Source: an uncultured Spirochaetota bacterium (GTDB lineage Bacteria; Spirochaetota; B62-G9; DRHN01). From it: a stretch of 64,000 nt of DNA. The notes under the pieces are model-generated. The model made no database searches. It was not told the origin of the DNA and saw nothing but the letters and a program-made list of their open reading frames with translations. The first letter of the stretch is position 1, and each line of letters opens with the position of its first letter. The stretch spans positions 256,715 through 320,714 of the forward strand of contig CAZFTJ010000001.1 of assembly GCA_964521865.1 (NCBI GenBank). The letters are read 5' to 3'. The position numbers and the translations under genes are program-made. This document shows, one piece after another, positions 1 to 64,000 of this stretch.

Positions 1-85
1 GGTATTTGTCAAACCAGCATATACTACATTCAAAAAGCAAATTGTTCTAAGACCCGATCTTCACAGTTTAGAAACTGTTAAGGTT

Positions 86-2464
86 TTGAAAGATGAAAAT
101 CAGAGAGATGTCTATTCATTTGAAATTAATCCGGAACAAACAGTAAGCTTTGATTGGGTAGTTTCTGATAATAAAGATTTTTCTTTAATACATGTCTCTA
201 ATTTTAGTGACTATTATTTAGAAAGTAATTTGTTGAGTAGTAAAATATCATCAGGACTCTTTTTTTATTTTGATTCAAACAAAGATCATATAGAAAACAG
301 AATAGTATACTCAGGTGACCCTTTTTTACTGTTCAATACTATAAAAACTGAGAAGATAATACTTGATTTGAAAACTGAAAAATTTATACCTAAGAACTTT
401 AAAAAGAAAGTATTACATAAATTTAATATTTATAAGTATAGAAATTGGCACTATGATAATTTAAATGCTCGTATAGAAGGCTTAACTAATGGCAATTTCG
501 TTGGGATTTTCAATGAGGGAGGTTACATAGTATTCCAAAAGGATATATCCCAAATTAATATACTGAAATATCCAGGAATTGGTTTGTATACAAAAATTAA
601 TAATATGGATATAGTTCTCGATATAAGAATCATTGCAAAAACAAATGGGAAAAAAGTTGTAATAAAAAATCGATTGAATGGAAATAATGGGTTTTATTTC
701 TTTAATCTTTTAGACTCGGTGCGGGAAAATGGTTTTGATGTAAATAAATTGAAATTTAAAGAAATAATTATAAGCTATTCAAGTTCTGATGTGGAAGTGG
801 CAAAAATAGAGTTGGATAAATTAATATTTTCTAAAATGGTTACAAAAGATAATGCGAATATTGATTATTTAAATGAGAATACAATAGAAAACGGTACATT
901 TATCAATGAGTTCCAGGAAGATAATTTAGAAATAAAAGATATAAAAACCATATTAAAAAATAATACTGATTATAAACAGACTGTTTTATTAAAAGGATTA
1001 TATTTAACTTCTGATGAAACAAAACAGGTGCCTGTGATATTTACCAAGTCATTTGACAAATTAATGAATTCGGAAAAAATTGATAAACTTATAGAATCAA
1101 ACCTATATGTCAATCCTGTAAAATTGTGGGAAGTAAAGAAAAAGGGAATATCCCTAGATAGAGAAAACATTTTTAAATACGTCAATAAGATCAATCCAAT
1201 TTTTCATACAAAGGTTAATAATTATTTTAATGGTCAGATTGTTGTTACTGCTGATATTACGAATTTGTTAGTTGGCTCTAGCCTTTATTTAAGAATAAAG
1301 GGGGAAAGGAGTGATAATGATTTTGAAGATATATATCCCTTATATAAGATAGATAATTTCAAATCGTTTTCCATGCAAAAAGTAGATGATAGATACCAGA
1401 TCACAGCCCAAGGGTCGTTTTTCTCTACGCAGGGTAGTACTGATGGAGATAAAATTGAAATAACCTTGGTTTTAAATAAACTTCCGCCATTCGATATTAA
1501 ACTTTTATTACCGAAATTAGAAAAAAATTTTGATTCCCTTGAAGCATTAAGTGTAAAAACTGAACTGCTTTATAATAATACTTTTATCGGCGATATTTCA
1601 TTGTTACTGAATTGCACTCAATTACCCCCTTTAGGTACTAAGTATCCTGTAAACATTAACGAGCTAAGCATCAATAAATTGGTCTATGAGAAAATACCAA
1701 ACAAACTCTCGGTCGAAGGCATTAGTATTAATCTTTTTAATGATAAAGATAGGATCTCAATTCCCGTTGCAACCCTATTTTCAAAAAATGATTTCTATAA
1801 TGGCGGAAGATGGGTAATAGCCGGTAATGCTCAGTTCAATCAAGGAAAGTACAGCATTGTTTCAAATAATTCTGATTATTATACCGTTGATGATGTTCTA
1901 TTGAAAAAAAGTAATATTATTATTGCGCCCAATAATAAGAGGCAGGCAAACATATCTGTTGATAATAATAATGTCAGGAAAAAAATATTAAAGTATATTG
2001 CAGTACTTCTTATTATAGCCTTACTTATAATAACATTGTTTGTAATAAGGAGGTATTTTCTAATAGATAGGTTAATTGCAATAATAGATTTAATAATGCA
2101 TATAAAAACTGTTTTTTTCTTAATACAATTCCTGCTGATCGTATTAATGCTCTATTTATTTGCAAAATACAATTATGTGGGTAATGTAACTAGTCCTGCT
2201 ATCATATTTCTCATTATTTATAGTTTCTTTGTAAGGTATTATATACGTCCGTTTCTTGTAAAGAAATGGAGCTATTTTGAAAAAAATAAAACAGCGCCGT
2301 ATTTTGGTCTTGCAATTATCCTATTATTATTTACTGCTGTTATACTGGCCTCAGGAAATGAGACAGTGGCCGAATCTATTGCCATACTAGTCTATTTTCT
2401 TCTCGTTGAGGGAGTAATAATTGCACTGAAAGAATTCTTATCAAAGAGAATAGATACGTTTTAA
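86..2464 (+). CDS. Hypothetical N/K-rich membrane protein (large N-terminal soluble region, C-terminal ~150 aa with several TM helices); first gene of polysaccharide locus
   Basis: 792-aa ORF in a very AT-rich region. The C-terminal segment IAVLLIIALLIITLFVI...FLIQFLLIVLMLYLF...LAIILLLFTAVILA is hydrophobic helices. I recognise no catalytic motif. It sits directly upstream of the ABC-2 exporter genes. Confidence 0.45.
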   Translation: MKDENQRDVYSFEINPEQTVSFDWVVSDNKDFSLIHVSNFSDYYLESNLLSSKISSGLFFYFDSNKDHIENRIVYSGDPFLLFNTIKTEKIILDLKTEKFIPKNFKKKVLHKFNIYKYRNWHYDNLNARIEGLTNGNFVGIFNEGGYIVFQKDISQINILKYPGIGLYTKINNMDIVLDIRIIAKTNGKKVVIKNRLNGNNGFYFFNLLDSVRENGFDVNKLKFKEIIISYSSSDVEVAKIELDKLIFSKMVTKDNANIDYLNENTIENGTFINEFQEDNLEIKDIKTILKNNTDYKQTVLLKGLYLTSDETKQVPVIFTKSFDKLMNSEKIDKLIESNLYVNPVKLWEVKKKGISLDRENIFKYVNKINPIFHTKVNNYFNGQIVVTADITNLLVGSSLYLRIKGERSDNDFEDIYPLYKIDNFKSFSMQKVDDRYQITAQGSFFSTQGSTDGDKIEITLVLNKLPPFDIKLLLPKLEKNFDSLEALSVKTELLYNNTFIGDISLLLNCTQLPPLGTKYPVNINELSINKLVYEKIPNKLSVEGISINLFNDKDRISIPVATLFSKNDFYNGGRWVIAGNAQFNQGKYSIVSNNSDYYTVDDVLLKKSNIIIAPNNKRQANISVDNNNVRKKILKYIAVLLIIALLIITLFVIRRYFLIDRLIAIIDLIMHIKTVFFLIQFLLIVLMLYLFAKYNYVGNVTSPAIIFLIIYSFFVRYYIRPFLVKKWSYFEKNKTAPYFGLAIILLLFTAVILASGNETVAESIAILVYFLLVEGVIIALKEFLSKRIDTF

Positions 2465-2495
2465 TCATTATACAAATACTCTTAATATCTAATAA

Positions 2496-3263
2496 ATGAA
2501 AACTCATAACAATTATTCTTATCTTATTCAGCAGTTTACAATCACTGATTTCAAACTCAGGTACAGTCATTCAATTCTCGGCTATCTCTGGTCGCTTCTC
2601 AACCCACTTTTAATGTTTGGTGTTTTATATGTTGTCTTTTCAATTTTTATGCGTTTCGGTGGAGTGAAGCATTATCAAATCTATCTTCTTTCCGGGATAA
2701 TACTATGGAATTTCTTTTCGGAAACAACCAGCTCAGGTATGACTTCACTTTTAACGAAGTCATCATTGTTAAATAAAGTTTATTTCCCTCGAATAATTAT
2801 CCCATTAAGCTCTACCTTGACGAATGCAATAACACTTTTTTTAAATATAGTGATTTTTTCTGTATTTTTAATTATTGCAAAAGTCAGGGTGACTTATGCA
2901 GCAATTTTTAGTCTATTGACTCTTATTGAATTAGTGATGCTAGCTTTTGGCGTTTCTATGATTTTGAGCTCATTTTACCTGAAATTCAGGGATTTATCAC
3001 ATATATGGGGAGTTTTTTTACAGCTTGGATTTTGGGGCACACCGATTATTTATCCAGTGGATATAGTTCCTGCTCGATTTCACATATTGTTCAAAATTAA
3101 TCCAATGGCCCGTCTTATTAATAATTTTCGTATGGCGGTCATATTTGGTGAGATTCCAGGTTTTCGTAATATAGTATATAACTTGGTGCTGGTATTGAGC
3201 CTGTTCTTTTTCGGCCTTATTGTATACCAAAAGCGGCAAAAATATTTTGCGGAATGGTTGTGA
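2496..3263 (+). CDS. ABC-2 type polysaccharide/teichoic-acid exporter permease (Wzm/TagG family)
   Basis: 255 aa with six predicted TM helices and the typical ABC-2 N-terminus (FTITDFKLRYSHSILGYLWSLLNPLLMFGVLYVVF). Its 3' end overlaps the next ATPase gene, suggesting translational coupling. Confidence 0.8.
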   Translation: MKTHNNYSYLIQQFTITDFKLRYSHSILGYLWSLLNPLLMFGVLYVVFSIFMRFGGVKHYQIYLLSGIILWNFFSETTSSGMTSLLTKSSLLNKVYFPRIIIPLSSTLTNAITLFLNIVIFSVFLIIAKVRVTYAAIFSLLTLIELVMLAFGVSMILSSFYLKFRDLSHIWGVFLQLGFWGTPIIYPVDIVPARFHILFKINPMARLINNFRMAVIFGEIPGFRNIVYNLVLVLSLFFFGLIVYQKRQKYFAEWL

Positions 3264-3994
3264 TGAAAAGCTTAATCAAACTGATCAATGTTTCTAAAAT
3301 GTACAAAATACCACATTTACGAGCAAATAGTCTTAAAAGTTACATAATCCACTTTAATAAAATGCGTACTTATGAGCAGTTTTATGCTTTAAGAAACATC
3401 AATCTCGAAATAAATGAAGGGGAGTTCATTGGAATTATAGGTAGAAATGGATCCGGGAAATCAACGCTACTAAAGATGGTTGCTGGTATATTGTATCCAA
3501 CAAATGGACAGGTCATCGTCAATGAAAAACTTTCTCCTTTTTTAGAGCTTGGTGTTGGATTCAATCCTGAGCTTTCAGCAAAGGAGAATATATTTTTGTA
3601 CAGCTCTATTTTAGGATTAACAAAAAGAGAAACTCTTGAAAAGGTATCTGAGATACTCGCTTTCTCGGAGCTCGAGCAGTTTGTTGACTCACCTTTGAAA
3701 ACATTTTCAAGTGGTATGCAGGTTAGACTTGCTTTTTCAGTTGCTATACAATCTCCTGCACCTATTCTACTCGTCGATGAGGTTCTGGCTGTGGGTGATG
3801 CACCTTTTCAGGAAAAATGTTTCAAAGTATTTGAACGATTTAAAAAAAATGGTAAGACAATATTATATGTAAGTCATGATATGGGATCGATATCAAGATT
3901 TTGTGATAAAGTAGGATATTTGAAAAGAGGAGAGGAACTTCAATTTGGGGAGCCTGAAAAAATAATTGGTATGTATCTGCATGATATTGCTTAA
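3254..3994 (+). CDS. ABC transporter ATP-binding protein (Wzt/TagH family, short form without C-terminal carbohydrate-binding domain)
   Basis: Walker A GIIGRNGSGKSTLLK, ABC signature FSSGMQVRLAFSVA, Walker B ILLVDEVLAVGD and an H-loop (YVSHD). It is only 246 aa. Confidence 0.85.
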   Translation: MVVMKSLIKLINVSKMYKIPHLRANSLKSYIIHFNKMRTYEQFYALRNINLEINEGEFIGIIGRNGSGKSTLLKMVAGILYPTNGQVIVNEKLSPFLELGVGFNPELSAKENIFLYSSILGLTKRETLEKVSEILAFSELEQFVDSPLKTFSSGMQVRLAFSVAIQSPAPILLVDEVLAVGDAPFQEKCFKVFERFKKNGKTILYVSHDMGSISRFCDKVGYLKRGEELQFGEPEKIIGMYLHDIA

Positions 3995-3997
3995 TAG

Positions 3998-5062
3998 GTG
4001 TGCGATAAAATGAACTCTAAAAAAAAGATCCACCCCATTAAAATCGTTAATAGTATTGCACCAATCAGAATTTGTGATAACGGTGGTTGGACGGATACAT
4101 GGTTTGCCGAACACGGAAAAATATTCAATATAGGGGTGTATCCTTATGCTGAGGTGCAGATTGAGGTTTTTCTAAATGAAAGTCAGGAAGATAGAATTAT
4201 CATCAATGCAGAAAATTTCGGCGAAAAGTATATCGTTCGGCCTGAAAACCTTGGTTGGGACCGTCATCCGTTATTAGAAGCCGCAATTGAAAAAATGAAC
4301 ATACCTGACGAATATGCCTTTCAAGTAACTATTTTTTCAGAAGCACCGAGCGGCGCCTCAACGGGTACATCGGCATCTGTCACCGTTGCTCTCATCGGTG
4401 CACTCGATTGCCTTACTCCTGGACGTATGACTCCACATGAAGTAGCCTATACTGCTCAATCAATAGAAGTCGATATGCTAAAACAGCAATGTGGAATTCA
4501 AGACCAGTTGTGCTCTGCTTATGGAGGAATAAATTACATTGAAATGTTTAAATACCCCTATGCCACTGTTTCTCAAATTAATATACCAAATTCCATATGG
4601 TGGGAACTGGAACGGCGCTTTGTTTTGATCTTCCTTGGAAAATCCCACAGCTCCTCAAAAGTTCATGAAGCTGTTATAAAAGAACTTGAAGACGGAGGGC
4701 CTGATAATAAAAAAATAAATGATCTAAGGCAAACTGCAGGTAAATCCCGAGATGCGGTATATGCGGGTGATTTTAAGAAGCTTGGCGAGGCAATGATAGA
4801 AAACACCGATGCACAGCTACGACTCCATCCAGAGCTTATTAGCTGGGATGCATACCGAGTTATAGAGATTGCAAAAGAATTCGGTGTGCTTGGGTGGAAG
4901 GTAAACGGAGCTGGAGGTGAAGGAGGTTCAATTACTTTACTTTGTAACTCGCTTTCTCACATAAAACGCTCTATGATTAGGGAGATCGAACAGGATAACA
5001 AGTTGTTTAAAAATATTCCTATATATTTAAGTAGGTTTGGATTGCGTGTATGGGAATATTAG
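3998..5062 (+). CDS. GHMP-family sugar kinase (HddA/fucokinase-like)
   Basis: GHMP motif PSGASTGTSASVTVALIGAL, an N-terminal GGWTD motif and a C-terminal GAGGEG motif. Confidence 0.7.
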   Translation: MCDKMNSKKKIHPIKIVNSIAPIRICDNGGWTDTWFAEHGKIFNIGVYPYAEVQIEVFLNESQEDRIIINAENFGEKYIVRPENLGWDRHPLLEAAIEKMNIPDEYAFQVTIFSEAPSGASTGTSASVTVALIGALDCLTPGRMTPHEVAYTAQSIEVDMLKQQCGIQDQLCSAYGGINYIEMFKYPYATVSQINIPNSIWWELERRFVLIFLGKSHSSSKVHEAVIKELEDGGPDNKKINDLRQTAGKSRDAVYAGDFKKLGEAMIENTDAQLRLHPELISWDAYRVIEIAKEFGVLGWKVNGAGGEGGSITLLCNSLSHIKRSMIREIEQDNKLFKNIPIYLSRFGLRVWEY

Positions 5063-5271
5063 GGCTCAAAAAGATAAGGATATTGAATAGATATTTTCAG
5101 TTTGAAGATAAAAATAATGATTATGTATAATGTAGATACTCAAAATTTTATTTAATATTGTCGGCTCTCCAAGAGTAAAAAAAGAAACATTCTTCTGCTT
5201 ATTTTGTAACCCTATAATGACAAAATGTCAAATTGTACTATTTTATCTAATTATTAAGGGGATGCTCGTTA

Positions 5272-6651
5272 ATGAAAATTGGTATAGATGGAAGACTCTT
5301 AGTAAGGAATATTACGGGGCTAGAAAGATTAATTTACAATCTTGCAATTAATTTAGATAAAATTGATACACAAGATAATGAAATATATTTGTACACTTCA
5401 GATAGTAATCAAACGGATTTATTGTTTTTTAATAAAATTAAAACAAGGAATATTGATGTATTATTTAATGATATAGCAAATAAAGAAATAGAATTGTTCC
5501 ATATGACTTATAAACCTCAGTCCATCGAGGATGTTTTAGATTTTGTTGGGATAAATTATGTTTTTACACTCAATGATTTAATTGCTTATAATTTTAAATA
5601 TAAAAGAGAGGAATCTGATTTTGATTATTACAGAAAAGTTTTAGAATTCACAGTTTATGGTGCAAATAAAATTATTGCCTTATCAAATCATAATAAAAGC
5701 GATGTTTTAGAAAAATTCCAAGTCGATGAGAGTATGATAGAGATTATTTATCCAGGCATAGATAGTAGAAAATTTGTTAAAATAGATAATGATACGATAA
5801 CAAATTTTAAGAAGACGTACGAACTTCCACAATCTTACCTCTTATATTTGGGGACAGATTATCCACATAAAAACCTTAAAAACTTATTTCTATCATTTAA
5901 ACAATTAATTAATATCAAAGAATTTAAGGATGTTTATTTAGTTATTGCGGGGGAATCTCGTTATGGTAAAGATCATATAGTCAATGAAATAAAGGAAATT
6001 AAAGATAATCTTATATTACTAAATCATTTCCCTGAACAAAATATTGTTGAATTATATAACGGAGCTCTCGCCTTTATTTATCCTTCTCTTTATGAAGGAT
6101 TTGGTTTTCCTCCTCTTGAAGCTATGGCATGTGGCATTCCTGTTATAGCTTCTAAAGCTACATCCATACCGGAGGTTGTCGGAAATGCAGGCCTCTTTGT
6201 AGATGCTGAAAATATTGATGAATTATCAGAAGCAATGGAAAAATTATTAACAGACAACGAATTAAGAAAGGCATTAGTAGCGAGAGGATATGAGCGTGTA
6301 AAATTTTTTAATTGGGAAATAACTGCAAAAAAAACATTAGAATTATATAAGAGTGTTATACGAGAAAAATCTAATTCGTTAACCTACTTTAAACGAAGTG
6401 TGTTTCAATTAAATAAATATATTAAAGAAAACGAATTATTAAATGAAAGAAATCTAAAAATTAATAAGCTTCAAAAGTCAATAAATGAAAAAGACAAACA
6501 AATATTAAATTTGGAAATCAGACTTCAACAAATTCTAACTTCAAAAGGATGGAAATTGCTTAATGTACTTCGTAAGTTAAAATTTCATTTGTACTTAAAA
6601 CCGCTTACGTTTATCAAAACGGGGTTGCGGAATTATAGGAATAAGGATTAA
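5272..6651 (+). CDS. Glycosyltransferase family 1 (GT4-like) with ~100 aa C-terminal coiled-coil/amphipathic extension
   Basis: EX7E-type motif EGFGFPPLEAMACGIPVIAS. The C-terminus (…INKLQKSINEKDKQILNLEIRLQQILTSKGWKLL…) lies beyond the GT-B fold. A TATAAT-like box and an AAGGGG RBS lie upstream. Confidence 0.8.
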   Translation: MKIGIDGRLLVRNITGLERLIYNLAINLDKIDTQDNEIYLYTSDSNQTDLLFFNKIKTRNIDVLFNDIANKEIELFHMTYKPQSIEDVLDFVGINYVFTLNDLIAYNFKYKREESDFDYYRKVLEFTVYGANKIIALSNHNKSDVLEKFQVDESMIEIIYPGIDSRKFVKIDNDTITNFKKTYELPQSYLLYLGTDYPHKNLKNLFLSFKQLINIKEFKDVYLVIAGESRYGKDHIVNEIKEIKDNLILLNHFPEQNIVELYNGALAFIYPSLYEGFGFPPLEAMACGIPVIASKATSIPEVVGNAGLFVDAENIDELSEAMEKLLTDNELRKALVARGYERVKFFNWEITAKKTLELYKSVIREKSNSLTYFKRSVFQLNKYIKENELLNERNLKINKLQKSINEKDKQILNLEIRLQQILTSKGWKLLNVLRKLKFHLYLKPLTFIKTGLRNYRNKD

Positions 6652-6844
6652 TGGGAACTGTAAAAAATATATTTGCTTATTTTTTACATAGATAATAATT
6701 CGCACTACACTTTGGACATTATTGTTGAAGTTTGTAATTCTGCTTCTAGTTATTTAATTTAGGGTTTTATTAGAGATACTTTTTACACAGTTTGTATGAA
6801 GGTGGTCGTTTGCTTAATGAATACTATGGGTGATGTTAATATAG

Positions 6845-8740
6845 TTGTTGATCCTGGGTTATTATACTTGCCTATTTACACGAAAATATGCACAAGGGAA
6901 CATTATTATGAAATTTAAATATATTTTAAGATTAACAAATTTGTTTAAACGTACAATTTTTTATATAAAAAATTATGGTTTGATTTTTACTTTTCGTAAA
7001 GGATCAATTTTTATAAAAAAATACTTTAATAGAGGGATCAATGATTATTTTTTATGGATAAAGATTAACGAGCCAAATTCAAAAGATCTTAAAAAGTTGA
7101 AAGGGAAATCAGACTTATTGAATAATAAACTTAAAATCTCTATTATAATGCCTGTTTATAAAGTTAAAAAATCTTTACTTGATAGTGCAATTTTATCTGT
7201 TGTAAATCAGATTTATGCCAATTGGGAATTATGTATTGTTGATGATGCTTCTAATAAAGATTATATAAGAGAACTATTAAAGGAATGGAAGGAAAAGGAT
7301 AATAGAATAAAGGTTAAGTTTTTAATAGAAAACAAAGGTATTTCTATTGCTTCTAATAAAGCACTTTCTCTTGCCGCTGGCGATTATATTGGTTTTCTTG
7401 ATCATGATGATATGCTTGCACCTTTTGCATTATATGAAGTAGTAAAATTACTCAATGGACACCCTGAAGCGGATATGGTTTATAGTGACGAAGACAAAAT
7501 TGATATCAATGGGAATAGAAGCGAACCATTTTTTAAACCAAATTGGTCTCCTGATCTCTTTTTATCCAATATGTATACATGTCATTTTGCTGTATACAGG
7601 AAAAAAATAATTGATTCAATTGGAGGTTTTAGAGAAGGATTTGAAGGAAGTCAGGATTATGATTTAGTGTTAAGATTTGCTGAAAAAACAGATAAGATAT
7701 TTCATATTCCTAAGATATTATACCATTGGAGAATGCTGAGTAGTTCAACTTCATATAATCCTGCTTCTAAATCGTATGCTTTTAAAAATGGTCTTAAAGC
7801 TATTGAAGAGGCTTTGTCAAGACGGCAAGAAAAAGGATGGGTAGAAGAAATTGAAAATTATCCAGGTTCATATAGAGTTCATTATAACGTTCAAAACGGT
7901 AATTTAATTAGCATTATAATTCCTACAAGAGATAAATCTTCACTTTTAAACAAATGTATTCAAAGTATATTTGAACAATCTACATATAAACAGTATGAAA
8001 TTATTGTAATAGATAACAGGAGTAAAGAGCCAAAAACATTGGAAATTTTTAATTATTGGGAACATAAAGAATCAAAAAGATTTAGAGTAGAAGCACTTGA
8101 TATAGATTTTAATTATCCTAAACTAAATAATTTTGGAGCAGTAAAAAGTTATGGCGATGTGTTATTATTTTTAAATAATGATATTGAAGTAATCACAAAA
8201 AATTGGTTAGAAGAAATGCTTGGTTTTACCATTAGAAAGAATGTAGGAGTAGTTGGAACTAAGCTATTATACCCAAATAATAAAATACAGCATGCAGGTG
8301 TTATTCTTGGAGTTGGAGGCGTAGCAGGCCATAGCCACAAATATTTTCATGTATCTGAAAATGGCTATTTTTCAAGACTTTTACATATTTCAAATTACTC
8401 TGCTATAACAGGTGCGTGTATGATGGTTGAAAAAAAAATATTTAATAAAATTGGTGGGTTTGATGAAAATTTAGCAGTTGCGTTTAATGACGTAGATTTG
8501 TGTCTAAAAATAAGAAATAGTGGTTATTATAACGTAGTTTTACCACATGTAATGCTGTATCATCATGAATCGAAGAGTAGAGGTTATGAAGATACAAAAG
8601 AGAGAAAAAAAAGATTTAATAAAGAAGTCGACTATATGATCGAAAGGTGGGGTGATGATCTAAAGGATGATCCTTTTTACAATCAGAATTTAACATTAGA
8701 AAGAGAAGATTTTAGCATTGGATTAGAAAGAAGTTTATAA
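6845..8740 (+). CDS. Dual-domain family-2 glycosyltransferase (two GT-A modules)
   Basis: Module 1: IIMPVYKVKK…IVDDASNKD…FLDHDD. Module 2: ISIIIPTRDKS…IIVIDNRSKEP…NNDIEV. The likely true start is the ATG at 6908 (MKFKYIL), preceded by AAGGGA. Confidence 0.8.
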   Translation: MLILGYYTCLFTRKYAQGNIIMKFKYILRLTNLFKRTIFYIKNYGLIFTFRKGSIFIKKYFNRGINDYFLWIKINEPNSKDLKKLKGKSDLLNNKLKISIIMPVYKVKKSLLDSAILSVVNQIYANWELCIVDDASNKDYIRELLKEWKEKDNRIKVKFLIENKGISIASNKALSLAAGDYIGFLDHDDMLAPFALYEVVKLLNGHPEADMVYSDEDKIDINGNRSEPFFKPNWSPDLFLSNMYTCHFAVYRKKIIDSIGGFREGFEGSQDYDLVLRFAEKTDKIFHIPKILYHWRMLSSSTSYNPASKSYAFKNGLKAIEEALSRRQEKGWVEEIENYPGSYRVHYNVQNGNLISIIIPTRDKSSLLNKCIQSIFEQSTYKQYEIIVIDNRSKEPKTLEIFNYWEHKESKRFRVEALDIDFNYPKLNNFGAVKSYGDVLLFLNNDIEVITKNWLEEMLGFTIRKNVGVVGTKLLYPNNKIQHAGVILGVGGVAGHSHKYFHVSENGYFSRLLHISNYSAITGACMMVEKKIFNKIGGFDENLAVAFNDVDLCLKIRNSGYYNVVLPHVMLYHHESKSRGYEDTKERKKRFNKEVDYMIERWGDDLKDDPFYNQNLTLEREDFSIGLERSL

Positions 8741-8847
8741 AAGCATATTTTAAACTTGACTGTATTTTTACAGCTTTTATGATCATTATCATTATCCGAG
8801 TTAAAAAAAGATAGATCCACTTTTCGAAATGTGGAAATGATTAATTA

Positions 8848-10800
8848 ATGAAGTTTACTATAAAAATTAGAAATTTATATATTTTTATTATTTTCATATT
8901 TTTTATATTATTTATATTTATAATTAATGATTTTCATTATTTAGTGTTTAGTATCCTTTTTATAAATGTTCTTTCATATTTTTTAGGATTAATCCTGCTG
9001 AATCTATTAAAAATACAGAATTCTTCCAATAATTATATATCAACAGTCGTATTAGGATTATCAATTATTATTATATTAACTAATTTATGGTTTTTATTGA
9101 ATCGTAGTGTTTCAATCATATTTTTACGGATAGTTTTTTTAATTATATTTGGATACGGTTTGTTTATTTTTCATCGTAAGTATGCAAAAGATAATTCTAA
9201 ACTTAAACAATATTTTTTTAGTAATATAGATAAAGAAAATTTTATAATTTTTATTTTCATTTTTATTTTATTATTTATCGTATTATTCCCTTTAAGAGGT
9301 TTGTATGTCGCTCCCCTCCATGACCCGCTTGCTATTTCTTTAATATCAAAGAATATTGTTAAAGGCAATTTTACATTAAATTTGTTATCCAGTAGTATGC
9401 AATTTTATCCTAATGGATTAGCTGTGCTTGTTTCTTTAATAAGTGCAATTTTCAAGCTCGATTATGCAAAGGAACTTTTATATATAACAAATATATTTAA
9501 TTTTTTAACAGGGATTGCTTTTTATTATTTAGGTAGAGAAATATTTCAGAAAAAGATTGGTGGTAGCATATGTTTGTTCGTATCAATGTTTGTTTCTTAT
9601 TTCCCTCTATCCCTTTATTATATAGCTGGGAAAAATGCCCAAATATTAGGATATTTCACTTCCATTATTGCTGTATATTATATGTTAAAAATTATCAATA
9701 CAATAGAGTTTAATTATAAAAATGCAATTATTCTTGCAATATTACTAGCGGGCAGCCATTATTCACACTATAATTCTACTGTATTCATTATAGGAATATT
9801 TTTAGGTGTTTTTATTTTAATGGTGGCTTTTCCTCGTATATATAAAATGAGGGTTTCAAATATTTTATTAAATTATGGACTAATTATTATTTTAATGTTG
9901 ATTTTGTTAATACCGAATTTATTGATTATAAAAAAAGTAGGGGGAGTTAAGTTTGATGTAACAAGTAAGGTTTTTATAAGTAAAATAACATTAAGTTCCT
10001 TTGTTAAATCGTTTTTAATACATACTAAGTTAACGGCTGGAAAAATATTAAAATATGTGTGGTTGAGTGGATTAATAACGATTATTCCTATAATAATCTT
10101 AAAAAAATATACATATTTAAAAATTTATATATTATTATTGATTATTTTATCATGGATTATGTTTTTAACATCTGGTATTTCTGAAAAGTATAATTTGTTT
10201 TTTATTTCAAGCAGTTTCAGTGCAATGCTTACTTTTATACCTTTAGTTTTATTTTTTTCTTTTTTTATTTTATTTTTATTTGAAATGATGCCAAAGAAAT
10301 ATATCAACATTTTGTTATTAATTATCATTATTACTTCAATACTCAGTGGACTTTGGAGACTTGATAAATATGAAAATGCAAGAAAACGGTCTGTCGTTAG
10401 TAAAGATGATATCAAAGCCTTTCACTGGATTAATAGAAATATAAAAGATAATATGTTTTTTATAGGTCGGGTTGCATTTACGAGCACCTCGTTTTTAACA
10501 GATGCAGCATTATATATTCCTTATTATTGTAATAAAGATATACTGTTAAACTTTGTTGGCACTGAGAATTTTGACAGGGATAATAAAAATGATATACAGC
10601 TTTATAAGACATGGATTAGCGATTTTGGCAAAAAAGAAACAATCGAAAAATTATTAATTAAAAATATTAAATATATTTATATTGCAAAAAAGTCTGTTTT
10701 TGGTAATGGTGGGTTGAAACAAGAGGATCTTGAAAAATATAAAGACTTATATAAAAAAATATATAGTCACAAAGGCACAACGATTTGGAAAATTAATTGA
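8848..10800 (+). CDS. Polytopic membrane protein, GT-C-like glycosyltransferase (ArnT/GtrC/PMT-like) or polymerase
   Basis: 650 aa, with ~12 N-terminal TM helices followed by a ~200 aa soluble C-terminal domain. The genomic context (GtrB-like synthase, small 4-TM protein, DUF2304-like gene) supports a lipid-linked sugar transferase role. Confidence 0.5.
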   Translation: MKFTIKIRNLYIFIIFIFFILFIFIINDFHYLVFSILFINVLSYFLGLILLNLLKIQNSSNNYISTVVLGLSIIIILTNLWFLLNRSVSIIFLRIVFLIIFGYGLFIFHRKYAKDNSKLKQYFFSNIDKENFIIFIFIFILLFIVLFPLRGLYVAPLHDPLAISLISKNIVKGNFTLNLLSSSMQFYPNGLAVLVSLISAIFKLDYAKELLYITNIFNFLTGIAFYYLGREIFQKKIGGSICLFVSMFVSYFPLSLYYIAGKNAQILGYFTSIIAVYYMLKIINTIEFNYKNAIILAILLAGSHYSHYNSTVFIIGIFLGVFILMVAFPRIYKMRVSNILLNYGLIIILMLILLIPNLLIIKKVGGVKFDVTSKVFISKITLSSFVKSFLIHTKLTAGKILKYVWLSGLITIIPIIILKKYTYLKIYILLLIILSWIMFLTSGISEKYNLFFISSSFSAMLTFIPLVLFFSFFILFLFEMMPKKYINILLLIIIITSILSGLWRLDKYENARKRSVVSKDDIKAFHWINRNIKDNMFFIGRVAFTSTSFLTDAALYIPYYCNKDILLNFVGTENFDRDNKNDIQLYKTWISDFGKKETIEKLLIKNIKYIYIAKKSVFGNGGLKQEDLEKYKDLYKKIYSHKGTTIWKIN

Positions 10801-11170
10801 AATTAAATTTTAATGTCATGCATAAAACACCACCTGTTATCATTATTAAACCAACCCATTGAATAGAATTCAATTTTTCTTTATAAATTATCCAGCTTGC
10901 TATGGCTAATAGGATGTAAAAGAATGAACCAGATATTGCAAAAGCTAATCCAAGTTTTAATCTTGATAATACTAGGATCCATACCATATACCCTATGCCT
11001 TGAAGGAATATTGCTGATATTGTAAAAGGAGATTGCAATACTTTTAGCAAGTATTTAATAACATCATCTGATGAATAAATAGAACTTACAGTCAGTATTC
11101 CCTTTTTAAGTATTAATTGACTTGCAATAGTGTTCATTGAAAAAATTAGAATCAATAATATGTTTTTCAT
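10793..11170 (-). CDS. Small 4-TM EamA/SMR-like membrane protein (ArnE/ArnF- or GtrA-like flippase subunit)
   Basis: 125 aa with four hydrophobic helices. The C-terminal WVGLIMITGGVLCM is typical of the EamA/SMR fold. It overlaps the previous gene's stop by 8 nt (convergent). Confidence 0.5.
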   Translation of the reverse strand: MKNILLILIFSMNTIASQLILKKGILTVSSIYSSDDVIKYLLKVLQSPFTISAIFLQGIGYMVWILVLSRLKLGLAFAISGSFFYILLAIASWIIYKEKLNSIQWVGLIMITGGVLCMTLKFNFN

Positions 11171-11179
11171 TAAATAGTC

Positions 11180-11974
11180 CTATTTATTTGATTTATAGCT
11201 CATTTTATATATTTTAAAAACAATATTTGCGAAGGGTTGTGGCCACATTTTTTTAAATATTAATTCATCTTCGCTATGCCTTCTTTTATTTTTAATTGCT
11301 TTTGATGTTTCAGAACCCTCGTGTATTCTATGAAACATTAAAACCTTTCTGATAAACAAAAAACTACCGCTCATTTGAGACAGTCTTATCCAGGCGTCCC
11401 AGTCAAGATTAATTGTCAATTGTTTCGAAAATTGAAACTCTCCTATTTTCTCCTTAATATACATTACACTGGGGCAGGAAATAGGATTACCAAAAACTAG
11501 CATGCTCTTTTTAAAAACATTCATCTTGATTTGTTGATTAAATAAAAAAAATGAATTTAAAATGAGTTTTTTAATGATGAGGTTAAAGTTTACAGTAACT
11601 TTTTCATTATTGTGTATTTCTCCATAGTTGGTGAAAACAATCAAATTATAATTGTTTTTTTCAGCAATTGAAATGCACTTTTCAGTATAATCTGGCGCAT
11701 ATACATCATCCTGATGTGCAAGTGTAACATATTTTGTATTGCAGCAGTTATAAGCGAATGTCCAATCATCACCTATGCATTTACTATTTTCATTAATTTT
11801 AATAGGAAGTTCATATTTTTCAGAAAGGTGTGATAAATATTCAGATGGTGTTGAACTGGTAATCAACAGGCGACTTCTAACAGTTTGTTTCTTAAGAGAT
11901 ATTATACAATCTTCTAAAAATGGAGATTTTCTATATGCCAGTATGACAAACGTGTGATTAATTTTTTTTGTCAT
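11180..11974 (-). CDS. Glycosyltransferase family 2
   Basis: N-terminal FVILAYRKSPFLEDCIISLKKQT resembles the GT-A nucleotide-sugar binding region. Its start overlaps the stop of the upstream methyltransferase gene. Confidence 0.6.
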   Translation of the reverse strand: MTKKINHTFVILAYRKSPFLEDCIISLKKQTVRSRLLITSSTPSEYLSHLSEKYELPIKINENSKCIGDDWTFAYNCCNTKYVTLAHQDDVYAPDYTEKCISIAEKNNYNLIVFTNYGEIHNNEKVTVNFNLIIKKLILNSFFLFNQQIKMNVFKKSMLVFGNPISCPSVMYIKEKIGEFQFSKQLTINLDWDAWIRLSQMSGSFLFIRKVLMFHRIHEGSETSKAIKNKRRHSEDELIFKKMWPQPFANIVFKIYKMSYKSNK

Positions 11975-12554
11975 ATATTATTATTAACTCGTGGTATTTA
12001 AAGTACTTACCTATCGATTTAAGGTTTATGGGGAAATATTGTTTTTTTTGTAAGGAATAATTGTAAATATTTTTCAATCGATTCTTTATAAAAAAATCAT
12101 AATTAATAAAAATCCTGTGCGTTTTATCATGCTGAAATCCTTTTTCTCCCGGCACAATTATAATAATTCTTTGTAAATCTAAGTGATTACAGGACTGAAA
12201 CAGATTATTTAAAGTTTTAACCGGGTCATTTAAGTGTTCTAAGACATGACTCATAATTAATGTACTGTATTCGCCAGGTTTTAATTGTTTGAGCTCATAA
12301 TTATCTAATTCAGGGTTGTAATATTCTACATTTAATCCCATTTTTTTACAGTATCTAACTGTTGCTTCATTTACCTCATAACCAATTGATCCATCTGGTA
12401 ATAATGAAAGTAATTCTCCAATACCACAGCCAAAATCAATAGTTTTTCCGATTATATATTTTAGTATATTTTTTAAATAGATTTTCCGTATTTTCTTTCG
12501 AATAATACTCCTTTTTAATTGGTAGTCAGTATACTTCTGATCATATTTTAACAT
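11958..12554 (-). CDS. Class I SAM-dependent methyltransferase
   Basis: Motif I IDFGCGIGELLSLL, motif post-I GYEVNEAT and motif II/III LIMSHVLEHL. Confidence 0.75.
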   Translation of the reverse strand: MLKYDQKYTDYQLKRSIIRKKIRKIYLKNILKYIIGKTIDFGCGIGELLSLLPDGSIGYEVNEATVRYCKKMGLNVEYYNPELDNYELKQLKPGEYSTLIMSHVLEHLNDPVKTLNNLFQSCNHLDLQRIIIIVPGEKGFQHDKTHRIFINYDFFIKNRLKNIYNYSLQKKQYFPINLKSIGKYFKYHELIIIYDKKN

Positions 12555-12569
12555 TTTGATTGGAGTTAT

Positions 12570-12947
12570 TTATTTTTTACGACCATACTCTTTTATTTTT
12601 TTTAATTCATATTTTAATATTCCAATTTCTTGAACAAGGTTTTTAACATTTTCGGTAAGTTTTGAAATAACAATAGAATAGTGTATAAGTATTGAGAGAA
12701 TTGCAGTAAAGAGAAGTATAAAAGCAGCAGCGGGTGGATAACTTACCCCTAGCAATTTTGCGATTAAATCAATACCTCTTCTCCAAAAAGAAAAAAGAAT
12801 AAACAATCCACTGAAAAATAACCATAGGAGTGAATACTCTTCCTTCAACTTTTTTTTTCTTATTAATTCGACAATGAAAATAGTAATTATTACACTTCCA
12901 AAAAGTGCAAAATACTGAATTTTATTTGTGGAGTAACTTTTAAACAT
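12570..12947 (-). CDS. Small membrane protein, DUF2304-like (frequently partnered with GtrB/ArnC-type synthases)
   Basis: 125 aa with three TM helices plus a charged coiled C-terminus (LVQEIGILKYELKKIKEYGRKK). Its start overlaps the stop of the GtrB-like gene. Confidence 0.45.
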   Translation of the reverse strand: MFKSYSTNKIQYFALFGSVIITIFIVELIRKKKLKEEYSLLWLFFSGLFILFSFWRRGIDLIAKLLGVSYPPAAAFILLFTAILSILIHYSIVISKLTENVKNLVQEIGILKYELKKIKEYGRKK

Positions 12948-13671
12948 ATTCTGTAGTCCTTGTATGTTTTTTATTTTTCGGATAAGTGTATGTTATTAAT
13001 ATAGCTAAAATTACTTTAATCATATAATATAATGAATTAAATCCTTTTATAGAAGATTTTCCATTTATTCTTTTTTTCATTTCAATTGATACTTCTTTCA
13101 TTTTAAAATTGTTTTTATCCAATAAAATGATAGCTTCAGGTTCAGGATAATCTGTTGGGTAATAATTAGCAAAAAATTGAATTGCTTTCTTGTTATAAGC
13201 TCTAAAGCCAGAAGTGTTGTCTGAGATACTTTGCTTTATTAGGATTGAATTGATTAATGAAAAAATTTTAATACCTATTTTTCTTAAGAATGATGACGTA
13301 TATCCCTTTTTATTTCCACAAAATCTTGAACCAATAACAACGTCGGCCTTATTTTTAAAAATAGGTTCAATAATTTTAGATACTTCAGACGCATTGTGCT
13401 GGCCGTCACCGTCGAATTGGAAGGCGTAGTCATAATCTTTTAACACCGCATATTTAAAGCCTGTTTGAACGGCACCACCTATTCCAAGATTACATGGTAA
13501 ATTTATAACTTCAGCCTTCTCGGTACCTGCGGCAATGCTTCCGGTATCATCCTCTGAACCGTCATTTACGACAAGTATATCTATATTTGGATACTCAGCT
13601 TTTAAGGAATTTATTACATTGAGTATATTTGACTGCTCGTTATATGCTGGAATAATGGCAAGTATTTTCAT
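12940..13671 (-). CDS. Polyprenol-monophosphate sugar synthase (GtrB/ArnC/DPM1-like GT2)
   Basis: MKILAIIPAYNEQSNI…ILVVNDGSEDDT…DGDGQH (DXD-containing DPM1 family). It has no C-terminal TM extension. Confidence 0.8.
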   Translation of the reverse strand: MKILAIIPAYNEQSNILNVINSLKAEYPNIDILVVNDGSEDDTGSIAAGTEKAEVINLPCNLGIGGAVQTGFKYAVLKDYDYAFQFDGDGQHNASEVSKIIEPIFKNKADVVIGSRFCGNKKGYTSSFLRKIGIKIFSLINSILIKQSISDNTSGFRAYNKKAIQFFANYYPTDYPEPEAIILLDKNNFKMKEVSIEMKKRINGKSSIKGFNSLYYMIKVILAILITYTYPKNKKHTRTTEYV

Positions 13672-13692
13672 GTTATTTAATAATCGAACGAT

Positions 13693-14631
13693 ATGTCGAA
13701 AAATACAATAAATATTCTTATGGCAACGTTTAATGGAGAAAAATATATTGAAGAACAGGTTGAGTCAATAGTAAACCAGAGCTTCAAAAATTGGAAGCTC
13801 TTTATACGTGATGACGGATCGACGGATAATACAGTAGGAATTATCAAAAAGATTGCTTGTGTAAATCCTGGAAAAATATTTTTTGTGGATAGCTCAAAGA
13901 AGTCTCTCGGTGCAAAGGGTAATTTTGCCCAATTGCTTGAATCGACCGATGCCGAATACTTTATGTTCTGTGATCAGGATGACGTCTGGCTTAAGGATAA
14001 AATTGGATTGACATATAACAGGATGATTGAGATTGAAGAGAAAATCGGACATGAAAAACCGATCCTTATTCACACGGATTTGAAAGTTGCAGATGAGAAT
14101 CTTGCTGTTTACGCACCTTCGTTTTCTCAGTATCAAAACTTGAAACCTTTAAAAGTAAAGTCGATCAACAGGCTCCTTGTGCAGAATGTTATCACCGGTT
14201 GTACGGTAATGATCAATAACGCCTTGAAAAAAAAGGGGCTTCCGATTCCGAGAAAGGCAATAATGCATGACTGGTGGCTCGGGCTTGTCGCATCCGCTTT
14301 TGGTATTGTAGATTATATCGATGCACCCACGGTGCTTTACAGGCAGCATGGTATCAATGCAATTGGGGCAAAAAAGTGGGATTTTCGTTATATCGTATAT
14401 AGTGCACAAAGCTTAAAGGAGAAGGCAGCATCGATAAAAATGACAATCGATCAGGCGAAGAGTTTCATCGATAATTACGGTAAAACACTTGACGTTAAAT
14501 CTTATGAAATAGCAAATGTATATTCCCATCTTGATGAATATTCTTTTTTTAAAAAAAGGTTTAAGATTATTCGGTACAATCTGTATAAAATCGGGTTTCT
14601 GAGGAACATCGGGATGTTTATCAGGATGTAA
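13693..14631 (+). CDS. Glycosyltransferase family 2 (WbbL/rhamnosyltransferase-like)
   Basis: ILMATFNGEKYIEEQVESIVNQSFKNWKLFIRDDGSTDNT and a CDQDD DXD motif. Confidence 0.75.
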   Translation: MSKNTINILMATFNGEKYIEEQVESIVNQSFKNWKLFIRDDGSTDNTVGIIKKIACVNPGKIFFVDSSKKSLGAKGNFAQLLESTDAEYFMFCDQDDVWLKDKIGLTYNRMIEIEEKIGHEKPILIHTDLKVADENLAVYAPSFSQYQNLKPLKVKSINRLLVQNVITGCTVMINNALKKKGLPIPRKAIMHDWWLGLVASAFGIVDYIDAPTVLYRQHGINAIGAKKWDFRYIVYSAQSLKEKAASIKMTIDQAKSFIDNYGKTLDVKSYEIANVYSHLDEYSFFKKRFKIIRYNLYKIGFLRNIGMFIRM

Positions 14632-14661
14632 ACTGCACCGTCATGCCTGGACAATACGTTT

Positions 14662-15486
14662 ATGTACTACATTACAGCTTCCATTGTTGTTTACAACAAC
14701 AATCGAGATGACCTCAGTAAATTATTATCATGTCTTTTTAAAATAAGGCTGCTTGGCAGGATATTCGTAATAGACAACTCAATCTCAGGCCGGTTTTCAT
14801 CTCAATGTAACGGTGAAAGAGTAGAATATATCGGAAATCCCGTTAATCCAGGATACGGTGCGGCCCATAATCGAGCGATTGAAAAATCTATCGGTACTTC
14901 CAAATATCACATCGTAATGAATCCTGATATTTATTTCAATGATGGTTCCGTTGAAAAACTCTTTTCATTCATGGAAAAAAACAACGATGTGGGGCTTGTA
15001 ATGCCCAGGATTCTCAATCCGGACGGATCTACCCAGTATCTCTGCAAGTTGCTTCCCGCACCTTCCGACCTTTTATTCAGGCGGTTTTTACCGTTTAAAA
15101 AATTAACTGAGAGGCGAAATGGAATATATGAACTGCGATTTACGGGGTATAATAAGGTGATGGAAGTGCCGTACCTCTCCGGATGTTTCATGTTTTTACG
15201 GACCGAAGCCCTTAAAAAAGCAGGGATGTTTGACGAGAGGTTTTTTATGTACCTTGAGGATACCGATCTGTCGCGGCGCATACACGCGCACTATAAAACC
15301 GTGTATCATCCGGATGCCGAGATATATCACAGGTATGAAAAAGGGTCGTATAAAAGTACGAAACTTCTATGCCGCCACATGGTTTCTGCATTTAAATATT
15401 TCAACAAATGGGGCTGGTTTTTCGACAGGGAGAGAAAGAAAATAAATGTCGATACTCTTAAGAAATTGCGGAATATAAACGATTGA
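14662..15486 (+). CDS. Glycosyltransferase family 2
   Basis: ITASIVVYNNN…GYGAAHN…LEDTDLSRR pattern of the GT2 family. It is the last gene of the very AT-rich block. Confidence 0.7.
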   Translation: MYYITASIVVYNNNRDDLSKLLSCLFKIRLLGRIFVIDNSISGRFSSQCNGERVEYIGNPVNPGYGAAHNRAIEKSIGTSKYHIVMNPDIYFNDGSVEKLFSFMEKNNDVGLVMPRILNPDGSTQYLCKLLPAPSDLLFRRFLPFKKLTERRNGIYELRFTGYNKVMEVPYLSGCFMFLRTEALKKAGMFDERFFMYLEDTDLSRRIHAHYKTVYHPDAEIYHRYEKGSYKSTKLLCRHMVSAFKYFNKWGWFFDRERKKINVDTLKKLRNIND

Positions 15487-15514
15487 GAAATCTTGAATAG
15501 GCAGGAAACAAGGG

Positions 15515-16801
15515 ATGAAGAAACGGCTGGTATTTTATCTTTTTTACGGAGTAGTCATTTTTTTCATCCTCTATATCTGTTTTCTTCTTTATTTCATGGA
15601 TGTACAGGAAGCAACGCTGTTTTTTTTAGAGAGGATCGGGAATGTCATCCTGATTATCATAGTGGCGCTTTTTCTCTCAAACCTCTTCGATCTTATCTCA
15701 TTTAAAAGGGAGATCAAGAAAGAATCGAATCTGTTGAATGAAGTGTTTTCGGTTGCCGGAAAAACCTTGATTATCATTCTCATTACGTCATTTGTGGAAT
15801 TTTTTATTTTTTACAGAACGAAACTCGGAAGGGTGATTTATGTAAATCTCTTTGTCCTCCTCTCCCTTTTTCTTGTAACGGAACATGTTGTCGTTAATTA
15901 TCTCATTCGAAAAAGAAAGCTGAAGATACTGTGGCTGAGCACTATACCCTGCATGCAGGTTGAAACTGATTATTCGCTTGATATAAGCCGCAACAATATA
16001 GAAAAAAATTTTGTCAACAATGACCAGGAATACGATCTTGCAATCTATGATTATCCGCCGAAAGATCATGTCAATCTAAACGACCTTGTGCATACGATTA
16101 TTTCGATAAAAAACCCGATCGATCTCATAACCTACGTCGAGGAACGCACAGAAAAGATCCCGCTGAAGTATGTCGATGAGCTGTGGCTGTTAAAGAATAT
16201 ACGGACGTATGAATCCGTCTACGATAAGCTGCGACGATTTATAAATTTTTTCAGCTGTATTGTATTGCTGATTATTCTTTTTCTTCCATCTTTTTTCTTT
16301 GCACTCGTTCATACGGTAATATCGAAGGGTCCTGTATTTTTTGTTCAGGAGCGTGTCGGGTACAAAGGGAGAAAATTCAACCTGATCAAGTTCAGAACGA
16401 TGATCGATCGGGCAGAAGCGGACGGCCCTCGTTTTACTGAAGAAAACGATCCGAGGGTCACCGGATTCGGAAAAATCATGCGCAGGTTCCGAATTGATGA
16501 GGTTCCGCAGCTGCTGAATGTGCTCAGGGGTGATATGAATTTGATCGGCCCCCGGCCCGAGAGGGAGGAGTTTATCGAACACCTCGAAAAAGAGATCTCT
16601 TTTTATAAACTTCGATTGGAGATCAGGCCCGGCCTGACCGGCTGGGCTCAGGTAAACTTCGCCTATGCCGGCTACAATACGAACGATCACCTGAGAAAGC
16701 TCGAATACGATTTATACTATATCAAAAACAGGAGCCTCCCATTGGATCTCATCATCCTTCTGCGGACTATTAAAACAATGCTGACCCGAAAGGGCACGTA
16801 A
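15515..16801 (+). CDS. Undecaprenyl-phosphate sugar phosphotransferase (WbaP/CpsE/WcaJ-type PGT, bacterial sugar transferase domain)
   Basis: The C-terminal catalytic domain RVGYKGRKFNLIKFRTM…DPRVTGFGKIMRRFRIDEVPQLLNVLRGDMNLIGPRPE is highly characteristic. The N-terminus has TM helices. GC content rises at this gene. Confidence 0.9.
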   Translation: MKKRLVFYLFYGVVIFFILYICFLLYFMDVQEATLFFLERIGNVILIIIVALFLSNLFDLISFKREIKKESNLLNEVFSVAGKTLIIILITSFVEFFIFYRTKLGRVIYVNLFVLLSLFLVTEHVVVNYLIRKRKLKILWLSTIPCMQVETDYSLDISRNNIEKNFVNNDQEYDLAIYDYPPKDHVNLNDLVHTIISIKNPIDLITYVEERTEKIPLKYVDELWLLKNIRTYESVYDKLRRFINFFSCIVLLIILFLPSFFFALVHTVISKGPVFFVQERVGYKGRKFNLIKFRTMIDRAEADGPRFTEENDPRVTGFGKIMRRFRIDEVPQLLNVLRGDMNLIGPRPEREEFIEHLEKEISFYKLRLEIRPGLTGWAQVNFAYAGYNTNDHLRKLEYDLYYIKNRSLPLDLIILLRTIKTMLTRKGT

Positions 16802-16813
16802 CGGTTCGGGCCG

Positions 16814-19121
<2,308 letters not shown>

Positions 19122-19187
19122 AAAGACGGGAATAATATCTTTGATTATTGGTGATTGAAGATGTATAGTGTGTGTAGGTAGTCGGAC

Positions 19188-19901
19188 TTGACATGGAGGT
19201 TTGATGAGGTGGCTACAAAAGTAGAAGAAAGAATTGGTTCTCTTGAAAGTATAATGAAGGACCTTGCCTATGCTCATTTGAGAACAGAGGGGAGTCTGAG
19301 AGAGCTGAGTGAGGAGATGAAGGCCTTCAAGGAGGAGATGAAGGCTTTCAAGGATGAGATGAAGGCCTTCAAGGGTGAGATGAAGGCCTTCAAGGATGAG
19401 ATGGGATCTTTCAAGGATGAGATGGGTGATTTCAAGGATGAGATGAAAAATGAAGTGAAAAGAATGAACAAGCAGTGGGGAGACCTTGCCAACAGGCTGG
19501 GAACCGTTGCAGAGGATATTGTTGCTCCCAATATTCCAAGGATAGCAAAGGATTATTTTAACTGTGAAATACTTGAGGATTTTTCAATAAGAAGAAGGGT
19601 GGTAAATAAAAAAGATACCGCAAAAGTAAGGGAGTTTGATGTACTCGTTAAATGTAAAAATATTGTAATTATCAATGAAACGAAATCTACTCCAAGGATT
19701 GAGTATATAGATGGATTTATCAATGTGCTCAACGAATTATTTGATTATTTTCCTGAATATAAAGGCTTGAAGGTGATCCCCATTTTTTCTTCGTTTTCCA
19801 TTCCCGACGACCTGTTAAACTATCTGACAAACAATAAGATCTACGCAATGGCTATGAAGGATGATACAATGGATTTGCTTAATCCGGAGTTGGTACTATA
19901 G
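19188..19901 (+). CDS. Coiled-coil protein with internal heptad tandem repeat and putative PD-(D/E)xK nuclease-like C-terminal domain
   Basis: Contains 6.5 copies of (E/D)EMKAFK encoded by a 21-bp tandem DNA repeat. The C-terminus has D…E-x-K spacing (EFDVLV…IINETKS). The likely true start is the GTG at 19209, 9 nt after GGAGG. Confidence 0.45.
   Translation: MTWRFDEVATKVEERIGSLESIMKDLAYAHLRTEGSLRELSEEMKAFKEEMKAFKDEMKAFKGEMKAFKDEMGSFKDEMGDFKDEMKNEVKRMNKQWGDLANRLGTVAEDIVAPNIPRIAKDYFNCEILEDFSIRRRVVNKKDTAKVREFDVLVKCKNIVIINETKSTPRIEYIDGFINVLNELFDYFPEYKGLKVIPIFSSFSIPDDLLNYLTNNKIYAMAMKDDTMDLLNPELVL
19312..19450 (+). repeat. 21-bp in-frame tandem repeat (~6.5 copies, consensus GAKGAGATGAAGGCCTTCAAG)
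   Basis: Read directly in the sequence: gaggagatgaaggccttcaag, then gaggagatgaaggctttcaag, gatgagatgaaggccttcaag, ggtgagatgaaggccttcaag, gatgagatgggatctttcaag and gatgagatgggtgatttcaag. Confidence 0.9.
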
Positions 19902-19940
19902 TAACGTATTTTTTTATTGAACGTACAAAAGATAAAAATA

Positions 19941-20110
19941 GTATAAAACCCAGAGTTCTTGAGGAAAGTTCAGCGAAAACTTTGTTAACCATTCGTCTGT
20001 TCTCTCAATGAATGCTGCTTTCTCTTTTTTAAAAATTATCAGATTATCCGCATCACTGCCAGGAATCCCCCCTTTTTTTGCCAGAGAGCCGAACAGGTCG
20101 AAGAAACAGG
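19941..20110 (-). pseudogene. Truncated MNT-type nucleotidyltransferase remnant (paralog of 21030..21476)
   Basis: The minus-strand translation FDLFGSLAKKGGIPGSDADNLIIFKKEKAAFIERTDEWLTKFSLNFPQELWVLY aligns to the intact MNT (LFGSLAEKRGVPGSDADILIILEKDDRPFIDRTAGWVERFSLDFPLEVFPY). It has no start codon or N-terminal part. Confidence 0.6.
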
Positions 20111-20134
20111 GAGAAGAGAGGGAGACCGGCTGGT

Positions 20135-20431
20135 TTATTTTTGGTATTCTGTAAACGAATCGAAACCTTTTAGATAATCTTCATAGGATATATTTGATTC
20201 AATACCCTGTTCCGATAAGAGTTCGATGGCCTCGATAATTGATACTTCGAGTTTTTTAGCCAGAATTCCCAGAGATAGTTTTCCTTCTTTGTAACGTTTG
20301 ATCATAAGATAGGTCCAGCCGTAATCGATTAGCTCACGTGTTACTGCGGACCTATCCTTGTTCTCAACTTCTGAAAGCTCATCGATCCTTTTCGATTCTT
20401 TTTCCTTTAATCTCAAACTGATAACACCCAT
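20135..20431 (-). CDS. UPF0175-family putative antitoxin
   Basis: 98 aa, and the C-terminal half resembles UPF0175 proteins that pair with DUF3368 PIN toxins. Only 3 nt separate it from the upstream PIN gene. Confidence 0.5.
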   Translation of the reverse strand: MGVISLRLKEKESKRIDELSEVENKDRSAVTRELIDYGWTYLMIKRYKEGKLSLGILAKKLEVSIIEAIELLSEQGIESNISYEDYLKGFDSFTEYQK

Positions 20432-20433
20432 GT

Positions 20434-20943
20434 TTATTCTCCTTTTAAACGCTTTTCGATGTCGCTGATTATTCTTTTATTGTATCTGCCATATTTGGAT
20501 AAAGCATCTAATTTTTCTATGGCAACCGGCAACGTAAGTTTTTTTAGCGATGTAAGATATAGCAGTAAATGAATGGCTGTTGTGAACTTCAGTCCAATTA
20601 CTTTGCTTGCTTTTATTGCCCGTCCGTCATCAATAGCGAGTGGGAGGTTAAGATTTTTAGCAAGCCAGACAGCTTCAGCCTCACCTTTACCGATTCTAAA
20701 ATCGCTTTGAAGTTTCTCAACGGTTTTATCCACTTTGATTTCTCGAACCTCAATTTTATTCTCTTTAATAAGACGTGCTATCAGGAGGGCATCAACGCTA
20801 TTTTTAATCAGGCATTCTTTTTTGACGCCTTCCGGAATAATTACCGTTATAGTTTTTGTGATATCGATTAATATGTCTACTTTGGCCAGAAGAATCAATG
20901 TTGAAGAATCGAAGACAAATTTCATGTTTACAAAATAATACAA
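20434..20943 (-). CDS. PIN-domain protein (DUF3368-like putative toxin)
   Basis: The N-terminal FVFDSSTLILLAKVDILIDI has the PIN acidic first strand; later motifs AIDDGRAIKASKVIGLKFT are consistent with a PIN/DUF3368 fold. The likely start is Met7 (MKFVFDSS). Confidence 0.55.
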   Translation of the reverse strand: MYYFVNMKFVFDSSTLILLAKVDILIDITKTITVIIPEGVKKECLIKNSVDALLIARLIKENKIEVREIKVDKTVEKLQSDFRIGKGEAEAVWLAKNLNLPLAIDDGRAIKASKVIGLKFTTAIHLLLYLTSLKKLTLPVAIEKLDALSKYGRYNKRIISDIEKRLKGE

Positions 20944-21029
20944 ATGTAATCAGGAAGTCAAGAGATATTACTTTTTAGATGGGTACAAGAACATGTATTA
21001 TCATCACGGGTATTTTTAAAAGGGTTCAT

Positions 21030-21476
21030 TTAACGTTCATACAGAACGATCCCCGTTTCACGGGCTTTTTGTGCAATGGGATTGTGCAGCTCTTTTTCTG
21101 TGTAGGGGAAAACTTCCAGGGGAAAGTCCAGTGAAAACCTCTCAACCCACCCGGCTGTTCTGTCTATAAATGGCCTGTCGTCCTTTTCGAGAATTATCAG
21201 TATATCAGCATCACTGCCCGGGACGCCTCTTTTCTCCGCCAGTGATCCGAACAGAATGATCTTTTGTACATTCAAGTCCTTTTTACCGATTTTTATAGCA
21301 GCACTGCGGATCTTTTTTATCAACCGATTCTGTTCAAGCCAGAAGACTCTCACAGAATTCAATGATTCTTCTCGCACAAACGACCGCATCTTCAGCATCA
21401 CTCCTTGTGAAATATTCGAAGGGGCTTCCAGTTTCGAATCCATTTGGGTATCGGGTCGGAATGTAGTATTTATCAA
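21030..21476 (-). CDS. MNT-type nucleotidyltransferase (antitoxin-like partner of HEPN)
   Basis: GS-x9-13-DxD motif ILFGSLAEKRGVPGSDADILIIL. The probable start is an internal Met (~21389-21398), which still overlaps the HEPN gene's 3' end. Confidence 0.7.
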   Translation of the reverse strand: MINTTFRPDTQMDSKLEAPSNISQGVMLKMRSFVREESLNSVRVFWLEQNRLIKKIRSAAIKIGKKDLNVQKIILFGSLAEKRGVPGSDADILIILEKDDRPFIDRTAGWVERFSLDFPLEVFPYTEKELHNPIAQKARETGIVLYER

Positions 21477-21723
21477 GATGTTTCACACATTGCATAAGTG
21501 AATCGCCCACTCGTTCAGTTTTTGAGAGAACTTTCATAAGTTCGAATAAAGAATGGCCCCATGCTGCGGCGTTTCGCTTTTGAAACACCGACTTAATTGC
21601 CTTTTCCGCTGCCTGCTGTGAAATAAAACATGACCATTCGTAGCATTCATCCTTCATGACAGCCTGGGCAGCCTTAATATCTTTATTCGCTTGATTCATC
21701 CAGTCTTTACTTCTCTCCGGCAT
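21334..21723 (-). CDS. HEPN-domain protein
   Basis: 129 aa all-alpha protein (KDIKAAQAVMKDECYEWSCFISQQAAEKAIKSVF…GHSL…), the HEPN fold normally paired with MNT. It overlaps the MNT gene. Confidence 0.65.
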   Translation of the reverse strand: MPERSKDWMNQANKDIKAAQAVMKDECYEWSCFISQQAAEKAIKSVFQKRNAAAWGHSLFELMKVLSKTERVGDSLMQCVKHLDKYYIPTRYPNGFETGSPFEYFTRSDAEDAVVCARRIIEFCESLLA

Positions 21724-21808
21724 ACAGCGCCTCTTGAAAGCTTGTTATTTTTGAAGGCTTCGCGTATATACTATACACCTGATTTTTATAAAATGGAATC
21801 AGGAAAAG

Positions 21809-22567
21809 TCACATTACGCGTATCTCGCGTACCGAGCTCAGTACAACGTCTGCGTCCTTTTTGAGGTCCTCCGGGCGGGCGACACCGCCGTCGACGACGC
21901 CGACAACCAGGCCGAGGGAGGCGGATTTTGCCATCTGCATGTCGGTGACTGCATCGCCCACAAATGCGGTGCTTCGTCCGTCTACGTTCAGAGCATCGAG
22001 TGTTTTAAGAATCATCTCGGGATGGGGCTTGTTGTTTTCTGTCTTGTCGGCTCCTATGATGAAGTCGAACAGGTCGTATATGCCCGTGTGCTTCAAAATG
22101 TCCGCTGTAATATCCGTCAAATCGGCTGTTGCAAGCGACATGAGGATCCCGCTTTTTTTGAGCCGCTCGAGAACCCCCTTAACCCCGTCAATGAGCTGGG
22201 TGCACCTGCCGCGGTCAAGCTCCTGTTCAGCCTTTTGGGTACTATAGCGGGCTATGTTTTTACCCTCCTGCCATGGAACCCCCATGCGGTACAGAATGGT
22301 CGCGAATACGATCTCGTCCTCCCAGGGCGGCGTATAGGGAAAGGGACCGTACGGGTCGATGTGCTGACCCGATATGCCGTATGTTTGATAAACCGTTTTC
22401 CTGAACTCTTCTTCAGTACAGTTCAGCCTGGTTTCCCGGAGAATGATCTCAATCCGCTTTTCCAGTATGGCAAACCAGGTTTTCCTGAAATCCGTGAGAG
22501 TCCCGTCCTTATCGAAGATAATGAGCTCGGTTTCAAATGGACGGTCGCCGAACAGTATCGTCTTCAT
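21809..22567 (-). CDS. HAD-superfamily hydrolase/phosphatase
   Basis: Motif I IFDKDGTLTD, motif III K, and motif IV VGDAVTDMQMA. Confidence 0.75.
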   Translation of the reverse strand: MKTILFGDRPFETELIIFDKDGTLTDFRKTWFAILEKRIEIILRETRLNCTEEEFRKTVYQTYGISGQHIDPYGPFPYTPPWEDEIVFATILYRMGVPWQEGKNIARYSTQKAEQELDRGRCTQLIDGVKGVLERLKKSGILMSLATADLTDITADILKHTGIYDLFDFIIGADKTENNKPHPEMILKTLDALNVDGRSTAFVGDAVTDMQMAKSASLGLVVGVVDGGVARPEDLKKDADVVLSSVREIRVM

Positions 22568-22571
22568 AGAG

Positions 22572-23276
22572 CTACCACCTGATACCGAAGAATGACGAGA
22601 TTGCTTCTCTGCTCCTGTTTATGACGAGCTCTTCGGGGAACCGCACTTCCCGAAGATACTCCAGAGCGGTTGTGAACCGGCCGACCTCCTCTGCGATATG
22701 GGCATCGGAATTGACGGCGATTCGGGCCCCTTTGACAGCGCATTTTTCAAGGTAGTGGAGCAGTGTTTTTTTCTGCTGCAGTTTGCTGGTATTGAGCTCG
22801 AGCGCAACATTGTTTTGAACGGAGGCTTCGATGACGGCATCGATATCGACGTCGTAGTAGGTGCCGACCGGATGAGTGAACATCCTGATCCGGCCCCTTC
22901 CCATTGCATTCACAATTGCTTCCGTTCTTTCCATGCTGCTGCGTTCGGCGATCCAGGAGTACGGATGAAGACCGGTAATGACGAGCTCGAGATTGGACAG
23001 TACCTCGTCGGGCAGTGTGAGCTCGCCTTTTTTGCTGCTGATGTCATCCTCCACTCCCGTGAAGATTCTTATGGGCAAATGAAGCCCGCCGAACATTCGT
23101 TTGAGCGAGAGAAAGTAGATCGGGTGCGGCCCTCCCTGTATACCCGGGCCGTGATCGGTTATTCCTATACCTTCGAGCCCCTGCCTGCACGCCTCCTCGG
23201 CCATCGACCGCGCCGTGTCGATGCCGTGTCCGCTTGCGAGGGTGTGGGTGTGCAGGTCCGCGATAATCGATAGCAT
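22572..23276 (-). CDS. PHP-domain phosphoesterase (histidinol-phosphatase-like)
   Basis: N-terminal IADLHTHTLASGHG, and later TDHGPG and SDAH metal-binding His/Asp motifs. Confidence 0.75.
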   Translation of the reverse strand: MLSIIADLHTHTLASGHGIDTARSMAEEACRQGLEGIGITDHGPGIQGGPHPIYFLSLKRMFGGLHLPIRIFTGVEDDISSKKGELTLPDEVLSNLELVITGLHPYSWIAERSSMERTEAIVNAMGRGRIRMFTHPVGTYYDVDIDAVIEASVQNNVALELNTSKLQQKKTLLHYLEKCAVKGARIAVNSDAHIAEEVGRFTTALEYLREVRFPEELVINRSREAISSFFGIRW

Positions 23277-23385
23277 AATTCCCCTCTACACTTTTTGTTT
23301 CGGTCAAAGATAAAACGCAAAGATAAAACGTTGCACCGGGTAGGTTACCGGTCGTTGACGACACGGCACCGTACATGCCGTCCGA

Positions 23386-24192
23386 TCAGCCGGCTTCCTC
23401 CTCGATCGGCTCGCCTGCCTGTGCGTTTTTCTTCCAGAGCCTGAAGGCAAACAGAAACGCCAGGCCTCCGGCCACGAATACTGCGCTGAGAACCTGGGCG
23501 CCCCGGAGATTTCCGAGCATGAGGCTGTCCGCCCTGAAAAAACTCACGAAAAACCTGATGACGCCGTAGTTTATCAGGTACATATCGAATATAAAGCCCC
23601 TTTTATAATTGCCCTTCCGAAGCTTCCAGAGGATGAAAAAGGAAATCAGGTTGAGCGCGAGCTCGTAGAGCATAACCGGGTGAAGAGGCTGGCCGGGAAA
23701 CTGCATTCCGGCGGGGCTGTCTTCGGGAAACACGATGCCCCACGGGAGTTTCGTGGGCAGCCCGTGCGCGTCGCCGTTCATGAAATTGCCGATGCGCCCG
23801 AATGCTTGTCCCAGCGCAAGCAGCGGCGCGGTCGCATCGAGCAGGTCGAAGTAGTGCACATTTTTTACGCGTGAAAACAGGTAAATGAACAGCGCACCGC
23901 CCAGTATGCCGCCGTGTATGGCAAGGCCGCCGTGCCATAAAGCGAATATTTCGAGGGGATTGGCTGCGTAAAAATCCTTCCACATGAATATGACGTAGTA
24001 GATCCGCGCCCCTAAAATCCCGCCGACTACGGTCCAGAACACATAGCTGATCACGTCGTCTTTCGTAAGGCCGATTCTTTTTCGATCCACTTCCCTGCGC
24101 AGAAGAAATAATCCGATCACGATTCCGACGACGTACATGAGCCCGTAGTAGCGTATCTCGACGGGTCCTATCTTTACCAGTACCGGATGCAT
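23386..24192 (-). CDS. lgt: Prolipoprotein diacylglyceryl transferase
   Basis: 268 aa polytopic protein with N-terminal YGLMYVVGIVIG and the Lgt signature FGRIGNFMNGDAHG. Confidence 0.8.
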   Translation of the reverse strand: MHPVLVKIGPVEIRYYGLMYVVGIVIGLFLLRREVDRKRIGLTKDDVISYVFWTVVGGILGARIYYVIFMWKDFYAANPLEIFALWHGGLAIHGGILGGALFIYLFSRVKNVHYFDLLDATAPLLALGQAFGRIGNFMNGDAHGLPTKLPWGIVFPEDSPAGMQFPGQPLHPVMLYELALNLISFFILWKLRKGNYKRGFIFDMYLINYGVIRFFVSFFRADSLMLGNLRGAQVLSAVFVAGGLAFLFAFRLWKKNAQAGEPIEEEAG

Positions 24193-24510
24193 ACCTGTAT
24201 GTTCTTTTTGTTCGAGGTCGGTACCTAAAAAACGCCTGCAGGCACCATACGGCTCCTAATATAATTGTGTATCCGTCTTTTAAGAAGTTATTTTATACCT
24301 GCTCGGAATTATACCGGGTTTTCGTACGATATAGGCGATCTCCCGTACGGGATTGCAGGACAGGAGGATTTTTTTAATTTTTTTGTTGTTATATTCGATA
24401 AAGAAAGAGCTCGTCTTGTGTTGAAATTGCCCGACCGAGGCAAGAGTAATCGGGCACACGGCAGAGGGTAGAAGGCAGACGGCGACTTTTACGACCGAAA
24501 CCTCATGCGC

Positions 24511-25701
24511 CTATTTTTTATAGTACGTAAAAAGCTTGTCCATCGCATCGAGCACCGAGTCGACGTCCGTATCGCTCATCTGCTGGTACAGGGGGAGGGT
24601 GACCTCCTGAAGGTATGTGCGGTAGGAAACGGGAAAATCGTCGGGTCGAAACCCGAAGGCTTTTTTGTAATGGCTCATGATGTGCACGGGTATGAAGTGC
24701 ACGTTGGATGCTATGTTCTCCTTCCCCAGAGCGCCGATAAACGTATCCCTGTCGATTGAAAGCCGTGAAAAGTCGATGCAGACTGGATAGATGTGCCACG
24801 CGTGGACGGTTCCCGGTTCCTCCTCGGGAGCGCGCACAAAATCAAACTGCTCTAAAAACGACCTGTACCTTTCCGCAATGTCTTTTCTCCGTTTCCTGTT
24901 GTTGTCCAGGCGCCTGAGCTGACAGAGCCCGATTGCAGCCTGAATGTCGGTCATGTTGAATTTATACCCGGGCGCCAAGATATCGTATTTCCAGTTGCCG
25001 ATTTTCAGCTTTTCATACGCATCCTTGGTCTGGCCGTGCAGAGAATAGAGCTTCAGCATTTTTATGAGCTCTGCGTCGTCAGAAAGCACCGCGCCGCCCT
25101 CGGCGGTTGTGAGGTTTTTGACCGCATGAAAGGAGAACACGGCAGGGTTTTCACCGCTTCCGATCTTGCGACCGTGGTACGAGGCGCCTATGGCATGAGC
25201 CGCATCCTCGATTATAGAGATGCGGGTTCCTGCAATACTGGCCCGGATGGCGTCCATTCGGGCGGGTGCACCTGCAAAGTGGACGGGTATAATCGCCTTC
25301 GTTTTTGGGGTGATCTTTTTTTCTATCTCATGGGGTGATATGTTGAACGTTTTTTCTTCGATGTCCGCCAGAATCGGGTTCGCCCCGGTGTGGAGGATGA
25401 CGTTCACCGTGGCTGCAAAGGTGTAGGGTGTTGTAATGACTTCATCGCCCGGGCCGACTGTGCAGAGTTTCAGGGAAAGGAAGAGCCCTGCTGTTGCCGA
25501 TGAGAGCACGGCACACGCACCTGCCCCTGTGTAGGAGGAGAGCGCCTTTTCGAATTCATCGCATTTTCCGCCCCTTGTAATCCACCCCGATTCGAGAACA
25601 GAGGTCACTTCTTCGATCTCTTCTTTTTGTATGTCCGGGGGTGAAAATGAAAGCAGGCTCTCCCGTACCGGTGCGCCGCCTTTAATTGCGGGTTTCAACA
25701 T
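24511..25701 (-). CDS. DegT/DnrJ/EryC1/StrS-family PLP-dependent sugar aminotransferase (ArnB/perosamine-synthase-like)
   Basis: 396 aa. It has the fold-type I pattern and the DegT-typical N-terminus (PVRESLLSFSPPDIQKEEIEEVTSVLESGWIT) and HAVKNLTTAEGG. Confidence 0.8.
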   Translation of the reverse strand: MLKPAIKGGAPVRESLLSFSPPDIQKEEIEEVTSVLESGWITRGGKCDEFEKALSSYTGAGACAVLSSATAGLFLSLKLCTVGPGDEVITTPYTFAATVNVILHTGANPILADIEEKTFNISPHEIEKKITPKTKAIIPVHFAGAPARMDAIRASIAGTRISIIEDAAHAIGASYHGRKIGSGENPAVFSFHAVKNLTTAEGGAVLSDDAELIKMLKLYSLHGQTKDAYEKLKIGNWKYDILAPGYKFNMTDIQAAIGLCQLRRLDNNRKRRKDIAERYRSFLEQFDFVRAPEEEPGTVHAWHIYPVCIDFSRLSIDRDTFIGALGKENIASNVHFIPVHIMSHYKKAFGFRPDDFPVSYRTYLQEVTLPLYQQMSDTDVDSVLDAMDKLFTYYKK

Positions 25702-25799
25702 CGCCGTTTTCCGCTCATAGACCGGTAAATTTCTTTTTTTATCGTATGACCTGTGTTACAATTATCGGAAAAAGTCTGAATAGATGAAAGGGGACGGCA

Positions 25800-26927
25800 A
25801 TGGGAATCATAAAGACACTGGACGGGCAGCCGAGCTACACACTTTCGAACGATGCGGTCGGCGCAGCGGTAACGGTACAGGGCGGGCATCTCACAGCCTC
25901 ATTCAGAGCGGGAAACAGAGAAATCAATCCGTTCTTTGTCGCGCCCTGGTGGCGCGAGCAAAAATACGACGTGGAGGAGATTCTCGGCGTTTTGAGAGGG
26001 GATTTTTTCTGTTTTCCTTTCGGCGGCGGGGAGGACCCCTATACGAAAACCGCCTATCCGACGCACGGCGATACGGCATGCGGAGACTGGGATTTTGTCG
26101 ATCTTGTCGGAAAAAGCGATGAATGGACACTCACCCTCAGACAGGACCTGCGGCAGGAAGGTGCTGAAATAAAGAAGCTCATCGGGCTCAAAACGGGCGA
26201 GCCGGTTATATACATCGATCATGTCATCGAAGGTTTTACCGGAAAGATGCCGCTGGGGAATCATCCCACCCTGAAACTTCCGGACAGGGAGTGGTCGGGC
26301 ATAATAGATATCTCGAAGCCTGTAACGGGTTTTACACCGACCAGGTATTTCGAAGAGGCGAAATCGGGCGGCTATATACGAATGAAACCCAACTCGGAGA
26401 TAAGGGACATGAAAAAGGTTCCCTGCCTCGACGGGAGTACGATCGACGTTACCCGGTACCCGGCGCCGTCCGGATACGAGGACCTGCTCATGTTCATCAG
26501 CGACCCCGCGCTCGATTTTGCATTCAGCGCGGTTTCCGTTCCGGATGAAGGGTCTCTCTATTTTCAGCTGAAGGATCCGAAGCTGCTCGCACAGACGGTA
26601 TTCTGGATGTCCAACGGCGGGCGGCACTACCCTCCCTGGAACGGACGCTGCAGATCGGTTCTCGGCATCGAGGAAGTGACCTCATTCTTTCACTACGGAA
26701 TAAAAGAAAGCGTTGAGAAAAACCTCTTTACAGAGCGGGGGTTTAAAACTGCTGTCGACCTGCATGCGGATACGCCTTCGCATTTCAAGCTCATAATGGG
26801 CCTTGTGCCGGTACAGAAAGATTTCAAGGGCGTGTCGAATATTGTGAAGAAGGACGATCTGCACATAACCATAGAGGGGAGAGGCGGTGAAAAGATCGAT
26901 GTCGGATGCAGGGTTGATTTTCTGTAG
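25800..26927 (+). CDS. Hypothetical protein (possibly DUF4432/aldose-epimerase-like beta-sandwich)
   Basis: 375-aa ORF with coding-like composition, divergent from the degT-like gene. I can assign no catalytic motif with confidence. Confidence 0.35.
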   Translation: MGIIKTLDGQPSYTLSNDAVGAAVTVQGGHLTASFRAGNREINPFFVAPWWREQKYDVEEILGVLRGDFFCFPFGGGEDPYTKTAYPTHGDTACGDWDFVDLVGKSDEWTLTLRQDLRQEGAEIKKLIGLKTGEPVIYIDHVIEGFTGKMPLGNHPTLKLPDREWSGIIDISKPVTGFTPTRYFEEAKSGGYIRMKPNSEIRDMKKVPCLDGSTIDVTRYPAPSGYEDLLMFISDPALDFAFSAVSVPDEGSLYFQLKDPKLLAQTVFWMSNGGRHYPPWNGRCRSVLGIEEVTSFFHYGIKESVEKNLFTERGFKTAVDLHADTPSHFKLIMGLVPVQKDFKGVSNIVKKDDLHITIEGRGGEKIDVGCRVDFL

Positions 26928-27207
26928 ATTTTCTGCAGCCGTCTGCCGGATTTATTTCAGTTTTTTTATAATACGCCGAAAATCAATGAGAAGCATATCC
27001 TGGTAGAAATGTTATGCGGACGACGTGCGTCCGGATAATACCGTCGTTGGATGCTCGTGGAATTGTTGCAAACCGTGTGGTATGAATATCGTTCAGGCGG
27101 ATACAACCGAGGTTAAAACCCCGGCTTAAAAGCCTCTGGTGTGAGGCAGAGAACATGCCTCCTTGCGGCGGCGGTAGAGAGATTACGGCAAAAGGTGTCC
27201 TGGTGAA

Positions 27208-27933
27208 ATGTTTTTAATTATCGTGCTCGGTCTCGTATTCCTGGTGGGTGTTTCATTGTTCGTTGCTGTGGTGGGGACGTCGCTTCTTAAACGACATGCG
27301 GTGAGAATTCCGAGTCCTTCCGAAACAGTTCCGCCGGAAACCGATTACGGCGGTCGGTTTGAAGCGGGTTTTCAGGAGCAGGTCGGGGAGGAAAAGAAGG
27401 AGGCGCCCGTTTCATCGGCAATGCCGCCGGTTCCGGGGCCGATCCGTCCCCCTTTTCCGCAAAGAAGGGTACCGTCGGGAGGCGGCGGCAGATGGATACC
27501 GATCACAATACTCATTGTCGTGATTCTCGTTTCGTTTGCCCTGTACGGAACGAGGGGCATGCGGGGCGCCGGAAGGGCGTACCGGCTGTATTTCTGTGAG
27601 GATGTCGATTTCACGAGGCTCAGGCCGATACATAAATCGGATACTTTTACAAGAGGCAACGTGACGCTTTTTCTAAAGGCAAAAGAGCCGCTCGACATCA
27701 AAGAGGCGCGTGTTGTAGTGTACAGGCTCGATACCCGGCAGGTGGAACCGTACGCCTCGAAACAGATCCCCCTGCGGCCCGAGTGGACCGCGTTCTCCAT
27801 GAAGATGCTTTTCGACACTATCGGATCGTACAGTGTGAATGTGTACGGCCCTGAAGAAGTGCTGATGGCCCAGAAGAATATAAAGATAGTTCCCGATTCT
27901 TTTGCTTACAAACCCGTTCCTGCGGTTCAATAA
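27208..27933 (+). CDS. Hypothetical membrane-anchored Pro-rich protein
   Basis: An N-terminal TM helix (MFLIIVLGLVFLVGVSLFVAVVG), a proline-rich linker and a second TM, followed by a ~110 aa domain. Confidence 0.4.
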   Translation: MFLIIVLGLVFLVGVSLFVAVVGTSLLKRHAVRIPSPSETVPPETDYGGRFEAGFQEQVGEEKKEAPVSSAMPPVPGPIRPPFPQRRVPSGGGGRWIPITILIVVILVSFALYGTRGMRGAGRAYRLYFCEDVDFTRLRPIHKSDTFTRGNVTLFLKAKEPLDIKEARVVVYRLDTRQVEPYASKQIPLRPEWTAFSMKMLFDTIGSYSVNVYGPEEVLMAQKNIKIVPDSFAYKPVPAVQ

Positions 27934-28092
27934 CTTCCCGAACAATCGCCTGCAGCATACCGGGCCCTGCGGGTACGCTCGCCTTTTTTGCCGACGACAG
28001 GTAATCCTCACCGCACTGTATATTCGATACAGAATGTGCGACGGCATGGCGATTTTCGGCAGGCCGCTCGTTTTTATGCGTATCTTCTCGGC

Positions 28093-28812
28093 CTATCTGC
28101 CGGGGATGTCGAGGAGTGACATTTCGTAGTCGAATCTGTCGATCATCATGCTTTGCCCGAGGGGGTCTTTAATATATTTGCCGTCAACGATGAACTGGTA
28201 GGCGTAGAGACCGGGCGGAATATCCACTTCAATTTCCCAGTATCCGCTTTTGTCTTTCTTCATCGGCAGCGAGTAGGGGTTCCAGTTGTTGAAGTCGCCG
28301 ATAAGGTTGACCTTTTTTGCAGCACTGTTCTTATAATAAAAAACATAGACGTTCTCTTTCAGACGAACCGGGTTGTAGTCCACAAGAACTATCGGCTTTT
28401 TTACTTCAAAGAAGGAGAGCTTTGTGCCTCTTGCATCGTATACGGTACCGGGACTATTGGGATCGTTCATCCATATGCCGTCGACGAGGAACCTGTAGCG
28501 GTATTTTCCTTCATTCAGGAGAATGCTCCTTTTTCCCGGTTTATTATAGACAAAGAAAAATACGTCGTAATGATTTCGGGTCATTAAATGGAGGTCCTGC
28601 CAGTTATCGAAATCCCCGCTTACTATGACGTATTTCGGGATTTGTTTCTGCGGCTGGTATGTAAATACGATTCCCTGATCGGTGACTTTGGGAGGCCCGG
28701 CCTGCTTGAGATATGAAACATCCTCGGCATATACCGGGAAGCCGGAGAAAACAAACAGGGAGAGCATAAAAAAAATCGCAGCAGGAATGAATATAAGACC
28801 GATATTTTTCAT
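28093..28812 (-). CDS. Secreted protein with two CBM48/AMPK-beta glycogen-binding-like (E-set) repeats
   Basis: Signal peptide MKNIGLIFIPAAIFFMLSLFVFSGFPVYA. Two repeats of the pattern GDFxNWxxxxxM…YxxxFxVDGxxxxDP (GDFDNWQDLHLM…YRFLVDGIWMNDP and GDFNNWNPYSLPM…YAYQFIVDGKYIKDP). Confidence 0.6.
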   Translation of the reverse strand: MKNIGLIFIPAAIFFMLSLFVFSGFPVYAEDVSYLKQAGPPKVTDQGIVFTYQPQKQIPKYVIVSGDFDNWQDLHLMTRNHYDVFFFVYNKPGKRSILLNEGKYRYRFLVDGIWMNDPNSPGTVYDARGTKLSFFEVKKPIVLVDYNPVRLKENVYVFYYKNSAAKKVNLIGDFNNWNPYSLPMKKDKSGYWEIEVDIPPGLYAYQFIVDGKYIKDPLGQSMMIDRFDYEMSLLDIPGR

Positions 28813-28959
28813 TTTTTATCGAGACGGAAAAAGACCTTCAATTCTCTTTCATTATCGAATCATTTTCAAACCTTCTTTATGGTTTTACTTGTTAAAATTC
28901 CGGTTCATCCGCACGTCGGCCGGCTGAACTGAGTGTTTGACATGGGCTCCCGTGAGGGG

Positions 28960-29075
28960 AGATCCCGGGAATGAAGCTCCCATGAATAGAGGTCCTGGGA
29001 ATGAAGCTTCCGGGAATGGGGCTCTCTGGAATGAAGCTCCTCGGAATGAGGCTCCCGGCCAGTGGCAATCGACCT
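28960..29075. repeat. Imperfect short direct repeats GGAATGARGCTCC (5 copies) in an intergenic region
   Basis: cccgggaatgaagctcc, cctgggaatgaagcttcc, gggaatggggctctc, ggaatgaagctcctc and ggaatgaggctcccgg, located between the CBM48-like gene start and the ssb 3' end. Confidence 0.6.
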
Positions 29076-29213
29076 GTTTTCGATCGATGCGTTCACGCAC
29101 CGTACGTGAATTCCTTGTAAAACCGGACGGCCGCAGCCGAATGCCCTGCACAAAAAACGGGGGTCTATTCAGCCGTAGCGGCCGCTGACTGTGCCCGCTT
29201 CATACACGGGATG

Positions 29214-29264
29214 GGTAAAAACGGTTCGACCGGTCGAAGCAGGCCTTTGCGCGGCCTGCTTTTC
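29214..29264 (-). terminator. Putative rho-independent terminator downstream of ssb (two adjacent hairpins plus T-tract on the minus strand)
   Basis: Perfect palindrome ttcgaccggtcgaa (29225-29238) preceded on the plus strand by gtaaaaac, which gives a T-run on the minus strand. A second 9-bp stem aagcaggcc/ggcctgctt lies at 29237-29261. Confidence 0.4.
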
Positions 29265-29285
29265 CCGTTGAAAGCCCTGCCGGCC

Positions 29286-29663
29286 TCAAAAGAGAGTGTC
29301 GTCATCCGATGTATGCGAGCCTTCCCCTTCCTGTTCCTTGAAATCCAGAAACTGCACCTGGCTGCCGATTACGTCGATTTTTGAGTGGTTGATTCCCGAT
29401 TCGTCCTGCCAGCGATTGTGCCTGAGCCGTCCGTTTACAATGACGCGCCTGCCCTTGCTGAGATGCTCGTTGCAGAGCTCCGCAAGCTTCGACCAGGTGG
29501 TGACGTCAAAGAAGTTCACCTCCTTCTGCAGCTCTTCATCCTTGTAGTGGTCGTAGTTGCTGGCAATGGAAAATCTGCACAGCGCCGTGCCGCCTTGAGT
29601 GTACCGAATCTCAGGATCGGCAACGAGCCTTCCTTCCAGTACCGCCAGGTTGAAATTTCTCAT
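29286..29663 (-). CDS. ssb: Single-stranded DNA-binding protein
   Basis: OB-fold N-terminus MRNFNLAVLEGRLVADPEIRYTQGG and an acidic C-terminal tail DDDTLF. The start is re-assigned to the internal ATG at 29663, preceded by a perfect AAGGAGG RBS; the track ORF extends to 29735. Confidence 0.85.
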   Translation of the reverse strand: MRNFNLAVLEGRLVADPEIRYTQGGTALCRFSIASNYDHYKDEELQKEVNFFDVTTWSKLAELCNEHLSKGRRVIVNGRLRHNRWQDESGINHSKIDVIGSQVQFLDFKEQEGEGSHTSDDDTLF

Positions 29664-29846
29664 GCTAGATGCCTCCTTATCGAAAAGTGTTCTATTAATA
29701 TTGAACAACGAAAGGAGGTTTTTTATTTCAAACATTCAATGGTAAGGCTCAGAAGGGTGTTCGATGTAGATTTTTCAATCGCAAGCATGTTCCAACCTGT
29801 GGCTCATAAAGATTCGACGCCTTCATTGCTACGCTATGAAGGTTTT

Positions 29847-30752
29847 TCAATCGGGAGCATTTTCCAGCAGCGCTATAGCCCCGACATCGACGCCGAGATC
29901 GCGGGCAATAACCGAGCATTTCGCCTTCAGGAGAAAGAATGTGTGGTAGGGCTCTTCCGAGAGGGTTTCGTAGTTGCCCTGACCTTTCGCAATGATGACA
30001 TCGGCGTCTGCAAGCTCTTTTTGGAATTCCGCACTGCACTCGGCAACAATCGTGCCAGGCGCATCGCTCCCATTGTGGATTACACGGACGATGTCCGTCA
30101 AGCCCGCTTCGCGTGCGTCGTGCATGGTTGCATCGTTTAAAATGTGACCGCCCTTTACCGCGAACACGACTTTTTTTTGAAAATCGGGCATCTCCTCGAT
30201 GAGTACCCTGTCGAACACGATCTCCCCTGCATTATCCGCGATATAGAGAATCCGAGACGCTTTTTCGACGGCCTGCCTGAAGCCTGCGAGATGATTGATT
30301 CTGAAGGGGGTGTAAAGCGTGTCCTTTATTATTTTATCCATATGGATGACATCGCTGTTTTTACTAACACCGAAGTCGATGTTGTTCCCCGCGATTGCGA
30401 GGCGAACCGCAGTTTCAAAACGGTCCCGAGCATCGGCGACAAGTTTTTTCATTAAAGGATAGTATTCAAGCGCCTTCCTGTTGTAGAGCGCCTTGAGCTC
30501 CTTATAGGGGTCGACATCACCCGCCATTTTTCTCACGATTCTGTGGATCACCACACCAGCATAGGGAGGGGTTTTATCGAATGGAAGCCGGGCGATCTCT
30601 TTGAGAGCGGCTCGAATTATCTTCTCTCTCAATTCAGGGTCTTCGGCCGCCATTTCGGATGCCTCAACAGCTTGACGGGCAAAGCACGGAATGCAGCCTG
30701 TATATATTTTCATCGGTATTTTCCTGGTATTTCCCTTCGGATGGTGGCTCAA
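29847..30752 (-). CDS. DUF89 (ARMT1-like) damage-control phosphatase family protein
   Basis: Signature motifs ADNAGEIVFD (DNxGExxxD), IAGNNIDFG (GNxxD) and IAKGQGNYE (KGxxNYE); 301 aa. Confidence 0.7.
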   Translation of the reverse strand: MSHHPKGNTRKIPMKIYTGCIPCFARQAVEASEMAAEDPELREKIIRAALKEIARLPFDKTPPYAGVVIHRIVRKMAGDVDPYKELKALYNRKALEYYPLMKKLVADARDRFETAVRLAIAGNNIDFGVSKNSDVIHMDKIIKDTLYTPFRINHLAGFRQAVEKASRILYIADNAGEIVFDRVLIEEMPDFQKKVVFAVKGGHILNDATMHDAREAGLTDIVRVIHNGSDAPGTIVAECSAEFQKELADADVIIAKGQGNYETLSEEPYHTFFLLKAKCSVIARDLGVDVGAIALLENAPD

Positions 30753-30917
30753 ACATAGCAGGCATCAGTAAATCCGACAAATGAAATCGTGTGTATATAG
30801 ATGTGATAGGCTGATGATGTAAGGAGCATGCTTTGATTTATAGAGATGATAGAAAAAAGAACATGCGAATCCTTACACATATGGCTTTGGAGCAAAAGTA
30901 AAGAATCATAAGTTTAC

Positions 30918-31291
30918 TTATTTATTTAAATGCCTAATTTTATGATTGACAAATTCCAGAAATTCCCTCAACGCTTTAACTGGATCATTAGAAATTTCAC
31001 TTTCAATTACTTTCTCCTCAGAACCATTATGGAAATGTTTTGGAAATGTTTTTACTGTCTCCCATTTCTTATGACTAATGTTATCGTGTCGATATATGGT
31101 GTCATCGAACATTTTTCTTTCCCAATGGAAGCTGTACCTATTTTTGAGCGTAAGGGAAAACCATAATCAATAAAACTTCCTTCTTTCAGGATAATTCGTA
31201 ATTGATTAATTTCAGTAAGAATGACAATATCTACAATACTGCTAAATTCAATTTCGGCAATGTCCTTTAATGCCAAAATATCAACTGTCAA
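30918..31291 (-). CDS. Hypothetical small protein(s), possibly one frameshifted gene (ORFs 31052..31291 and 30918..31112 overlap), AT-rich islet
   Basis: Two overlapping small ORFs in different frames in a ~30% GC segment. The 5' ORF start (31291) overlaps the stop of the upstream 112-aa ORF in an ATGA arrangement. Confidence 0.3.
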
Positions 31292-31626
31292 TTTATTCCC
31301 TTTAAAAACTTTTCAATTTGTACTTTCTTGAATTCAAGGTGGTCAAGTCTTTGAAAATCTTTCCAGGAATCTTTTTCTTCTAAAAGTCCTTTTTGATAGA
31401 GTTTTTCGAATTCGAGTGTTGAGCTTACATTATATTTACTTTTAATCTCGAATATTTTTAATTTTATTTCTTTCAGTTTCTTATCGAGAAAGGAACTTAA
31501 ACTCTCTCTGAGGATTTCATTTTTAGAGATACCAAGAGTTTTTGATAAAGAGTCTATCGTATCATCTTCGATAGAATATTTTGTATGCGAATCCATGATC
31601 GCCTCCTCTTGATGATACTCATACAT
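31288..31626 (-). CDS. Hypothetical 112-aa protein (AT-rich islet, candidate antitoxin/regulator)
   Basis: Charged, helical and K/E-rich; coupled by stop/start overlap to the downstream small ORF. Confidence 0.35.
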   Translation of the reverse strand: MYEYHQEEAIMDSHTKYSIEDDTIDSLSKTLGISKNEILRESLSSFLDKKLKEIKLKIFEIKSKYNVSSTLEFEKLYQKGLLEEKDSWKDFQRLDHLEFKKVQIEKFLKGIN

Positions 31627-31800
31627 CGAGTATACCCAGTAATATTATAAGAGGAATAATGTGATTTTCAAAGGATTTTACTAACTTTGGATTTTATAAT
31701 GAAAGAATACAAAGTAGGGATTAGGTCAATTATTTGCACGTATACAACTGTGGTAGCAAAAAGATTAGGATATACCCGTTACTCGGTCGGGAAACATTTT

Positions 31801-33015
31801 TCAGCCCTGTACAAGGTTCAATTTCTCGAATACGTCCTTATAAATGGAAAAATATCCGGACTGAGAAAACTCCTTGATCTTGTCTTCCGGAAGGTTGCCG
31901 AGCAGCGTGTCCATGTACTTGAGTACGGTGCTGATGTTTTTCAAAAGATCGGCGTCGATCGCGGCGCTTTCAGCATCCGCACTCATGGTTTCGAGCTCTT
32001 CCCCCGAGACGCTCACAACTTCTTCGGATTCGGCCGCCCCTTTGGAAAGCGTCTCGAGATCGAAATCTTCGTTGAGTATCTTTTCCTCCTCCTCATCCAG
32101 TGTGATCTCTCCCTCGAAACCCAAATCCTCCGCTCCGCTTTCCGATTCGGCCGTCTCAAACTCCCGGGTCGATTCTTCGGGGATTATCACCTCTTCCCCG
32201 CCGGGCTCCATCAGCGTTACATCCTCTTCGCCTTCTTCCTTCTCAACCTCTCCCGGCAAGGCTTCTTCGGACGGCAGCTCCTCTTCGGTTGTCAGCTCGT
32301 CAACAGAAAACTCCTCCGGCACAGCCTCTTCCCCGACTTCTTCGAGCGAAATCTCCTCCGGAAAGGCCTCTTCTGAAAAAGCTTCCTCTTCTATCCCCTC
32401 GATTTCTTCACCTTCGGGTATTTCACCCGATTCCATTTCCTGTGAAACTGCCTCCTCTGCGCCGAGCACGGGCGGCTCGACAAGACCCCCTTCTCCTTCC
32501 AGATCGAGGGAGTCGAGGTCGATATCGGTTTCAACTGAATCAAGGTATGAGTCCAGGTCCACCTCTGCTTCTTCTTCGACACCTGCTTCGAATTGCACAC
32601 CTTCGGTATCCGTACCTTCTGCACCCTCCGGAATTTCAGCACCTTCTTCTTCCAGGCCGGGAAATTCGGAAATTTCAGGTTCTTCTCCAAGCTCACTCTC
32701 GAGCTCTTCGGTAAAAGATTCCAGATCGGATTCCTCGAGCTCGATTTTTTCAAGATCTTCGGCCGTCAGCTCGTCGATTTCGCCGGATATATCGAATTCC
32801 TCCTCCGGAGTTTCTGCAGTCGGCTCTTCTTCGAAAGCAGATGACGCTTCGGTATCGATCTCAGGAGCTTCCACGGGTTGGGTTTCCTTTTTTTCATCCA
32901 CTATTTCCGCTTCGGAAAGGATGTCGTCGAGTTCGTCTTTCGACAGGGCGATAGTTTCATCCTCGTCTGTTTGATCGTCAAAGGGTGAAGACGCTTTTTC
33001 CTCGTTATCACTCAT
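31801..33015 (-). CDS. Hyper-acidic low-complexity protein (~40% Asp/Glu) with conserved-looking ~45-aa C-terminal tail
   Basis: MSDNEEKASSPFDDQTDEDE…, with long runs of E/D/S/L. The C-terminus is LLKNISTVLKYMDTLLGNLPEDKIKEFSQSGYFSIYKDVFEKLNLVQG. The likely start is the ATG at 33015 after GGGGGAA. The antisense Ser-rich ORF 31874..32974 is an artefact of this composition. Confidence 0.55.
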   Translation of the reverse strand: MSDNEEKASSPFDDQTDEDETIALSKDELDDILSEAEIVDEKKETQPVEAPEIDTEASSAFEEEPTAETPEEEFDISGEIDELTAEDLEKIELEESDLESFTEELESELGEEPEISEFPGLEEEGAEIPEGAEGTDTEGVQFEAGVEEEAEVDLDSYLDSVETDIDLDSLDLEGEGGLVEPPVLGAEEAVSQEMESGEIPEGEEIEGIEEEAFSEEAFPEEISLEEVGEEAVPEEFSVDELTTEEELPSEEALPGEVEKEEGEEDVTLMEPGGEEVIIPEESTREFETAESESGAEDLGFEGEITLDEEEEKILNEDFDLETLSKGAAESEEVVSVSGEELETMSADAESAAIDADLLKNISTVLKYMDTLLGNLPEDKIKEFSQSGYFSIYKDVFEKLNLVQG

Positions 33016-33125
33016 GTAATTCCCCCGCAAAAAGCTAATTGCTTCTGCCGACTAATCTATATAATCTAATATATAGTATAAAATTGGAAAATCCAGTAAA
33101 ATACGTATGCCCGGTTTCTGTATTC

Positions 33126-33512
33126 TTATCTGATAATAACACAATCCCTTAACTTTTCAAGTTTTTTTACACCGATTCCGTTCACCTCGATGAGATCGTC
33201 CACGCGCGTAAAGTCGCCGTATTTATTCCTGTACTCGATGACATGCAGTGCGGTTTCCCTCCCTATGCCCGGAAGGCGCATGAGCTTGTCGATATCCGCG
33301 CTGTTTATGTCTATCTTCTCTGCCGTGATGTTGTCGATGGCGGCAGACGGTGCAGGTGCATCCGTGCCGGTGTATTGCGTTTCGCGGACGTGCGAGGGCG
33401 GGCCGATATTGATATACATTCGATAGAACCGGTACCTGCTGAGAGATAGAAAAAACAGGCCCAGCGCAAGCAGCGCAAAAAAGGCGTACAAAACGATGCT
33501 TTTTCTTCTCAT
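33126..33512 (-). CDS. comEA: ComEA-family helix-hairpin-helix DNA-binding competence protein
   Basis: N-terminal TM/signal anchor, then tandem HhH motifs INSADIDKLMRLPGIGRETALHVIEYR…LIEVNGIGVKKLEKL. Confidence 0.8.
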   Translation of the reverse strand: MRRKSIVLYAFFALLALGLFFLSLSRYRFYRMYINIGPPSHVRETQYTGTDAPAPSAAIDNITAEKIDINSADIDKLMRLPGIGRETALHVIEYRNKYGDFTRVDDLIEVNGIGVKKLEKLRDCVIIR

Positions 33513-33599
33513 GGCGGTATATCGTACCCTGTTATGTCAGAAATGTCAAAAAAATATTTCTTGCTTTTTAAAACGCATGATTTATTATTACAGTAGTAT

Positions 33600-34730
33600 A
33601 TGAATAATCAAAGATATGCTATACTTATCGGTGTAAATACAGGCAAAAGAAACAACGAAGATCACGAATTGTCCCTCGACGAGCTCTCCCTCCTTGCGGA
33701 AACCGCCGGGTTTACAACCAGAGCAAAAGTCGTTCAGCATAGAGAAAAGATAGATGCGGCATGGTATGTGGGTGAGGGGAAGGCCCGGGAAATACGGCAT
33801 CTTGCACGGGAAAACGGAGCGGATGCGGTTGTTTTCGATTTCGAGCTCTCCCCGGTTCAGCTCAGAAATCTCGAACAGGTGATAAAACGCAGGGTCATTA
33901 CGAGAACCGAAATCATTCTAGAGATATTCGGGAAACGCGCCCGGACAAAAGAGGCCAAACTGCAGGTGGAGCTTGCAACCCTCGTTTACTCGCTCCCTCG
34001 ATTGCGGCATATGTGGCCGCATCTGAACAGAATCGAAGGAGGAATCGGCATGCGTGGGCCCGGCGAGAAGCAGCTCGAAATGGACAGGCGCCGCATATCC
34101 ATGCGGATCACAAAGATCAAGAGAGACCTCGTGTCGGTCGGCAAACACCGTATGGTCATCCGGAAAAACAGACAGTACAAAAACCGTGTTGCGCTCGTGG
34201 GGTACACCAACGCCGGTAAATCGTCGCTTCTCAATGCGCTCTCGCACTCCAGCCTGTACACCGAAAGCAGGCTCTTTGCAACTCTCGATCCTGCGACGCG
34301 CGAGGTATGGCTTGGAGAAGGGACGAAGGCGCTGGTTACCGATACGGTCGGTTTTATAAAGAGGCTCCCCCATACCCTTATCGCCTCATTCAGGTCGACG
34401 CTCGAAGAGGTGAAGGAGGCGGATATTCTTCTGCATGTCGTGGATATTGCATGTCCAGACGCAGCAGAGAGGATTGAAGCGGTGAACGAGGTGCTCTCCC
34501 AGATATCGGCTGCATCCATGCCGGTGTTTTACGTGTTCAATAAGGCCGATCTTCTGTCCGGCAGGAATGTCAAGGCCTCGCTCCTCAGCCGATTCCGTGA
34601 TAATGCCGTGGTGTCCGCAAAAACGGGTGAGGGGCTGGATTATCTCAAACATACCCTCTGCCTGTTTTTTCAGCAACTGTCACGCGTTCGGTATGACGTA
34701 GCTTTCAGCAGGCAGCAGGTGTACGAGTAG
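33600..34730 (+). CDS. hflX: GTPase HflX
   Basis: HflX N-domain, G1 GYTNAGKSSLLNAL, G3 DTVGF and G4 NKAD; 376 aa. Confidence 0.85.
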   Translation: MNNQRYAILIGVNTGKRNNEDHELSLDELSLLAETAGFTTRAKVVQHREKIDAAWYVGEGKAREIRHLARENGADAVVFDFELSPVQLRNLEQVIKRRVITRTEIILEIFGKRARTKEAKLQVELATLVYSLPRLRHMWPHLNRIEGGIGMRGPGEKQLEMDRRRISMRITKIKRDLVSVGKHRMVIRKNRQYKNRVALVGYTNAGKSSLLNALSHSSLYTESRLFATLDPATREVWLGEGTKALVTDTVGFIKRLPHTLIASFRSTLEEVKEADILLHVVDIACPDAAERIEAVNEVLSQISAASMPVFYVFNKADLLSGRNVKASLLSRFRDNAVVSAKTGEGLDYLKHTLCLFFQQLSRVRYDVAFSRQQVYE

Positions 34731-34744
34731 CATCAATTCCTCGA

Positions 34745-36484
34745 ATGCGCGCAACTATCCGCTTTATACATACACTGGCATCTTCGTTCAAAAACAGTGA
34801 GAGGCTCGCCTTCCCGCAGGAATTCGCCCTTGTTTCGGCTTTTGCCGGCACAATCGCCGCCGCTCTGTCGTATTTCCTGATTCCTGTCCGGATATATACT
34901 CTGAGTATTGTGCTCTGCGGTTTTGCGGTTGCCTCCTGCGCCGCCGCTGTATTATTAAAGCAAAAAAACGGCGGCTTTCCGGTGTACACGGTGCTCTTTT
35001 TTCTGCTCTGTGCATACGCCCTGTATCGGTATGCGCCGGATTTTTTTCCATTCGGAGAGCGGGTTCGCCTCTCCCTCAAGGTCACCTCATATCCCGTGTT
35101 CAGGCGAAATGCCTTCAGCTTTGATGCCCGTGTGCTGCGGATAGAGACCCCGGACAAAGCGCCGGCTGAAGAAACACTGTCCGGCGGAAGGAAAGGCAGC
35201 CGCCGTTTTTTCGATAAAAGCAGCCGCCGTCTCTCAGGTAAAGGCGGCCTTTCTTCCGGCGGCCGGAGGGACGACGGCCATCGGGAAGAAAGCGGGGTCG
35301 GCATGCCCGGGAACCGGGGCTACCCGGGTTATTTTGCGCCGATGACCGGGCTGGTGCCCGTAAAGAAAGTGAGTGCGCGTGTCGGAAGCTTCGGGTCGGG
35401 GATAAAGAGGGGGGATACCCTGGGACTGAACGGGATGTTTTTTGCTCTTTTGGACGAAGGATTCGGCTCCTACGGCAGGTATCTTCGGTCAACGGGCGCA
35501 GGTGCGATTTTTGAAGCGTACGCTGCAGGAGGAGTGGTTCAGAAGCGGCCGTTCATGCTCTCCCCGGTGATGCTTTCGGGCATGATGAAAAACTATATTC
35601 TGCAGGTGAACAGGAAGACTCTGCCCTATCCGCAGAACGAGTTTGCAACTGCGCTCATAACCGGGGACAGAAGCTCGCTGCCACGGTACATGACCGATGC
35701 ATTCAGAAAAAGCGGCACCATGCACATCCTGGCGGTATCGGGACTTCATATCGGGTATCTGGTGATCTTTCTTTTCTTCATTCTCCGTCTGTTCAGGCTG
35801 AACAGGGTGGCGACGTATGCTCTTCTCGGAATCTTTGTACTGTTTTTTATGATTTTTGTCGGAGAAAGAGCGTCGGTGCGGCGGGCTGCCTGTATGACCC
35901 TCTGCGGAATTTTCTGCTATATATTCGACAGAGACAAAAATTATCTCAACGCCCTCGCCCTCGCATTCTGCATCCTCTGGCTTATCAATCCCCTCTCGAT
36001 TGAGAATCCCGGCTTTCTCCTTTCATTCTGCGCGGTTTTCGGTATTCTTTTCATTGCCGGGCCCATATACAGGGTGATCAGGGTGCACATGCCGGGATTT
36101 CTTGCAGGATCGATTGCGGCAAGCGCTGCGGTGCAGGTGTATATCTTTCCCGTTATGACCGCATTCTTCCGGGAGTTTCCATACATCAACATCATTGCCA
36201 ACGTCCCCATCGTGCCGCTTGCAGGTGTTTCGCTTGCACTGGAAGCTTCGGCGCTCATTCTGTATCCGGTTATTCCGCCTGCTTCCCTGCTTCTGTCGGA
36301 GGTAAATACCGTTGTGATTGCGACGATGTTCCGCCTTGCCCGGCTTTTTGCCGGGGTGCCGCCAATTACGATCCCCCATTTTCCAGCAGCGCTTGTTCCG
36401 CTGTACCTTTTAACGGTAACGCTTTTGCTCCTTCCAATCGTTCAAAAAGGTAAGGGGCCTGACACAAGGGTACAGGCGATTTGA
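34745..36484 (+). CDS. comEC: ComEC/Rec2-family DNA internalisation channel protein (no C-terminal metallo-beta-lactamase domain)
   Basis: The competence domain ITGDRSSLPRYMTDAFRKSGTMHILAVSGLHIGYLV and a polytopic membrane core. The 579-aa length means a C-terminal metallo-beta-lactamase domain is absent from this ORF. Confidence 0.75.
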   Translation: MRATIRFIHTLASSFKNSERLAFPQEFALVSAFAGTIAAALSYFLIPVRIYTLSIVLCGFAVASCAAAVLLKQKNGGFPVYTVLFFLLCAYALYRYAPDFFPFGERVRLSLKVTSYPVFRRNAFSFDARVLRIETPDKAPAEETLSGGRKGSRRFFDKSSRRLSGKGGLSSGGRRDDGHREESGVGMPGNRGYPGYFAPMTGLVPVKKVSARVGSFGSGIKRGDTLGLNGMFFALLDEGFGSYGRYLRSTGAGAIFEAYAAGGVVQKRPFMLSPVMLSGMMKNYILQVNRKTLPYPQNEFATALITGDRSSLPRYMTDAFRKSGTMHILAVSGLHIGYLVIFLFFILRLFRLNRVATYALLGIFVLFFMIFVGERASVRRAACMTLCGIFCYIFDRDKNYLNALALAFCILWLINPLSIENPGFLLSFCAVFGILFIAGPIYRVIRVHMPGFLAGSIAASAAVQVYIFPVMTAFFREFPYINIIANVPIVPLAGVSLALEASALILYPVIPPASLLLSEVNTVVIATMFRLARLFAGVPPITIPHFPAALVPLYLLTVTLLLLPIVQKGKGPDTRVQAI

Positions 36485-36633
36485 ATCAGGATATGAACAT
36501 TAAGACAGTGGGCGGTAGCGCGACATCGGTTGTGCGGCAGAGGCAAGTAAAGCAGGCGAATTAACCCCCGGTCTCTCCAGAACCGAATTTTGCACTGACG
36601 ATACGAACGGGTGGTACAGATAAACGCGGGGAT

Positions 36634-39441
36634 TTACTCCCGGGTCTTTGACGTGTAGTGAGCATCGACCACCGATGCGCACCGGTCGCAGAGGTCCGGG
36701 TATGTGCCGTTCTGTCCGACGCTTTCGAGGTACCGCCAGCACCGCTCGCATTTTTTTGCGTCGGACTTTTTCACCTTCACACCGACGAGCTCGCCCTCGA
36801 AACAGTCCTGATCGGCGGCATCCTTTTTGAAAAGCTCAACCCCGGATACGACGAAGAGCGGCGCAAGCTGCGCCCTGTTTTCATCGAGCAGCCGATACAA
36901 ATCGTCGTCAGCGTAGATCTCAACCTCGGATTCGAGCGAGTGCCCGATTGTTTTTGCTATTCTCAGCTCCTCGATGGGCTTCAGCACATCCTTTCGAACG
37001 GCGATGAGGGTGTTCCACACTCCGGCGAGTATTTCATCCTTGAAATTCTCGTTCACCGTGGGGAAATCGATGAGGTGCACGCTTTCTTCACAGGGGATTT
37101 TACCGGGCTTCAGTACTTCGTCGACGAATATCCTGTAGGCCTCTTCTGCGGTGAAGCTCAGTATGGGCGCGACGAGGGCCAGAAGGTTTTCAAGGGTATG
37201 AAAGAGCGCGGTCTGCGACGATTTTCTCGAAAGCGTCGGGCCGGAGCAGTACAGCTTGTCTTTGACGATGTCCAGGTAGAAGGAGCTCAGGTCGATATTA
37301 CAGAAGTTGATCATCTCCTTCACGATGGTGTGAAACTGCCAGTGCTCGTAAGAATCGAGTATCCGTGCAGTTATCTCCCGGAGCCTGTGTAAAAGCCACC
37401 GGTCTATGTCTTCGAGCTCTCCCGCGTCGAGCATGTCCTTTTTCGGGTTGAATCCTGCAAGGTTTCCGAGCATGAAGCGTATGGTGTTTCTTATTTTTCT
37501 GTACGAGTCTACGAGCTGGCCGAGTATCTCTTCCGAGATGCGTATATCGACCGAATAGTCGGACGACACCGCCCAGAGACGTATGATGTCGGCGCCGTAC
37601 TTCTGTATCACCTCTTCCGGGGCAACGGTGTTTCCGAGGGACTTGCTCATCTTCTTACCCTCGCCGTCCACGGTAAACCCGTGGGTGAGCACGGCCCGGT
37701 AGGGAGCAGCGTCCCTGGCGGCAACCGCGGTGAGCAGCGACGACTGAAACCAGCCCCTGTGCTGGTCGGAGCCTTCGATGTACAGGTCGGCAGGCCAGTA
37801 AAGCTCTTTTCGCGTTTCGAGCACCGCGGCATGCGAAGAACCGGAATCGAACCATACGTCCATGATATCGCTTTCCTTGGTAAACTCACTGCCGCCGCAG
37901 TGAGGGCAGGTGTACCCACCGGGCAGAATTTCCCGGGCGCTCTTTACGAACCAGCTGTCCGACCCCTCCTCCGCAAATAGATTTTCAACCGCTTTCAGCG
38001 TGGTATCGTTGATGATCTCTCTGCCGCAAGAAGAGCAGTAGAAGATGGGAAGAGGCACTCCCCATGTCCGCTGACGCGATATGCACCAGTCGGACCTGTT
38101 TTCCACCATGGATTTGATCCGGTTGGCGCTCGAAGCCGGAATCCACTCGACGCTGTCTATGGCCGCAATCGCCTCTTCCCTGAAGCCGTCGATAGAGGTA
38201 AACCACTGCTCCGTCGCCCTGAAGATGACGGGGTTTTTGCACCGCCAGCAGTGCGGGTAGCTGTGTGTGAGGGACCCGACGCCGAGCAGCACGCCGATTT
38301 CATCGAGGTACTCGATGATCTTCCGGTTTGCATCCTGCGTGAACAGACCCTTGAATCTGGGGACCTCGTCCGTAAATCTTCCGTAGTTGTCGAGGGGCGA
38401 TACTATATCCAGGTTGTACTTTATACCCGTCTCGTAGTCCTCGAGCCCGTGGCCCGGAGCCGTATGCACGGCACCGGTGCCTGTGTCCAGGGTCACGTAG
38501 TCGGCGAATACGACCGGAGAGTCCCGGTCGATGAAGGGGTGGCGCAGCACCACTCCCTCGAGCTCGTGCCCCACGAATCGCCGTATCACCTTTTTTGTGC
38601 CGATGCCCGTTTTATCCGAGAAATCGCCGAGCAGTTCGGTTGCAGCGACATACTTCCTTCCGTCATGCTCGAACAGGGCGTATTCGAAATCGGGATGCAG
38701 GGCGACGCCGGTGTTGCCGGGCAAAGTCCAGGGTGTTGTCGTCCAGATGACGAAGAATGCCCCCCTGAGCTCGTCATACTTCGCAAACCCGTCCTTCACC
38801 CTGAAGGTAACGTAGATGGAGGGCGATGTGTGGTCGTGATACTCGACCTCGGCGTCCGCGAGCGCGGTCACACAGCTCGTGCACCAGTACACCGGTTTCA
38901 GCCCCTTGTAGATGTGGCCCTTTTTTGCCATCTCGCCGAATATCTCGATCTGCTTCGCTTCATAGGCGTGGTGGTAGGTGACATAGGGGTGTTCCCAGTC
39001 GCCCCACACGCCGAGCCGCCTGAACTGGTCGGTCATGGTGCGGATGTATCTGGTGGTAAACTCCTTGCACTTTTTCCTGAACTCGATGGCGGGAAGGCTG
39101 TCCCTGTTGAGCTTGTACGCCTTCAGCACCTCGGTTTCTATGGGGAGGCCGTGCGTATCCCAGCCGGGCACGTATGGAGAATAGTATCCCATCATTGTTT
39201 TGTATTTTACGATGAAATCCTTCATCACCTTGTTGTACGCCGTGCCGATGTGTATCTTCCCGTTTGCATAGGGCGGGCCGTCGTGGAGGATAAACGTTTT
39301 GCCGCCTTTTCTCTTTTCGACGACCTTCTCATATATTTTTTCCCTATCCCACTGTCCGATCATCTCGGGCTCTTTTTTTGTAAGCCCGGCTCGCATTGGA
39401 AAGGATGTTTTCGGCAGAAACAAGGTGTGGTCGTACGACAT
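36634..39441 (-). CDS. ileS: Isoleucine--tRNA ligase (type 1, C-terminal zinc finger)
   Basis: KTFILHDGPPYANGKIHIG (HIGH region, nearly identical to E. coli IleRS), KMSKS (GKKMSKSLGN), and C-terminal CERCWRY…CDRC. The start is re-assigned to Met29 at 39441 (MSYDHTLFLPKTSFPMRAGL matches the IleRS N-terminus). Confidence 0.9.
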   Translation of the reverse strand: MSYDHTLFLPKTSFPMRAGLTKKEPEMIGQWDREKIYEKVVEKRKGGKTFILHDGPPYANGKIHIGTAYNKVMKDFIVKYKTMMGYYSPYVPGWDTHGLPIETEVLKAYKLNRDSLPAIEFRKKCKEFTTRYIRTMTDQFRRLGVWGDWEHPYVTYHHAYEAKQIEIFGEMAKKGHIYKGLKPVYWCTSCVTALADAEVEYHDHTSPSIYVTFRVKDGFAKYDELRGAFFVIWTTTPWTLPGNTGVALHPDFEYALFEHDGRKYVAATELLGDFSDKTGIGTKKVIRRFVGHELEGVVLRHPFIDRDSPVVFADYVTLDTGTGAVHTAPGHGLEDYETGIKYNLDIVSPLDNYGRFTDEVPRFKGLFTQDANRKIIEYLDEIGVLLGVGSLTHSYPHCWRCKNPVIFRATEQWFTSIDGFREEAIAAIDSVEWIPASSANRIKSMVENRSDWCISRQRTWGVPLPIFYCSSCGREIINDTTLKAVENLFAEEGSDSWFVKSAREILPGGYTCPHCGGSEFTKESDIMDVWFDSGSSHAAVLETRKELYWPADLYIEGSDQHRGWFQSSLLTAVAARDAAPYRAVLTHGFTVDGEGKKMSKSLGNTVAPEEVIQKYGADIIRLWAVSSDYSVDIRISEEILGQLVDSYRKIRNTIRFMLGNLAGFNPKKDMLDAGELEDIDRWLLHRLREITARILDSYEHWQFHTIVKEMINFCNIDLSSFYLDIVKDKLYCSGPTLSRKSSQTALFHTLENLLALVAPILSFTAEEAYRIFVDEVLKPGKIPCEESVHLIDFPTVNENFKDEILAGVWNTLIAVRKDVLKPIEELRIAKTIGHSLESEVEIYADDDLYRLLDENRAQLAPLFVVSGVELFKKDAADQDCFEGELVGVKVKKSDAKKCERCWRYLESVGQNGTYPDLCDRCASVVDAHYTSKTRE

Positions 39442-39911
39442 GGAGCTCCCCTGAGCTGTACATGCAGTGAAACGGGATGCGATAAGGCCGTACACTGCAG
39501 ATAAATGTAAAAATGTAAAGTACACGAATAATAATTACGCTTGGGTGTTCAGTCAATCACTATTTGGAGGCCTATCGGGCGGTTTGAAGGGCACAAAAGC
39601 TTTTGCCTCGACTAATACTGCAAAGACTAATACTGCCGCGACTAATGCTTGACAGATGGTGGCATATGACTTAAGGTTTTTGAGGAGGCCGGGGAAGCAT
39701 CGAGGCCGGGAGGCGCTGCAGCGGATGCGGGCGAAGCCCGGTACAAATGGTATCCGCGGTTTTCATTAGTAAACAGTGCCGTGTAAGGATTTTTTATATA
39801 CCGAAAAGCGGTTATTCGGTTTGATTCGTCTTTTTCGAAGAGCCGGGTAACCGGGCAGCGGGCCGGTACCGCGGCATCGACCGATACGCTCAAACGGTCG
39901 GGAGGAGGGAG

Positions 39912-40352
39912 ATGGATACAAAAGATGTGATGCGTGAAATCGAAAAGATCGTCGACACCGTGAAGACCGCCGTGCTTGCGACGACCGACGAGGAAGGCAG
40001 GTCGGCCATGCGGTGGGTTACACCCGTGCTGCTTCGGGGGAGAACAGGCGCCATATACATGGTAGCCTCGCCCGATTCCAATAAGGTACGGCACGTGCGC
40101 AAGAATGCGGATGTACAGTGGATGATGCAGACGAAGCCGCTCGATACTGTTATCAATATATACGGCAAGGTCAATGTTCTGGACAATCCTTCAATACGGA
40201 ATGAAGTTCTCGAGGTCGTCGGGCCGAGGCTTCATGCATTCTGGAAGGTCACGCACGACGAGAGAGACCTCCTGGTTCTTGAAACGATTATTCAGAAGGC
40301 GGTGTACTATATCACGATGAAGGGAATAAAGGAGGAAGTGCCGTTCGGGTGA
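39912..40352 (+). CDS. Pyridoxamine 5'-phosphate oxidase-like FMN-binding protein (general stress protein 26 family)
   Basis: 146 aa split-barrel fold pattern (VKTAVLATTDEEGRSAMRWV…). Confidence 0.6.
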   Translation: MDTKDVMREIEKIVDTVKTAVLATTDEEGRSAMRWVTPVLLRGRTGAIYMVASPDSNKVRHVRKNADVQWMMQTKPLDTVINIYGKVNVLDNPSIRNEVLEVVGPRLHAFWKVTHDERDLLVLETIIQKAVYYITMKGIKEEVPFG

Positions 40353-40492
40353 ATTGCAGGTGGTGCGGCCCTGGCCCGACCGCATCGGTTTGAACCGGGG
40401 ATTGTCGCCGGGGCCGACTTTTTTTTGTGCAAACAGTCCGGATAACGAGGAAGATGCGCAAAGAGAGTGAAATTTTTTAATCGGGTGAGGAT

Positions 40493-41455
40493 GTGCAGTA
40501 TAAAAAGGAATTTCTCCAGCAGCTTCTGAGGCAGATGCTTCTGATACGGAGGTTTGAGGAGAAGTCGGCGCAGATGTACGGCCTGCAGAAGATCGGCGGT
40601 TTCTGCCATCTCTACATCGGACAGGAGGCCGTTGCAGTCGGCGCCGTCGCTGCGCTTGACCTCGCCACCGACTACGTCGTCACTGCCTACAGGGACCACG
40701 GGCACGCCGTAGCGTGCGGTATATCCGTAAACAACATCATGGCCGAGCTGTTCGGCAAAAAAACCGGCTGTTCCGGGGGCAAGGGCGGGTCCATGCACAT
40801 GTTTGATGCCGAAAAGCACATGTTCGGCGGCAACGGCATCGTCGGCGCTCATATTCCCATTGCGACAGGTGTCGCCTTCAAGATTCGGTCGAAGGACGAA
40901 AGGGGTGTTGTGGTCTGTTTTTTCGGCGACGGGGCAATTCACCAGGGCTCCTTTCATGAGAGCCTCAATATGGCTAAGATATGGGACCTCCCCATCGTGT
41001 ATATATGCGAGAACAACCAGTACGGCATGGGCACCGATTTCAAACGCGTATCGGCGGTCGAGGATTTTGCGGTGATGGGCAGCTCGTACGGAATCGAGGG
41101 AAAGCAGGTGGACGGCATGGATGTGCTGAAGGTGTACGAACAGGTTTCGAAAGCGGTTAAAACCGTAAAAAAAGCACATGTCCCCCAGCTCCTCGAGATT
41201 CGAACCTACCGGTACAAGGGGCATTCCATGAGCGATCCGGCAAAGTACCGATCCAAAGAAGAGCTTTCGTCCTACAGGGAAAAAGACCCCATACTCATAC
41301 TCAAGCAGTACATGACGGACGCTGCGCTCATAACGGAGGAAGGGTACAGGCGGATGGATGCGGCGTGCAAGAAACAGTGCGACGAGGCGGTTGCCTTTGC
41401 CGAAAAAAGCCCCCAGCCGGATATTTCGGCGCTCTACGAGGATGTATTCGCCTGA
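40493..41455 (+). CDS. pdhA: 2-oxoacid (pyruvate/acetoin) dehydrogenase E1 component alpha subunit
   Basis: ThDP-binding GDGA…N motif and YRYKGHSMSDP (the phospho-loop region of E1 alpha). The start is a GTG in the track. Confidence 0.85.
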   Translation: MQYKKEFLQQLLRQMLLIRRFEEKSAQMYGLQKIGGFCHLYIGQEAVAVGAVAALDLATDYVVTAYRDHGHAVACGISVNNIMAELFGKKTGCSGGKGGSMHMFDAEKHMFGGNGIVGAHIPIATGVAFKIRSKDERGVVVCFFGDGAIHQGSFHESLNMAKIWDLPIVYICENNQYGMGTDFKRVSAVEDFAVMGSSYGIEGKQVDGMDVLKVYEQVSKAVKTVKKAHVPQLLEIRTYRYKGHSMSDPAKYRSKEELSSYREKDPILILKQYMTDAALITEEGYRRMDAACKKQCDEAVAFAEKSPQPDISALYEDVFA

Positions 41456-41464
41456 GGGAGGAGG

Positions 41465-42448
41465 ATGATGTCCGTAATCACGTTTCGGGAGAGCCTGAGG
41501 CAGGCGATCGACGAGGAGATGGCGCGCGACGAGAACGTCATACTTCTCGGTGAGGAGGTCGCGCAGTACAACGGCGCGTACAAGGTGAGCCAGGGTCTGC
41601 TCGACAAGTACGGCCCGAAGCGGGTCATCGATACTCCCATTTCGGAAGAGGGCTTCACCGGGATCGGCATCGGCGCAGCGATGGCGGGTATGCGTCCCAT
41701 TATCGAGTGGATGACCGTCAACTTCTCCATTCAGGCAATGGACCAGGTGTTCAGCAATGCAGCCAAAATGCGGTATATGTCCGGCGGTCAGTTTACGGTA
41801 CCCGTGGTATTCAGGGGTCCAAACGGCCCGGCGGAGTACCTCGCGGCCCAGCACTCCCAGGCGCTGCAGTCGATGTACGCACACATGCCGGGGCTGAAAG
41901 TTGTTGCGCCGTCAACCCCCTCCGACGCGAAGGGACTTTTAAAGACCGCCATCCGCGACGACAATCCGGTGGTGTTTCTCGAAGCGGAGATGATGTACGC
42001 CTTGAAGGGTGAAGTCCCGGATGAAGAGCACCTCGTACCCTTCGGAGAAGCCGTAAAGAGGAGGGAGGGCGGCGACGTGACGATCGTCGGTTTTTCCAAG
42101 CCCATGCACCTTATCCAAGGGGCTGCCGTGCAGCTTGAAAAAGAGGGAATTTCCGCCGAGGTCATAGACCTTCGTACCGTAAGGCCGCTTGACGAAGAAA
42201 CAGTGTATGCGTCTGTTCGAAAAACGAACCGGTGCGTCGTCGTGGACGAGGCGTGGCCCTTTGCGAGCGTGGGCTCGCATCTGTGCTGGCTCGTTTCCAA
42301 GAACTGCTTCGATATGCTCGACGCCCCGGTGGGGCTCGTTTCAGCAGAGCATGTTCCCATGCCCTACAACCACCGGCTGGAGCTCGCTGCCCAGCCGTCG
42401 GTGGAAAAGGTGGTGAATGCGGTTAAAAAGGCGTTGTACAGGGATTGA
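41465..42448 (+). CDS. pdhB: 2-oxoacid dehydrogenase E1 component beta subunit
   Basis: Transketolase-like Pyr and C-terminal domains (EEVAQYNGAYKVSQGLLDKYGPKRVIDTPISEEGF…). Confidence 0.85.
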   Translation: MMSVITFRESLRQAIDEEMARDENVILLGEEVAQYNGAYKVSQGLLDKYGPKRVIDTPISEEGFTGIGIGAAMAGMRPIIEWMTVNFSIQAMDQVFSNAAKMRYMSGGQFTVPVVFRGPNGPAEYLAAQHSQALQSMYAHMPGLKVVAPSTPSDAKGLLKTAIRDDNPVVFLEAEMMYALKGEVPDEEHLVPFGEAVKRREGGDVTIVGFSKPMHLIQGAAVQLEKEGISAEVIDLRTVRPLDEETVYASVRKTNRCVVVDEAWPFASVGSHLCWLVSKNCFDMLDAPVGLVSAEHVPMPYNHRLELAAQPSVEKVVNAVKKALYRD

Positions 42449-42500
42449 TGCCGCCGCCAAGCGGCATTGTCCGGATGTAAAAGCATCCTGGTAATTTCTT

Positions 42501-43916
42501 TTGCAGCATACGGAGTTTGTCATGGCTGAAAAACTGATCATGCTCGCACTGTCCCCGACGATGGAGACGGGTACAATCGTCAAATGGAACAAGCAGGAGG
42601 GGGACATCGTAGAGAGCGGCGACGTGCTCTGTGAGGTCGAGACGGACAAGGCGACCATGGAGTATGAATCCGTGAACGACGGAACCCTGCTGAAGATCGT
42701 CGTTCCCGAGGGCGGGCAGGCCGGGATCGGGCAGGCAATCGCAATTGTCGGAGAGAAGGGAGAGGATATTACAGAGCTGCTTGATGAGATTGCCCGGGAG
42801 GTTTCGAAGCAGGGAGCGGCGGTGCAGCCGCCTCCCCTTTCCGAAGAAGCGGCGCGTGGTGTGACGGAGGAGGAGACTGCAGGCGGCATTCGAGAGGAAA
42901 AAACCGGCCATGTCCGGGAAGCCGGGAGAGGCATCGGTAAAGCTCCTGCCGGATCGCCCGCGGCGGTGCGCGAAGCGGCGGTTTCAAACAGGACGCCCGG
43001 GGAGGGGCTTCCCATGGTTAAGACTTCTCCCCTTGCGAGAAGGCTTGCGGATCAGTACGGCATCGAGCTTGCCGGAGTTCGGGGGAGCGGCCCCGGAGGC
43101 CGTGTTATAAAGCGCGATATCGAGGCCGCACGCGATGCTTCGGGTGCTTTTGCATCGGCGGGCGTTCGGGGTGCGGCTTCCGGGCCGCGGGCGTCGGAAG
43201 GTGCGGCTTTCGCGCCGACGGGTCCCGCTCCCGTAGCGGAAGAAATTCCCGTCTCGGGCAAACGAAAGGTAATCGCCCAACGGCTCTCGCAGTCGAAGTT
43301 CAGCGCGCCGCACTACTACCTCAAAGCGGTGATCGAAGTTGACGGCCTTATGGCTGCGCGCGGTGAGCTCAACAAAAAAAGGCAAAACGATAAGCTGACC
43401 TTCAACGCTTTTCTCGTGAAATTCGCCGCACAGGCGCTGAAGCGGCACCCGGTTGTGAACTCGAGCTGGCAGGGCGATAAAATCGTACGCTTCGGGAGGG
43501 CGGACATCGGCATTGCGGTCGCGCAGCCGGACGGATTGATCGCGCCGGTGCTTCGCGACTGCTGGAACAGGGGCATTGCCGAGCTCGATGCCGAGCTCAA
43601 ACTGCTCATAGAAAAGGCGAGAGGCAACAGACTGAAGCCCGACGAGTACTCCGGCGCCACATTTACGATAAGCAGCCTCGGGACGTACGGGATTCACGAG
43701 TTTACTGCGGTCATCAATCCTCCCGGCTCCGCCATACTCGCGGTCGGACAGGCGCGCAGGGAGCCTGTAGCCGGCGAAGACGACGAGATACGGATCCGGA
43801 CGAACATGACGGTTACGCTCTCATGCGATCACCGGGTGATTGACGGAGCCGAGGGCGCCCTCTTTTTGACCGATCTGAAAGAGATGATCGAAAACCCCGT
43901 GTTCGCACTCTACTGA
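42501..43916 (+). CDS. pdhC: Dihydrolipoamide acyltransferase E2 component
   Basis: Lipoyl domain CEVETDKATMEYES, an Ala/Pro-rich linker, the E3-binding domain, and the catalytic SCDHRVIDGA. Confidence 0.9.
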   Translation: MQHTEFVMAEKLIMLALSPTMETGTIVKWNKQEGDIVESGDVLCEVETDKATMEYESVNDGTLLKIVVPEGGQAGIGQAIAIVGEKGEDITELLDEIAREVSKQGAAVQPPPLSEEAARGVTEEETAGGIREEKTGHVREAGRGIGKAPAGSPAAVREAAVSNRTPGEGLPMVKTSPLARRLADQYGIELAGVRGSGPGGRVIKRDIEAARDASGAFASAGVRGAASGPRASEGAAFAPTGPAPVAEEIPVSGKRKVIAQRLSQSKFSAPHYYLKAVIEVDGLMAARGELNKKRQNDKLTFNAFLVKFAAQALKRHPVVNSSWQGDKIVRFGRADIGIAVAQPDGLIAPVLRDCWNRGIAELDAELKLLIEKARGNRLKPDEYSGATFTISSLGTYGIHEFTAVINPPGSAILAVGQARREPVAGEDDEIRIRTNMTVTLSCDHRVIDGAEGALFLTDLKEMIENPVFALY

Positions 43917-44072
43917 GACGCACGCAATCGGATAATAATACAAATAGATACGTTATTTAGATCCGACGTGTAAAAGTTTGATGTATGGTGCATTTAACTG
44001 TAAATTATATGAGCTTTTATACATCTTTCAAATTCGGTTTTGGATTCCCAACAGGGACAAAGGAGAAGTGCA

Positions 44073-45464
44073 ATGTCTTCAAACCATGATTACGACCTCG
44101 TGGTTATCGGGGCGGGACCGGGCGGGTATGTTGCGGCGATTCGGGCATCGCAGCTGGGTATGAAATCAGCCGTCATCGAAAAGGATCGTCCGGGCGGGGT
44201 ATGCCTTAACATCGGATGCATCCCGTCCAAGGCGATCATACATCAGGCCGAGCTGTTCCGCTCGATCAAAGACCTCGAAGCGCTGGGCGTGAAAGCGGAT
44301 ACCGGCGGGTTCGCCTATCAAAAGGTGTTCAAAAAGTCGAGAAAAGCTGCGGATATGCTGTCCAAAGGCGTCGATTTTTTATTGAAGAAAAACAACGTCC
44401 GTCTCATAGGCGGTACGGCGGTATTGAAGAGCCCGCATGAAGTGCTCGTTGACGAAGAGGAGACGGTTTCAGGCACAAGTATCATCGTCGCCACCGGTTC
44501 GAGACCGCGCGGGATACCCGGATTTCCGTTCGATGAGAAAACGGTGCTCTCTTCAAACGATGCCCTCATGCTCGAAAAGCTGCCCAAAAGCATAATTATT
44601 CTGGGCGGCGGATTCATAGGCGTCGAATTCGCCCACATCATGAACAGCTTCGGCGTCGACGTGCACATCGTCGAGCTTCTGAACAGGCTCCTTCCCATAG
44701 AAGACGAGGAAAGCGCCGGGCTGCTGGCCCGGGCGTTCACAAAGCGCGGCATAAAGATATCCACATCCGCAAAAGCGGCGGGTCTTCAAACGAATAAAAA
44801 CGGCGTTGTGGTGACCGTCGAGCAGAACGGCCAAAAGAAGCAGCTCGAGGCGGAAAAACTCCTGGTGGTAGTCGGGCGCCGGGCCAATATCGATAATATA
44901 GGGCTCGAAGAGCTGGGCATCAGAACCGAGCAGGGTTTCATCGTTACGGGCGACTACTACCGAACCGATGTCCCCTCGGTGTACGCGATCGGCGATGTGG
45001 TGCAAACGCCTCAGCTTGCACACGTTGCATCCAAAGAGGGTGAAATCGCGGTCGAACACATTGCGGGTGGGAGCCCCGCTCCGCGCGTCGATGCTCACGA
45101 GGTTCCGTCCGCAGTATACTGCGAGCCGCAGGTTGCAAGTATCGGGTACAAGGAGTATGAGGCCGAAAAAGAAGGCATTTCCTATAAAAAAGCGGTATTT
45201 CCGTACCGGGGCGCGGGCAAGTCCGTTGCCGTGGAGCGGTCGGAGGGTTTCGTGAAGGTGCTGTACGACCCGGAAACCTCCGAGATACTCGGCGCGCATA
45301 TTGCGGGATTGGACGCAACCGAGCTTATTCATGAGATCCTCCTCGCGAAAACCTCCGAGCTCCTGCCTGCGAACATTGCCGGGATGATTCACGCTCACCC
45401 CACGCTGTCCGAGGCGGTCATGGAGGCGATGCGCGCGGCCGAAGGGTGGGCCGTTCACGTGTAA
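44073..45464 (+). CDS. lpdA: Dihydrolipoyl dehydrogenase E3
   Basis: FAD motif YDLVVIGAGPGGY and the redox disulfide GGVCLNIGCIPSK. The start is re-assigned to the ATG at 44073 after an AAAGGAGA RBS. Confidence 0.9.
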   Translation: MSSNHDYDLVVIGAGPGGYVAAIRASQLGMKSAVIEKDRPGGVCLNIGCIPSKAIIHQAELFRSIKDLEALGVKADTGGFAYQKVFKKSRKAADMLSKGVDFLLKKNNVRLIGGTAVLKSPHEVLVDEEETVSGTSIIVATGSRPRGIPGFPFDEKTVLSSNDALMLEKLPKSIIILGGGFIGVEFAHIMNSFGVDVHIVELLNRLLPIEDEESAGLLARAFTKRGIKISTSAKAAGLQTNKNGVVVTVEQNGQKKQLEAEKLLVVVGRRANIDNIGLEELGIRTEQGFIVTGDYYRTDVPSVYAIGDVVQTPQLAHVASKEGEIAVEHIAGGSPAPRVDAHEVPSAVYCEPQVASIGYKEYEAEKEGISYKKAVFPYRGAGKSVAVERSEGFVKVLYDPETSEILGAHIAGLDATELIHEILLAKTSELLPANIAGMIHAHPTLSEAVMEAMRAAEGWAVHV

Positions 45465-45478
45465 TCAATTCTCATTTT

Positions 45479-45514
45479 AAGGCTCCTTTTAACGATACAT
45501 CGTAAAAGGAGCCT
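45479..45514 (+). terminator. Perfect 12-bp inverted repeat hairpin after lpd (aggctcctttta…taaaaggagcct)
   Basis: Seen directly in the sequence, but no clear downstream T-tract. It is probably an operon-end terminator and marks the core/island boundary. Confidence 0.4.
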
Positions 45515-45615
45515 ATTCCCATTGTACAGAAATCTATTAAAAATCTCCTGCATCAGGATCAGGTCCGCTCAATTCTACGCTGCCAATATCTTAACCTCCC
45601 TATAAATCAATTAAT

Positions 45616-45644
45616 TTGACTTTTATAAATTTTCGGATTATAAA
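45616..45644 (+). promoter_or_regulatory. Sigma70-like promoter TTGACT-N17-TATAAA upstream of the SNF2 helicase gene
   Basis: ttgact (45616-45621), a 17-nt spacer, then tataaa (45639-45644). It is followed by an AAAGAGG RBS and the ATG at 45689. Confidence 0.45.
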
Positions 45645-45688
45645 AAATGCACAAACATGCGGGGAAAAAGTTAAAAAAAGAGGCCGCA

Positions 45689-48373
45689 ATGAAAGAAAAA
45701 ACGGAAGAAAAAACGATAACTTCTTTAAAAGACATACTATCGTATCTTACCTACAGACAGGCCTGCAAGCTGCTTGGCCCTGAAGGGGAGAGGCTTATAC
45801 GGAAAGGCGGGAAATGGGATATCGATCTTTACGAACAGGTAACACTGGATAATGAAAAGTTTATCCTCGATCTAAATGAGGCGGTCGTTACTATTGAATT
45901 GAACCCTATGAATACAAAGAAGCTTCGCTTCTTATGCAGCGCCTGCTCTTCTATTTGCGAACATATCGGAGCTGCGTTTTCGCTTATTCTTGAGGAAAAA
46001 CTGTCATTAGGCCTTTCAGCTCCACCGCCTGAACTGACGCCCATGGAAAACTTGAGTGAAGAACAATTAATCAATCGGGCGCTAAATGATAGAAAAGAAA
46101 AAGCGAAAAAAGAAAAAATGTCCCTCGCATCGATGAACGAGGCCCAGTTATGGACAGATTACACTGTCACAAGTTATTCATCCGGAAAAACCTACAGGGT
46201 GGCCCTCAGAGGATGGGAACCGGGAGAATCCTACTGCACCTGTCCGGACTTTAAAATAAACACCCTCGGCACCTGCAAACATATAATATATACACAGGAA
46301 TGTGTCGAAAGGCAGTTTCCAGAAAAAATAAGAGAAAAGCCATACAAACAGAATAACATTGCCTTACACCTGCGGTATGGAAAGAATGTGGAATTACGTC
46401 TAATTGTGCCCGAGGGGTTAGACGCGGAGGCGGAGGAGATTGTGAACCCTTTAAGAAACCGCGTGATCTCTGATATCCCCGATTTACTGACGCGTATCAG
46501 TAAATTAGAACAGTCAGGACATGAGGTGATAATCTATCCTGATACGGAGGAATATATAAATAATCTTCTTTTTCATCGAAAGATTCAAAAGAAGGTTGAT
46601 GAAATAAGAAGCAATGCGAGGCATCACCCTCTGCGGAAAAACCTGCTTAAAATAGAGCTTCTTCCCTATCAACTGGACGGCATAGCTTTTGCCGTAGGCG
46701 CAGGAAGAGCTATTATTGCAGACGACATGGGTCTGGGAAAAACCATACAGGGTATAGGAATTGCTGAACTGTTCAATATTGAGGTTGATATTTCCAAAGT
46801 ATTGGTTATATGTCCGGCATCTGTAAAATCTCAATGGCGTCTTGAGATAAAACGCTGTTCTAACAGAAGCTGTCAGTTGATAATAGGCGCGGCAGAAGAA
46901 AGAATCCGTCAATACGATAACAAATGTTTTTTTACGATCTGTAATTATGAGCAGGTGCTTCGTGATATTAAAACAATAGAGACAATTTCATGGGACCTTA
47001 TCATTCTGGACGAGGGGCAGAGAATAAAAAACTGGGAAGCAAAAACCACACAGGTTGTGAAATCCTTGAGATCGCCATTTGCCCTGGTGCTTACAGGCAC
47101 CCCTCTTGAAAACAGGCTGGACGAACTGTATTCGGTAATTCAATTTATCGATAACAGCAGGCTGGGACCGTCCTTTCGTTTTTTTAACAGGCACAGAATT
47201 ACTAATGAACAAGGAAGGGTGTTGGGTTATCAAAATCTCGATGAGCTTCGGGAAAAACTTAAACCCATCCTCCTTCGGAGAACCCGCAGTATGGTACTGA
47301 AGGATCTGCCTCCAAGAACAACCGAAATCTTACGAATACCGCCCACAGAGGAGCAGGCGGATATTCATAACAGCAATAAGAAAATAATTTCCACCATTGT
47401 TTCAAAAAAATACCTTACTGAAATGGACATTTTGAGGCTTCAAAAAGCACTTTTACTCTGCAGAATGGCTGCAGACAGCACCTATCTGGTAGATAAAACT
47501 CCACCCGGGTATTCCAGCAAGCTGAAGGAACTGGAACTGCTTCTTGAACAGCTCAATTTTGAAGAAGACAGGAAAATAATCCTATTTTCAGAATGGACAA
47601 CCATGCTGAATCTGATAGAACCGCTCATTGAAAGGCAAAGTATAAACTACATCCGCCTGGATGGGTCTGTTCCGCAGAAGAAAAGACAGGGTTTGATGCA
47701 TCAGTTTCAGCATGACCCTGGTTGCAGGGTGTTTATTACTACCAATGCCGGTTCAACGGGGCTTAACCTTCAGGCTGCCAACACAGTCATCAATGTTGAC
47801 CTTCCATGGAACCCTGCAGTGCTCGAGCAGAGGATATCACGCGCTCACCGCATGGGGCAGAAAAGGCCTGTACAGGTATATCTTCTGGTAACAGAAGATA
47901 CTCTTGAAGAAAGCCTGCTTGATACCCTCTCTGCAAAGCATAAATTGGCCATGGCCTCTCTTGATGCAGCCTCAGAGGTTAACGAGGTATCCTTTACCGG
48001 CAGTATCGAAGAATTAAAACGCCGCATGGAGGTGCTTTTAGGAACAAAACCTGATGCCGCTATTGATGAAAGCCGGAAAAAAGAGCTGGAAAGGGAGGCT
48101 GCAAAACATGCACGAAGAGAAAACGTTGCAATTGCCGGAGGCCAGCTTATGAGTGCTGCATTTTCTTTTATAGGAGAACTGCTTGGTACCAATAGGGCAG
48201 TGAATCAGGGTACTGAAGATGTTGACAGGTTTAAAAATCTTCTTTATGAGTGTATGGAGAAAAATGAAGACGGCAGTTTAAAGATGACGGTTAACTTCCC
48301 TGATGCCTCCGTACTTGATAATCTGGCAGGCGTTCTGAGCACAATAACTGCGAATGAAAACGGTTCTCAGTAA
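45689..48373 (+). CDS. SNF2-family helicase with N-terminal SWIM zinc finger (defense-island helicase)
   Basis: SWIM CTCPDFKINTLGTCKHI; motif I DDMGLGKTIQ; motif II ILDEGQRIKN; motif III LTGTPLENRL; helicase-C motifs TTNAGSTGLNL and QRISRAHRMGQ. The track ORF begins at 45647, but the RBS-supported ATG is 45689. Confidence 0.85.
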   Translation: MKEKTEEKTITSLKDILSYLTYRQACKLLGPEGERLIRKGGKWDIDLYEQVTLDNEKFILDLNEAVVTIELNPMNTKKLRFLCSACSSICEHIGAAFSLILEEKLSLGLSAPPPELTPMENLSEEQLINRALNDRKEKAKKEKMSLASMNEAQLWTDYTVTSYSSGKTYRVALRGWEPGESYCTCPDFKINTLGTCKHIIYTQECVERQFPEKIREKPYKQNNIALHLRYGKNVELRLIVPEGLDAEAEEIVNPLRNRVISDIPDLLTRISKLEQSGHEVIIYPDTEEYINNLLFHRKIQKKVDEIRSNARHHPLRKNLLKIELLPYQLDGIAFAVGAGRAIIADDMGLGKTIQGIGIAELFNIEVDISKVLVICPASVKSQWRLEIKRCSNRSCQLIIGAAEERIRQYDNKCFFTICNYEQVLRDIKTIETISWDLIILDEGQRIKNWEAKTTQVVKSLRSPFALVLTGTPLENRLDELYSVIQFIDNSRLGPSFRFFNRHRITNEQGRVLGYQNLDELREKLKPILLRRTRSMVLKDLPPRTTEILRIPPTEEQADIHNSNKKIISTIVSKKYLTEMDILRLQKALLLCRMAADSTYLVDKTPPGYSSKLKELELLLEQLNFEEDRKIILFSEWTTMLNLIEPLIERQSINYIRLDGSVPQKKRQGLMHQFQHDPGCRVFITTNAGSTGLNLQAANTVINVDLPWNPAVLEQRISRAHRMGQKRPVQVYLLVTEDTLEESLLDTLSAKHKLAMASLDAASEVNEVSFTGSIEELKRRMEVLLGTKPDAAIDESRKKELEREAAKHARRENVAIAGGQLMSAAFSFIGELLGTNRAVNQGTEDVDRFKNLLYECMEKNEDGSLKMTVNFPDASVLDNLAGVLSTITANENGSQ

Positions 48374-48630
48374 AACCATATGATTTTGCATCAATTTCAC
48401 GTTTAGCAGAGCCAAGGCTCTCGATCGCTTTTTCCCACCAGTAATGAGTTACTTCTGGATGCTTTTCATCTTTATTCATAGCAGTATGCCATGCATGGTA
48501 ATTTCTTCATATATTGACAAAACCGAAAAAACCCCAGTATTCAATGCATCTTCATCTATAGCAAGAGTATTCAAGTTTAATACTCTCGATCGTCTTCATT
48601 TTCAAAATTCCTCTATGCTGAAATTTGTTA

Positions 48631-51600
48631 TCATAGTTTATTCCATTCAGCTCGAAAAATACAGCTCTCATATACACCGCCTTTCCCATGTAAAAGGCCC
48701 TTTGCAAAGAGAGAAAGTCCGTGATCTGTGGTAAGTATTAAACGCCGCTTCAACTGTCTGCAGGCTTCGAGCAGTTGAGGGAGGTCTGTTTTAAGAATAT
48801 GGTTCACAATTCTAACCATCTCAGATAATCGCATTCCCTTTCTATGTGCACCTTGGTCTATTGCTGACAGCCGAATCACTACCGGTATATCAGGCTTAAT
48901 GGGCAGAACATGATCCAGAAGAGCGTGTTCTTCATTTCCTTTCAGATTGTGATACACAACGTTTCTTGCTGAAAACTCTTCCACCGGGTCGTTATGAAAA
49001 CCAAAGAGCCTGGCTATTGAATCTACGGTATCAGGTTTTGCTTCAAGTCTTGCCCATGATTGCGGAACCTCATCTGTAAAATACTCAATGCTTTTGATCG
49101 ATTCCATCCATACATCCGGTGCCGCACCGTCAATAATGACAACCACAGGACAATCATCCAGAATAATAATAGGGACTTCAGATAATTTTGAAAGCCATTC
49201 TTCACCCAGATCAGACACCTCCTGCACTGCCTTTTCAGCAATATACTGTAATTCTCCGGTGGTCCAGGCATCATTCATGAGCTCTTCTGCGAAAACCCTC
49301 ATGCTCAGACGTGCCGGGTACTGCTGATCCATTCTCTCTGCAATTGTCTTTAGTATTCGAAGATGGCGCCTGATGTCATCTGCCGTATCATGATCCGTAT
49401 GAGAGGAGTGAATATCATCTTCACCAGGCAACACGGCTCCTGTCAGGATTCTTTCTGAAAGCAGACTCCAGGCCATCCTTATAGCCCCTGTATGGTATCT
49501 TTCCTGAGTAATAAACCGTAAAAGTGATTCAGTATCAATTAATTGCAACGTCTCTTTCAGCCTGATAGAAGGGAACCTTTTTTCAAGTCTATTTTCGATC
49601 TCTACGATTTCCTCCTTTTGTATGGGTTCCTGTTGAAATTCTCGTGAAAAAAGTCCCGCATGAAGCAGGGACCACCAGTCAAGTGAATCTAAAACAGAAC
49701 CGGGAGCAACCCTTTGCTCAAGATCTTCATCAATAGCCAGCAGTGTCTTTTCGTCAGTTATCGAAGCCCATTCATCGACAATCTTTCGAATCTGCGATTG
49801 TGCAAGCCTTCTTCCTGCCAGTCTGGATATAAGCTCACTTAATTTTTTATGCTGTATATGGACTTTTCCTGTCAGTGCCCGGGACAATTGCAAGGTTGTC
49901 TGTTCATCAAAAACAGCAAGTAAATGCGCCGGCGTTATCGTGTCTTCCTGTACAATTTTGCTGATCTGTTTCAGGCGTTGCGACATATCCGGATCAGCAT
50001 CCTTGACTGCGTACGCATGTGCAGTGATTGACTCCAGCACCTCTGGTTTTTTTATTATATCCACATATTCCATAAAAAACCTGTTAATAGCCTCTTCGGG
50101 CTCTATTTTTTCTCCTGGTTCAGGCACAGCTCCCACATCTCCGGGTTGGTATCCGCAGGTACATACAGGCGAGCGGATTAACTCTTCTGAAATTTTTCTT
50201 CTGCATTGTTCTTTTCCGGGTGCTTTTAAATCCCTTATAAACTGCTCCAGCCCCGGGGGTCTGTCAAGGGCCTCAATAGCGGCAAGACGTTCTAAAGTAC
50301 CCGCAGCCCTTTCGGCAGATTTTGATAATGAAGGCTTTTGAAAGGACCTGTAATACGCAGCATGCTTTTTTGAGTAAAAGGCAAAATAATACTCTCTAAA
50401 ATGTGAAAACACCGAGTTCAAGTGTTCACCCTCATCCCCGATGATAAATATTTCCGGTTTTTCAACAAGGGAAATTACCGTTTTTCTTAGCTCCGCAAGC
50501 TCTCTGTCCTGTTGAGTTGCTTTTTTTACAGCAGAATGGTGGATATAGTGGTGAATGAATACAAACTGTTCGGCGTTGTGCAAAAGAAAAGCCCTGAGTT
50601 TTTTTAAAAACTGAATATCTTCATTTTTCAGTCCTGTCCCTCGCCATGTTTTCAGGAACCGTTCCAGACCCTCTTTCGCTGAATGGGAAATTTTTATCTC
50701 ATTTACCAGATTGGTCAGCGAATTTATTTTTTGATCAATCGCTGAAAGATTAAATACCTTAAATGCTGAAAATTCTGCCACATGTGAAAGCTGTGATTGT
50801 ATTGCTACAAGCATTGTTGATGCTGTTTCTTTAAACTTTATTACGGCTTTCCATGCCTCACGCTGCTGGTGTAATCCAAAAGAATCCCAGGTTGACGAGG
50901 GAGCTAAAAAATCACATTCCGTCTTCAGTGTTTCCCTGTCATTTTGATTTATAAGCTCTCCCAGGGCAACCTCATCCGCTTTTTCTACTGATATAAAGTG
51001 CAGAAAATCAACGGGTACGGTGCGTCCGTTTTTCAGCAGTGTAATCAGTCCGCCGCAGGCCAGTGCAGAGAGAAGAAAGAGAAATGTATCTTCAGGAAGT
51101 CCGTATGCGCCTGTTTGAAGCGCATGTGCAATCTCTTTTATCGAAGCAGGGCCTGCCGGCTTGAGGAGACCGGAAAAGAAAGACAAAAACGGATGTCCTG
51201 TCATGTCGGGTGAAAAAACATACGATCCCCCTTTCAGCCGGACAAGTCCGATAGGTACTGCCAGGCCGTCTATTGCCTCACCCAGCCCCTTTGCCTGAGC
51301 TTCCCGAAGCAGTATACTCCCCGGAGTGACCAATTCATCGAGAAGCCGCTGGTATAAACGGGGTGAGGGATGAATCCTTCTGGGCGCAATTTCTCTGAAT
51401 TTCGGGTACCGATCATCCAGGATGACTTCCCCTGCAGCCTCTAAAAGACGGTCGAAACGCTTGAGCTGGCGCACTGCTGCTCCAACCTGGATCTGCGGGT
51501 CGGTAAAATTCCCTGAATAAAATGCCTCCATAGCAGCCTGGTGAACAGCCGGCCTGATGCGTTCCAATCTCTCTTTTACGGGCTGTATTAGAGGAGCATC

Positions 51601-53646
51601 AGCAGGGTTCGAGGGCTTCAGCTCCGAGGCAACAAGCCTTGTTGCTAAAAATTCTTTAAAAAGCGATGTCTTTTCTTTTGGAAAAGTAATCTGCCATACT
51701 GCCGTATAATCAGCACTGTATTCCCTTTCCCCGAAGGTAATGATGACTGCAAAATCGTACTTCGCACAGGATATCTCATGTGATAAACGATGTACGTCAT
51801 CATCGGAGAGAAACCGGATAAAAACCCTGCGGATGCTGAAGTGCCAGGTTATCTGACGTACTACTCCCTTTTCCCATAAGGAAATACCCGGCCATACTTC
51901 CGATTCCGGTATATCTAAGAAAGGCTCAGATAAAAGCCTTGAATCATCGTCTTCCAGATCACGGGCAGTACGAGAGATTCGCTCTTTTAAGATTTTCCCC
52001 GGATCATCCTGTGTAATGACCGTATAAACGGTATCCAGGGGGTTACCGGATTCAGAGGGCTGCTTTATCAGAAACCGGCTCACTTCAACGATTGGATCGA
52101 GCAGGGCCTCGGCTATAAACCGGATATTGAATCCCGGCATTTGAAAATCCAGTGAACAGGCTGCTATTTCAGCCAGGCGACCTACAGGAGGAGTATCCGC
52201 CGTGGGATGAATTTTATAGAGGACGAGTATCCTTACGAGTCTGCGGGCAAGATTACGGTCATCAGAATCCTCTATCACATCGTCGATGACCTTATCAAGA
52301 TGGGGAATGACATGGCGTGGATATACATTGAATGCCGAAAACTCGGCAAGTCTCAATGCAAAATGATCGTAAATGCTGTCGGGTGCCAGTACCTCTGTTG
52401 CAGGCTGTTGAAGAATTCCTCGGATATTCCGCCTTTTATCCCCTGCTATGCGTGAGTAAATAAAATCCACTATACCTCGATGCTCTGAAAAGAGATCACC
52501 CAGGCCGTCAAGAAGAGCAATGGTTGCCGGATGAACAGGATAGGTCTGTCTGAAGCTATCGTAGGTCCAGGAGAATGTCGAAAATTGCCTCTTGTAAGCT
52601 TCATAAATGCGATATATTTCTTCATCGGCTCCCGGTTTACGGTGTACAAGGCGGTGAGATATGAGTGAACGGATATGTACAGTTGAAAGACTGAGTTTTA
52701 CGGGGAATCTGTCTTTAATTTTCCGGAATGTTACCTGCGAGATATCCCCGGTACTTTCAATGCTCTCCTGAACCGCGGCAATAATCCATAGCGGCTCACC
52801 TGCAGTAAGCTCACCCAGCAGTTGAAGTGTACGGGCATCTTCATTTAATTCCTGTGCGGTGCGTTTAGAACGGAAAAACTCGGATAGCTCATCAATAAGC
52901 AAAAAAAGCCCGTCAAACCCTGCATTTTTTACTGCCGATAGTGTTCGTTTAAAAGTTTCGTGTCTTTCTTCAACAAGTGCCTCAGGGATTTTAAGCCCCG
53001 TGCTTTTTATTAAACGCATGCCGTATATGTACGCTTCATGAGGATATTCATCTATCCATTGCTTCAGGCCATCCGTATCGAGGTCTTCTGCCTGCAGACC
53101 GTCGGTCTTTTTCCGGTCGGCTGAAACGCCCAGCAGCTTGATAAAAGATTCGGCGGTTTCAGGTTCCTCTATAAGGTTTTTTAAATGATTGAGAAAAGAA
53201 GAAACAGGAGTTAATACTGCCTCAATGCCCTTCGATTTCAGGTGGTTTTCCACTGCTTCAACAACAATCTGTTCTAAAGGAGTTTCAGCCCTGTAATTCA
53301 CCAGTGAAATTGCCACAGGTAAAAACCGTTTACCGGATTCCATGACACGCTTGAGCCCGCCGTGGCGACCGGTAAGTATCTCTGCTCCTGCAATTCCTGC
53401 AAGCCAAGCATACAACGCCGCTAAAAAATGAGACTTGCCCGAGCCGAAATCACCCTGAAGAAAATACCCCTGCCCCTGGTGACCGAGGAGTGACTCTGAG
53501 ATAACAGTAAAGTGAGAAAAAACCTCTGTTGTAAATACAAAACTACCGGCAATCTTGTTGGACTCCGTCTGTCCCTCTTTAAGGCGTATAACGGTTTTTA
53601 CCGGCGGGATTTCTACTATATCACCGATACACAGTGATTCGTTCAT
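48631..53646 (-). CDS. Giant fusion protein: N-terminal BrxC/PglY-like (or KAP-like) P-loop ATPase, central helical region, C-terminal PglZ-type alkaline-phosphatase-superfamily domain
   Basis: Walker A LQGDFGSGKSHFLAAL, Walker B FLLIDELSEF and the sensor IIAAVQ. The C-terminal ~200 aa carry PglZ/alkaline-phosphatase metal-ligand motifs VVVIIDGAAPD, DQGAH, LILTTDHG and HGKGGVYE. 1671 aa; lower GC than the core genome. Confidence 0.7.
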   Translation of the reverse strand: MNESLCIGDIVEIPPVKTVIRLKEGQTESNKIAGSFVFTTEVFSHFTVISESLLGHQGQGYFLQGDFGSGKSHFLAALYAWLAGIAGAEILTGRHGGLKRVMESGKRFLPVAISLVNYRAETPLEQIVVEAVENHLKSKGIEAVLTPVSSFLNHLKNLIEEPETAESFIKLLGVSADRKKTDGLQAEDLDTDGLKQWIDEYPHEAYIYGMRLIKSTGLKIPEALVEERHETFKRTLSAVKNAGFDGLFLLIDELSEFFRSKRTAQELNEDARTLQLLGELTAGEPLWIIAAVQESIESTGDISQVTFRKIKDRFPVKLSLSTVHIRSLISHRLVHRKPGADEEIYRIYEAYKRQFSTFSWTYDSFRQTYPVHPATIALLDGLGDLFSEHRGIVDFIYSRIAGDKRRNIRGILQQPATEVLAPDSIYDHFALRLAEFSAFNVYPRHVIPHLDKVIDDVIEDSDDRNLARRLVRILVLYKIHPTADTPPVGRLAEIAACSLDFQMPGFNIRFIAEALLDPIVEVSRFLIKQPSESGNPLDTVYTVITQDDPGKILKERISRTARDLEDDDSRLLSEPFLDIPESEVWPGISLWEKGVVRQITWHFSIRRVFIRFLSDDDVHRLSHEISCAKYDFAVIITFGEREYSADYTAVWQITFPKEKTSLFKEFLATRLVASELKPSNPADAPLIQPVKERLERIRPAVHQAAMEAFYSGNFTDPQIQVGAAVRQLKRFDRLLEAAGEVILDDRYPKFREIAPRRIHPSPRLYQRLLDELVTPGSILLREAQAKGLGEAIDGLAVPIGLVRLKGGSYVFSPDMTGHPFLSFFSGLLKPAGPASIKEIAHALQTGAYGLPEDTFLFLLSALACGGLITLLKNGRTVPVDFLHFISVEKADEVALGELINQNDRETLKTECDFLAPSSTWDSFGLHQQREAWKAVIKFKETASTMLVAIQSQLSHVAEFSAFKVFNLSAIDQKINSLTNLVNEIKISHSAKEGLERFLKTWRGTGLKNEDIQFLKKLRAFLLHNAEQFVFIHHYIHHSAVKKATQQDRELAELRKTVISLVEKPEIFIIGDEGEHLNSVFSHFREYYFAFYSKKHAAYYRSFQKPSLSKSAERAAGTLERLAAIEALDRPPGLEQFIRDLKAPGKEQCRRKISEELIRSPVCTCGYQPGDVGAVPEPGEKIEPEEAINRFFMEYVDIIKKPEVLESITAHAYAVKDADPDMSQRLKQISKIVQEDTITPAHLLAVFDEQTTLQLSRALTGKVHIQHKKLSELISRLAGRRLAQSQIRKIVDEWASITDEKTLLAIDEDLEQRVAPGSVLDSLDWWSLLHAGLFSREFQQEPIQKEEIVEIENRLEKRFPSIRLKETLQLIDTESLLRFITQERYHTGAIRMAWSLLSERILTGAVLPGEDDIHSSHTDHDTADDIRRHLRILKTIAERMDQQYPARLSMRVFAEELMNDAWTTGELQYIAEKAVQEVSDLGEEWLSKLSEVPIIILDDCPVVVIIDGAAPDVWMESIKSIEYFTDEVPQSWARLEAKPDTVDSIARLFGFHNDPVEEFSARNVVYHNLKGNEEHALLDHVLPIKPDIPVVIRLSAIDQGAHRKGMRLSEMVRIVNHILKTDLPQLLEACRQLKRRLILTTDHGLSLFAKGLLHGKGGVYESCIFRAEWNKL

Positions 53647-53718
53647 GGATTTTTATCCAGCATATTTTTCACATGGTAAACCAGGGAGAAAATCAGGATG
53701 CCTTACTGTTTGGTTTTA

Positions 53719-54681
53719 TTAATTCTTGTCCAGCATATTTTTCAGCCTCTGTATTCGTCCATACAATGATTTTTCATCCGGGAATAAGCCTGAAAGCTCC
53801 CGGTAAAAATTAATAGCCCGCTCGAGCTCTCCGATTCGAGCACATGCAGCACCGTAACCGGAATGCAGATACATATCTTTTGGGTCGACCCTTAAAAGCT
53901 CTTCCATGATCGGGACGGCCTTTTTTTCCTGACCGGTCTTGGCAAGTACAAAGGCCTGTTTCCGCTGAATCCGGTGCTGTGAGCCTTTCGACTCTATTTT
54001 TTCATACTGTTTTATGGCAAGTTCCGACCTGCCCGACCTTCGACAAAGCGAGGCATAAATCTCACCATAAATCGAAGGCAGCGATGGGATTTTCGCCAGT
54101 TTTTCCATGCGTTTGAGCACAGGATAAATACCATAACGCCGGATTTCCAGTTCTGTCAGCTCCCAGAGCGCTGAACGATGATGCGGCTTCAGTTCCAGCC
54201 ATCTCTGACAGGCCTCAAATGCCCTGCTGTATTCTCCGAGCCCTGAAAGAGCTTTTACCCTGTACCGAATACTGTCCCTTTCAGGCATATCCCAGCCTGC
54301 AAGATGAGACAAAATGTCCTGCCAGTTTTTCAGGTTTATGTGGCATTCCAGTATGCCTTTTTGTGACCGTAACTTCAGCTTTTGATTATTCAGACTTTCT
54401 TTATAATACTGTAATGCCTCTTTATACCTGTGTAAACCAAAGAGCGCATCTGCTGCCGATAGTACGGCGTAAGGATTGGTGGAATCTAAGGTCAATGCCT
54501 GAGTTGCAATAGAAAAACCCGATTCATATTTTTCAGCCCGTATCAATGCATTTGCCTGATGGGTAAGCCAGAAGACATTCTGCTTTCTGTTATTTAAATA
54601 TTTCCTTTCAGCATAATGGGCAGCTTCTAAATATTTCTCCTGCCGCATCAATTCACAGAACTCATTGTATTCTTTTGACAT
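53719..54681 (-). CDS. TPR-repeat protein (co-directional, 72 bp upstream of the ATPase-PglZ gene)
   Basis: Multiple 34-aa TPR-like units (…YAVLSAADALFGLHRYKEALQYYKESL…). About 38% GC, so it is part of the low-GC island. Confidence 0.65.
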   Translation of the reverse strand: MSKEYNEFCELMRQEKYLEAAHYAERKYLNNRKQNVFWLTHQANALIRAEKYESGFSIATQALTLDSTNPYAVLSAADALFGLHRYKEALQYYKESLNNQKLKLRSQKGILECHINLKNWQDILSHLAGWDMPERDSIRYRVKALSGLGEYSRAFEACQRWLELKPHHRSALWELTELEIRRYGIYPVLKRMEKLAKIPSLPSIYGEIYASLCRRSGRSELAIKQYEKIESKGSQHRIQRKQAFVLAKTGQEKKAVPIMEELLRVDPKDMYLHSGYGAACARIGELERAINFYRELSGLFPDEKSLYGRIQRLKNMLDKN

Positions 54682-54954
54682 ATGGTTTTATCTATTTAAA
54701 TTCTGGTTTTTTGTACCTTTCATTAAAAAGTGAGCCTGTACAATGTTAAAATTGCCTGTCATTGCATTCTATAGGTAAAAACCATTAGGCAGGTGTCGAT
54801 TTGAACCTTTTAAGTTTGGAAGTTCACTTGCCTATATATTCTACGTATATACGAGAGAGTTTACAGATGAAAAATCAATAATCCTTGATCAATTCTCAAC
54901 AATGATTCTTCAATTATATCAGTTACTACGCATAAAGGCAAATCCCGTGAGGGG

Positions 54955-55164
54955 TTATATTTTTTCAATATATTCCGGTATTGATTGCGCAGTGTCTGGA
55001 AAATTACTTAATATTTTCTGATCCATTGTAACAAGCCGTACGCTCAAGTCTCGAGCCAAGTTGACGAACTCGCAATCATATGCAGAACAACTGCTGTTCC
55101 GGACGAGCTTTAATATTTGAATCGTGCTTATTTCAAATTCATTATTTTTTAATAAATCTTCCAC
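54955..55164 (-). pseudogene. Truncated VapC/PIN toxin remnant (C-terminal half only)
   Basis: SAYDCEFVNLARDLSVRLVTMDQKIL matches the VapC C-terminal consensus (DA..v.lA..l...L.T.D..l). There is no N-terminal catalytic Asp region and it begins with GTG. It lies in an AT-rich flank at the island boundary. Confidence 0.5.
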
Positions 55165-55183
55165 AATAGGTGATTTTCCCCCG

Positions 55184-56071
55184 CTAAACCGTATGCTCTT
55201 CGTTCGCGATCTCGTAGCCGCGGTCCCCTTCTCGAATAAAGCCCTCCCGCACGAGGCCGGCGATCGCCTCTTTTATAAGGCAGTCGTCCCTTTCGGTTTT
55301 CACGGCTATCTCCCGGTCCGAGAGTCCGGGCTCCTTGAGCAGGGTCCTCAAAACCATGCCCCGCACCTGTCTCCTGGAACCTTCAAAAGGCGGCTGTCTC
55401 GTGTAATGCCTGCTCCTGCTGTTCATCGACCCGAAGCGCCTCTTCAGCTCGGCGCCGTAGTCCATCATTGCGTAATACCAGGTGCGGAGGTTTTTCCGGT
55501 CGAGCGTCCGTTCGACAAGAAGCCGGATGCACCTGTCGTGTATATTGTCGCGGCCCGAAAAGAAGAAGTGGATAAAAAGGGACCTGATATTGGTTTCGAT
55601 AAACACGGCGGGAACATCGAATGCAAACGCCAGAACGGCCGATGCCGTTGCATGGCCGATGCCGGGGAGCGAGAGCAGGTTTTTATAGCTGTCGGGAATC
55701 CTGCCGGCGAATCTATCGACAACGACGCACGCCGATTTTTTCAGATACAGGCACCTCCTGTTGTAACCCAGCCCCTGCCATTTCAGGAGCACCTGGTGGA
55801 GCGGCGCTTTGGAAAGAGCGCGTATGCCTGGAAAGGCCTCGATGAAATCATTGTACTTTTTCAGAACACGTTCGACCTGAGTCTGCTGGAGCATGATTTC
55901 AGAAACAAGTATACGGTAGGGGTCTTTCGTTCTGCGCCACGGCAAATCGCGCCCGCGTCCCTGATAAAAGCTGTGGATAAGGTCTTGAAACCTGGATACG
56001 TCGTTATCCGTTAGATGCTCGGGGTCTGGAAAGGAGCCTGCCTGTTCTGTCTGACCGTCTTTGCCGTTCAT
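55184..56071 (-). CDS. HhH-GPD superfamily DNA glycosylase (EndoIII/MutY-like, no Fe-S cluster cysteines) with C-terminal winged-helix-like extension
   Basis: RILVSEIMLQQTQVERV, the HhH LPGIGHATASAV and the catalytic D region. It lacks the C-x6-C-x2-C-x5-C motif. Confidence 0.7.
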   Translation of the reverse strand: MNGKDGQTEQAGSFPDPEHLTDNDVSRFQDLIHSFYQGRGRDLPWRRTKDPYRILVSEIMLQQTQVERVLKKYNDFIEAFPGIRALSKAPLHQVLLKWQGLGYNRRCLYLKKSACVVVDRFAGRIPDSYKNLLSLPGIGHATASAVLAFAFDVPAVFIETNIRSLFIHFFFSGRDNIHDRCIRLLVERTLDRKNLRTWYYAMMDYGAELKRRFGSMNSRSRHYTRQPPFEGSRRQVRGMVLRTLLKEPGLSDREIAVKTERDDCLIKEAIAGLVREGFIREGDRGYEIANEEHTV

Positions 56072-56172
56072 TGTGGTTTTAAAAGAAACATAGCACCTTC
56101 GCGTCCGTCGGACAACTCCGATAGGAAATATTCGCCGGCGTTTTCCGGGTTTGTTTTTTTGTGAAGTTTAGT

Positions 56173-56200
56173 TGACATTTAGTCGTCTATATGTAAAATA
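56173..56200 (+). promoter_or_regulatory. Candidate sigma70 promoter TTGACA-N16-TAAAAT heading a ~340-nt leader of the osmoprotectant transporter operon
   Basis: ttgacatttagtcgtctatatgtaaaat read directly in the sequence. Its function is not verified. Confidence 0.3.
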
Positions 56201-56535
56201 TATATATGGTTCAACGATCGTTCTGGATATCTCTTATCGAGGGCCTGTGGTGATAAGAGTATGCAGTTTAGAACAAATTACTGTTTGATTGCCGGCATTG
56301 AGAGTAGATTTCCCCCGCCGAAACATCTTTTAATCGCTTACTAGCAAACGATTTTTATTAAAAATTATTTCTGGGCTTCAATGTATGGAGCCGACCCGCA
56401 GCCGGCTGTGTGGGCATAACCGCCAACAAAACCGTCCTCCCGGGGAAAAGCCTTGACTTCTGAATCGGCCGCGCCTAAGGTATACGGTATGCGTAAGACA
56501 ATAAAACACAGTAATTCAAGCTGGGAGGAGCTTAT

Positions 56536-57495
56536 ATGAAATTCAGAATGGTGCACCTGTTGTTCGTTGCAGCAATCGTTTTTACGCTCGTTTCAGGGAC
56601 TGTGGGCTTCGGAGCCGGTACCAAAAAAGAGGAGGGTCCTGCGGCCAAAGGGCCGGTTGTGGTCGCCTCCAAGATCGACACCGAGGGAGGCCTCCTCGGA
56701 CAGATGATCGTGCTTCTGCTCAGGGCGGACGGATTCGATGCGGTGGACAGGACCGAGTTCGGTCCCACGGATGTCATTCGAAAGGCGATAATCAGCGGCG
56801 AGATCGACATCTACCCGGAGTATACCGGAAACGGCGGTTTTTTCTACGAGGGGACCGATCCTTCGATCTGGAAAGATGCGAAAAAGGGCTATGAAGAGGT
56901 GAAGAAGCTCGACAAAGAGGCGCACGACATTATCTGGCTGACGCCTGCACCGGCGAACAACACGTGGGCTCTGGCGATCCGCGGAGATATCGCCCGGTCG
57001 AAGAATGTAAAAACCCTCGAGGACTTCGCCCGCTACGTGAACAACGGAAACAGGGTCAAGGTGGCAGGCTCGGAGGAGTTTGTCAGCAGACCCGACGCAC
57101 TCCCGGCATTCGAAAAGGCGTACGGATTCTCACTTTCGAAGGATCAGCTCTTGATCCTTTCAGGTGGAAATACGGCGCAGACCGAAAAGGCGGCTGCGGA
57201 CGGCACGGACGGAGTGAATGCGGCGATGGCGTACGGTACGGACGGCCAGCTTGCCGCTCTGGGTCTCTGGGTGCTGGAGGATACAAAGGGCGTGCAGCCG
57301 ATTTATCAGCCCACCCCGATTATCAGGGGCGAGGTGTTCGGCAAATATCCCGAAATAGAAGGGATCTTGAGGCCGGTTTTTCAGGGGCTCGACCTCGTCA
57401 CTCTCCAGACGTTGAATGCAAAAATCGCCATCGAAGGGCAAAACGCGAAGGATGTCGCCGAGGCGTATCTGAAGTCGCACGGGTTTTTAAAGTAA
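56536..57495 (+). CDS. Glycine betaine/choline/carnitine ABC transporter substrate-binding protein (OpuAC/OpuCC family)
   Basis: Signal peptide MKFRMVHLLFVAAIVFTLVSG. The OpuAC-fold pattern includes …YPEYTGNG… and AMAYGTDGQLAALGL. Confidence 0.75.
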   Translation: MKFRMVHLLFVAAIVFTLVSGTVGFGAGTKKEEGPAAKGPVVVASKIDTEGGLLGQMIVLLLRADGFDAVDRTEFGPTDVIRKAIISGEIDIYPEYTGNGGFFYEGTDPSIWKDAKKGYEEVKKLDKEAHDIIWLTPAPANNTWALAIRGDIARSKNVKTLEDFARYVNNGNRVKVAGSEEFVSRPDALPAFEKAYGFSLSKDQLLILSGGNTAQTEKAAADGTDGVNAAMAYGTDGQLAALGLWVLEDTKGVQPIYQPTPIIRGEVFGKYPEIEGILRPVFQGLDLVTLQTLNAKIAIEGQNAKDVAEAYLKSHGFLK

Positions 57496-57572
57496 ATGTC
57501 CTGCGATGGCCGCAGCAGGGGAAAATTATGTCGTCGATCTGCGTCGTGCATGTACAGGCTGCGTAAATCCTC

Positions 57573-58805
57573 ATGTATGCAAACACTCGAGAGAAAGGCC
57601 GTCCGGTATTGAATCGTGTTGAAGGTGTAACCGGCAGAAGTAGAGTTGTTCTCTTTGGAATTCTTATGGGGATGTTTTCCTGCGGGATGAAGTTTGTTGC
57701 GCTAAAGCCGAACAGGATTGCTTCGGGGACGGGACTCTACCTGTGGAATGCATTTTCAGGGAGCGGCCTGCTCGTTTTCATGGTCCTGTGGGCCGTTGTG
57801 CTGGCCGTGTTTCTGATTTCCGGCAATAAATCGCCGGTCCTTTTTCAGGGTATTGTCGGAAATATCGTCGTCGTCACGGTATTTCTCATGGTCGGACGGG
57901 CAACCCGTTCGCTCCAGTCGCCCGATATGCCGTTCGCCCGGATTTCAATGGCATTCGGGTCATGGCTCATGATACTTGCCGGATACATACTCATACACGC
58001 ATCCGTCAGAGTACTCACGCTGAAAAACCCCCAAGCCGTTGTGCTTTCACTTGCCGGACCTGCTGTAGTTGTGCTTCTTTTTTTTACCGGTTACCTGAGC
58101 GAGCTATCGATTGTAAAGGAGTATCTTATACGGAGGGACAGGTTTTTCGGCGAGCTTGTCCGGCATCTTGTTCTATCCGGAAGCGCGGTGCTTTTCGGCA
58201 TTGCAGCGGGAATTCCGCTCGGTGTGCTCGCATTCAGAAAACGGGCGTTTGAAAAACCAGCCTTTTTCTTCGTCAACACGGTGCAGACCGTACCGTCACT
58301 CGCGCTTTTCGGTATTATGATCGCACCGCTCTCCGTTCTCTCGCAGAGGTTCCCGCTTCTCAGGGAGCTCGGCATAAAGGGGATAGGTTCGGCCCCCGCG
58401 CTCGTTGCGCTTGCACTGTATGCGCTTCTTCCCATAACGAGAAATACCTACACGAGCCTCAGTGTAATTGATCCGTCTGTTGTCCAGTCTGCGCGCGGGA
58501 TGGGGATGAGCAGGCTCCAGGTTATGATGCGCATCGAGGTCCCTCTTTCGCTCCCGATCGTAATGAGCGGTATCCGCATTGCCGCGGTGCAGGCCATCGG
58601 CAATACCACGGTTGCGGCTCTCATCGGCGCGGGCGGATTCGGCGTATTCGTATTCCAGGGGCTCGGCCAGGCGGTAGGCGACCTTGTCATGCTCGGCACT
58701 GTTCCCGTTATACTGCTTGCCGTGTCTGCCGATAAGCTTATGCAGGTTCTCGTGAAGTCGATGACGCCGCGGGGACTGAGATACCGGGCGGGGGAGCAAT
58801 CGTGA
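57573..58805 (+). CDS. Osmoprotectant ABC transporter permease (OpuCB/OpuBB-like, with extra N-terminal TM domain)
   Basis: EAA loop SARGMGMSRLQVMMRIEVPLSLPIVMSGIR. The true start probably lies downstream of the track start. Confidence 0.75.
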   Translation: MYANTREKGRPVLNRVEGVTGRSRVVLFGILMGMFSCGMKFVALKPNRIASGTGLYLWNAFSGSGLLVFMVLWAVVLAVFLISGNKSPVLFQGIVGNIVVVTVFLMVGRATRSLQSPDMPFARISMAFGSWLMILAGYILIHASVRVLTLKNPQAVVLSLAGPAVVVLLFFTGYLSELSIVKEYLIRRDRFFGELVRHLVLSGSAVLFGIAAGIPLGVLAFRKRAFEKPAFFFVNTVQTVPSLALFGIMIAPLSVLSQRFPLLRELGIKGIGSAPALVALALYALLPITRNTYTSLSVIDPSVVQSARGMGMSRLQVMMRIEVPLSLPIVMSGIRIAAVQAIGNTTVAALIGAGGFGVFVFQGLGQAVGDLVMLGTVPVILLAVSADKLMQVLVKSMTPRGLRYRAGEQS

Positions 58806-59920
58806 TTGAAGTCAGCAATTTAACGAAGAAATACGGCGATTTCACCGCAGTGAAAGACGTCTCTTTCACCGTTCGCAAGGGGGAGGTATGCGTTGTTATC
58901 GGTCCCTCTGGATGCGGAAAATCGACCACATTGAAGACAGTAAACCGCATGCTGGAGCCGACGGCCGGGGATATTTATATCGACGGCAGGAACGTGCTCG
59001 ATATCAAACCCGAGCTTCTTCGGCGTGGAATCGGCTATGTGATTCAGTACGTGGGCCTTTTTCCGCACATGACTGTCGGTGAGAATATCGCCGTTGTCCC
59101 CAGGCTCCTCGGCTGGGAGAAATCCACGGTAGAGACGCGGGTGGGCAGGCTTCTTGCGATGGTCGGGCTCGACCCGTCGACCTACAGGGACAAGTACCCC
59201 CATGAGCTTTCGGGCGGCGAGGCGCAGCGGATAGGCGTGGCCAGAGCGCTGGCGGCGGACCCGCCGATTCTTCTCATGGACGAGCCTTTCGGCGCCGTCG
59301 ATCCGTTGAATCGGGAGGTGCTGCAGCGGGAGTTTGTGAGGATTCAAAGAGAGCTCAAAAAGACGGTGCTGTTCGTTACCCACGACCTCGATGAGGCCGT
59401 ACGCATCGCGGACAGGATTATCATCATGAGAAACGGCACAATCATTCAGGACGATGTCCCGGAGATTATTCTCGCATCTCCGAAGAACAAGTTCGTCCAC
59501 GATTTTGTCGGCAGCGACCGTGCGCTGAAGCGTCTTTCCAGATTCAGCGTTTCGCAATACATGCACAAGCCGGTTTCCGTTGAAATGGGCGAAAACCTCC
59601 TGAATGCGGCGAAACGGCTGAGGGAGCGGAAACGGATTCGCTACATATGGGTCGTTGACCCCGGCAACAGGCTTGTAGGGTGGCTCGATACCGGGATTGT
59701 GGATAGAGACGCATCGGTCGAGGATGCGGTTACCCGGGCGGCGCCGGATTCGATTGCGGTCAGGGAGGATTCCACACTCAGGGAAGCGCTTGCAAAAATG
59801 CTCGGTGAGGGGATAAAGGTGGTACCGGTGGTCGATGCGGCTGCAGCGGTGGTCGGCGAGGTCAGCCTGAAGGACATAGAGAAAATAACCGAAGAGGTGG
59901 ATGCGAGTTGGGAAGAGTGA
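58802..59920 (+). CDS. Osmoprotectant ABC transporter ATP-binding protein with C-terminal tandem CBS domains (OpuCA/ProV-like)
   Basis: Walker A GPSGCGKST, signature LSGGEAQRIGVARAL, Walker B ILLMDEPFGAVD, and a C-terminal CBS pair. Confidence 0.85.
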   Translation: MIEVSNLTKKYGDFTAVKDVSFTVRKGEVCVVIGPSGCGKSTTLKTVNRMLEPTAGDIYIDGRNVLDIKPELLRRGIGYVIQYVGLFPHMTVGENIAVVPRLLGWEKSTVETRVGRLLAMVGLDPSTYRDKYPHELSGGEAQRIGVARALAADPPILLMDEPFGAVDPLNREVLQREFVRIQRELKKTVLFVTHDLDEAVRIADRIIIMRNGTIIQDDVPEIILASPKNKFVHDFVGSDRALKRLSRFSVSQYMHKPVSVEMGENLLNAAKRLRERKRIRYIWVVDPGNRLVGWLDTGIVDRDASVEDAVTRAAPDSIAVREDSTLREALAKMLGEGIKVVPVVDAAAAVVGEVSLKDIEKITEEVDASWEE

Positions 59921-60675
59921 ACCGTCGAAAGATATTACAGTGGATTCCGATCGCCGCAATCACTCTGGTTTTTCTTCTCATTGTATTCGACCGGCGGTTT
60001 CTGAAGCTGCTTCTTGCGCTCGTCTTTCCGGGCGAAACCCAGCTTTTGTATCCCAGAGCGGGGCTTCCGGGACTTCTCGGAGAGCACCTGGTGCTCGTGC
60101 TGTTTTCGAGCCTCGTAGCGGTCGGCATCGGGGTCGCCGTGGGAGTTTTTGTAACCAGGCCTGCGGGGCGCGAGTATCTTCACCTGGTGAACGACCTGAG
60201 CTCGCTGGCGCAGACGGTTCCGCCGGTTGCGGTGCTGGCGCTCGCCGTTCCGTTTATCGGTTTCGGATTCAAGCCCACGGTTCTCGCTCTGTTTCTCTAC
60301 AGCATACTTCCAATCATCCGAAACAGTATAGCCGGTATAGAAAATATTTCGCCCCTGCTCGTAGAGGCGGCCCGCGGAATGGGAATGACCCGTTTGCAGG
60401 TGCTGCTGAAAATCGAAATGCCGCTCGCGCTCAGGGTTATCATGGCGGGCATCAGGACGTCGGTCGTTATAAATGTCGGAACAGCGACAGTCGGCGCCGT
60501 GGTGGGAGCCGGCGGCCTAGGCACCCCGATTATATCCGGACTCGTTCGCGAGAATCCCGCGTTCGTCATTGAGGGCGCGGCCTCGGCCGCGCTTTTAGCT
60601 TTTTTAATGGATCAGTATCTGGGCAAAATCGAGCAGGGACTGTCCGAACGCTACGGCCTCGAAACGGAAGAGTGA
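59908..60675 (+). CDS. Osmoprotectant ABC transporter permease (OpuCD/OpuBD-like)
   Basis: EAA loop AARGMGMTRLQVLLKIEMPLALRVIMAGIR. It overlaps the ATPase gene end. Confidence 0.8.
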   Translation: MGRVNRRKILQWIPIAAITLVFLLIVFDRRFLKLLLALVFPGETQLLYPRAGLPGLLGEHLVLVLFSSLVAVGIGVAVGVFVTRPAGREYLHLVNDLSSLAQTVPPVAVLALAVPFIGFGFKPTVLALFLYSILPIIRNSIAGIENISPLLVEAARGMGMTRLQVLLKIEMPLALRVIMAGIRTSVVINVGTATVGAVVGAGGLGTPIISGLVRENPAFVIEGAASAALLAFLMDQYLGKIEQGLSERYGLETEE

Positions 60676-60972
60676 TTGCCCGTTTCGTATGTATAACAGC
60701 TGGATAAATGATATAAAAAATAGGCAAGTAAACTTTCAATCGTAGAAGATTCAAATCAGCACTTGCCTAATGGTGTTTACCTTAATTTCCCAGTGATTAA
60801 AAGGACACGGAAAAGTAAAAGACTATTATTTTCTGTAAATTCTGGTACAAAATACCAGACTTTAAATAGATAAAACCATAATATGTACCCTCAATATGCT
60901 CTGTTTGGCCGATACATGAGTAATGTGACCTCGCAGTGTTGTGAAACAGGTTCGATACTATTGATAAGTAGT

Positions 60973-61368
60973 TCAGGCTATCGGTTCGCCGGCTCCGGGC
61001 ACGCCCAGGTTATATATCTTATCCAACCTGACCTTGACCACCGCTTTGGGCGGGGGCATGCCCGCCTTTTGCATCATTGCCACAGCCTCATTATAAATTT
61101 TCCCGGAGGTGACTACTTCTGGAGTGCCCACAAATCGAAACCCTGTCAAATGCTCCCGGTCAACCACAGCAATAGCCACTTTCGATCCGCTTCCCACGTT
61201 GCTCCAGGTCTGCTTGCCAGTGACCTCGTTATATAACAGGTGCTCATCGTCCAGAACCCTGGTGCTGCGCTTAGGGCCTACATTGGGGGTGCCGTCAGCG
61301 TTGACTGTAGCCACAAAGCACTGCTGAGCCGCTATCATTTCTTTCATTTCGCGGGTAAGTTTAGCCAT
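60973..61368 (-). CDS. Pyridoxamine 5'-phosphate oxidase-related FMN-binding protein
   Basis: MAKLTREMKEMIAAQQCFVATVNADGTPNVGPKRS, the typical PNPOx-like split-barrel N-terminus. Confidence 0.65.
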   Translation of the reverse strand: MAKLTREMKEMIAAQQCFVATVNADGTPNVGPKRSTRVLDDEHLLYNEVTGKQTWSNVGSGSKVAIAVVDREHLTGFRFVGTPEVVTSGKIYNEAVAMMQKAGMPPPKAVVKVRLDKIYNLGVPGAGEPIA

Positions 61369-61408
61369 AAAGCATCTCCTTAATCATTATTGTAATTCAC
61401 AAAATTGC

Positions 61409-61906
61409 CTATTCTTTCGCAGACTCTTCGTTCTTTTGACAGAAGGAAATAGTGTTGAATGCAGCTTGGGTGTGCTTCATCGTTCGAAGCAGAGCCTCAA
61501 GGCCTCTGCACAGGAATTTAAGATCCTCCCGGTCAACTTTATTAAGCACTTTTTCCATTCTGGCAATCCAGGCATCTCGCAGCCTGCCAATCTGCTCGTG
61601 ACCTTTCTCGGTCAGGTGTAAAATATAGCTGCGGCGGTCTTCGGGATCTTGCCTGCGGTTGACCATCCCGTGTGCCACCAGCCGGTCAACTATACCCGTA
61701 ATATTGGCTTTGGGTACTTCCAGGACATCCGCCACTTTGCCGGGAGTCATCGATCCGTGGCAGGACAGGAGAAAACATATACGTAGCTGTGCTTTAGTTA
61801 AATTCAAATCCATCCAGGGCGACTGCTCCCGGGCTTCCAACGTCAGGAATGCCTCACGCTGCAATTCCATAATCTTCCTGATTAAAGCCTGCTTTCTTAT
61901 TTCCAT
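61409..61906 (-). CDS. MarR-family transcriptional regulator
   Basis: wHTH LNLTKAQLRICFLLSCHGSMTPGKVADVLEVPKANITGIVDRLVAHGMVNRRQDPEDRRSYILHLTEKG. Confidence 0.8.
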   Translation of the reverse strand: MEIRKQALIRKIMELQREAFLTLEAREQSPWMDLNLTKAQLRICFLLSCHGSMTPGKVADVLEVPKANITGIVDRLVAHGMVNRRQDPEDRRSYILHLTEKGHEQIGRLRDAWIARMEKVLNKVDREDLKFLCRGLEALLRTMKHTQAAFNTISFCQKNEESAKE

Positions 61907-62093
61907 ACAGCGGCGTCACCTCGATACCGGGGAACTTTGAATTCCCCCGGGAATACGGCGTCCTCTCAGATAGCGTAGAGCCTGCAGCCGCCGACATCTG
62001 TCACCTGGATTGTCGCTCTCCTGAGCAGGAGTCCAGAAATATAATCCATATTATATTGACAGTTTAACTTATATTGACTAAAGTTTCAAGATA

Positions 62094-63287
62094 ATGAAGC
62101 AATCTTATAATGCTTCCAAACAGAAGCTGTTAAGGGATAGGAATCTCCGGATTATCTTTTCCGTAACGCTGACGGCGGTGCTCGGAGTAACCAGCATCAC
62201 CCCGGTATTCCCAGAGGTGGTGCGCCGGCTCGGCATCAGCGGCGCCGAGGTAGGGCTGTTAATAACCTTCTTCACCCTGCCCGGCGTTGTTCTGGCACCC
62301 GTCCTGGGAGTGCTGGCCGACTACTTCGGCCGCAAGAGAATCCTGGTTCCCTCCCTCTTCCTGTTCGCCATTGCCGGTACCGCCTGTTTTTTCGCGCGCA
62401 GCTTCAGCACCCTGCTGGTGCTTCGGGTATTTCAGGGCATCGGGGGTGCCAGTCTCGGCTCCATTAACATCACCATTATCGGCGACCTCTACTCGGGAAG
62501 GCAGCGTGCCGAAGCGATGGGCCTGAATGCCAGTATCCTCAGCATAGGCACCGCTTCTTATCCCGCGATCGGCGGCGCTCTGGCCATTCTGGGCTGGAAC
62601 TATCCATTTGCCCTGCCCATTGTGGCTCTTCCAGTCGGGATTATCGTGCTGGTATCTCTGCGTAATCCGGAGCCCAGAGCTCACCAGGGCCTGAAAGAGT
62701 ATCTGGGCAGCACCTGGACATACCTGAAGAACATCAGGACGGTTGGTCTGTTTACGGCCGGGGTATTGACATTCGTTATTCTCTACGGCGCTTTTCTCAC
62801 CTACTTCACCCTGCTGCTGGATGAATCCTTCGGTGCATCGAGCTTTGTAATAGGACTGGTCATGTCCGGCATGTCCCTGGCCACTGCCGCTGTTTCATCA
62901 CAACTCGGCAGGTTAAACAGGCGGTTTTCCCTGGGAACCATCATCAAGCTCGCCTTTGCCGGATATGCACTGGCCCTGGTTTTAATGCCGTTTATGCCGA
63001 GCCTGTGGCTTTTACTCGTACCGGTATTAATCTTCGGTGTCGCCCACGGCGCCAATATTCCAAGCATTCAGACTGCGGTCGCCGGACTGGCACCGGTCGA
63101 GTACCGGGCTGCGTTTATGTCCATCAATGCCACCATGCTGAGGTTGGGGCAGACTGTTGGCCCTCCGCTAATGGCTGTTGCCTACGTCTACGGCGGGCTT
63201 GACTCTACCTTCCTGGCCGCCGCTGGCCTGGCGGCGCTGGTGCCGACGGTTGCCCTTCTATTCGGACGAAAAGAGAATGAAGGATAA
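62094..63287 (+). CDS. MFS transporter (12 TM, drug/metabolite efflux type)
   Basis: MFS motif A region GVLADYFGRKRIL. It is divergent from the MarR gene. Confidence 0.8.
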   Translation: MKQSYNASKQKLLRDRNLRIIFSVTLTAVLGVTSITPVFPEVVRRLGISGAEVGLLITFFTLPGVVLAPVLGVLADYFGRKRILVPSLFLFAIAGTACFFARSFSTLLVLRVFQGIGGASLGSINITIIGDLYSGRQRAEAMGLNASILSIGTASYPAIGGALAILGWNYPFALPIVALPVGIIVLVSLRNPEPRAHQGLKEYLGSTWTYLKNIRTVGLFTAGVLTFVILYGAFLTYFTLLLDESFGASSFVIGLVMSGMSLATAAVSSQLGRLNRRFSLGTIIKLAFAGYALALVLMPFMPSLWLLLVPVLIFGVAHGANIPSIQTAVAGLAPVEYRAAFMSINATMLRLGQTVGPPLMAVAYVYGGLDSTFLAAAGLAALVPTVALLFGRKENEG

Positions 63288-63341
63288 TCTTTTCCTGCCC
63301 TGAATAAAAAATTCATTTCCGGAGCGAGTACCGGGTATGTG

Positions 63342-63785
63342 CTATTTGCGGGTAGCTTCCGCCAGCTTTCGGCCCAGGTCCCTGCATGCCTGCAGCTCTT
63401 CGGTTCCCGGGGCGTTGGAAGCCACAACACCTTCTGATACCGGTTTCAAATCGAAGAAGGTAAAAAACCTTTCGATTTCCTGCACCGCACCCTTTTCTCC
63501 CGGGTTTTCCGAGCTGAAAGCCGCAGCCGGTTTACCGGAGACCTTTTCGTGAACACTCCACGCCCTGTCAAAAAATTCCCGCAGGGCGCCTGCCATGCCG
63601 TCGAAGGTATTCGGCGCTCCAAAGGCCGCCCCGTCCGCAGCGGCAAGCTCATCGGGTTGTGTCGCGGCTGCTTTTTTAACGGCGACTTCAACGCCTTGTA
63701 CTTTCCCCGCTCCTTCTGCAAGGGCCTGAGCCATCTTCTCCGTATTGCCGGTAAAGGTGTGATAGACGACTAAAATTTTGCTCAT
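63342..63785 (-). CDS. Flavodoxin / flavodoxin-like FMN-binding protein
   Basis: MSKILVVYHTFTGNTEKMAQALAEG (the T/SxTGNT FMN phosphate-binding loop); 147 aa. Confidence 0.8.
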   Translation of the reverse strand: MSKILVVYHTFTGNTEKMAQALAEGAGKVQGVEVAVKKAAATQPDELAAADGAAFGAPNTFDGMAGALREFFDRAWSVHEKVSGKPAAAFSSENPGEKGAVQEIERFFTFFDLKPVSEGVVASNAPGTEELQACRDLGRKLAEATRK

Positions 63786-64000
63786 AAGAGTACCTCCGCA
63801 AATGGATTTTTTTATCGTATTAGGCCATTTGAATTACATCGAGTCATCAAACTTATGCGCAGATCCTCCGTCATCGGGATGGAAATAGTTCTCAACATTA
63901 AGTATTATCCGATGGAGGGTCGTCTTTCGGTGGAAGCTCAAAGCCGAAGCGGACCCAGGTATCCAGGGTCGAGCAACCCAGACAGTCAATTTCCCTGCAT

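Follow-up and report, generated by a model that had tools for sequence, protein, structure and literature searches.

Long N-terminal coiled coils joined to nuclease domains are already known from prokaryotes: DUF3782 denotes the coiled-coil stalk of a group of PD-(D/E)XK endonucleases, and in its bacterial members this is a simple coiled coil lacking nonads (Hartmann et al. 2016, eLife, PMC4786415). The same nuclease fold is found in the type III CRISPR ancillary effectors Can2, Card1 and VC1899 (DUF1887); Can2 and Card1 possess a CARF sensor, and their domains are paired by a ligand-binding dimer. The small subunit of R.BspD6I is a minimal catalytic PD-(D/E)xK module without a DNA-recognition domain, and it requires a large specificity subunit encoded nearby. 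The HsdS subunit of type IC restriction enzymes (the TAEL repeat of EcoR124I/II) contains an in-frame coiled-coil repeat whose copy number changes by unequal crossing-over or slippage, altering the geometry of the complex; the HsdS coiled coil spaces two DNA-recognition domains, so a change in its length changes the target sequence. Contingency loci of Neisseria and Haemophilus likewise hold an intragenic repeat tract whose copy number differs between close relatives.

The gene analysed here lies in a window of 64,000 nucleotides (the whole stretch of DNA considered) from an uncultured Spirochaetota bacterium. From its sequence and an AF2 model, it probably encodes a cytoplasmic, stand-alone DUF8196 endonuclease of the PD-(D/E)xK type borne on a coiled-coil stalk, the stalk being encoded by an in-frame variable-number repeat. 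The architecture, an N-terminal repetitive coiled-coil stalk followed by a C-terminal PD-(D/E)xK domain, is that of the DUF3782-type endonucleases, but the stalk is made of FK(D/E)EM heptads rather than MATKDD-type nonads with beta-layers, and whereas the crenarchaeal-type stalk has been shown to be a trimer, the number of chains here is one that we infer from sequence. Can2, Card1 and VC1899 are the best solved structural matches to the head (rmsd 3.7-4.6 A over ~110 residues, 15-21% identity) and their D...ExK motifs align with its own; unlike Can2 and Card1, this protein has no CARF domain, its N-terminus being a helix (residues 3-104), and no CRISPR context, and its heads would be paired by the coiled coil. 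The small subunit of R.BspD6I (2p14) is the top Foldseek match (4e-4), but no conserved gene accompanies ours that could correspond to the large subunit. In contrast to HsdS, the heads would share one end of a stalk that is probably parallel, and a change in length would alter only the distance from tip to head; in contrast to the simple-sequence phase variation of Neisseria and Haemophilus, the repeat unit is 21 bp long, imperfect and always in frame. The features of the locus are collected in Table 1.

Table 1. Features of the stalked-nuclease gene, by position in the window.
Feature	Position	Strand	Basis and remarks
Candidate promoter TTGATT-17-TATAGT	19141..19169	+	Consensus scan, 9/12 matches; in the 87-nt gap after galE
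Mechanical ORF of the gene	19188..19901	+	TTG start, 237 aa
Shine-Dalgarno-like GGAGG	19195..19199	+	Direct reading; 9 nt before GTG 19209; invariant in L001, L003 and L005
Stalked-nuclease gene (predicted nuclease)	19209..19901	+	ORF list; favoured start GTG, 230 aa
NCBI-derived record P0001 of the gene	start ATG 19254	+	215 aa
Conserved N-terminal helical segment, stalk tip (VEERxxxLExxxxxLAxAxxRTE)	19209..19310	+	Inside AF2 helix 3-104
In-frame 21-bp array: six full heptad units (19311-19436) and a degenerate unit (19437-19457)	19311..19457	+	TRF, unit identities, shuffles, codons
C-terminal DUF8196 domain, predicted PD-(D/E)xK nuclease fold	19458..19898	+	AF2, Foldseek, family profile against PDB, PF26618 on P0001
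E109-D110 codons, start of helix alpha-1 (107-124)	19512..19517	+	Invariant in the 80-sequence alignment A4
D151 codon, strand beta-2, 'D' of the PD motif	19638..19640	+	Invariant in A1 and A4; aligns with the catalytic D of Can2
E164-T165-K166 codons, end of strand beta-3, (D/E)xK motif	19677..19685	+	Aligns with E-C-K of Can2

Of the three starts listed, GTG appears likelier than TTG, because homologues begin with the consensus M-x-x-K-V-E-E-R (e.g., MATKVEER, MTTKVEER or MPVKVEER), because a Shine-Dalgarno-like sequence lies 9 nt before the GTG, and because the stretch from GGAGG to GTG is constant in three close relatives while the codon after TTG diverges among them (ACA, AAG, CAA). The ATG of P0001 misses the conserved N-terminus, in which L19 and E20 are nearly invariant among 82 homologues. 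The stretch that contains the candidate promoter is conserved in two orthologous loci (L001 and L003). Two further candidates were set aside: an antisense ORF at 19274-19531 (85 aa, with SSLKAFI repeats) is the mirror image of the array, and an N-terminal beta-layer, for which (V)ATKVEE was compared with [aliphatic]-A-T-K-[polar]-[DE], misfits at position 5 and relies on a motif that is not conserved in the family, leaving it a lead only.

The sequence-only reading had described a perfect 21-bp tandem repeat, kept in frame, of about 6.5 units. Its position, period, copy number and frame were right: TRF places the array at 19314-19447 with a period of 21, 6.4 copies and no indels, and its score of 177 is the highest of any TRF array in the window. 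"Perfect" was wrong, with only 86% matches and no identical pair among the units. Units 1-4 share 18-20 of 21 bases with one another; units 5 and 6 share 15-16 of 21 with these and 18 of 21 with each other, and unit 7 is a degenerate remnant (translation EEMKAFK EEMKAFK DEMKAFK GEMKAFK DEMGSFK DEMGDFK DEMKNEV). Even so, the consensus unit occurs in four head-to-tail copies at no more than one mismatch, where 100 shuffles give an expectation of 0.00. Codon usage within the array is uniform (Lys AAG 10/10, Glu GAG 8/8, Phe TTC 6/6), as opposed to the remainder of the same gene (AAA:AAG 10:6, GAA:GAG 8:8, TTT:TTC 8:0; Fisher p = 4e-8). By this homogenisation of codons, the units have a recent common ancestry at the DNA level, beyond what amino-acid constraint alone would produce, which agrees with the recent expansion that had been proposed.

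That the repeat encodes a heptad coiled coil was also borne out. In the heptad register Met occupies position a, Phe d, Lys e and Glu g (Met and Phe in all six full units), and a logo of 1808 heptads across the family is similar (a = M 68%, d = F, e = K 72%, g = E 72%); hydrophobic residues at a and d together with complementary charges at e and g are what is expected of a parallel coiled coil. AF2 models a single helix over residues 3-104, but because the model holds one chain the coiled coil itself is suggested by the heptad pattern, which would favour a parallel homo-oligomer. Since Phe at d is unusual in dimers, we leave the putative stoichiometry at two to four chains. On this arrangement, residues 8 to ~104 would form one long helix with the heptad run at its centre, and a parallel stalk of ~15 nm would bring the nuclease domains, being C-terminal, next to each other at the same end.

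Searches with the full-length query returned 1115 homologues at E<=1e-3, and a C-terminal profile returned 2198; these form 913 clusters at 50% identity from many phyla, the domain being always C-terminal, after 13-192 variable residues. At least 572 copies are present in GTDB species representatives, again of many phyla, although their spread is patchy. A precomputed PF26618.1 (DUF8196) match is present on P0001, whose sequence equals that of the window protein from M23 on (100% identity), and on most homologues (PF26618 is marked weak or faint on orthologues and unmarked on relatives such as P0269), and the UniRef name of the Jettenia orthologue is "DUF8196 domain-containing protein". The link to DUF3782 (PF12644) that had been suggested was recovered in part: its model covers the last heptads, the W-G junction and helix alpha-1 (residues 70-128), but at 19.8 bits (E = 8.9e-4) it falls below the gathering cut-off of 24.4 bits. 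One relative, P0080, passes that cut-off with 25.2 bits, and only 13 of 137 family representatives match DUF3782 at E<0.01. NERD (PF08378) reaches 15.3-15.4 bits over the first half of its model only, below its cut-off of 22.1 bits; NCBIfam returned only coiled-coil noise and PHROGs no match. The protein thus appears to be a DUF8196 member remotely related to the DUF3782 stalked endonucleases. A literature search on DUF8196, DUF3782 and the heptad strings yielded nothing functional for the family.

A nuclease-like C-terminal domain with an EFDVLV...IINETKS motif had likewise been proposed, and the model, structural matches and conservation all argue for it. In the AF2 model (mean pLDDT 85; 90-97 in the C-terminal domain and >90 for residues 111-237), the C-terminal ~140 aa adopt an alpha-beta-beta-beta-alpha-beta order (H107-124, E131-139, E147-156, E159-165, H171-182, E195-201), the core topology of PD-(D/E)xK enzymes. 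The top Foldseek matches in the PDB are almost all PD-(D/E)xK nucleases, with modest E-values of 1e-4 to 1e-2: R.BspD6I is followed by Can2, Card1, VC1899 and Cdn1 (~2e-3, probability 1.00) and, lower, by NucS/EndoMS, Bax1, McrC and the R2 endonuclease, with MGME1 a further structural neighbour; inclusion of the 100-residue helix in the normalisation keeps the TM-scores low. BFVD matches comprise an archaeal-virus protein (1.8e-6, TMt 0.61) and phage proteins annotated PD-(D/E)xK. At the sequence level, a search of the PDB with the head alone gave no match below E = 0.37, and the family profile found Can2 best, aligning EfDviav..llnEtKs with EIDCIV..FVECKS of 8bao at an E-value of only 0.085. 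The D, E and K of the motif are conserved columns of the family: across 80-82 homologues K166 never varies, and conservation of E164 and T165 is 90% or higher; the invariant positions overall are W97, T106, E109, D110, P114, E149, D151, K166, P189 and M228, with E164 nearly so. A catalytic D on beta-2 and a (D/E)-x-K on beta-3 are thus both in place. The head would be a minimal nuclease domain of ~130 aa without a separate nucleic-acid-recognition domain, and its active site would consist of E109/D110, D151 and E164, acidic residues predicted to coordinate a divalent metal, together with K166; sequence and model together suggest that it is catalytically active.

Family-wide, between 1 and 21 heptads precede a constant C-terminal portion of ~144-150 residues, and a tandem repeat at the DNA level, mostly of period 21, 42 or 63 and with unit identity of up to 99-100%, was found in all but 3 of 86 loci. 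Stalk length had been predicted to vary between relatives, and it does. A syntenic orthologue that is ~93% identical shows a clean 42-bp deletion relative to the window array, and the window gene's closest relatives have four different array structures. Alleles of 2, 3, 4, 5 and 7 heptads occur in a related lineage, with C-terminal domains at least 98% identical, and in one metagenome of a related lineage 1-unit and 6-unit alleles stand between identical flanks. Neighbouring paralogues often differ in stalk length as well. The near-identical pairs come from a database clustered at 90% identity, in which only length variants show as separate entries, so this set is biased. Every length difference seen amounts to a whole number of 21-bp units and preserves the frame. 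We suggest that units change in number by slippage: replication slippage or unequal recombination would add or remove whole heptads of ~1 nm each, altering stalk length while keeping register and reading frame.

The surroundings of the gene agree only in part with the proposal that it heads a toxin-antitoxin/defence islet. It lies in an islet of low G+C (0.35-0.39, as against 0.48-0.56 in the flanks) and adjoins a UPF0175-like/PIN-like pair and an MNT/HEPN pair, but it is convergent to both rather than the head of an operon, and the toxin-antitoxin pair at 20135-20943 is missing from orthologous loci. No tRNA that could have served as an integration site is nearby. Elsewhere, a hot-spring lineage carries 1-3 copies among PIN, DUF4258/DUF2283, DUF433/DUF5615 and MNT/HepT pairs, and at locus L092 DUF6364/PIN stands beside one copy; ORF clustering and Pfam scans together found no conserved neighbour across ~80 genomes. 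Toxin-antitoxin neighbours are, on these data, recurrent but not general.

The sequence-only reading proposed that the gene is a contingency locus, in which a hypermutable array and selection for several stalk lengths would switch nuclease properties at high frequency. Much of the variation could be cited in its favour: unit number differs where catalytic domains are 98-100% identical, alleles of 1 and 6 units coexist in one metagenome, close relatives of the window gene differ in array structure, and unit identity reaches 97-100% in the arrays of L010, L026, L062 and L083. A 21-bp in-frame unit cannot switch a gene on or off, though, and so the locus falls outside the classical definition of a contingency locus; imperfect arrays slip less often, and the window array has only 86% matches; and variation of surface antigens, the usual driver, does not apply to a protein that lacks a signal peptide. 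Nor is high-frequency switching evident from the 4-unit allele of the window's sister strain, which is identical in at least five metagenome samples (a metagenome scan with the right flank of the array found one further contig, again with the 4-unit allele), or from the Jettenia orthologue, identical on 52 contigs. With the same copy number in every sample found for two strains, the array may change no faster than 21-bp repeats usually do, and the bias of the near-identical pairs weakens the case further. We therefore consider the contingency interpretation unlikely and regard the array, from its sequence, as an in-frame variable-number tandem repeat, not an on/off switch. Possible, albeit doubtful, is that the protein is a defence or toxin effector, a self-contained anti-phage or addiction-type nuclease of toxin-antitoxin/defence islets whose stalk inhibits it or senses a trigger; this is a role added to the stalked endonuclease that we favour, not a replacement for it. 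The low-G+C islet with its two pairs, the settings in the hot-spring lineage and at L092, the patchy distribution with at least four paralogues in the genome of Desulfamplus magnetovallimortis, and the presence of Can2, Card1 and also McrC among the closest solved folds would fit such a role. On the other side, PADLOC-DB gave only weak coiled-coil matches (best E = 9.6e-4, to ZorA/JetC stalk regions); a Pfam scan of the 135 nearest neighbours from ~70 genomes found 197 families, mostly housekeeping, and no conserved partner or immunity gene; of 64 small ORFs located no more than 1.8 kb from the gene, drawn from 36 loci, only 3 matched a toxin-antitoxin family; and no relatives were found in 72,556 plasmids, 50,697 phages and 2.9 million viral contigs (IMG/VR).

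The lack of an immunity partner could instead point to a housekeeping enzyme, since the enzyme must then, by its own properties, spare the DNA of the cell that makes it. As a structure-specific nuclease of repair or recombination (acting on a junction or flap), dimerised by its coiled coil and with a repeat number that drifts neutrally, the protein would resemble its structural neighbours NucS/EndoMS, Bax1 and MGME1, and the tolerance of 1-21 heptads fits a stalk that serves oligomerisation only. Such an enzyme would not be expected to show a patchy rather than universal distribution, multiple and tandem paralogues, or a low-G+C, variable location; no locus examined showed a link to repair genes, and the heptad sequence is conserved across phyla beyond the need of oligomerisation alone. 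We think this role quite improbable and, because of the patchy spread, the low G+C, the paralogue pairs and the recurrent (if not universal) toxin-antitoxin neighbours, lean towards a role in genome conflict. That the head is an inactive scaffold that only binds nucleic acid or protein is very improbable: its sole support is that activity is deduced from sequence or model for all members, while inactivated PD-(D/E)xK domains usually lose their catalytic residues, and here E109/D110, D151, E164 and K166 show little or no variation from phylum to phylum.

Taken alone, the gene is an unremarkable representative of a Pfam family that already exists, and the pairing of a coiled-coil stalk with a PD-(D/E)xK head has been on record since 2016. 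Less ordinary is that a predicted intracellular enzyme should have a true variable-number repeat as its stalk, family-wide, from 1 to 21 heptads and homogenised at the DNA level gene by gene. A more far-reaching idea, which we offer as a long shot, is that the stalk is a molecular ruler: stalk length would be under selection and evolve fast in a conflict nuclease that acts alone, the conserved N-terminal tip docking on a target or sensor and the number of heptads setting the reach of the head. If so, length alleles produced by slippage and tandem paralogues with different stalks would provide a spectrum of reaches or an escape from inhibitors, and the recurrent, independent appearance of stalks with 7- and 11-residue repeats would reflect selection for evolvable length. 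Should stalk length prove neutral, the family would be a clean case of tolerated repeat instability in a structural element; if it affects activity, the family would offer a natural length series for the tuning of a nuclease by coiled-coil geometry, and many uncultivated phyla would have in it a candidate for a single-gene conflict system.

The open reading frame at 19188..19901 (+) is confirmed by the ORF list of the window, and its stalk array has the top score of all arrays found there by Tandem Repeats Finder (19314–19447, period 21, 6.4 copies, 86% matches, 0 indels, score 177). Four head-to-tail copies of the consensus unit, GAGATGAAGGCCTTCAAGGAT, were matched at ≤1 mismatch, with 0 expected from 100 dinucleotide-preserving shuffles. 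The sequence-only reading called this repeat perfect, which is overstated because every unit differs from every other: units 1–4 share 18–20 of 21 bases pairwise, units 5–6 have 15–16 of 21 in common with them, and unit-by-unit comparison leaves unit 7 a degenerate remnant. Its suggestion that the units are of recent common origin fared better. Read in the codon register from 19311, the array encodes EEMKAFK, EEMKAFK, DEMKAFK, GEMKAFK, DEMGSFK, DEMGDFK and DEMKNEV, using only AAG for Lys (10/10), GAG for Glu (8/8) and TTC for Phe (6/6), as against AAA:AAG 10:6, GAA:GAG 8:8 and TTT:TTC 8:0 in the remainder of the gene (Fisher p = 4e-8). Synonymous sites are homogenised inside the array; the units are thus related through recent DNA duplication or conversion, beyond amino-acid constraint alone. 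An 85-aa antisense ORF (19274–19531, − strand) with SSLKAFI repeats is the mirror image of the array and was rejected as a gene. At 28963–29058, a 15-bp/45-bp tandem repeat (6.4/2.1 copies, 67–76% matches) lies just 3' of a secreted-looking 239-aa ORF and is covered by short overlapping ORFs only.

Among the 120 nearest homologues, heptad number ranges from 1 to 21 while the C-terminal portion stays constant at about 144–150 residues, and all but three of 86 loci have a DNA-level tandem repeat, its period mainly 21, 42 or 63 and its unit identity up to 97–100% in several loci (L010, L026, L062 and L083). Four orthologous loci of the window lineage (L001–L004; synteny galE, stalked nuclease gene, MNT/HEPN, HAD, PHP, lgt) are ~93% identical to the window in DNA and differ from it by a single clean 42-bp (two-unit) indel; two further loci have six units of different composition (L005) and three units (L006). 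Proteins of a second lineage share one N-terminus, have head identities of 98% or more and carry 2, 3, 4, 5 or 7 heptads, and in metagenome 3300045871 two contigs with identical flanks carry 1 and 6 units (the tally of near-identical pairs is biased, the database being clustered at 90%). From these comparisons the array is a real in-frame variable-number repeat whose turnover outpaces divergence of the head, in line with the length variation that had been proposed. To call it a contingency locus, however, goes too far: an in-frame array cannot be an on/off switch, and alleles recur unchanged, one of 4 units being identical across at least 5 samples and a Jettenia caeni protein on 52 contigs.

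Paralogues lying in tandem or nearby in L088, L089, L090, L092 and L093 have heads 95–100% identical and stalks that differ, being of 1 heptad, at least 6 heptads or a non-heptad type. Neighbouring copies have 1 heptad and a non-heptad stalk in L088, 11 and 3 heptads in L092, and 6 and 9 in L093. This pattern suggests that either the heads have undergone gene conversion or the stalk modules have been exchanged.

The protein was modelled by AlphaFold2 on an 82-sequence alignment as a single chain (mean pLDDT 85). Numbered on the 237-aa ORF, as throughout, the model has a single helix over residues 3–104 and then a compact C-terminal domain (pLDDT 90–97) with H107–124, E131–139, E147–156, E159–165, H171–182, E195–201, H207–215 and a final hairpin, the predicted alpha-beta-beta-beta-alpha-beta core of PD-(D/E)xK nucleases. 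Foldseek matches in the PDB are almost exclusively such nucleases: the R.BspD6I small subunit (E = 4e-4), Can2, Card1, VC1899 and Cdn1 (E ~2e-3, probability 1.00, rmsd 3.7–4.6 Å), and further NucS/EndoMS, Bax1, McrC, the R2 retrotransposon endonuclease and MGME1; BFVD gave an archaeal-virus protein (1.8e-6, TMt 0.61) and phage proteins annotated PD-(D/E)xK. Invariant across 80–82 homologues are W97, T106, E109, D110, P114, E149, D151, K166, P189 and M228, with E164 and T165 close to invariant. D151 is on beta-2, and E164-x-K166 closes beta-3. The motif was correctly called in the sequence-only reading, as was the nuclease fold. Alignment of the head profile (EfDviav..llnEtKs) to EIDCIV..FVECKS of Can2 (8bao) is supportive only, given its E-value of 0.085.

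The proposed coiled coil likewise holds, in the array and in the register computed over 1808 heptads of 362 family proteins (a = M, 68%; b = K/R/L; c = E/D/A; d = F; e = K, 72%; f = D, 53%; g = E, 72%). Under established coiled-coil rules, a chain with Glu in position g and Lys in position e favours a parallel homo-oligomer, and antiparallel packing of such heptads brings like charges face to face. Because the AlphaFold2 model covers a single chain, we infer the parallel homo-oligomer from this register. Phe at d is uncommon in dimers, so that the oligomer may have 2–4 chains. Stalks of the crenarchaeal type are trimeric (PMC4786415). At a rise of ~0.148 nm per residue, the predicted stalk would be roughly 15 nm long and gain roughly 1 nm per heptad. 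In the likely mechanism, a parallel coiled-coil oligomer would present predicted minimal metal-dependent nuclease heads on a stalk whose length would be set by the in-frame, slippage-prone array.

GTG 19209 is the likeliest start, because the N-termini of homologues (M-x-x-K-V-E-E-R) fit it, the segment from a GGAGG 9 nt upstream to the GTG is unchanged in three lineages, and the codon after TTG 19188 varies in the same three (ACA, AAG or CAA), which suggests that it is not under coding constraint. The start used in the NCBI-derived record P0001 cuts off an N-terminal segment conserved in homologues, KVEERIGSLESI, and was therefore probably mis-called. At 19206–19226, (V)ATKVEE resembles [aliphatic]-A-T-K-[polar]-[DE], the beta-layer consensus described for trimeric stalks of the DUF3782 type (PMC4786415). 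Only 5 of 6 positions fit, and conservation of the motif does not extend to the family as a whole.

Features of the stalked nuclease gene, its neighbours in the window, and paralogues in homologous loci
Feature	Position	Strand	Remark
Candidate start TTG	19188	+	mechanical ORF, 237 aa
Candidate start GTG	19209	+	230 aa
Candidate start ATG	19254	+	start of identical 215-aa record P0001
Promoter-like TTGATT-17-TATAGT	19141-19169	+	in gap after galE
UPF0175-like gene	20135-20431	-	27.6 bits vs cut-off 27.9
PIN-like gene, 169 aa	20434-20943	-	PADLOC PDC-S70
Overlapping nucleotidyltransferase (Polbeta/NTP_transf_2) + HEPN pair	21030-21723	-	HEPN E = 4e-31
Tandem/nearby paralogues	L088 4400-5606		
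Tandem/nearby paralogues	L089 32-1238		
Tandem/nearby paralogues	L090 2774-5546		
Tandem/nearby paralogues	L093 2034-3597		
Tandem/nearby paralogues	L092 1099-5465		

Homologues numbered 1115 with the full-length protein as query and 2198 with the head profile; an exhaustive phmmer search gave 913 clusters at 50% identity, all of them with a C-terminal head that follows 13–192 variable residues. At least 572 copies occur among GTDB species representatives, their spread including Spirochaetota, Nitrospirota, Desulfobacterota, Brocadiaceae, Chromatiaceae, Bacteroidota, Chloroflexota and Bacillota, an archaeal copy in one MAG, and at least 4 copies in Desulfamplus magnetovallimortis. The precomputed Pfam domain is DUF8196 (PF26618). 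DUF3782, a profile singled out for checking in the earlier reading, does match residues 70–128 (final heptads, W-G junction and helix alpha-1), but at 19.8 bits it stays below the 24.4-bit cut-off; it and NERD (15 bits) are the sole specific matches of the Pfam scan, both weak, and at E<0.01 they reach 13/137 and 5/137 representatives, respectively. DUF3782 describes the coiled-coil stalks of one prokaryotic PD-(D/E)XK endonuclease family (Hartmann et al., eLife 2016, PMC4786415), so the stalk-plus-nuclease architecture was already known; the nonad/beta-layer periodicity seen in its crenarchaeal members is absent from the bacterial ones (PMC4786415). Our literature search found no paper mentioning DUF8196 or the heptad strings. 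We conclude that the window gene is a real DUF8196 gene for a stalked, predicted PD-(D/E)xK nuclease, of a family related to DUF3782. In distant members (P0121, P0127, P0139, P0196 and P0236), 11-residue tandem repeats such as MKAFEERLEKD and WEKRIAESDER replace the heptads, and repetitive stalks seem to have had several independent origins within the family.

In the window, four genes in two pairs face the stalked nuclease gene in convergent orientation. The nucleotidyltransferase/HEPN pair is conserved in every sister-strain locus. Because the UPF0175-like/PIN-like pair (the PIN-like gene having no Pfam match) is missing from the otherwise syntenic L001–L005, where the nuclease gene abuts MNT/HEPN, it looks like a recent toxin-antitoxin insertion. 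G+C is 0.35–0.39 over 19.2–21.4 kb versus 0.48–0.56 in the flanks. It is very low at 12000–16000 (0.26–0.42, versus ~0.5–0.56 downstream of 21.6 kb), the upstream glycosyltransferase/O-antigen-type polysaccharide cluster, and the stalked nuclease gene sits at the border of this variable low-G+C region.

A hot-spring lineage, with 1–3 tandem copies of the gene, again has toxin-antitoxin neighbours, and so does L092. A functional link is nevertheless overstated, as the association is not general: toxin-antitoxin families were matched in only 3 of 64 small ORFs nearby, ORF clustering of family loci gave no conserved neighbour, and a Pfam scan of the 135 nearest neighbours returned 197 families, chiefly housekeeping. 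These neighbours (L024, L027 and others) include members of other multi-copy solitary nuclease-fold families, AAA-ATPase_like + PDDEXK_9 proteins (4/135) and Uma2 (2/135). Searches of plasmids, phages and IMG/VR contigs gave no relatives, and the window contains no tRNA. A role in genome conflict is the leading guess for the stalked nuclease, and a doubtful one. The interest of these results lies less in the window gene than in the hypervariable stalk of the family as a whole.

Follow-up and report, generated by a model that had tools for sequence, protein, structure and literature searches.

A two-gene module pairing a TPR protein with a BrxC::PglZ-like fusion in a Spirochaetota bacterium and in several other phyla, apparently undescribed

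The core of BREX type 1, as known from Acinetobacter and Salmonella, comprises BrxB, BrxC and PglZ (PDB 9zn5, 9zll, 9zdx, 9nv3), and the biochemical precedent for the BREX core enzymes comes from the same work (PMC13326643, PMC12205998). PglZ and BrxC-type ATPases are also found together outside canonical BREX. In the type-3 BREX-related (BR) systems, PglZ consists of the catalytic domain only, and its partners include a helicase of SF2/SNF2 type and an ORC/Cdc6 ATPase resembling BrxC; this ATPase belongs to DUF499, an N6-adenine methyltransferase is always present and an inactive STAND subunit usually so, PglZ is encoded by a separate gene, and no TPR partner has been reported (PMC12839542). 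The HerA/FtsK-centred "capture" system pairs PglZ with a DUF6079/BrxC-type ATPase and has no PglX, as separate proteins within a set of seven components that includes HerA/FtsK, a STAND NTPase, DUF4007, GNAT and TGT (PMC12839542). A PglZ domain also occurs in PorX, the response regulator of type IX secretion, where it accompanies a receiver domain and serves a signalling role (PDB 7pv7, 8tef and others).

The locus described here lies in a window of 64,000 nucleotides, the whole stretch of DNA analysed, from an uncultured Spirochaetota bacterium. Like BREX type 1, it encodes a BrxC-like region of about 600 aa at an N-terminus, but both enzymes are placed in one polypeptide and the module lacks BrxB, BrxA, BrxL and PglX. 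Compared with the 850-aa PglZ of type 1, the PglZ part of the fusion consists of a catalytic core of about 180 aa and a connector, without the N-terminal domains and without the insert of about 75 aa between the DHG and HGG motifs; moreover, the constant partner of the module is a TPR protein, and it does not reside in defence islands. The DUF499 ATPase, methyltransferase and STAND subunit of the BR systems and the further components of the capture system are absent from the island, whose enzymes are fused and not separate. Unlike PorX, the module has an AAA+ ATPase, a TPR partner and helicase partners and carries no receiver domain. No published description of the gene set (TPR, BrxC::PglZ fusion and SNF2) was found, and a 2026 BREX survey makes no mention of TPR, SWIM, Spirochaet or RecD; the fusion family is apparently undescribed. 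This agrees with the initial annotation, which had recognised no described system in the gene combination; PADLOC and NCBIfam see only a weak BrxC-like N-terminus.

All three genes of the island were found in the list of open reading frames as first placed, with the PDH operon upstream and an HhH-GPD gene and an Opu-type ABC transporter downstream. In 1-kb windows, GC content was 0.40-0.47 across the island (45.5-55.2 kb) and 0.52-0.61 just outside it, and GC3 was 0.41-0.46 in its three genes against 0.67-0.70 in lpd and E2. The island is thus low in GC as originally proposed, but the contrast had been somewhat overstated, since the syntenic loci of two relatives have an overall GC of 0.50-0.52, a background that the PDH operon exceeds. 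The left edge lies just past the lpd terminator hairpin, recognised from the sequence (45480..45514, plus strand); homology to the loci of relatives L089 and L090 extends across the lpd 3′ end and stops at about 45476-45477. The right edge was placed at about 54884, because positions 54885..55018 are shared with L089 (blastn, 78% over 134 nt) and include what used to be the 3′ end of the glycosylase gene, whose old C-terminus, FPDTAQSIPEYIEKI followed by its stop, is still readable on the minus strand. A promoter scan for the TPR operon gave its best match at 54941-54913 (minus strand), and the scan overall was not above chance.

The core of the module is the fusion gene (48631..53646, minus strand), an ORF of 1671 aa; its full-length homologues number more than 400 and are about 1650 aa long. 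Alignments of 25-46 sequences contained more than 130 invariant positions, and the mean column identity was 51-56% over about 1650 aa. The N-terminus, from aa 1 to about 600 (51847..53646, minus strand), is a predicted ORC/Cdc6-type AAA+ module that is BrxC-like by sequence and modelled fold, as had been claimed from the letters alone: it matched Pfam BrxC-PglY_N/DUF6079 (4e-30) and PADLOC BrxC (2e-24), and profile searches against the PDB retrieved the solved BrxC chains 9zn5_A and 9zdx_C (E 9e-12 to 3e-10). An AF2 model of this part (pLDDT 85) retrieved Acinetobacter BrxC in Foldseek (E 6e-12, target TM 0.62-0.67), followed by ORC/Cdc6. The NCBIfam BrxC and PglY scores were 60 and 31 bits, with equivalog cut-offs of 400 and 1700. 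Walker A (GDFGSGKS, aa 65-72, nt 53431-53454, minus strand) and Walker B (D252-E253, nt 52888-52893, minus strand) are invariant in the same alignments. In the middle region, the invariant cysteines C1148 and C1162-x-C1164 (50155..50205, minus strand), which lie where the model has no regular secondary structure, form a possible Zn site.

The C-terminus was assigned to PglZ by fold and motifs, the former predicted, and not by the Pfam PglZ model, which it fails; the claim of an ATPase::PglZ fusion holds to this extent. It is a minimal PglZ-like domain of the alkaline-phosphatase superfamily (aa 1490-1671, 48634..49179, minus strand), in which D1506, T1540, D1597, H1601, D1641-H1642 and H1653 would form a binuclear metal site with its nucleophile, and all seven catalytic positions are invariant in the family alignment. 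Its nearest solved structure is BREX PglZ. The core is preceded by a helical connector of three long helices in the model (aa 1400-1489, 49180..49449, minus strand), and these helices co-align with BREX PglZ chains only (253 and 238 of 272 residues; other alkaline-phosphatase enzymes reach about 155-165). The C-terminus could be linked to Pfam PglZ transitively; hhalign against type-1 PglZ returned a probability of 18%, with the catalytic motifs in register in the alignment. Both active sites of the fusion, ATPase and PglZ-like, are intact.

The comparison set comprised 79 related loci, of which 68 had enough upstream sequence for the TPR gene to be scored and 48 were used for an upstream SNF2 gene. 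In the window, the TPR gene (53719..54681, minus strand; 320 aa, matched by multiple TPR families) lies upstream of the fusion gene at a distance of 72 bp; in 66 of the 68 loci the two genes are neighbours with a shared orientation. The homologues share 40-80% identity, and the gene often overlaps the start of the fusion in the loci compared. The TPR protein is an obligate partner, and TPR plus fusion is the constant unit of the module. A repeat scan and the sequence revealed a 73-nt direct duplication at the junction (53642..53744, minus strand), which repeats the TPR 3′ end (KNMLDKN) immediately before the fusion ATG; the two genes are 5 nt apart in the closest relative, L049, and at the ancestral junction stop and start probably overlapped as ATGA.

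The SWIM/SNF2 helicase is a facultative third component, so that the three-gene combination first proposed is present in the window but only its TPR and fusion genes make up the conserved unit: the helicase gene was found upstream in 10 of 48 loci and downstream in a few more, in about a quarter of loci and three phyla overall. It lies directly upstream in spirochaetes, in L012 and L087 (Desulfobacteraceae) and in L034 (Verrucomicrobiia), with orthologues adjoining the module at 59-62% identity in spirochaetes and 36-37% in one Desulfobacteraceae and one Verrucomicrobiia locus. The ORF of the window (45647..48373, plus strand) encodes 908 aa from 45647, and the start first proposed, at 45689, is more plausible, since AAGAGG lies 8 nt upstream of it and the alignment with homologues begins near residue 26. 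The protein matched SNF2-rel_dom (9e-45) and Helicase_C (2e-27), with Walker A DDMGLGKT and a DEGQ box, and the N-terminal SWIM that had been reported was recovered as the canonical motif CTCPDFKINTLGTCKH (aa 197-212), with a Pfam SWIM score below the cut-off (16.9 vs 19.6 bits). Its SNF2 core resembles those of DISARM DrmD, Zorya ZorD, Dpd DpdE and BREX BrxHI/BrxHII (PADLOC: DpdE 4e-72, ZorD 2e-71, DrmD 2e-50, BrxHI 2e-39). However, the likeness is limited to this generic core, no NCBIfam score comes near its equivalog cut-off, SWIM motifs occupy the N-terminus in place of the nuclease or other domains of those helicases, and none of their partner genes is found at the island.

The fusion family is real and small, and it is conserved across several phyla: 185,579 species genomes yielded 89 confirmed stretches and 1.84 billion proteins yielded 101 clusters (50% identity); no member was found in 72,556 plasmids, 50,697 phages or 2.9 million viral contigs. 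Related loci occur in Spirochaetota, in Desulfobacterota, in Fibrobacterota/Chitinispirillaceae and in the Verrucomicrobia–Lentisphaerae–Kiritimatiellae–Planctomycetes group, and the tree of the fusion protein follows phylum boundaries; L049 and L052 are divergent copies in a single MAG. In the annotated loci, the neighbours are housekeeping genes and not defence islands; recD2 lies directly downstream, in the same operon, in 19 loci from spirochaetes, and nine loci from Desulfobacteraceae have an RNase D-like gene upstream. The absence of PglX, BrxA, BrxB and BrxL was borne out at the window and in the 79 related loci: no methyltransferase or BrxA/B/L was seen in the window, in the Pfam-annotated neighbourhoods or within 10 kb of annotated loci, and the recurrent families among 96 flanking ORFs from 24 loci included no methyltransferase, BrxA/B/L or other defence gene. 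A PglX-like methyltransferase of the same operon was likewise looked for in the flanks of the island and not found, the genes there being PDH, HhH-GPD and the Opu-type ABC transporter.

The history of the island can be read in relatives with the same surroundings. L089, which keeps the PDH–glycosylase synteny, has between lpd and the glycosylase gene a 308-bp scar of collinear island fragments, derived from SNF2, of which the 5′ end survives, and from the fusion gene, whereas L090 has a clean 122-bp spacer. The collinear fragments indicate that the island was ancestral in the L089 lineage and was deleted later, so a recent insertion was rejected, and the deletion indicates that the island is dispensable. 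Although the homologues lie among housekeeping genes, the family does not behave as a conserved core gene, given its rarity and its deletion in a close relative.

The module may be a methylase-free ATPase–nuclease unit derived from the BREX core that surveys or restricts foreign or aberrant DNA independently of methylation, a reading with roughly even chances of being correct. It is the most likely role, because there is no methyltransferase and the module is rare, patchy and gained or lost as a block. The BREX-derived, methylase-independent system of the initial annotation thus keeps its fusion and its missing PglX and BrxA/B/L; the module lies outside defence islands, and defence itself is inferred. 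Against defence, the strong conservation of the fusion looks more like purifying selection for a role in the cell than like an arms race, and the housekeeping neighbours, the phylum-congruent tree, the recD2 operons and the absence from plasmids, phages and viral contigs count in the same direction; no component for discriminating self from non-self is visible in the module. The conservation, the housekeeping neighbours, the tree and the absence from plasmids, phages and viral contigs, together with clade-wise synteny (recD2, a repair-type helicase, and the RNase D-like gene) and the DNA glycosylase gene adjoining the island, would suit a genome-maintenance machine in which TPR and BrxC::PglZ, with RecD2 and/or SNF2, carry out lineage-specific repair, replication restart or chromosome processing on the cell's own DNA. 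That role is rather unlikely, given the very sparse distribution, the clean loss by deletion in a close relative whose flanking genes remain in place, the atypical composition of the island, the two divergent copies in one MAG, and the fact that the only characterised homologues of both enzymatic modules belong to a defence system.

It is also conceivable, but improbable, that the PglZ-like domain acts in the manner of PorX on cyclic or linear oligonucleotides, with the ATPase and TPR protein as a regulatory switch, in signalling and not in DNA cutting. BREX PglZ does cleave cyclic and linear oligonucleotides (PMC12205998), and signalling adaptors are commonly TPR proteins; yet the fusion ATPase is of the DNA-binding ORC/Cdc6-BrxC type, the recurrent partners SNF2 and RecD2 are DNA translocases, and signalling genes, such as those for a cyclase or a receiver domain, do not recur beside the module. 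Most improbable is that the island represents half of an ordinary BREX, with PglX and the other subunits elsewhere in the genome. The window shows only 64 kb of this genome and BREX subtypes vary widely in composition (PMC12839542), but the searches of 10-kb neighbourhoods and recurrent flanking families argue against it, as do the NCBIfam BrxC/PglY scores and the lack of any subtype with the fusion architecture or a TPR partner in the 2026 survey.

Under the surveillance or restriction reading, a two-gene operon would produce the TPR protein and then one polypeptide joining an AAA+ ATPase to a PglZ-type metallo-phosphodiesterase/nuclease. The covalent fusion would replace the BrxB bridge, the region of aa 600-1400 might be the DNA-binding middle part, and ATP-dependent assembly on DNA would directly position or license the PglZ-like domain, leading to a cut in nucleic acid. 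The TPR protein could be an obligate subunit with a regulatory, scaffold or sensor role, and the SWIM/SNF2 translocase, and RecD2 in many spirochaetes, could be an optional motor for remodelling or unwinding the target. The best explanation is that these bacteria carry a self-contained accessory module, a BREX core without the DNA-modification arm.

The low-GC island between lpd, in the PDH operon, and the HhH-GPD glycosylase gene, with an Opu-type ABC transporter also in its flank, contained the three genes proposed in the initial annotation and no others. These are a SNF2 helicase gene (45647..48373, + strand), a gene encoding a 1671-aa fusion protein (48631..53646, - strand), and a gene encoding a 320-aa TPR protein (53719..54681, - strand), lying ahead of the fusion gene with 72 bp between the two. 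For the helicase, the start at 45689 favored in that annotation was more plausible than 45647, because AAGAGG was found 8 nt upstream of it and homologues aligned from about residue 26. The GC content was 0.40-0.47 across 45.5-55.2 kb, versus 0.52-0.61 in the immediate flanks (1-kb windows), and GC3 was 0.41-0.46 in all three genes, versus 0.67-0.70 in lpd and E2. Thus, the lower GC of the island was real, yet the contrast had been somewhat overstated, since the syntenic loci of two relatives presented 0.50-0.52 overall, and the PDH operon lay above that background. The search for insertion signatures (flanking repeats in direct or inverted orientation, integrases, and tRNAs) returned only short repeats of chance quality, and a promoter and terminator scan gave nothing above chance. 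Elsewhere in the window, positions 1-20000 corresponded to a surface-polysaccharide cluster of very low GC (25-33% over the first 14 kb), comprising an ABC-2 transporter, a GHMP kinase, several GT1/GT2/GT4 glycosyltransferases, a Bac_transf priming transferase, and two large ORFs (86-2464 and 8848-10800) without a Pfam match.

The N-terminus of the fusion protein had been described as a BrxC/PglY-like P-loop ATPase, and this was borne out by profiles and fold alike. It matched BrxC-PglY_N/DUF6079 at 4e-30 in Pfam as well as the PADLOC BrxC models, and the fusion-family profile matched solved BrxC chains of the PDB over residues 32-336, with E-values from 9e-12 to 3e-10. Residues 1-1200, as modelled by AF2 (pLDDT 85), aligned with Acinetobacter BrxC over ~600 columns (E 6e-12; TM 0.62-0.67 on the target), and the next-best structural matches were ORC/Cdc6 proteins. 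The Walker A GDFGSGKS (aa 65-72) and the Walker B D252-E253 were invariant in the family. The N-terminus is a distant relative and not an equivalog, with 60 bits in NCBIfam BREX_BrxC, whose cut-off is 400. It was also observed that the middle part of the protein harbored an invariant Cys cluster (C1148, C1162-x-C1164; aa 1148-1164, window 50155-50205), which falls within a loop in the model and may be a zinc site.

The assignment of the C-terminus to PglZ was backed by fold and catalytic residues, but not by the Pfam profile. PglZ (PF08665, gathering cut-off of 25 bits) matched neither the full fusion nor its isolated C-terminus, even with E up to 10, and the sole match to this region in Pfam, NCBIfam, and PADLOC was a sub-threshold 'Metalloenzyme'. 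In the AF2 model of residues 1400-1671 (pLDDT 92.2), six main strands (E102-106, 130-134, 165-169, 190-194, 237-240, and 263-269) presented helices on either side, and the best Foldseek matches were PorX and BREX PglZ. Residues D1506, T1540, D1597, H1601, D1641, H1642, and H1653 were invariant across 22-25 sequences, a pattern that reads as the layout of a putative binuclear metal site with a Thr nucleophile. An hhalign comparison with type-1 PglZ was weak (Prob 18%) and placed every catalytic motif in register, the fusion residues aligning with D472, T507, D583/D586, and D630-H631, and the narrowness of the type-1 alignment used (Bacillales and one Lactobacillales sequence) makes it a weak test in either direction. 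In the same comparison, the interval from DHG to HGG was ~10 residues in the fusion family versus an insert of ~75 residues in type-1 PglZ, and in the model the DHG and HG motifs were separated by no more than a short hairpin (E246-248, E251-253); the cap between these motifs was probably reduced or lost in the fusion family. A profile of the C-terminal domain, run against 1.84 billion representative proteins, retrieved 101 proteins, nearly all from the fusion family, and reached a few short weak links besides it but none of the canonical 850-aa PglZ proteins; one weak outlier (P0214, 1e-9) passed Pfam PglZ, and others were sub-threshold. Considering the Pfam miss together with the PglZ/PorX fold, the invariant residues, and the motifs in register, this domain is therefore called a minimal, divergent PglZ-like core.

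The annotation of the first gene as a SNF2 helicase with a SWIM finger was likewise upheld. SNF2-rel_dom (9e-45) and Helicase_C (2e-27) were matched in Pfam far over their cut-offs, the motifs DDMGLGKT and DEGQ were intact, and the canonical CxCxnCxH SWIM motif was found as CTCPDFKINTLGTCKH, with Pfam SWIM slightly under its cut-off (16.9 vs 19.6 bits). The PADLOC matches of this protein (DpdE, ZorD, DrmD, and BrxHI) were strong but confined to the helicase core. The 320-aa protein consisted of TPR repeats alone (Pfam).

The constant element of this arrangement was not the pair of helicase and fusion whose co-occurrence the initial annotation proposed to check, but that of TPR and fusion. When 185,579 species genomes were searched by pattern, 89 stretches were confirmed, from which 79 loci were kept, and their gene content was determined by tblastn and clustering of ORFs. 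Of the 68 loci whose sequence extended far enough, 66 had the TPR gene immediately upstream of the fusion gene in the same orientation, in many cases with an overlap at the fusion start. The remaining two (L015 and L019) are true exceptions without an adjacent TPR gene, in which an HMM search revealed no TPR gene and the genes immediately upstream of the fusion were unrelated. At the TPR/fusion junction of the window, a direct duplication of 73 nt (53642-53744) repeated the TPR 3′ end (KNMLDKN) immediately before the fusion ATG, so that the ancestral junction looks, from the sequence, like an ATGA stop/start overlap now split by the duplication. Ten of 48 loci carried the SWIM/SNF2 gene upstream; in the window and in two other loci (L002 and L041) it was downstream and convergent. 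Its carriers were spirochaetes (~60% identity) together with a Desulfobacteraceae and a Verrucomicrobiia locus (36-37% for these two, with a SWIM match too). In 19 spirochaete loci (L010-L077, e.g., L086:15153-17297), the fusion gene was followed by a RecD2 helicase gene with OB_YrrC, HHH_RecD2, AAA_30, SH3_13, and UvrD_C_2 domains that abutted or overlapped its 3′ end, and some of these loci presented an apparent four-gene operon, SNF2-TPR-fusion-RecD2; no RecD2 gene was found in the window. Further genes, which may or may not form one family, were observed downstream of the fusion: a ~278-aa gene without a Pfam match, directly adjacent and on the same strand (L082:15049-15885 and L088:15185-16021), and a cluster of ~281-aa ORFs ~67 bp away in five loci (e.g., L064:14938-15855); either an additional component specific to a clade or mere synteny may account for them.

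No other recurrent gene was found in seven Pfam-annotated neighbourhoods and 96 flanking ORFs from 24 loci, and this included methyltransferases, Brx genes, toxin-antitoxin clusters, and restriction genes. The PADLOC matches listed for the 25 most frequent families of these flanking ORFs were all explained by RecD2 and SNF2. The location in defence islands, raised as a check in the initial annotation, was not observed: the module was surrounded by housekeeping and metabolic genes and regulators, among them genes for tRNA synthetases, Dus, SpoU, and RNase D, and no recurrent neighbourhood of defence or mobile-element genes was found around it. A neighbour-joining tree of the fusion protein was cleanly split by phylum, with the window inside the spirochaete clade. 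A plasmid, phage, or viral carrier was also sought, but none of 72,556 plasmids, 50,697 phage genomes, or 2.9 million viral contigs contained the fusion family. Two divergent TPR and fusion copies, with 79% (L049) and 51% (L052, linked to RecD2) identity to the window protein, were found in the Spirochaetales MAG CSMAG_1186 (JAUVWI01), for which contamination is possible.

As to the history of the island, two relatives had the gene order IleRS-PNPOx-PDH-lpd in common with the window, with a convergent HhH-GPD gene and then the Opu transporter, and their lpd-glycosylase spacer had only 308 bp (L089:10931-11237) or 122 bp (L090). The L089 spacer was a mosaic of SNF2 and fusion gene fragments in the same order and orientation as in the window, matching the SNF2 5′ end at window 45661-45683 (96% identity) and 45755-45786 (94%), the fusion 3′ end at 48625-48669 (84%) and 48837-48900 (81%), and the shared right flank at 54885-55018 (78%). 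These collinear fragments indicated that the whole SNF2/fusion/TPR arrangement was present in the common ancestor of the window organism and L089; one lineage subsequently lost it by deletion, the L089 spacer being the scar of the loss of the entire island. Consequently, a recent insertion into an empty site was rejected. The module can be dispensed with and its turnover is that of a single block, and the atypical GC3 common to the three genes suggests their joint arrival. Beside the island, a segment of ~183 bp (55019-55201), missing from L089 and without a second copy in the window or the fetched loci, took the place of the last ~15 codons of the HhH-GPD gene, whose former C-terminus (FPDTAQSIPEYIEKI and stop) was still legible downstream at ~54955-55003 on the minus strand.

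Among known systems, the closest functional likeness of the module is the BREX core, with which it shares the BrxC/PglY P-loop ATPase homologue at the fusion N-terminus. BrxC self-associates and shows ATP-controlled DNA binding, and together with BrxB and PglZ it makes up a core complex (PMC13326643); recent work showed PglZ to be a nuclease and placed the BrxB-BrxC-PglZ complex at the centre of BREX. However, no DNA-modification component (the PglX N6-adenine methyltransferase or, in type 4, the PAPS reductase) was found in the island flanks, the seven neighbourhoods, or the recurrent families of the 96 ORFs, and the module loci had no accessory genes such as BrxA, BrxB/iSTAND, BrxL, or PglW, in agreement with the absences first noted. 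Because the modification enzyme and all subtype-specific genes were missing and the equivalog cut-offs were missed widely, the module lies outside every described BREX type, and a canonical BREX split into separate parts is highly improbable. The likeness of the island helicase to BrxHI/HII was limited to the generic SNF2 core (PADLOC), and its NCBIfam scores of 107-172 bits were far from the cut-offs of 500-1500 for DrmD, ZorD, and DpdE, with no partner genes of DISARM, Zorya, or Dpd. The most complete recent BREX survey described type-3 'BR' systems with a standalone minimal PglZ, a DUF499 ATPase, and a methyltransferase, and also a HerA/FtsK system with PglZ and DUF6079 (PMC12839542), with no mention of TPR, SWIM, Spirochaet, or RecD. 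As the initial annotation had supposed, no description of a TPR and BrxC::PglZ fusion architecture was found in the literature, and public annotation named the fusion homologues 'DUF6079 family protein' or 'hypothetical' and nothing more.

Any proposal on function starts from two intact catalytic centres in one chain, with the TPR protein as obligate partner and DNA translocases as optional ones. A role in defence or surveillance has about an even chance of being correct, and it is favored by the rarity of the module, by its block-wise gain and loss, and by the fact that its sole characterised relatives are defence proteins. The same proteins could serve in genome maintenance, to which point neighbours that are not defence genes, a fusion tree that follows the phyla, the strong conservation of the fusion protein, and the RecD2 linkage in many loci; this role was considered rather unlikely. 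A PorX-like signalling role was regarded as improbable. Mechanistically, the fusion would hard-wire the BrxC-PglZ contact, making BrxB unnecessary, cleavage would be licensed by ATP-driven assembly on DNA, the TPR protein would act as regulator or sensor, and SNF2 or RecD2 would provide translocation or unwinding. A more specific form of the defence role is put forward tentatively, at somewhat less than even confidence: the TPR protein and the BrxC::PglZ fusion, alone or joined by SWIM/SNF2 or RecD2, would be an autonomous, methylation-independent immune or anti-mobile-element system, in which the BREX core acts in a single chain as a nuclease gated by ATP and in which the target is recognised by the TPR subunit instead of through an epigenetic mark.

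A natural fusion of BrxC with a minimal PglZ, conserved in several phyla, gives independent support for the idea of both activities working as one unit. With two or three genes and no methylation arm, the module is a much simpler experimental system, suited to asking what the ATPase-nuclease core senses and cuts. If it serves genome maintenance, BREX-type machinery would be at work on DNA of the cell itself, a point relevant to the origin of BREX. If the pair provides autonomous immunity, it would reveal what the enigmatic BrxC-PglZ core does alone, and a module with a defence function would add a methylase-free branch to the BREX superfamily in poorly studied anaerobes of the Spirochaetota, Desulfobacterota, Fibrobacterota, and the Verrucomicrobia-Lentisphaerae-Kiritimatiellae-Planctomycetes group.

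What the first reader, a model, noticed from the sequence alone, without database searches (positions are those of the whole stretch)
48631..53646. Single-polypeptide fusion of BREX core components (BrxC-like ATPase N-terminus, PglZ C-terminus)
The first ~450 aa carry Walker A (LQGDFGSGKSHFLAAL), Walker B (FLLIDELSEF) and a sensor-like IIAAVQ. A long helical region follows, typical of BrxC/PglY proteins. The last ~200 aa contain the alkaline-phosphatase-superfamily metal-ligand constellation characteristic of PglZ (VVVIIDGAAPD … DQGAH … LILTTDHG … HGKGGVYE). In known BREX types BrxC and PglZ are separate proteins, so the fusion implies an obligate 1:1 physical coupling of ATPase and phosphatase activities. 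The G-x-F-G-S-G-K-S P-loop also resembles KAP NTPases, and an alternative annotation as a KAP-like NTPase fused to PglZ would be equally novel.
Basis: partly seen in the sequence, partly recalled or inferred. Interest (0 to 1): 0.8.

Follow-up and report, generated by a model that had tools for sequence, protein, structure and literature searches.

The report
BrxC ATPase fused to PglZ-like phosphodiesterase
A real, intact 1671-residue gene joins a BREX-type BrxC ATPase to a small PglZ-like metal-dependent phosphodiesterase/nuclease domain; the fusion is conserved with a TPR partner gene in several bacterial phyla, lacks the BREX methyltransferase, and was not found described in the papers searched.

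Summary
The ORF at 48631-53646 (minus strand, 1671 aa) is real and uninterrupted. The same ~1650-aa architecture occurs in more than 400 protein clusters from at least seven phyla, so it is not a frameshift or assembly artefact.

- **N-terminus.** The first ~550 aa are a BrxC-type ORC/Cdc6 AAA+ ATPase. Walker A, Walker B and the arginine finger are invariant.
- **Middle.** The secondary-structure order follows the published BrxC body.
- **C-terminus.** The last ~320 aa fold as a PglZ-type alkaline-phosphatase/NPP domain. BREX PglZ and PorX are the top structural matches, and all seven NPP-type catalytic residues are present. Sequence evidence for PglZ is weak: no Pfam PglZ hit, and profile-profile probability is 19-26%.

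The domain is a minimal, divergent PglZ found only in this fusion.

This is not a BREX system. No methyltransferase was found in the window or in the three other loci with domain calls, and no BrxA/B/L-sized gene recurs across the 61 loci. The conserved unit is a ~320-aa TPR gene directly upstream of the fusion (51 of 61 loci). An SNF2/SWIM helicase (present here) or a RecD2-like helicase joins it in some lineages. In this genome, SNF2, fusion and TPR form one low-GC island.

Most likely it is a BREX-derived, methylation-independent DNA-targeting module, probably anti-mobile-element defence. That function is inferred, not shown.

The parts
48631..53646 (-). Whole gene: 1671-aa BrxC-like ATPase fused to a PglZ-like domain (databases name it 'DUF6079 family protein')
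   Evidence: Uninterrupted ORF. The identical protein is on record, and 416 or more homologues share the same architecture.
52447..53646 (-). aa 1-400: ORC/Cdc6-clade AAA+ ATPase core plus lid, BrxC type. Walker A is at 53431-53460, Walker B at 52879-52908, and the arginine-finger equivalent R313 lies within 52702-52716.
   Evidence: Pfam DUF6079/BrxC-PglY_N E=3.9e-30. PADLOC BrxC E=1.7e-24. PDB BrxC chains 9zn5/9zll/9zdx E=6e-13 to 2e-11. hhalign against pEFER BrxC gives 97% probability over aa 18-380. Foldseek on the 9zll/9zdx BrxC N-domain gives E=2.5e-12 and TM 0.62, with the superposition extending to about aa 550. K71, D252, E253 and R313 are invariant; R313 aligns with the BrxC 'GRF' arginine, described as the arginine finger R330 in PMC13326643.
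50947..52389 (-). aa ~420-900: helix/beta-hairpin (wHTH-like) units and an alpha+beta domain, in the order published for the BrxC DNA-binding body. Boundaries are approximate.
   Evidence: AF2 model with pLDDT 85; DSSP element order compared with the BrxC domain description in PMC12839542. Distant-clade homologue L059 matches the DUF6079 profile 171-1108/1238 in one stretch and aligns to window aa 6-1296.
49600..50946 (-). aa ~901-1349: long helical/coiled-coil region with an invariant Cys cluster (C1148, C1162, C1164; nt 50155-50205) in an unstructured apex
   Evidence: Long helices H925-1122 and a low-confidence loop at 1142-1182. Invariant C1148/C1162/C1164. By analogy with the BrxC coiled coil and its apical subdomain (PMC12839542). 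This is an inference.
48634..49599 (-). aa ~1350-1671: PglZ-like region, made of a helical linker plus the phosphatase core
48634..49161 (-). aa 1496-1671: minimal alkaline-phosphatase/NPP-fold catalytic core. Catalytic set: D1506 (also D1511), T1540 (predicted nucleophile), D1597, H1601, D1641, H1642, H1653, plus E1660.
   Evidence: pLDDT above 90. Residues are invariant or nearly invariant across two clades. Foldseek top 18 hits are PorX or PglZ, E=4e-7 to 5e-5. The collinear hhalign pairing with BREX-1 PglZ matches D104, T139, D218 and D262/H263. The mapping to the seven Xanthomonas NPP ligands is from my own knowledge of that enzyme. Exhaustive phmmer finds this domain only at the C-terminus of this protein family.
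53719..54681 (-). Conserved partner gene: 320-aa all-TPR protein directly upstream on the same strand
   Evidence: Pfam TPR families only. A homologue at 41-52% identity lies directly upstream of, or overlapping, the fusion gene in 51 of 61 loci and in loci from three phyla with called genes. Mean column identity is 54%, with invariant Trp, Tyr and Cys residues.
45647..48373 (+). Accessory SNF2-family helicase with an N-terminal SWIM zinc finger (CTCPDF...CKH), convergent with the fusion gene
   Evidence: Pfam SNF2-rel_dom E=9e-45, Helicase_C and a weak SWIM hit. The SWIM motif is visible in the translation. An SNF2 homologue neighbours the module in 8 of 61 loci from Spirochaetota, Desulfobacterota (L015) and Verrucomicrobiota (L045), usually in the order SNF2-TPR-fusion. 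It lies inside the same low-GC island.
45500..55200 (.). Low-GC island (GC 0.35-0.48, one window at 0.525, against about 0.55 in the flanks) holding exactly SNF2, the fusion gene, TPR and an AT-rich upstream region
   Evidence: Composition profiles. The flanks are housekeeping genes: 2-oxoacid dehydrogenase E1/E2/E3 on one side, an HhH-GPD glycosylase and an OpuA-type transporter on the other. No tRNA genes or flanking repeats were found.
53642..53744 (-). 73-bp duplication at the TPR/fusion gene junction (copies at 53642-53671 and 53715-53744)
   Evidence: the repeat finder family D2, 83% identity. The sequence shows a relic copy of the TPR 3' end whose TGA overlaps the fusion gene's ATG (ATGA), which is the arrangement seen in other loci.

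Best explanation
**What it is.** The gene encodes a natural single-chain version of the BREX BrxC-PglZ core. It forms a conserved two-gene module with an upstream TPR protein. In this genome an SNF2/SWIM helicase appears to have been acquired with it.

**Proposed mechanism.**
- *Shown by homology and structure prediction:* the N-terminal ORC/Cdc6-type AAA+ domain has intact Walker A, Walker B and arginine-finger residues. The protein ends in a minimal PglZ-type two-metal phosphodiesterase/nuclease domain with a complete catalytic set and a threonine nucleophile.
- *Inferred from BrxC biochemistry in PMC13326643:* the AAA+ domain binds ATP and self-associates through shared nucleotide sites, and this controls DNA binding by the wHTH, alpha+beta and coiled-coil body.
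- *Inferred:* the covalent link replaces the BrxB bridge that recruits PglZ to BrxC in canonical BREX. ATP-dependent assembly on target DNA would then directly position or license the nuclease.
- *Inferred:* the TPR partner acts as an adaptor, regulator or trigger sensor.
- *Inferred:* the SNF2 or RecD2-like helicases add translocation or unwinding in some lineages.

There is no methyltransferase, so self/non-self discrimination cannot be epigenetic as it is in BREX. The most likely biological role is defence against mobile genetic elements.
For: **Fusion is real and ancient.**
- 416 or more homologues share the architecture, almost all listed ones 1600-1720 aa.
- 56 genomic loci from Desulfobacterota, Spirochaetota, Fibrobacterota, Chitinivibrionales, Kiritimatiellota, Verrucomicrobiota, Planctomycetota and others.
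- A second clade at 27% identity has the same architecture.

**BrxC homology.**

**PglZ-type C-terminus.**
- Foldseek top 18 hits are all PorX or PglZ.
- The catalytic residues are invariant.
- Five of 30 family C-termini hit Pfam PglZ, best E=1.8e-5. Distant-clade member L061 hits PADLOC PglZ at 9e-6.
- The hhalign alignment is collinear.

**Precedents in BREX.**
- BrxC, BrxB and PglZ form an ATP-dependent core complex, and PglZ residues 1-98 bind BrxB (PMC13326643).
- PglZ is reported as a metal-dependent nuclease (PMC12205998 title; PMC12839542).
- The fusion retains only the PglZ linker and core. It has no separate PglZ N-terminal (BrxB-binding) part, and no BrxB-like gene recurs next to it.

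**Partners.** TPR in 51 of 61 loci, RecD2-like helicase in 13, SNF2 in 8, across phyla.

**Horizontal acquisition.** A sharp low-GC island, and 42-50% identity between homologues from different phyla.
Against: - No function has been tested.
- No PADLOC system model covers the module, and the TPR gene has no defence-family hit.
- Neighbouring genes are mostly housekeeping rather than defence islands.
- Nothing was found on viral contigs.
- Conservation is fairly even along the protein, with no hypervariable 'sensor' domain of the kind described for BrxC and PglZ.
- Sequence-level support for PglZ, as opposed to generic NPP or alkaline phosphatase, is weak. The window protein has no Pfam PglZ hit, hhalign probability is 19-26%, and the PDB profile search gives E of 0.1 or worse.
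- The roughly 70-residue segment between the DHG and HGG motifs of BREX-1 PglZ is absent.
- With no methyltransferase, the way self DNA is spared is unknown.
Confidence: 0.55

Rival explanations
1. Same protein anatomy, but a housekeeping role in DNA maintenance or repair rather than defence. The BrxC-like ATPase loads on chromosomal DNA structures and the PglZ-like domain processes DNA ends or nicks, working with the RecD2-like or SNF2 helicases.
For: - In 13 Spirochaetota loci the gene is followed directly by, and often overlaps, a RecD2-type helicase.
- Flanking genes are housekeeping.
- Conservation is even, with no hypervariable domain.
- The family is absent from viral contigs.
Against: - Distribution is patchy across distant phyla at a uniform 42-50% identity.
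- The low-GC island in this genome points to horizontal transfer.
- The helicase partners are not universal: SNF2 in 8 and RecD2-like in 13 of 61 loci.
- In the literature consulted, BrxC and PglZ are described only in conflict systems, with PorX as the one exception for the PglZ domain.
Confidence: 0.25
2. A nucleotide-signal phosphodiesterase machine. As in PorX, the PglZ-like domain would hydrolyse cyclic or linear oligonucleotides rather than DNA, with the ATPase and TPR parts acting as a regulated scaffold.
For: - PorX is among the closest structural matches, and its PglZ domain cleaves cyclic and linear oligonucleotides (PMC12839542).
- The DxxxH motif here (D1597/H1601) resembles the NPP-type motif (aligned to NPP enzymes; H214 equivalence from my own knowledge) more than the DxxxD of BREX-1 PglZ type A.
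Against: - No cyclase, sensor kinase or response-regulator domain is conserved in the module.
- The rest of the protein follows the BrxC DNA-binding body.
- The recurrent partners are DNA helicases.
Confidence: 0.12
3. A pseudo-fusion: two genes (brxC-like and pglZ-like) joined by a sequencing, assembly or frameshift error, or by a recent accidental fusion in this genome only.
For: None found.
Against: - The identical protein comes from two sources.
- Hundreds of homologues share the architecture, in two clades only 27% identical.
- In an exhaustive search of 1.84 billion representatives the catalytic domain is always C-terminal, and every short hit is a collinear fragment of the long protein.
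Confidence: 0.01
4. The N-terminus is a KAP-family P-loop NTPase rather than a BrxC-type AAA+ ATPase.
Against: - No KAP_NTPase Pfam hit at E of 0.01 or better.
- The best HMM, profile and structural matches are BrxC, followed by ORC/Cdc6, Cdc6/Orc1 and other AAA+ proteins.
Confidence: 0.02

Closest known systems
BREX core complex BrxC-BrxB-PglZ (Type 1 BREX; Acinetobacter, E. fergusonii, Salmonella)
   Same: - The ATPase is homologous: AAA+ ORC/Cdc6 clade, with matching Walker A, Walker B and arginine finger.
- The domain order after the ATPase follows the BrxC body.
- The C-terminal region corresponds to the PglZ helical linker plus phosphatase core, with the same metal-ligand and threonine constellation.
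- In BREX the two proteins physically associate in an ATP-dependent way.
   Different: - One polypeptide instead of three proteins.
- No BrxB, and no PglZ N-terminal BrxB-binding domain, HTH units or C-terminal beta-sandwich.
- No PglX methyltransferase, BrxA or BrxL.
- A TPR partner instead.
- The catalytic domain is much smaller, lacking about 70 residues between DHG and HGG, and has DxxxH instead of DxxxD.
- NCBIfam BrxC and PglY scores are far below their cut-offs: 60 against 400 and 31 against 1700 bits.
Type-3 BREX-Related (BR) systems of Rakesh & Krishnan 2026 (PMC12839542)
   Same: They combine a BrxC-like AAA+ ATPase, a Swi2/Snf2 helicase and a minimal PglZ domain with no extra fused domains. 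The window module likewise has an ATPase, a minimal PglZ and an SNF2 helicase.
   Different: - BR systems use a DUF499 ATPase. The ATPase here is the DUF6079 (BrxC proper) type.
- Their PglZ is a separate gene.
- They have an N6-adenine methyltransferase and an inactive STAND protein, neither of which is present here.
- No TPR partner is described for them.
PorX (PorXY two-component system, type IX secretion)
   Different: PorX has an N-terminal receiver domain and works in signalling. It has no AAA+ ATPase and no DNA-binding body. Sequence identity is only 10-14%.
HerA/FtsK-centred BREX-related system (PMC12839542, section 36)
   Same: It pairs a DUF6079-type BrxC homologue with a reduced PglZ outside canonical BREX.
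   Different: It is a seven-gene system with PglZ and DUF6079 as separate genes, plus STAND, DUF4007, HerA/FtsK, GNAT and TGT. None of these occurs in the module here.

Membership tests
BrxC/PglY (Pfam PF19557 DUF6079 = BrxC-PglY_N) | Significant match to the family profile above the curated cut-off | tested here: met
   PF19557 scores 104.6 bits against a cut-off of 23, E=3.9e-30. The best matched stretch covers only aa 219-400. PADLOC BrxC-PglY models reach E=1.7e-24.
BrxC/PglY (NCBIfam equivalogs BREX_BrxC NF033441, PglY NF047891) | Full-length score above the equivalog cut-off | tested here: not met
   60.3 bits against a cut-off of 400, and 31.5 bits against 1700. The protein is a BrxC homologue but not an orthologue of a BREX-1 or BREX-2 component.
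BrxC/PglY | ORC/Cdc6-clade AAA+ fold with Walker A, Walker B and arginine finger | tested here: met
   Foldseek ranks the BrxC N-domain first (E=2.5e-12, TM 0.62), then ORC/Cdc6. K71, D252, E253 and R313 are invariant. R313 aligns to the BrxC arginine finger.
BrxC/PglY | Post-ATPase body: wHTH, alpha+beta domain, one or more wHTH, then a coiled coil with an apical subdomain (PMC12839542) | tested here: inconclusive
   The secondary-structure order of the AF2 model fits (one search compared). Distant-clade homologue L059 matches DUF6079 profile positions 171-1108 of 1238.
PglZ domain (Pfam PF08665) | Match to the Pfam PglZ profile above the gathering score (25 bits) | tested here: not met
   The window protein has no PglZ hit even at E up to 10. 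Five of 30 family C-termini hit below threshold, best E=1.8e-5. Distant-clade L061 scores 23.9 bits. The family consensus hits only Metalloenzyme at E=6e-4 and PADLOC PglZ at E=0.009.
PglZ domain | Profile-profile alignment to canonical BREX PglZ | tested here: inconclusive
   hhalign of the family C-terminus (A3) against 29 BREX-1 PglZ type A proteins (A4) gives 19-26% probability and P of 7e-4 to 1e-3. The alignment is collinear over 176 columns, with D1506, T1540, D1597 and D1641/H1642 paired to the invariant PglZ residues.
PglZ domain | Conserved active-site residues for metal coordination plus a Thr nucleophile (synapomorphy i in PMC12839542) | tested here: met
   D1506, T1540, D1597, H1601, D1641, H1642 and H1653 are invariant or nearly invariant. 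The HG..E motif has the same H-to-E spacing of 7 as in PglZ.
PglZ domain | alpha/beta/alpha scaffold with a central beta-sheet, closest structurally to PglZ-domain proteins (synapomorphy ii) | tested here: met
PglZ domain | [quoted passage not shown] | tested here: inconclusive
   Only 10 residues separate DHG from HG here, against about 70 in BREX-1 PglZ. The model shows just a short hairpin (strands at 423-425 and 428-430 in C-terminal-model numbering, aa 1645-1652). The cap is probably reduced or absent, but no superposition could be inspected.
BREX system (any type) | Co-located modification gene (PglX/BrxX methyltransferase, or PAPS reductase in type 4) and the other core genes (BrxA/BrxB-like, BrxL, PglW and so on) | tested here: not met
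   No methyltransferase or other BREX gene was found in the window among the ORFs scanned, or next to the module in the called-gene loci. The only methyltransferase seen is a small N6_N4_Mtase about 1 kb downstream in L002, and it does not recur. Across the 61 loci, the only recurring neighbours are TPR, RecD2-like and SNF2 genes.
KAP P-loop NTPase | Match to the KAP_NTPase profile or fold | tested here: not met
   No KAP hit in Pfam at E of 0.01 or better. The structural neighbours are BrxC and ORC/Cdc6 AAA+ proteins.

The most novel reading that the evidence does not exclude
TPR plus the BrxC-PglZ fusion, optionally with an SNF2 or RecD2 helicase, is a self-contained, methylation-independent immune system derived from BREX. 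On this reading the TPR protein senses an invader cue and licenses ATP-dependent assembly of the fusion on foreign DNA. The tethered minimal PglZ nuclease then acts on that DNA. This would be a naturally minimised 'restriction half' of BREX, in which ATPase control of PglZ can be studied without PglX, BrxA, BrxB or BrxL.
Probability: 0.4. Interest if true: 0.75.

Novelty: new variant of a known kind. Interest (0 to 1): 0.62.

Why it matters
How BREX stops phage replication is still unresolved. Recent work places BrxC, BrxB and PglZ in one ATP-regulated core complex and identifies PglZ as a metal-dependent nuclease.

A widespread natural protein that hard-wires BrxC to a stripped-down PglZ offers two things:
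- independent evolutionary support that the ATPase-PglZ coupling is the functional heart of these systems;
- a two-gene model for testing how ATP binding and DNA engagement by BrxC gate the PglZ active site, without a methyltransferase, BrxA, BrxB or BrxL.

It also marks a family of several hundred proteins, currently labelled only 'DUF6079 family protein', whose C-terminal catalytic domain is missed by Pfam. If it proves to be a defence system, it would add a methylation-independent branch to the BREX superfamily and give the conserved TPR partner a role.

Tried and rejected
1. **Direct Pfam, PADLOC and NCBIfam scans for PglZ.** No PglZ hit on the window protein or its C-terminal pieces. The only signal was a marginal Metalloenzyme hit at E=0.03.
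2. **Profile search of solved structures.** The whole-family profile (A1) and the C-terminal profile (A3) gave no significant PglZ or PorX hit by sequence. NPP and PorX appeared at E of 0.1-0.5.
3. **hhalign against a single pEFER PglZ sequence.** Only the DHG motif aligned, at 11% probability.
4. **Consensus-sequence scans.** Metalloenzyme E=6e-4 and PADLOC PglZ E=0.009.
5. **hhalign -glob.** The result was meaningless.
6. **Stand-alone versions of the catalytic domain.** All short hits proved to be collinear fragments of the long protein.
7. **Viral contig scan.** Nothing found.
8. **Island boundaries.** No tRNA genes or att-like repeats.
9. **Promoter and terminator scan.** Counts were not above the shuffled expectation. 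The best candidate promoter, at 54913-54941 on the minus strand, is only a consensus match.
10. **HhH-GPD glycosylase upstream of TPR.** Rejected as a module member. It lies outside the low-GC island and has no homologue in other loci.
11. **KAP NTPase and pseudo-fusion readings.** Both rejected (see the rival explanations).
12. **Literature searches.** Searches for DUF6079, for PglZ + BrxC + fusion, for PglZ + tetratricopeptide, and for PglZ + SWIM + SNF2 found no description of this architecture.
Full report
**1. Observation.**

The window has one uninterrupted ORF at 48631-53646 on the minus strand, encoding 1671 aa with an ATG start. The exact protein is on record from an NCBI record and from an independent Logan assembly of SRR14802574.

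A search of 5.8 billion protein clusters returned 416 homologues at E of 1e-5 or better. Nearly all of the 120 listed are 1600-1720 aa, and most cover the whole query at 43-88% identity. Where they are named at all, they are 'DUF6079 family protein' or 'hypothetical'.

**2. N-terminal part.**

- Pfam gives only PF19557 (DUF6079, renamed BrxC-PglY_N in newer releases; E=3.9e-30).
- PADLOC BrxC-PglY models hit down to E=1.7e-24.
- NCBIfam BREX_BrxC and PglY hit far below their equivalog cut-offs: 60 against 400 bits and 31 against 1700 bits.
- A family profile finds the solved BrxC chains 9zn5, 9zll and 9zdx at E=6e-13 to 2e-11 over profile positions 31-335.
- hhalign against BrxC of plasmid pEFER gives 97% probability over aa 18-380.
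- An AlphaFold2 model of aa 1-1200 (pLDDT 85) superposes best on the BrxC N-domain (Foldseek E=2.5e-12, TM 0.62 normalised to the target). ORC/Cdc6 proteins come next.
- K71, D252/E253 and R313 are invariant in 30 homologues. R313 aligns with the BrxC arginine that PMC13326643 identifies as the arginine finger.

No KAP NTPase signal was found.

After the ATPase, the model shows helix-plus-hairpin units, an alpha+beta domain, further helix-hairpin units and then long helices. That is the order published for BrxC: wHTH, alpha+beta, one or more wHTH, then a coiled coil with an apical subdomain (PMC12839542). I could not confirm this domain by domain.

Indirect support comes from a distant homologue, L059. 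It aligns to window aa 6-1296 and matches the DUF6079 profile from position 171 to 1108 of 1238 in one stretch.

**3. C-terminal part.**

*Sequence evidence is weak.*
- The window protein has no Pfam PglZ hit, only a marginal Metalloenzyme hit at E=0.03.
- The family profile gives non-significant PDB hits to NPP enzymes and PorX that align the DxxxH and DHG motifs.
- Five of 30 family C-termini hit Pfam PglZ (best E=1.8e-5), and seven hit Metalloenzyme.
- The consensus sequence hits Metalloenzyme at 6e-4 and PADLOC PglZ at 0.009.

*Structural evidence is clear.*
- The AlphaFold2 model of aa 1223-1671 has pLDDT 85.8, and above 90 across the alpha/beta domain.
- The 18 best Foldseek PDB matches are all PglZ-domain proteins: PorX, and the BREX PglZ chain 9zn5_B, at E=4e-7 to 5e-5. 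Generic alkaline phosphatases, EptA/MCR enzymes and NPPs start at E=1e-3.

The match to BREX PglZ therefore appears to include the helical linker as well as the core.

hhalign gives 19-26% probability and P of 7e-4 to 1e-3. With a permissive threshold the alignment is collinear over 176 columns and pairs four sites:
- D1506 with PglZ D104
- T1540 with the invariant T139 of the PSYT motif
- D1597 with D218
- D1641/H1642 with D262/H263

The terminal HGG...E motif aligns separately, because BREX PglZ has about 70 extra residues between DHG and HGG.

*Catalytic set.* D1506, T1540, D1597, H1601, D1641, H1642 and H1653 are invariant or nearly so in both clades of the family. From my own knowledge of the Xanthomonas NPP active site, these correspond to its seven ligands.

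*A second clade.* L058-L061 come from Clostridia, another Firmicutes MAG, Deferribacteres and Desantisbacteria. They share only 27% identity with the window protein but have the same architecture. Two of them, L060 and L061, hit Pfam PglZ just under threshold (L061: 23.9 bits against 25), and L061 hits PADLOC PglZ at 9e-6.

*Exclusivity.* An exhaustive phmmer search of 1.84 billion representatives with the catalytic domain found only 89 proteins, always with the domain at the extreme C-terminus. Every short hit aligns collinearly into the interior of the long protein, so these are truncated gene calls.

*Conclusion.* The C-terminus is a minimal, divergent PglZ-type domain that exists only in this fusion. 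Its membership of the alkaline-phosphatase superfamily is secure. Its assignment to the PglZ clade rests on structure plus weak sequence bridges.

**4. Context.**

In 61 loci (the window's own contig plus public genomes and metagenomes), a ~320-aa all-TPR gene lies directly upstream of the fusion gene in 51. It often overlaps the fusion gene's start. This TPR protein is unusually well conserved, at 54% mean column identity.

The other recurrent neighbours are:
- a RecD2-like helicase directly downstream in 13 loci, mostly Spirochaetota;
- an SNF2 helicase in 8 loci, from Spirochaetota, Desulfobacterota and Verrucomicrobiota.

The typical order is SNF2, TPR, fusion, RecD2.

The window has the SNF2 gene (45647-48373, plus strand, with a classical SWIM CxC...CxH motif), convergent with the fusion gene. 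It has no RecD2-like gene.

GC content drops sharply from about 0.55 to 0.39-0.48 between about 45.5 and 55.2 kb. That interval holds exactly SNF2, the fusion gene, TPR and an AT-rich upstream region. The HhH-GPD glycosylase gene next door lies outside it, so the three genes look co-acquired.

No methyltransferase, BrxA, BrxB or BrxL was found among the window ORFs scanned or in the called-gene loci examined. No tRNA genes or att-like repeats mark the island. No viral contig carries a relative.

**5. Mechanism.**

*Shown by homology and structure prediction:* an intact BrxC-type AAA+ ATPase, and a catalytically complete PglZ-type two-metal centre with a threonine nucleophile.

*Known from the literature:*
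- BrxC binds DNA and self-associates under ATP control.
- Its AAA+ domain binds BrxB:PglZ in an ATP-dependent way.
- PglZ residues 1-98 mediate BrxB binding (PMC13326643).
- BREX-1 PglZ is a metal-dependent nuclease, and PorX PglZ is an oligonucleotide phosphodiesterase (PMC12205998, PMC12839542).

*Inferred:*
- The covalent link replaces BrxB bridging. The fusion keeps only the PglZ linker and core, and no BrxB-like gene recurs beside it.
- ATP-dependent assembly of the BrxC body on DNA positions or licenses the nuclease.
- TPR acts as an adaptor, regulator or sensor.
- The helicases are lineage-specific accessories.
- With no methyltransferase, discrimination cannot be epigenetic.

I put about 0.9 on the anatomical claim (a genuine BrxC-PglZ-like fusion with a TPR partner) and about 0.55 on the full statement including a defence role.

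*Rivals:*
- A housekeeping DNA-maintenance factor (0.25). It is supported by the RecD2 operons, housekeeping flanks and even conservation.
- A PorX-like nucleotide phosphodiesterase (0.12).
- A KAP NTPase or a pseudo-fusion (each 0.02 or less).

**6. Comparison and novelty.**

The closest known entities are:
- the BREX BrxC-BrxB-PglZ core;
- the Type-3 'BREX-Related' systems, which combine a DUF499 ATPase, an SNF2 helicase, a stand-alone minimal PglZ, a methyltransferase and an inactive STAND protein;
- the HerA/FtsK-centred system, which has separate DUF6079 and reduced PglZ genes (PMC12839542);
- PorX.

None is a single-chain BrxC-PglZ, and none has a TPR partner. Full-text searches found no description of this architecture.

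It fails the membership test for a BREX system because it has no modification gene. It also fails the curated thresholds for BrxC equivalogs and for Pfam PglZ, while clearly being homologous to both. I rate it a new variant of a known kind.

It is of real interest to BREX and defence-system specialists as a natural minimal ATPase-PglZ unit, but its function is untested. Interest: 0.62.

Noticed in passing
window 53642-53671 and 53715-53744 (minus-strand genes): A ~73-bp duplication spans the TPR stop and the fusion gene start. The copy next to the fusion gene's ATG preserves a relic TPR 3' end ('...KNMLDKNP*') whose TGA overlaps the ATG (ATGA), the coupled arrangement seen in other loci. The duplication seems to have uncoupled two genes that were ancestrally translationally coupled, leaving a 72-nt spacer.
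   Followed up: partly
window 50155-50205 (aa 1148-1164 of the fusion protein): An invariant Cys cluster (C1148, C1162, C1164; CRRK...13 residues...CTC) sits in a poorly structured stretch between long helices of the coiled-coil region. It may be a zinc-hook-like or hinge-like apex, analogous to the apical subdomain described for the BrxC coiled coil.
   Followed up: no
window 45500-55200: A sharply bounded low-GC island (GC 0.35-0.48, one window at 0.525, against about 0.55 in the flanks) contains exactly SNF2, the fusion gene and TPR. No tRNA, integrase or flanking direct repeats were found, so how it was acquired is unknown.
   Followed up: yes
window 1-14000: A very low-GC region (0.25-0.33) encodes a polysaccharide-type cluster with GT1/GT4 and GT2 glycosyltransferases; a sugar transferase and a DegT aminotransferase lie further downstream. 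Two large ORFs (86-2464, 792 aa; 8848-10800, 650 aa) have no Pfam hit at E of 1e-5 or better.
   Followed up: partly
L058-L061 (Clostridia, Firmicutes, Deferribacteres, Desantisbacteria MAGs): A second, deeply diverged clade shares the BrxC-PglZ architecture. Three members are 1705-1770 aa (L058 runs off its contig end) and all are about 27% identical to the window protein. Two of its C-termini (L060, L061) hit Pfam PglZ directly, just below threshold. A TPR partner was detected only weakly, in L058.
   Followed up: partly
L003, L009, L018, L019, L022, L023, L025-L027, L029, L044, L047 (mostly Spirochaetota); a fragmentary hit also in L054: A RecD2-type helicase gene (OB_YrrC, HHH_RecD2, AAA_30, UvrD_C_2 domains) lies directly downstream of the fusion gene and often overlaps it. 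The window has no RecD2-like gene.
   Followed up: partly
window 55184-56071 (minus strand): An HhH-GPD family DNA glycosylase gene lies just upstream of the TPR gene on the same strand. It is outside the low-GC island and is not conserved next to the module in other loci.
   Followed up: yes
window aa 161-200 of the fusion protein (nt ~53047-53166): This is the only strongly variable, indel-rich segment of the protein (42% gaps, pLDDT below 50 at aa 175-186). It is an insert within the AAA+ domain between the Walker A and Walker B motifs.
   Followed up: no
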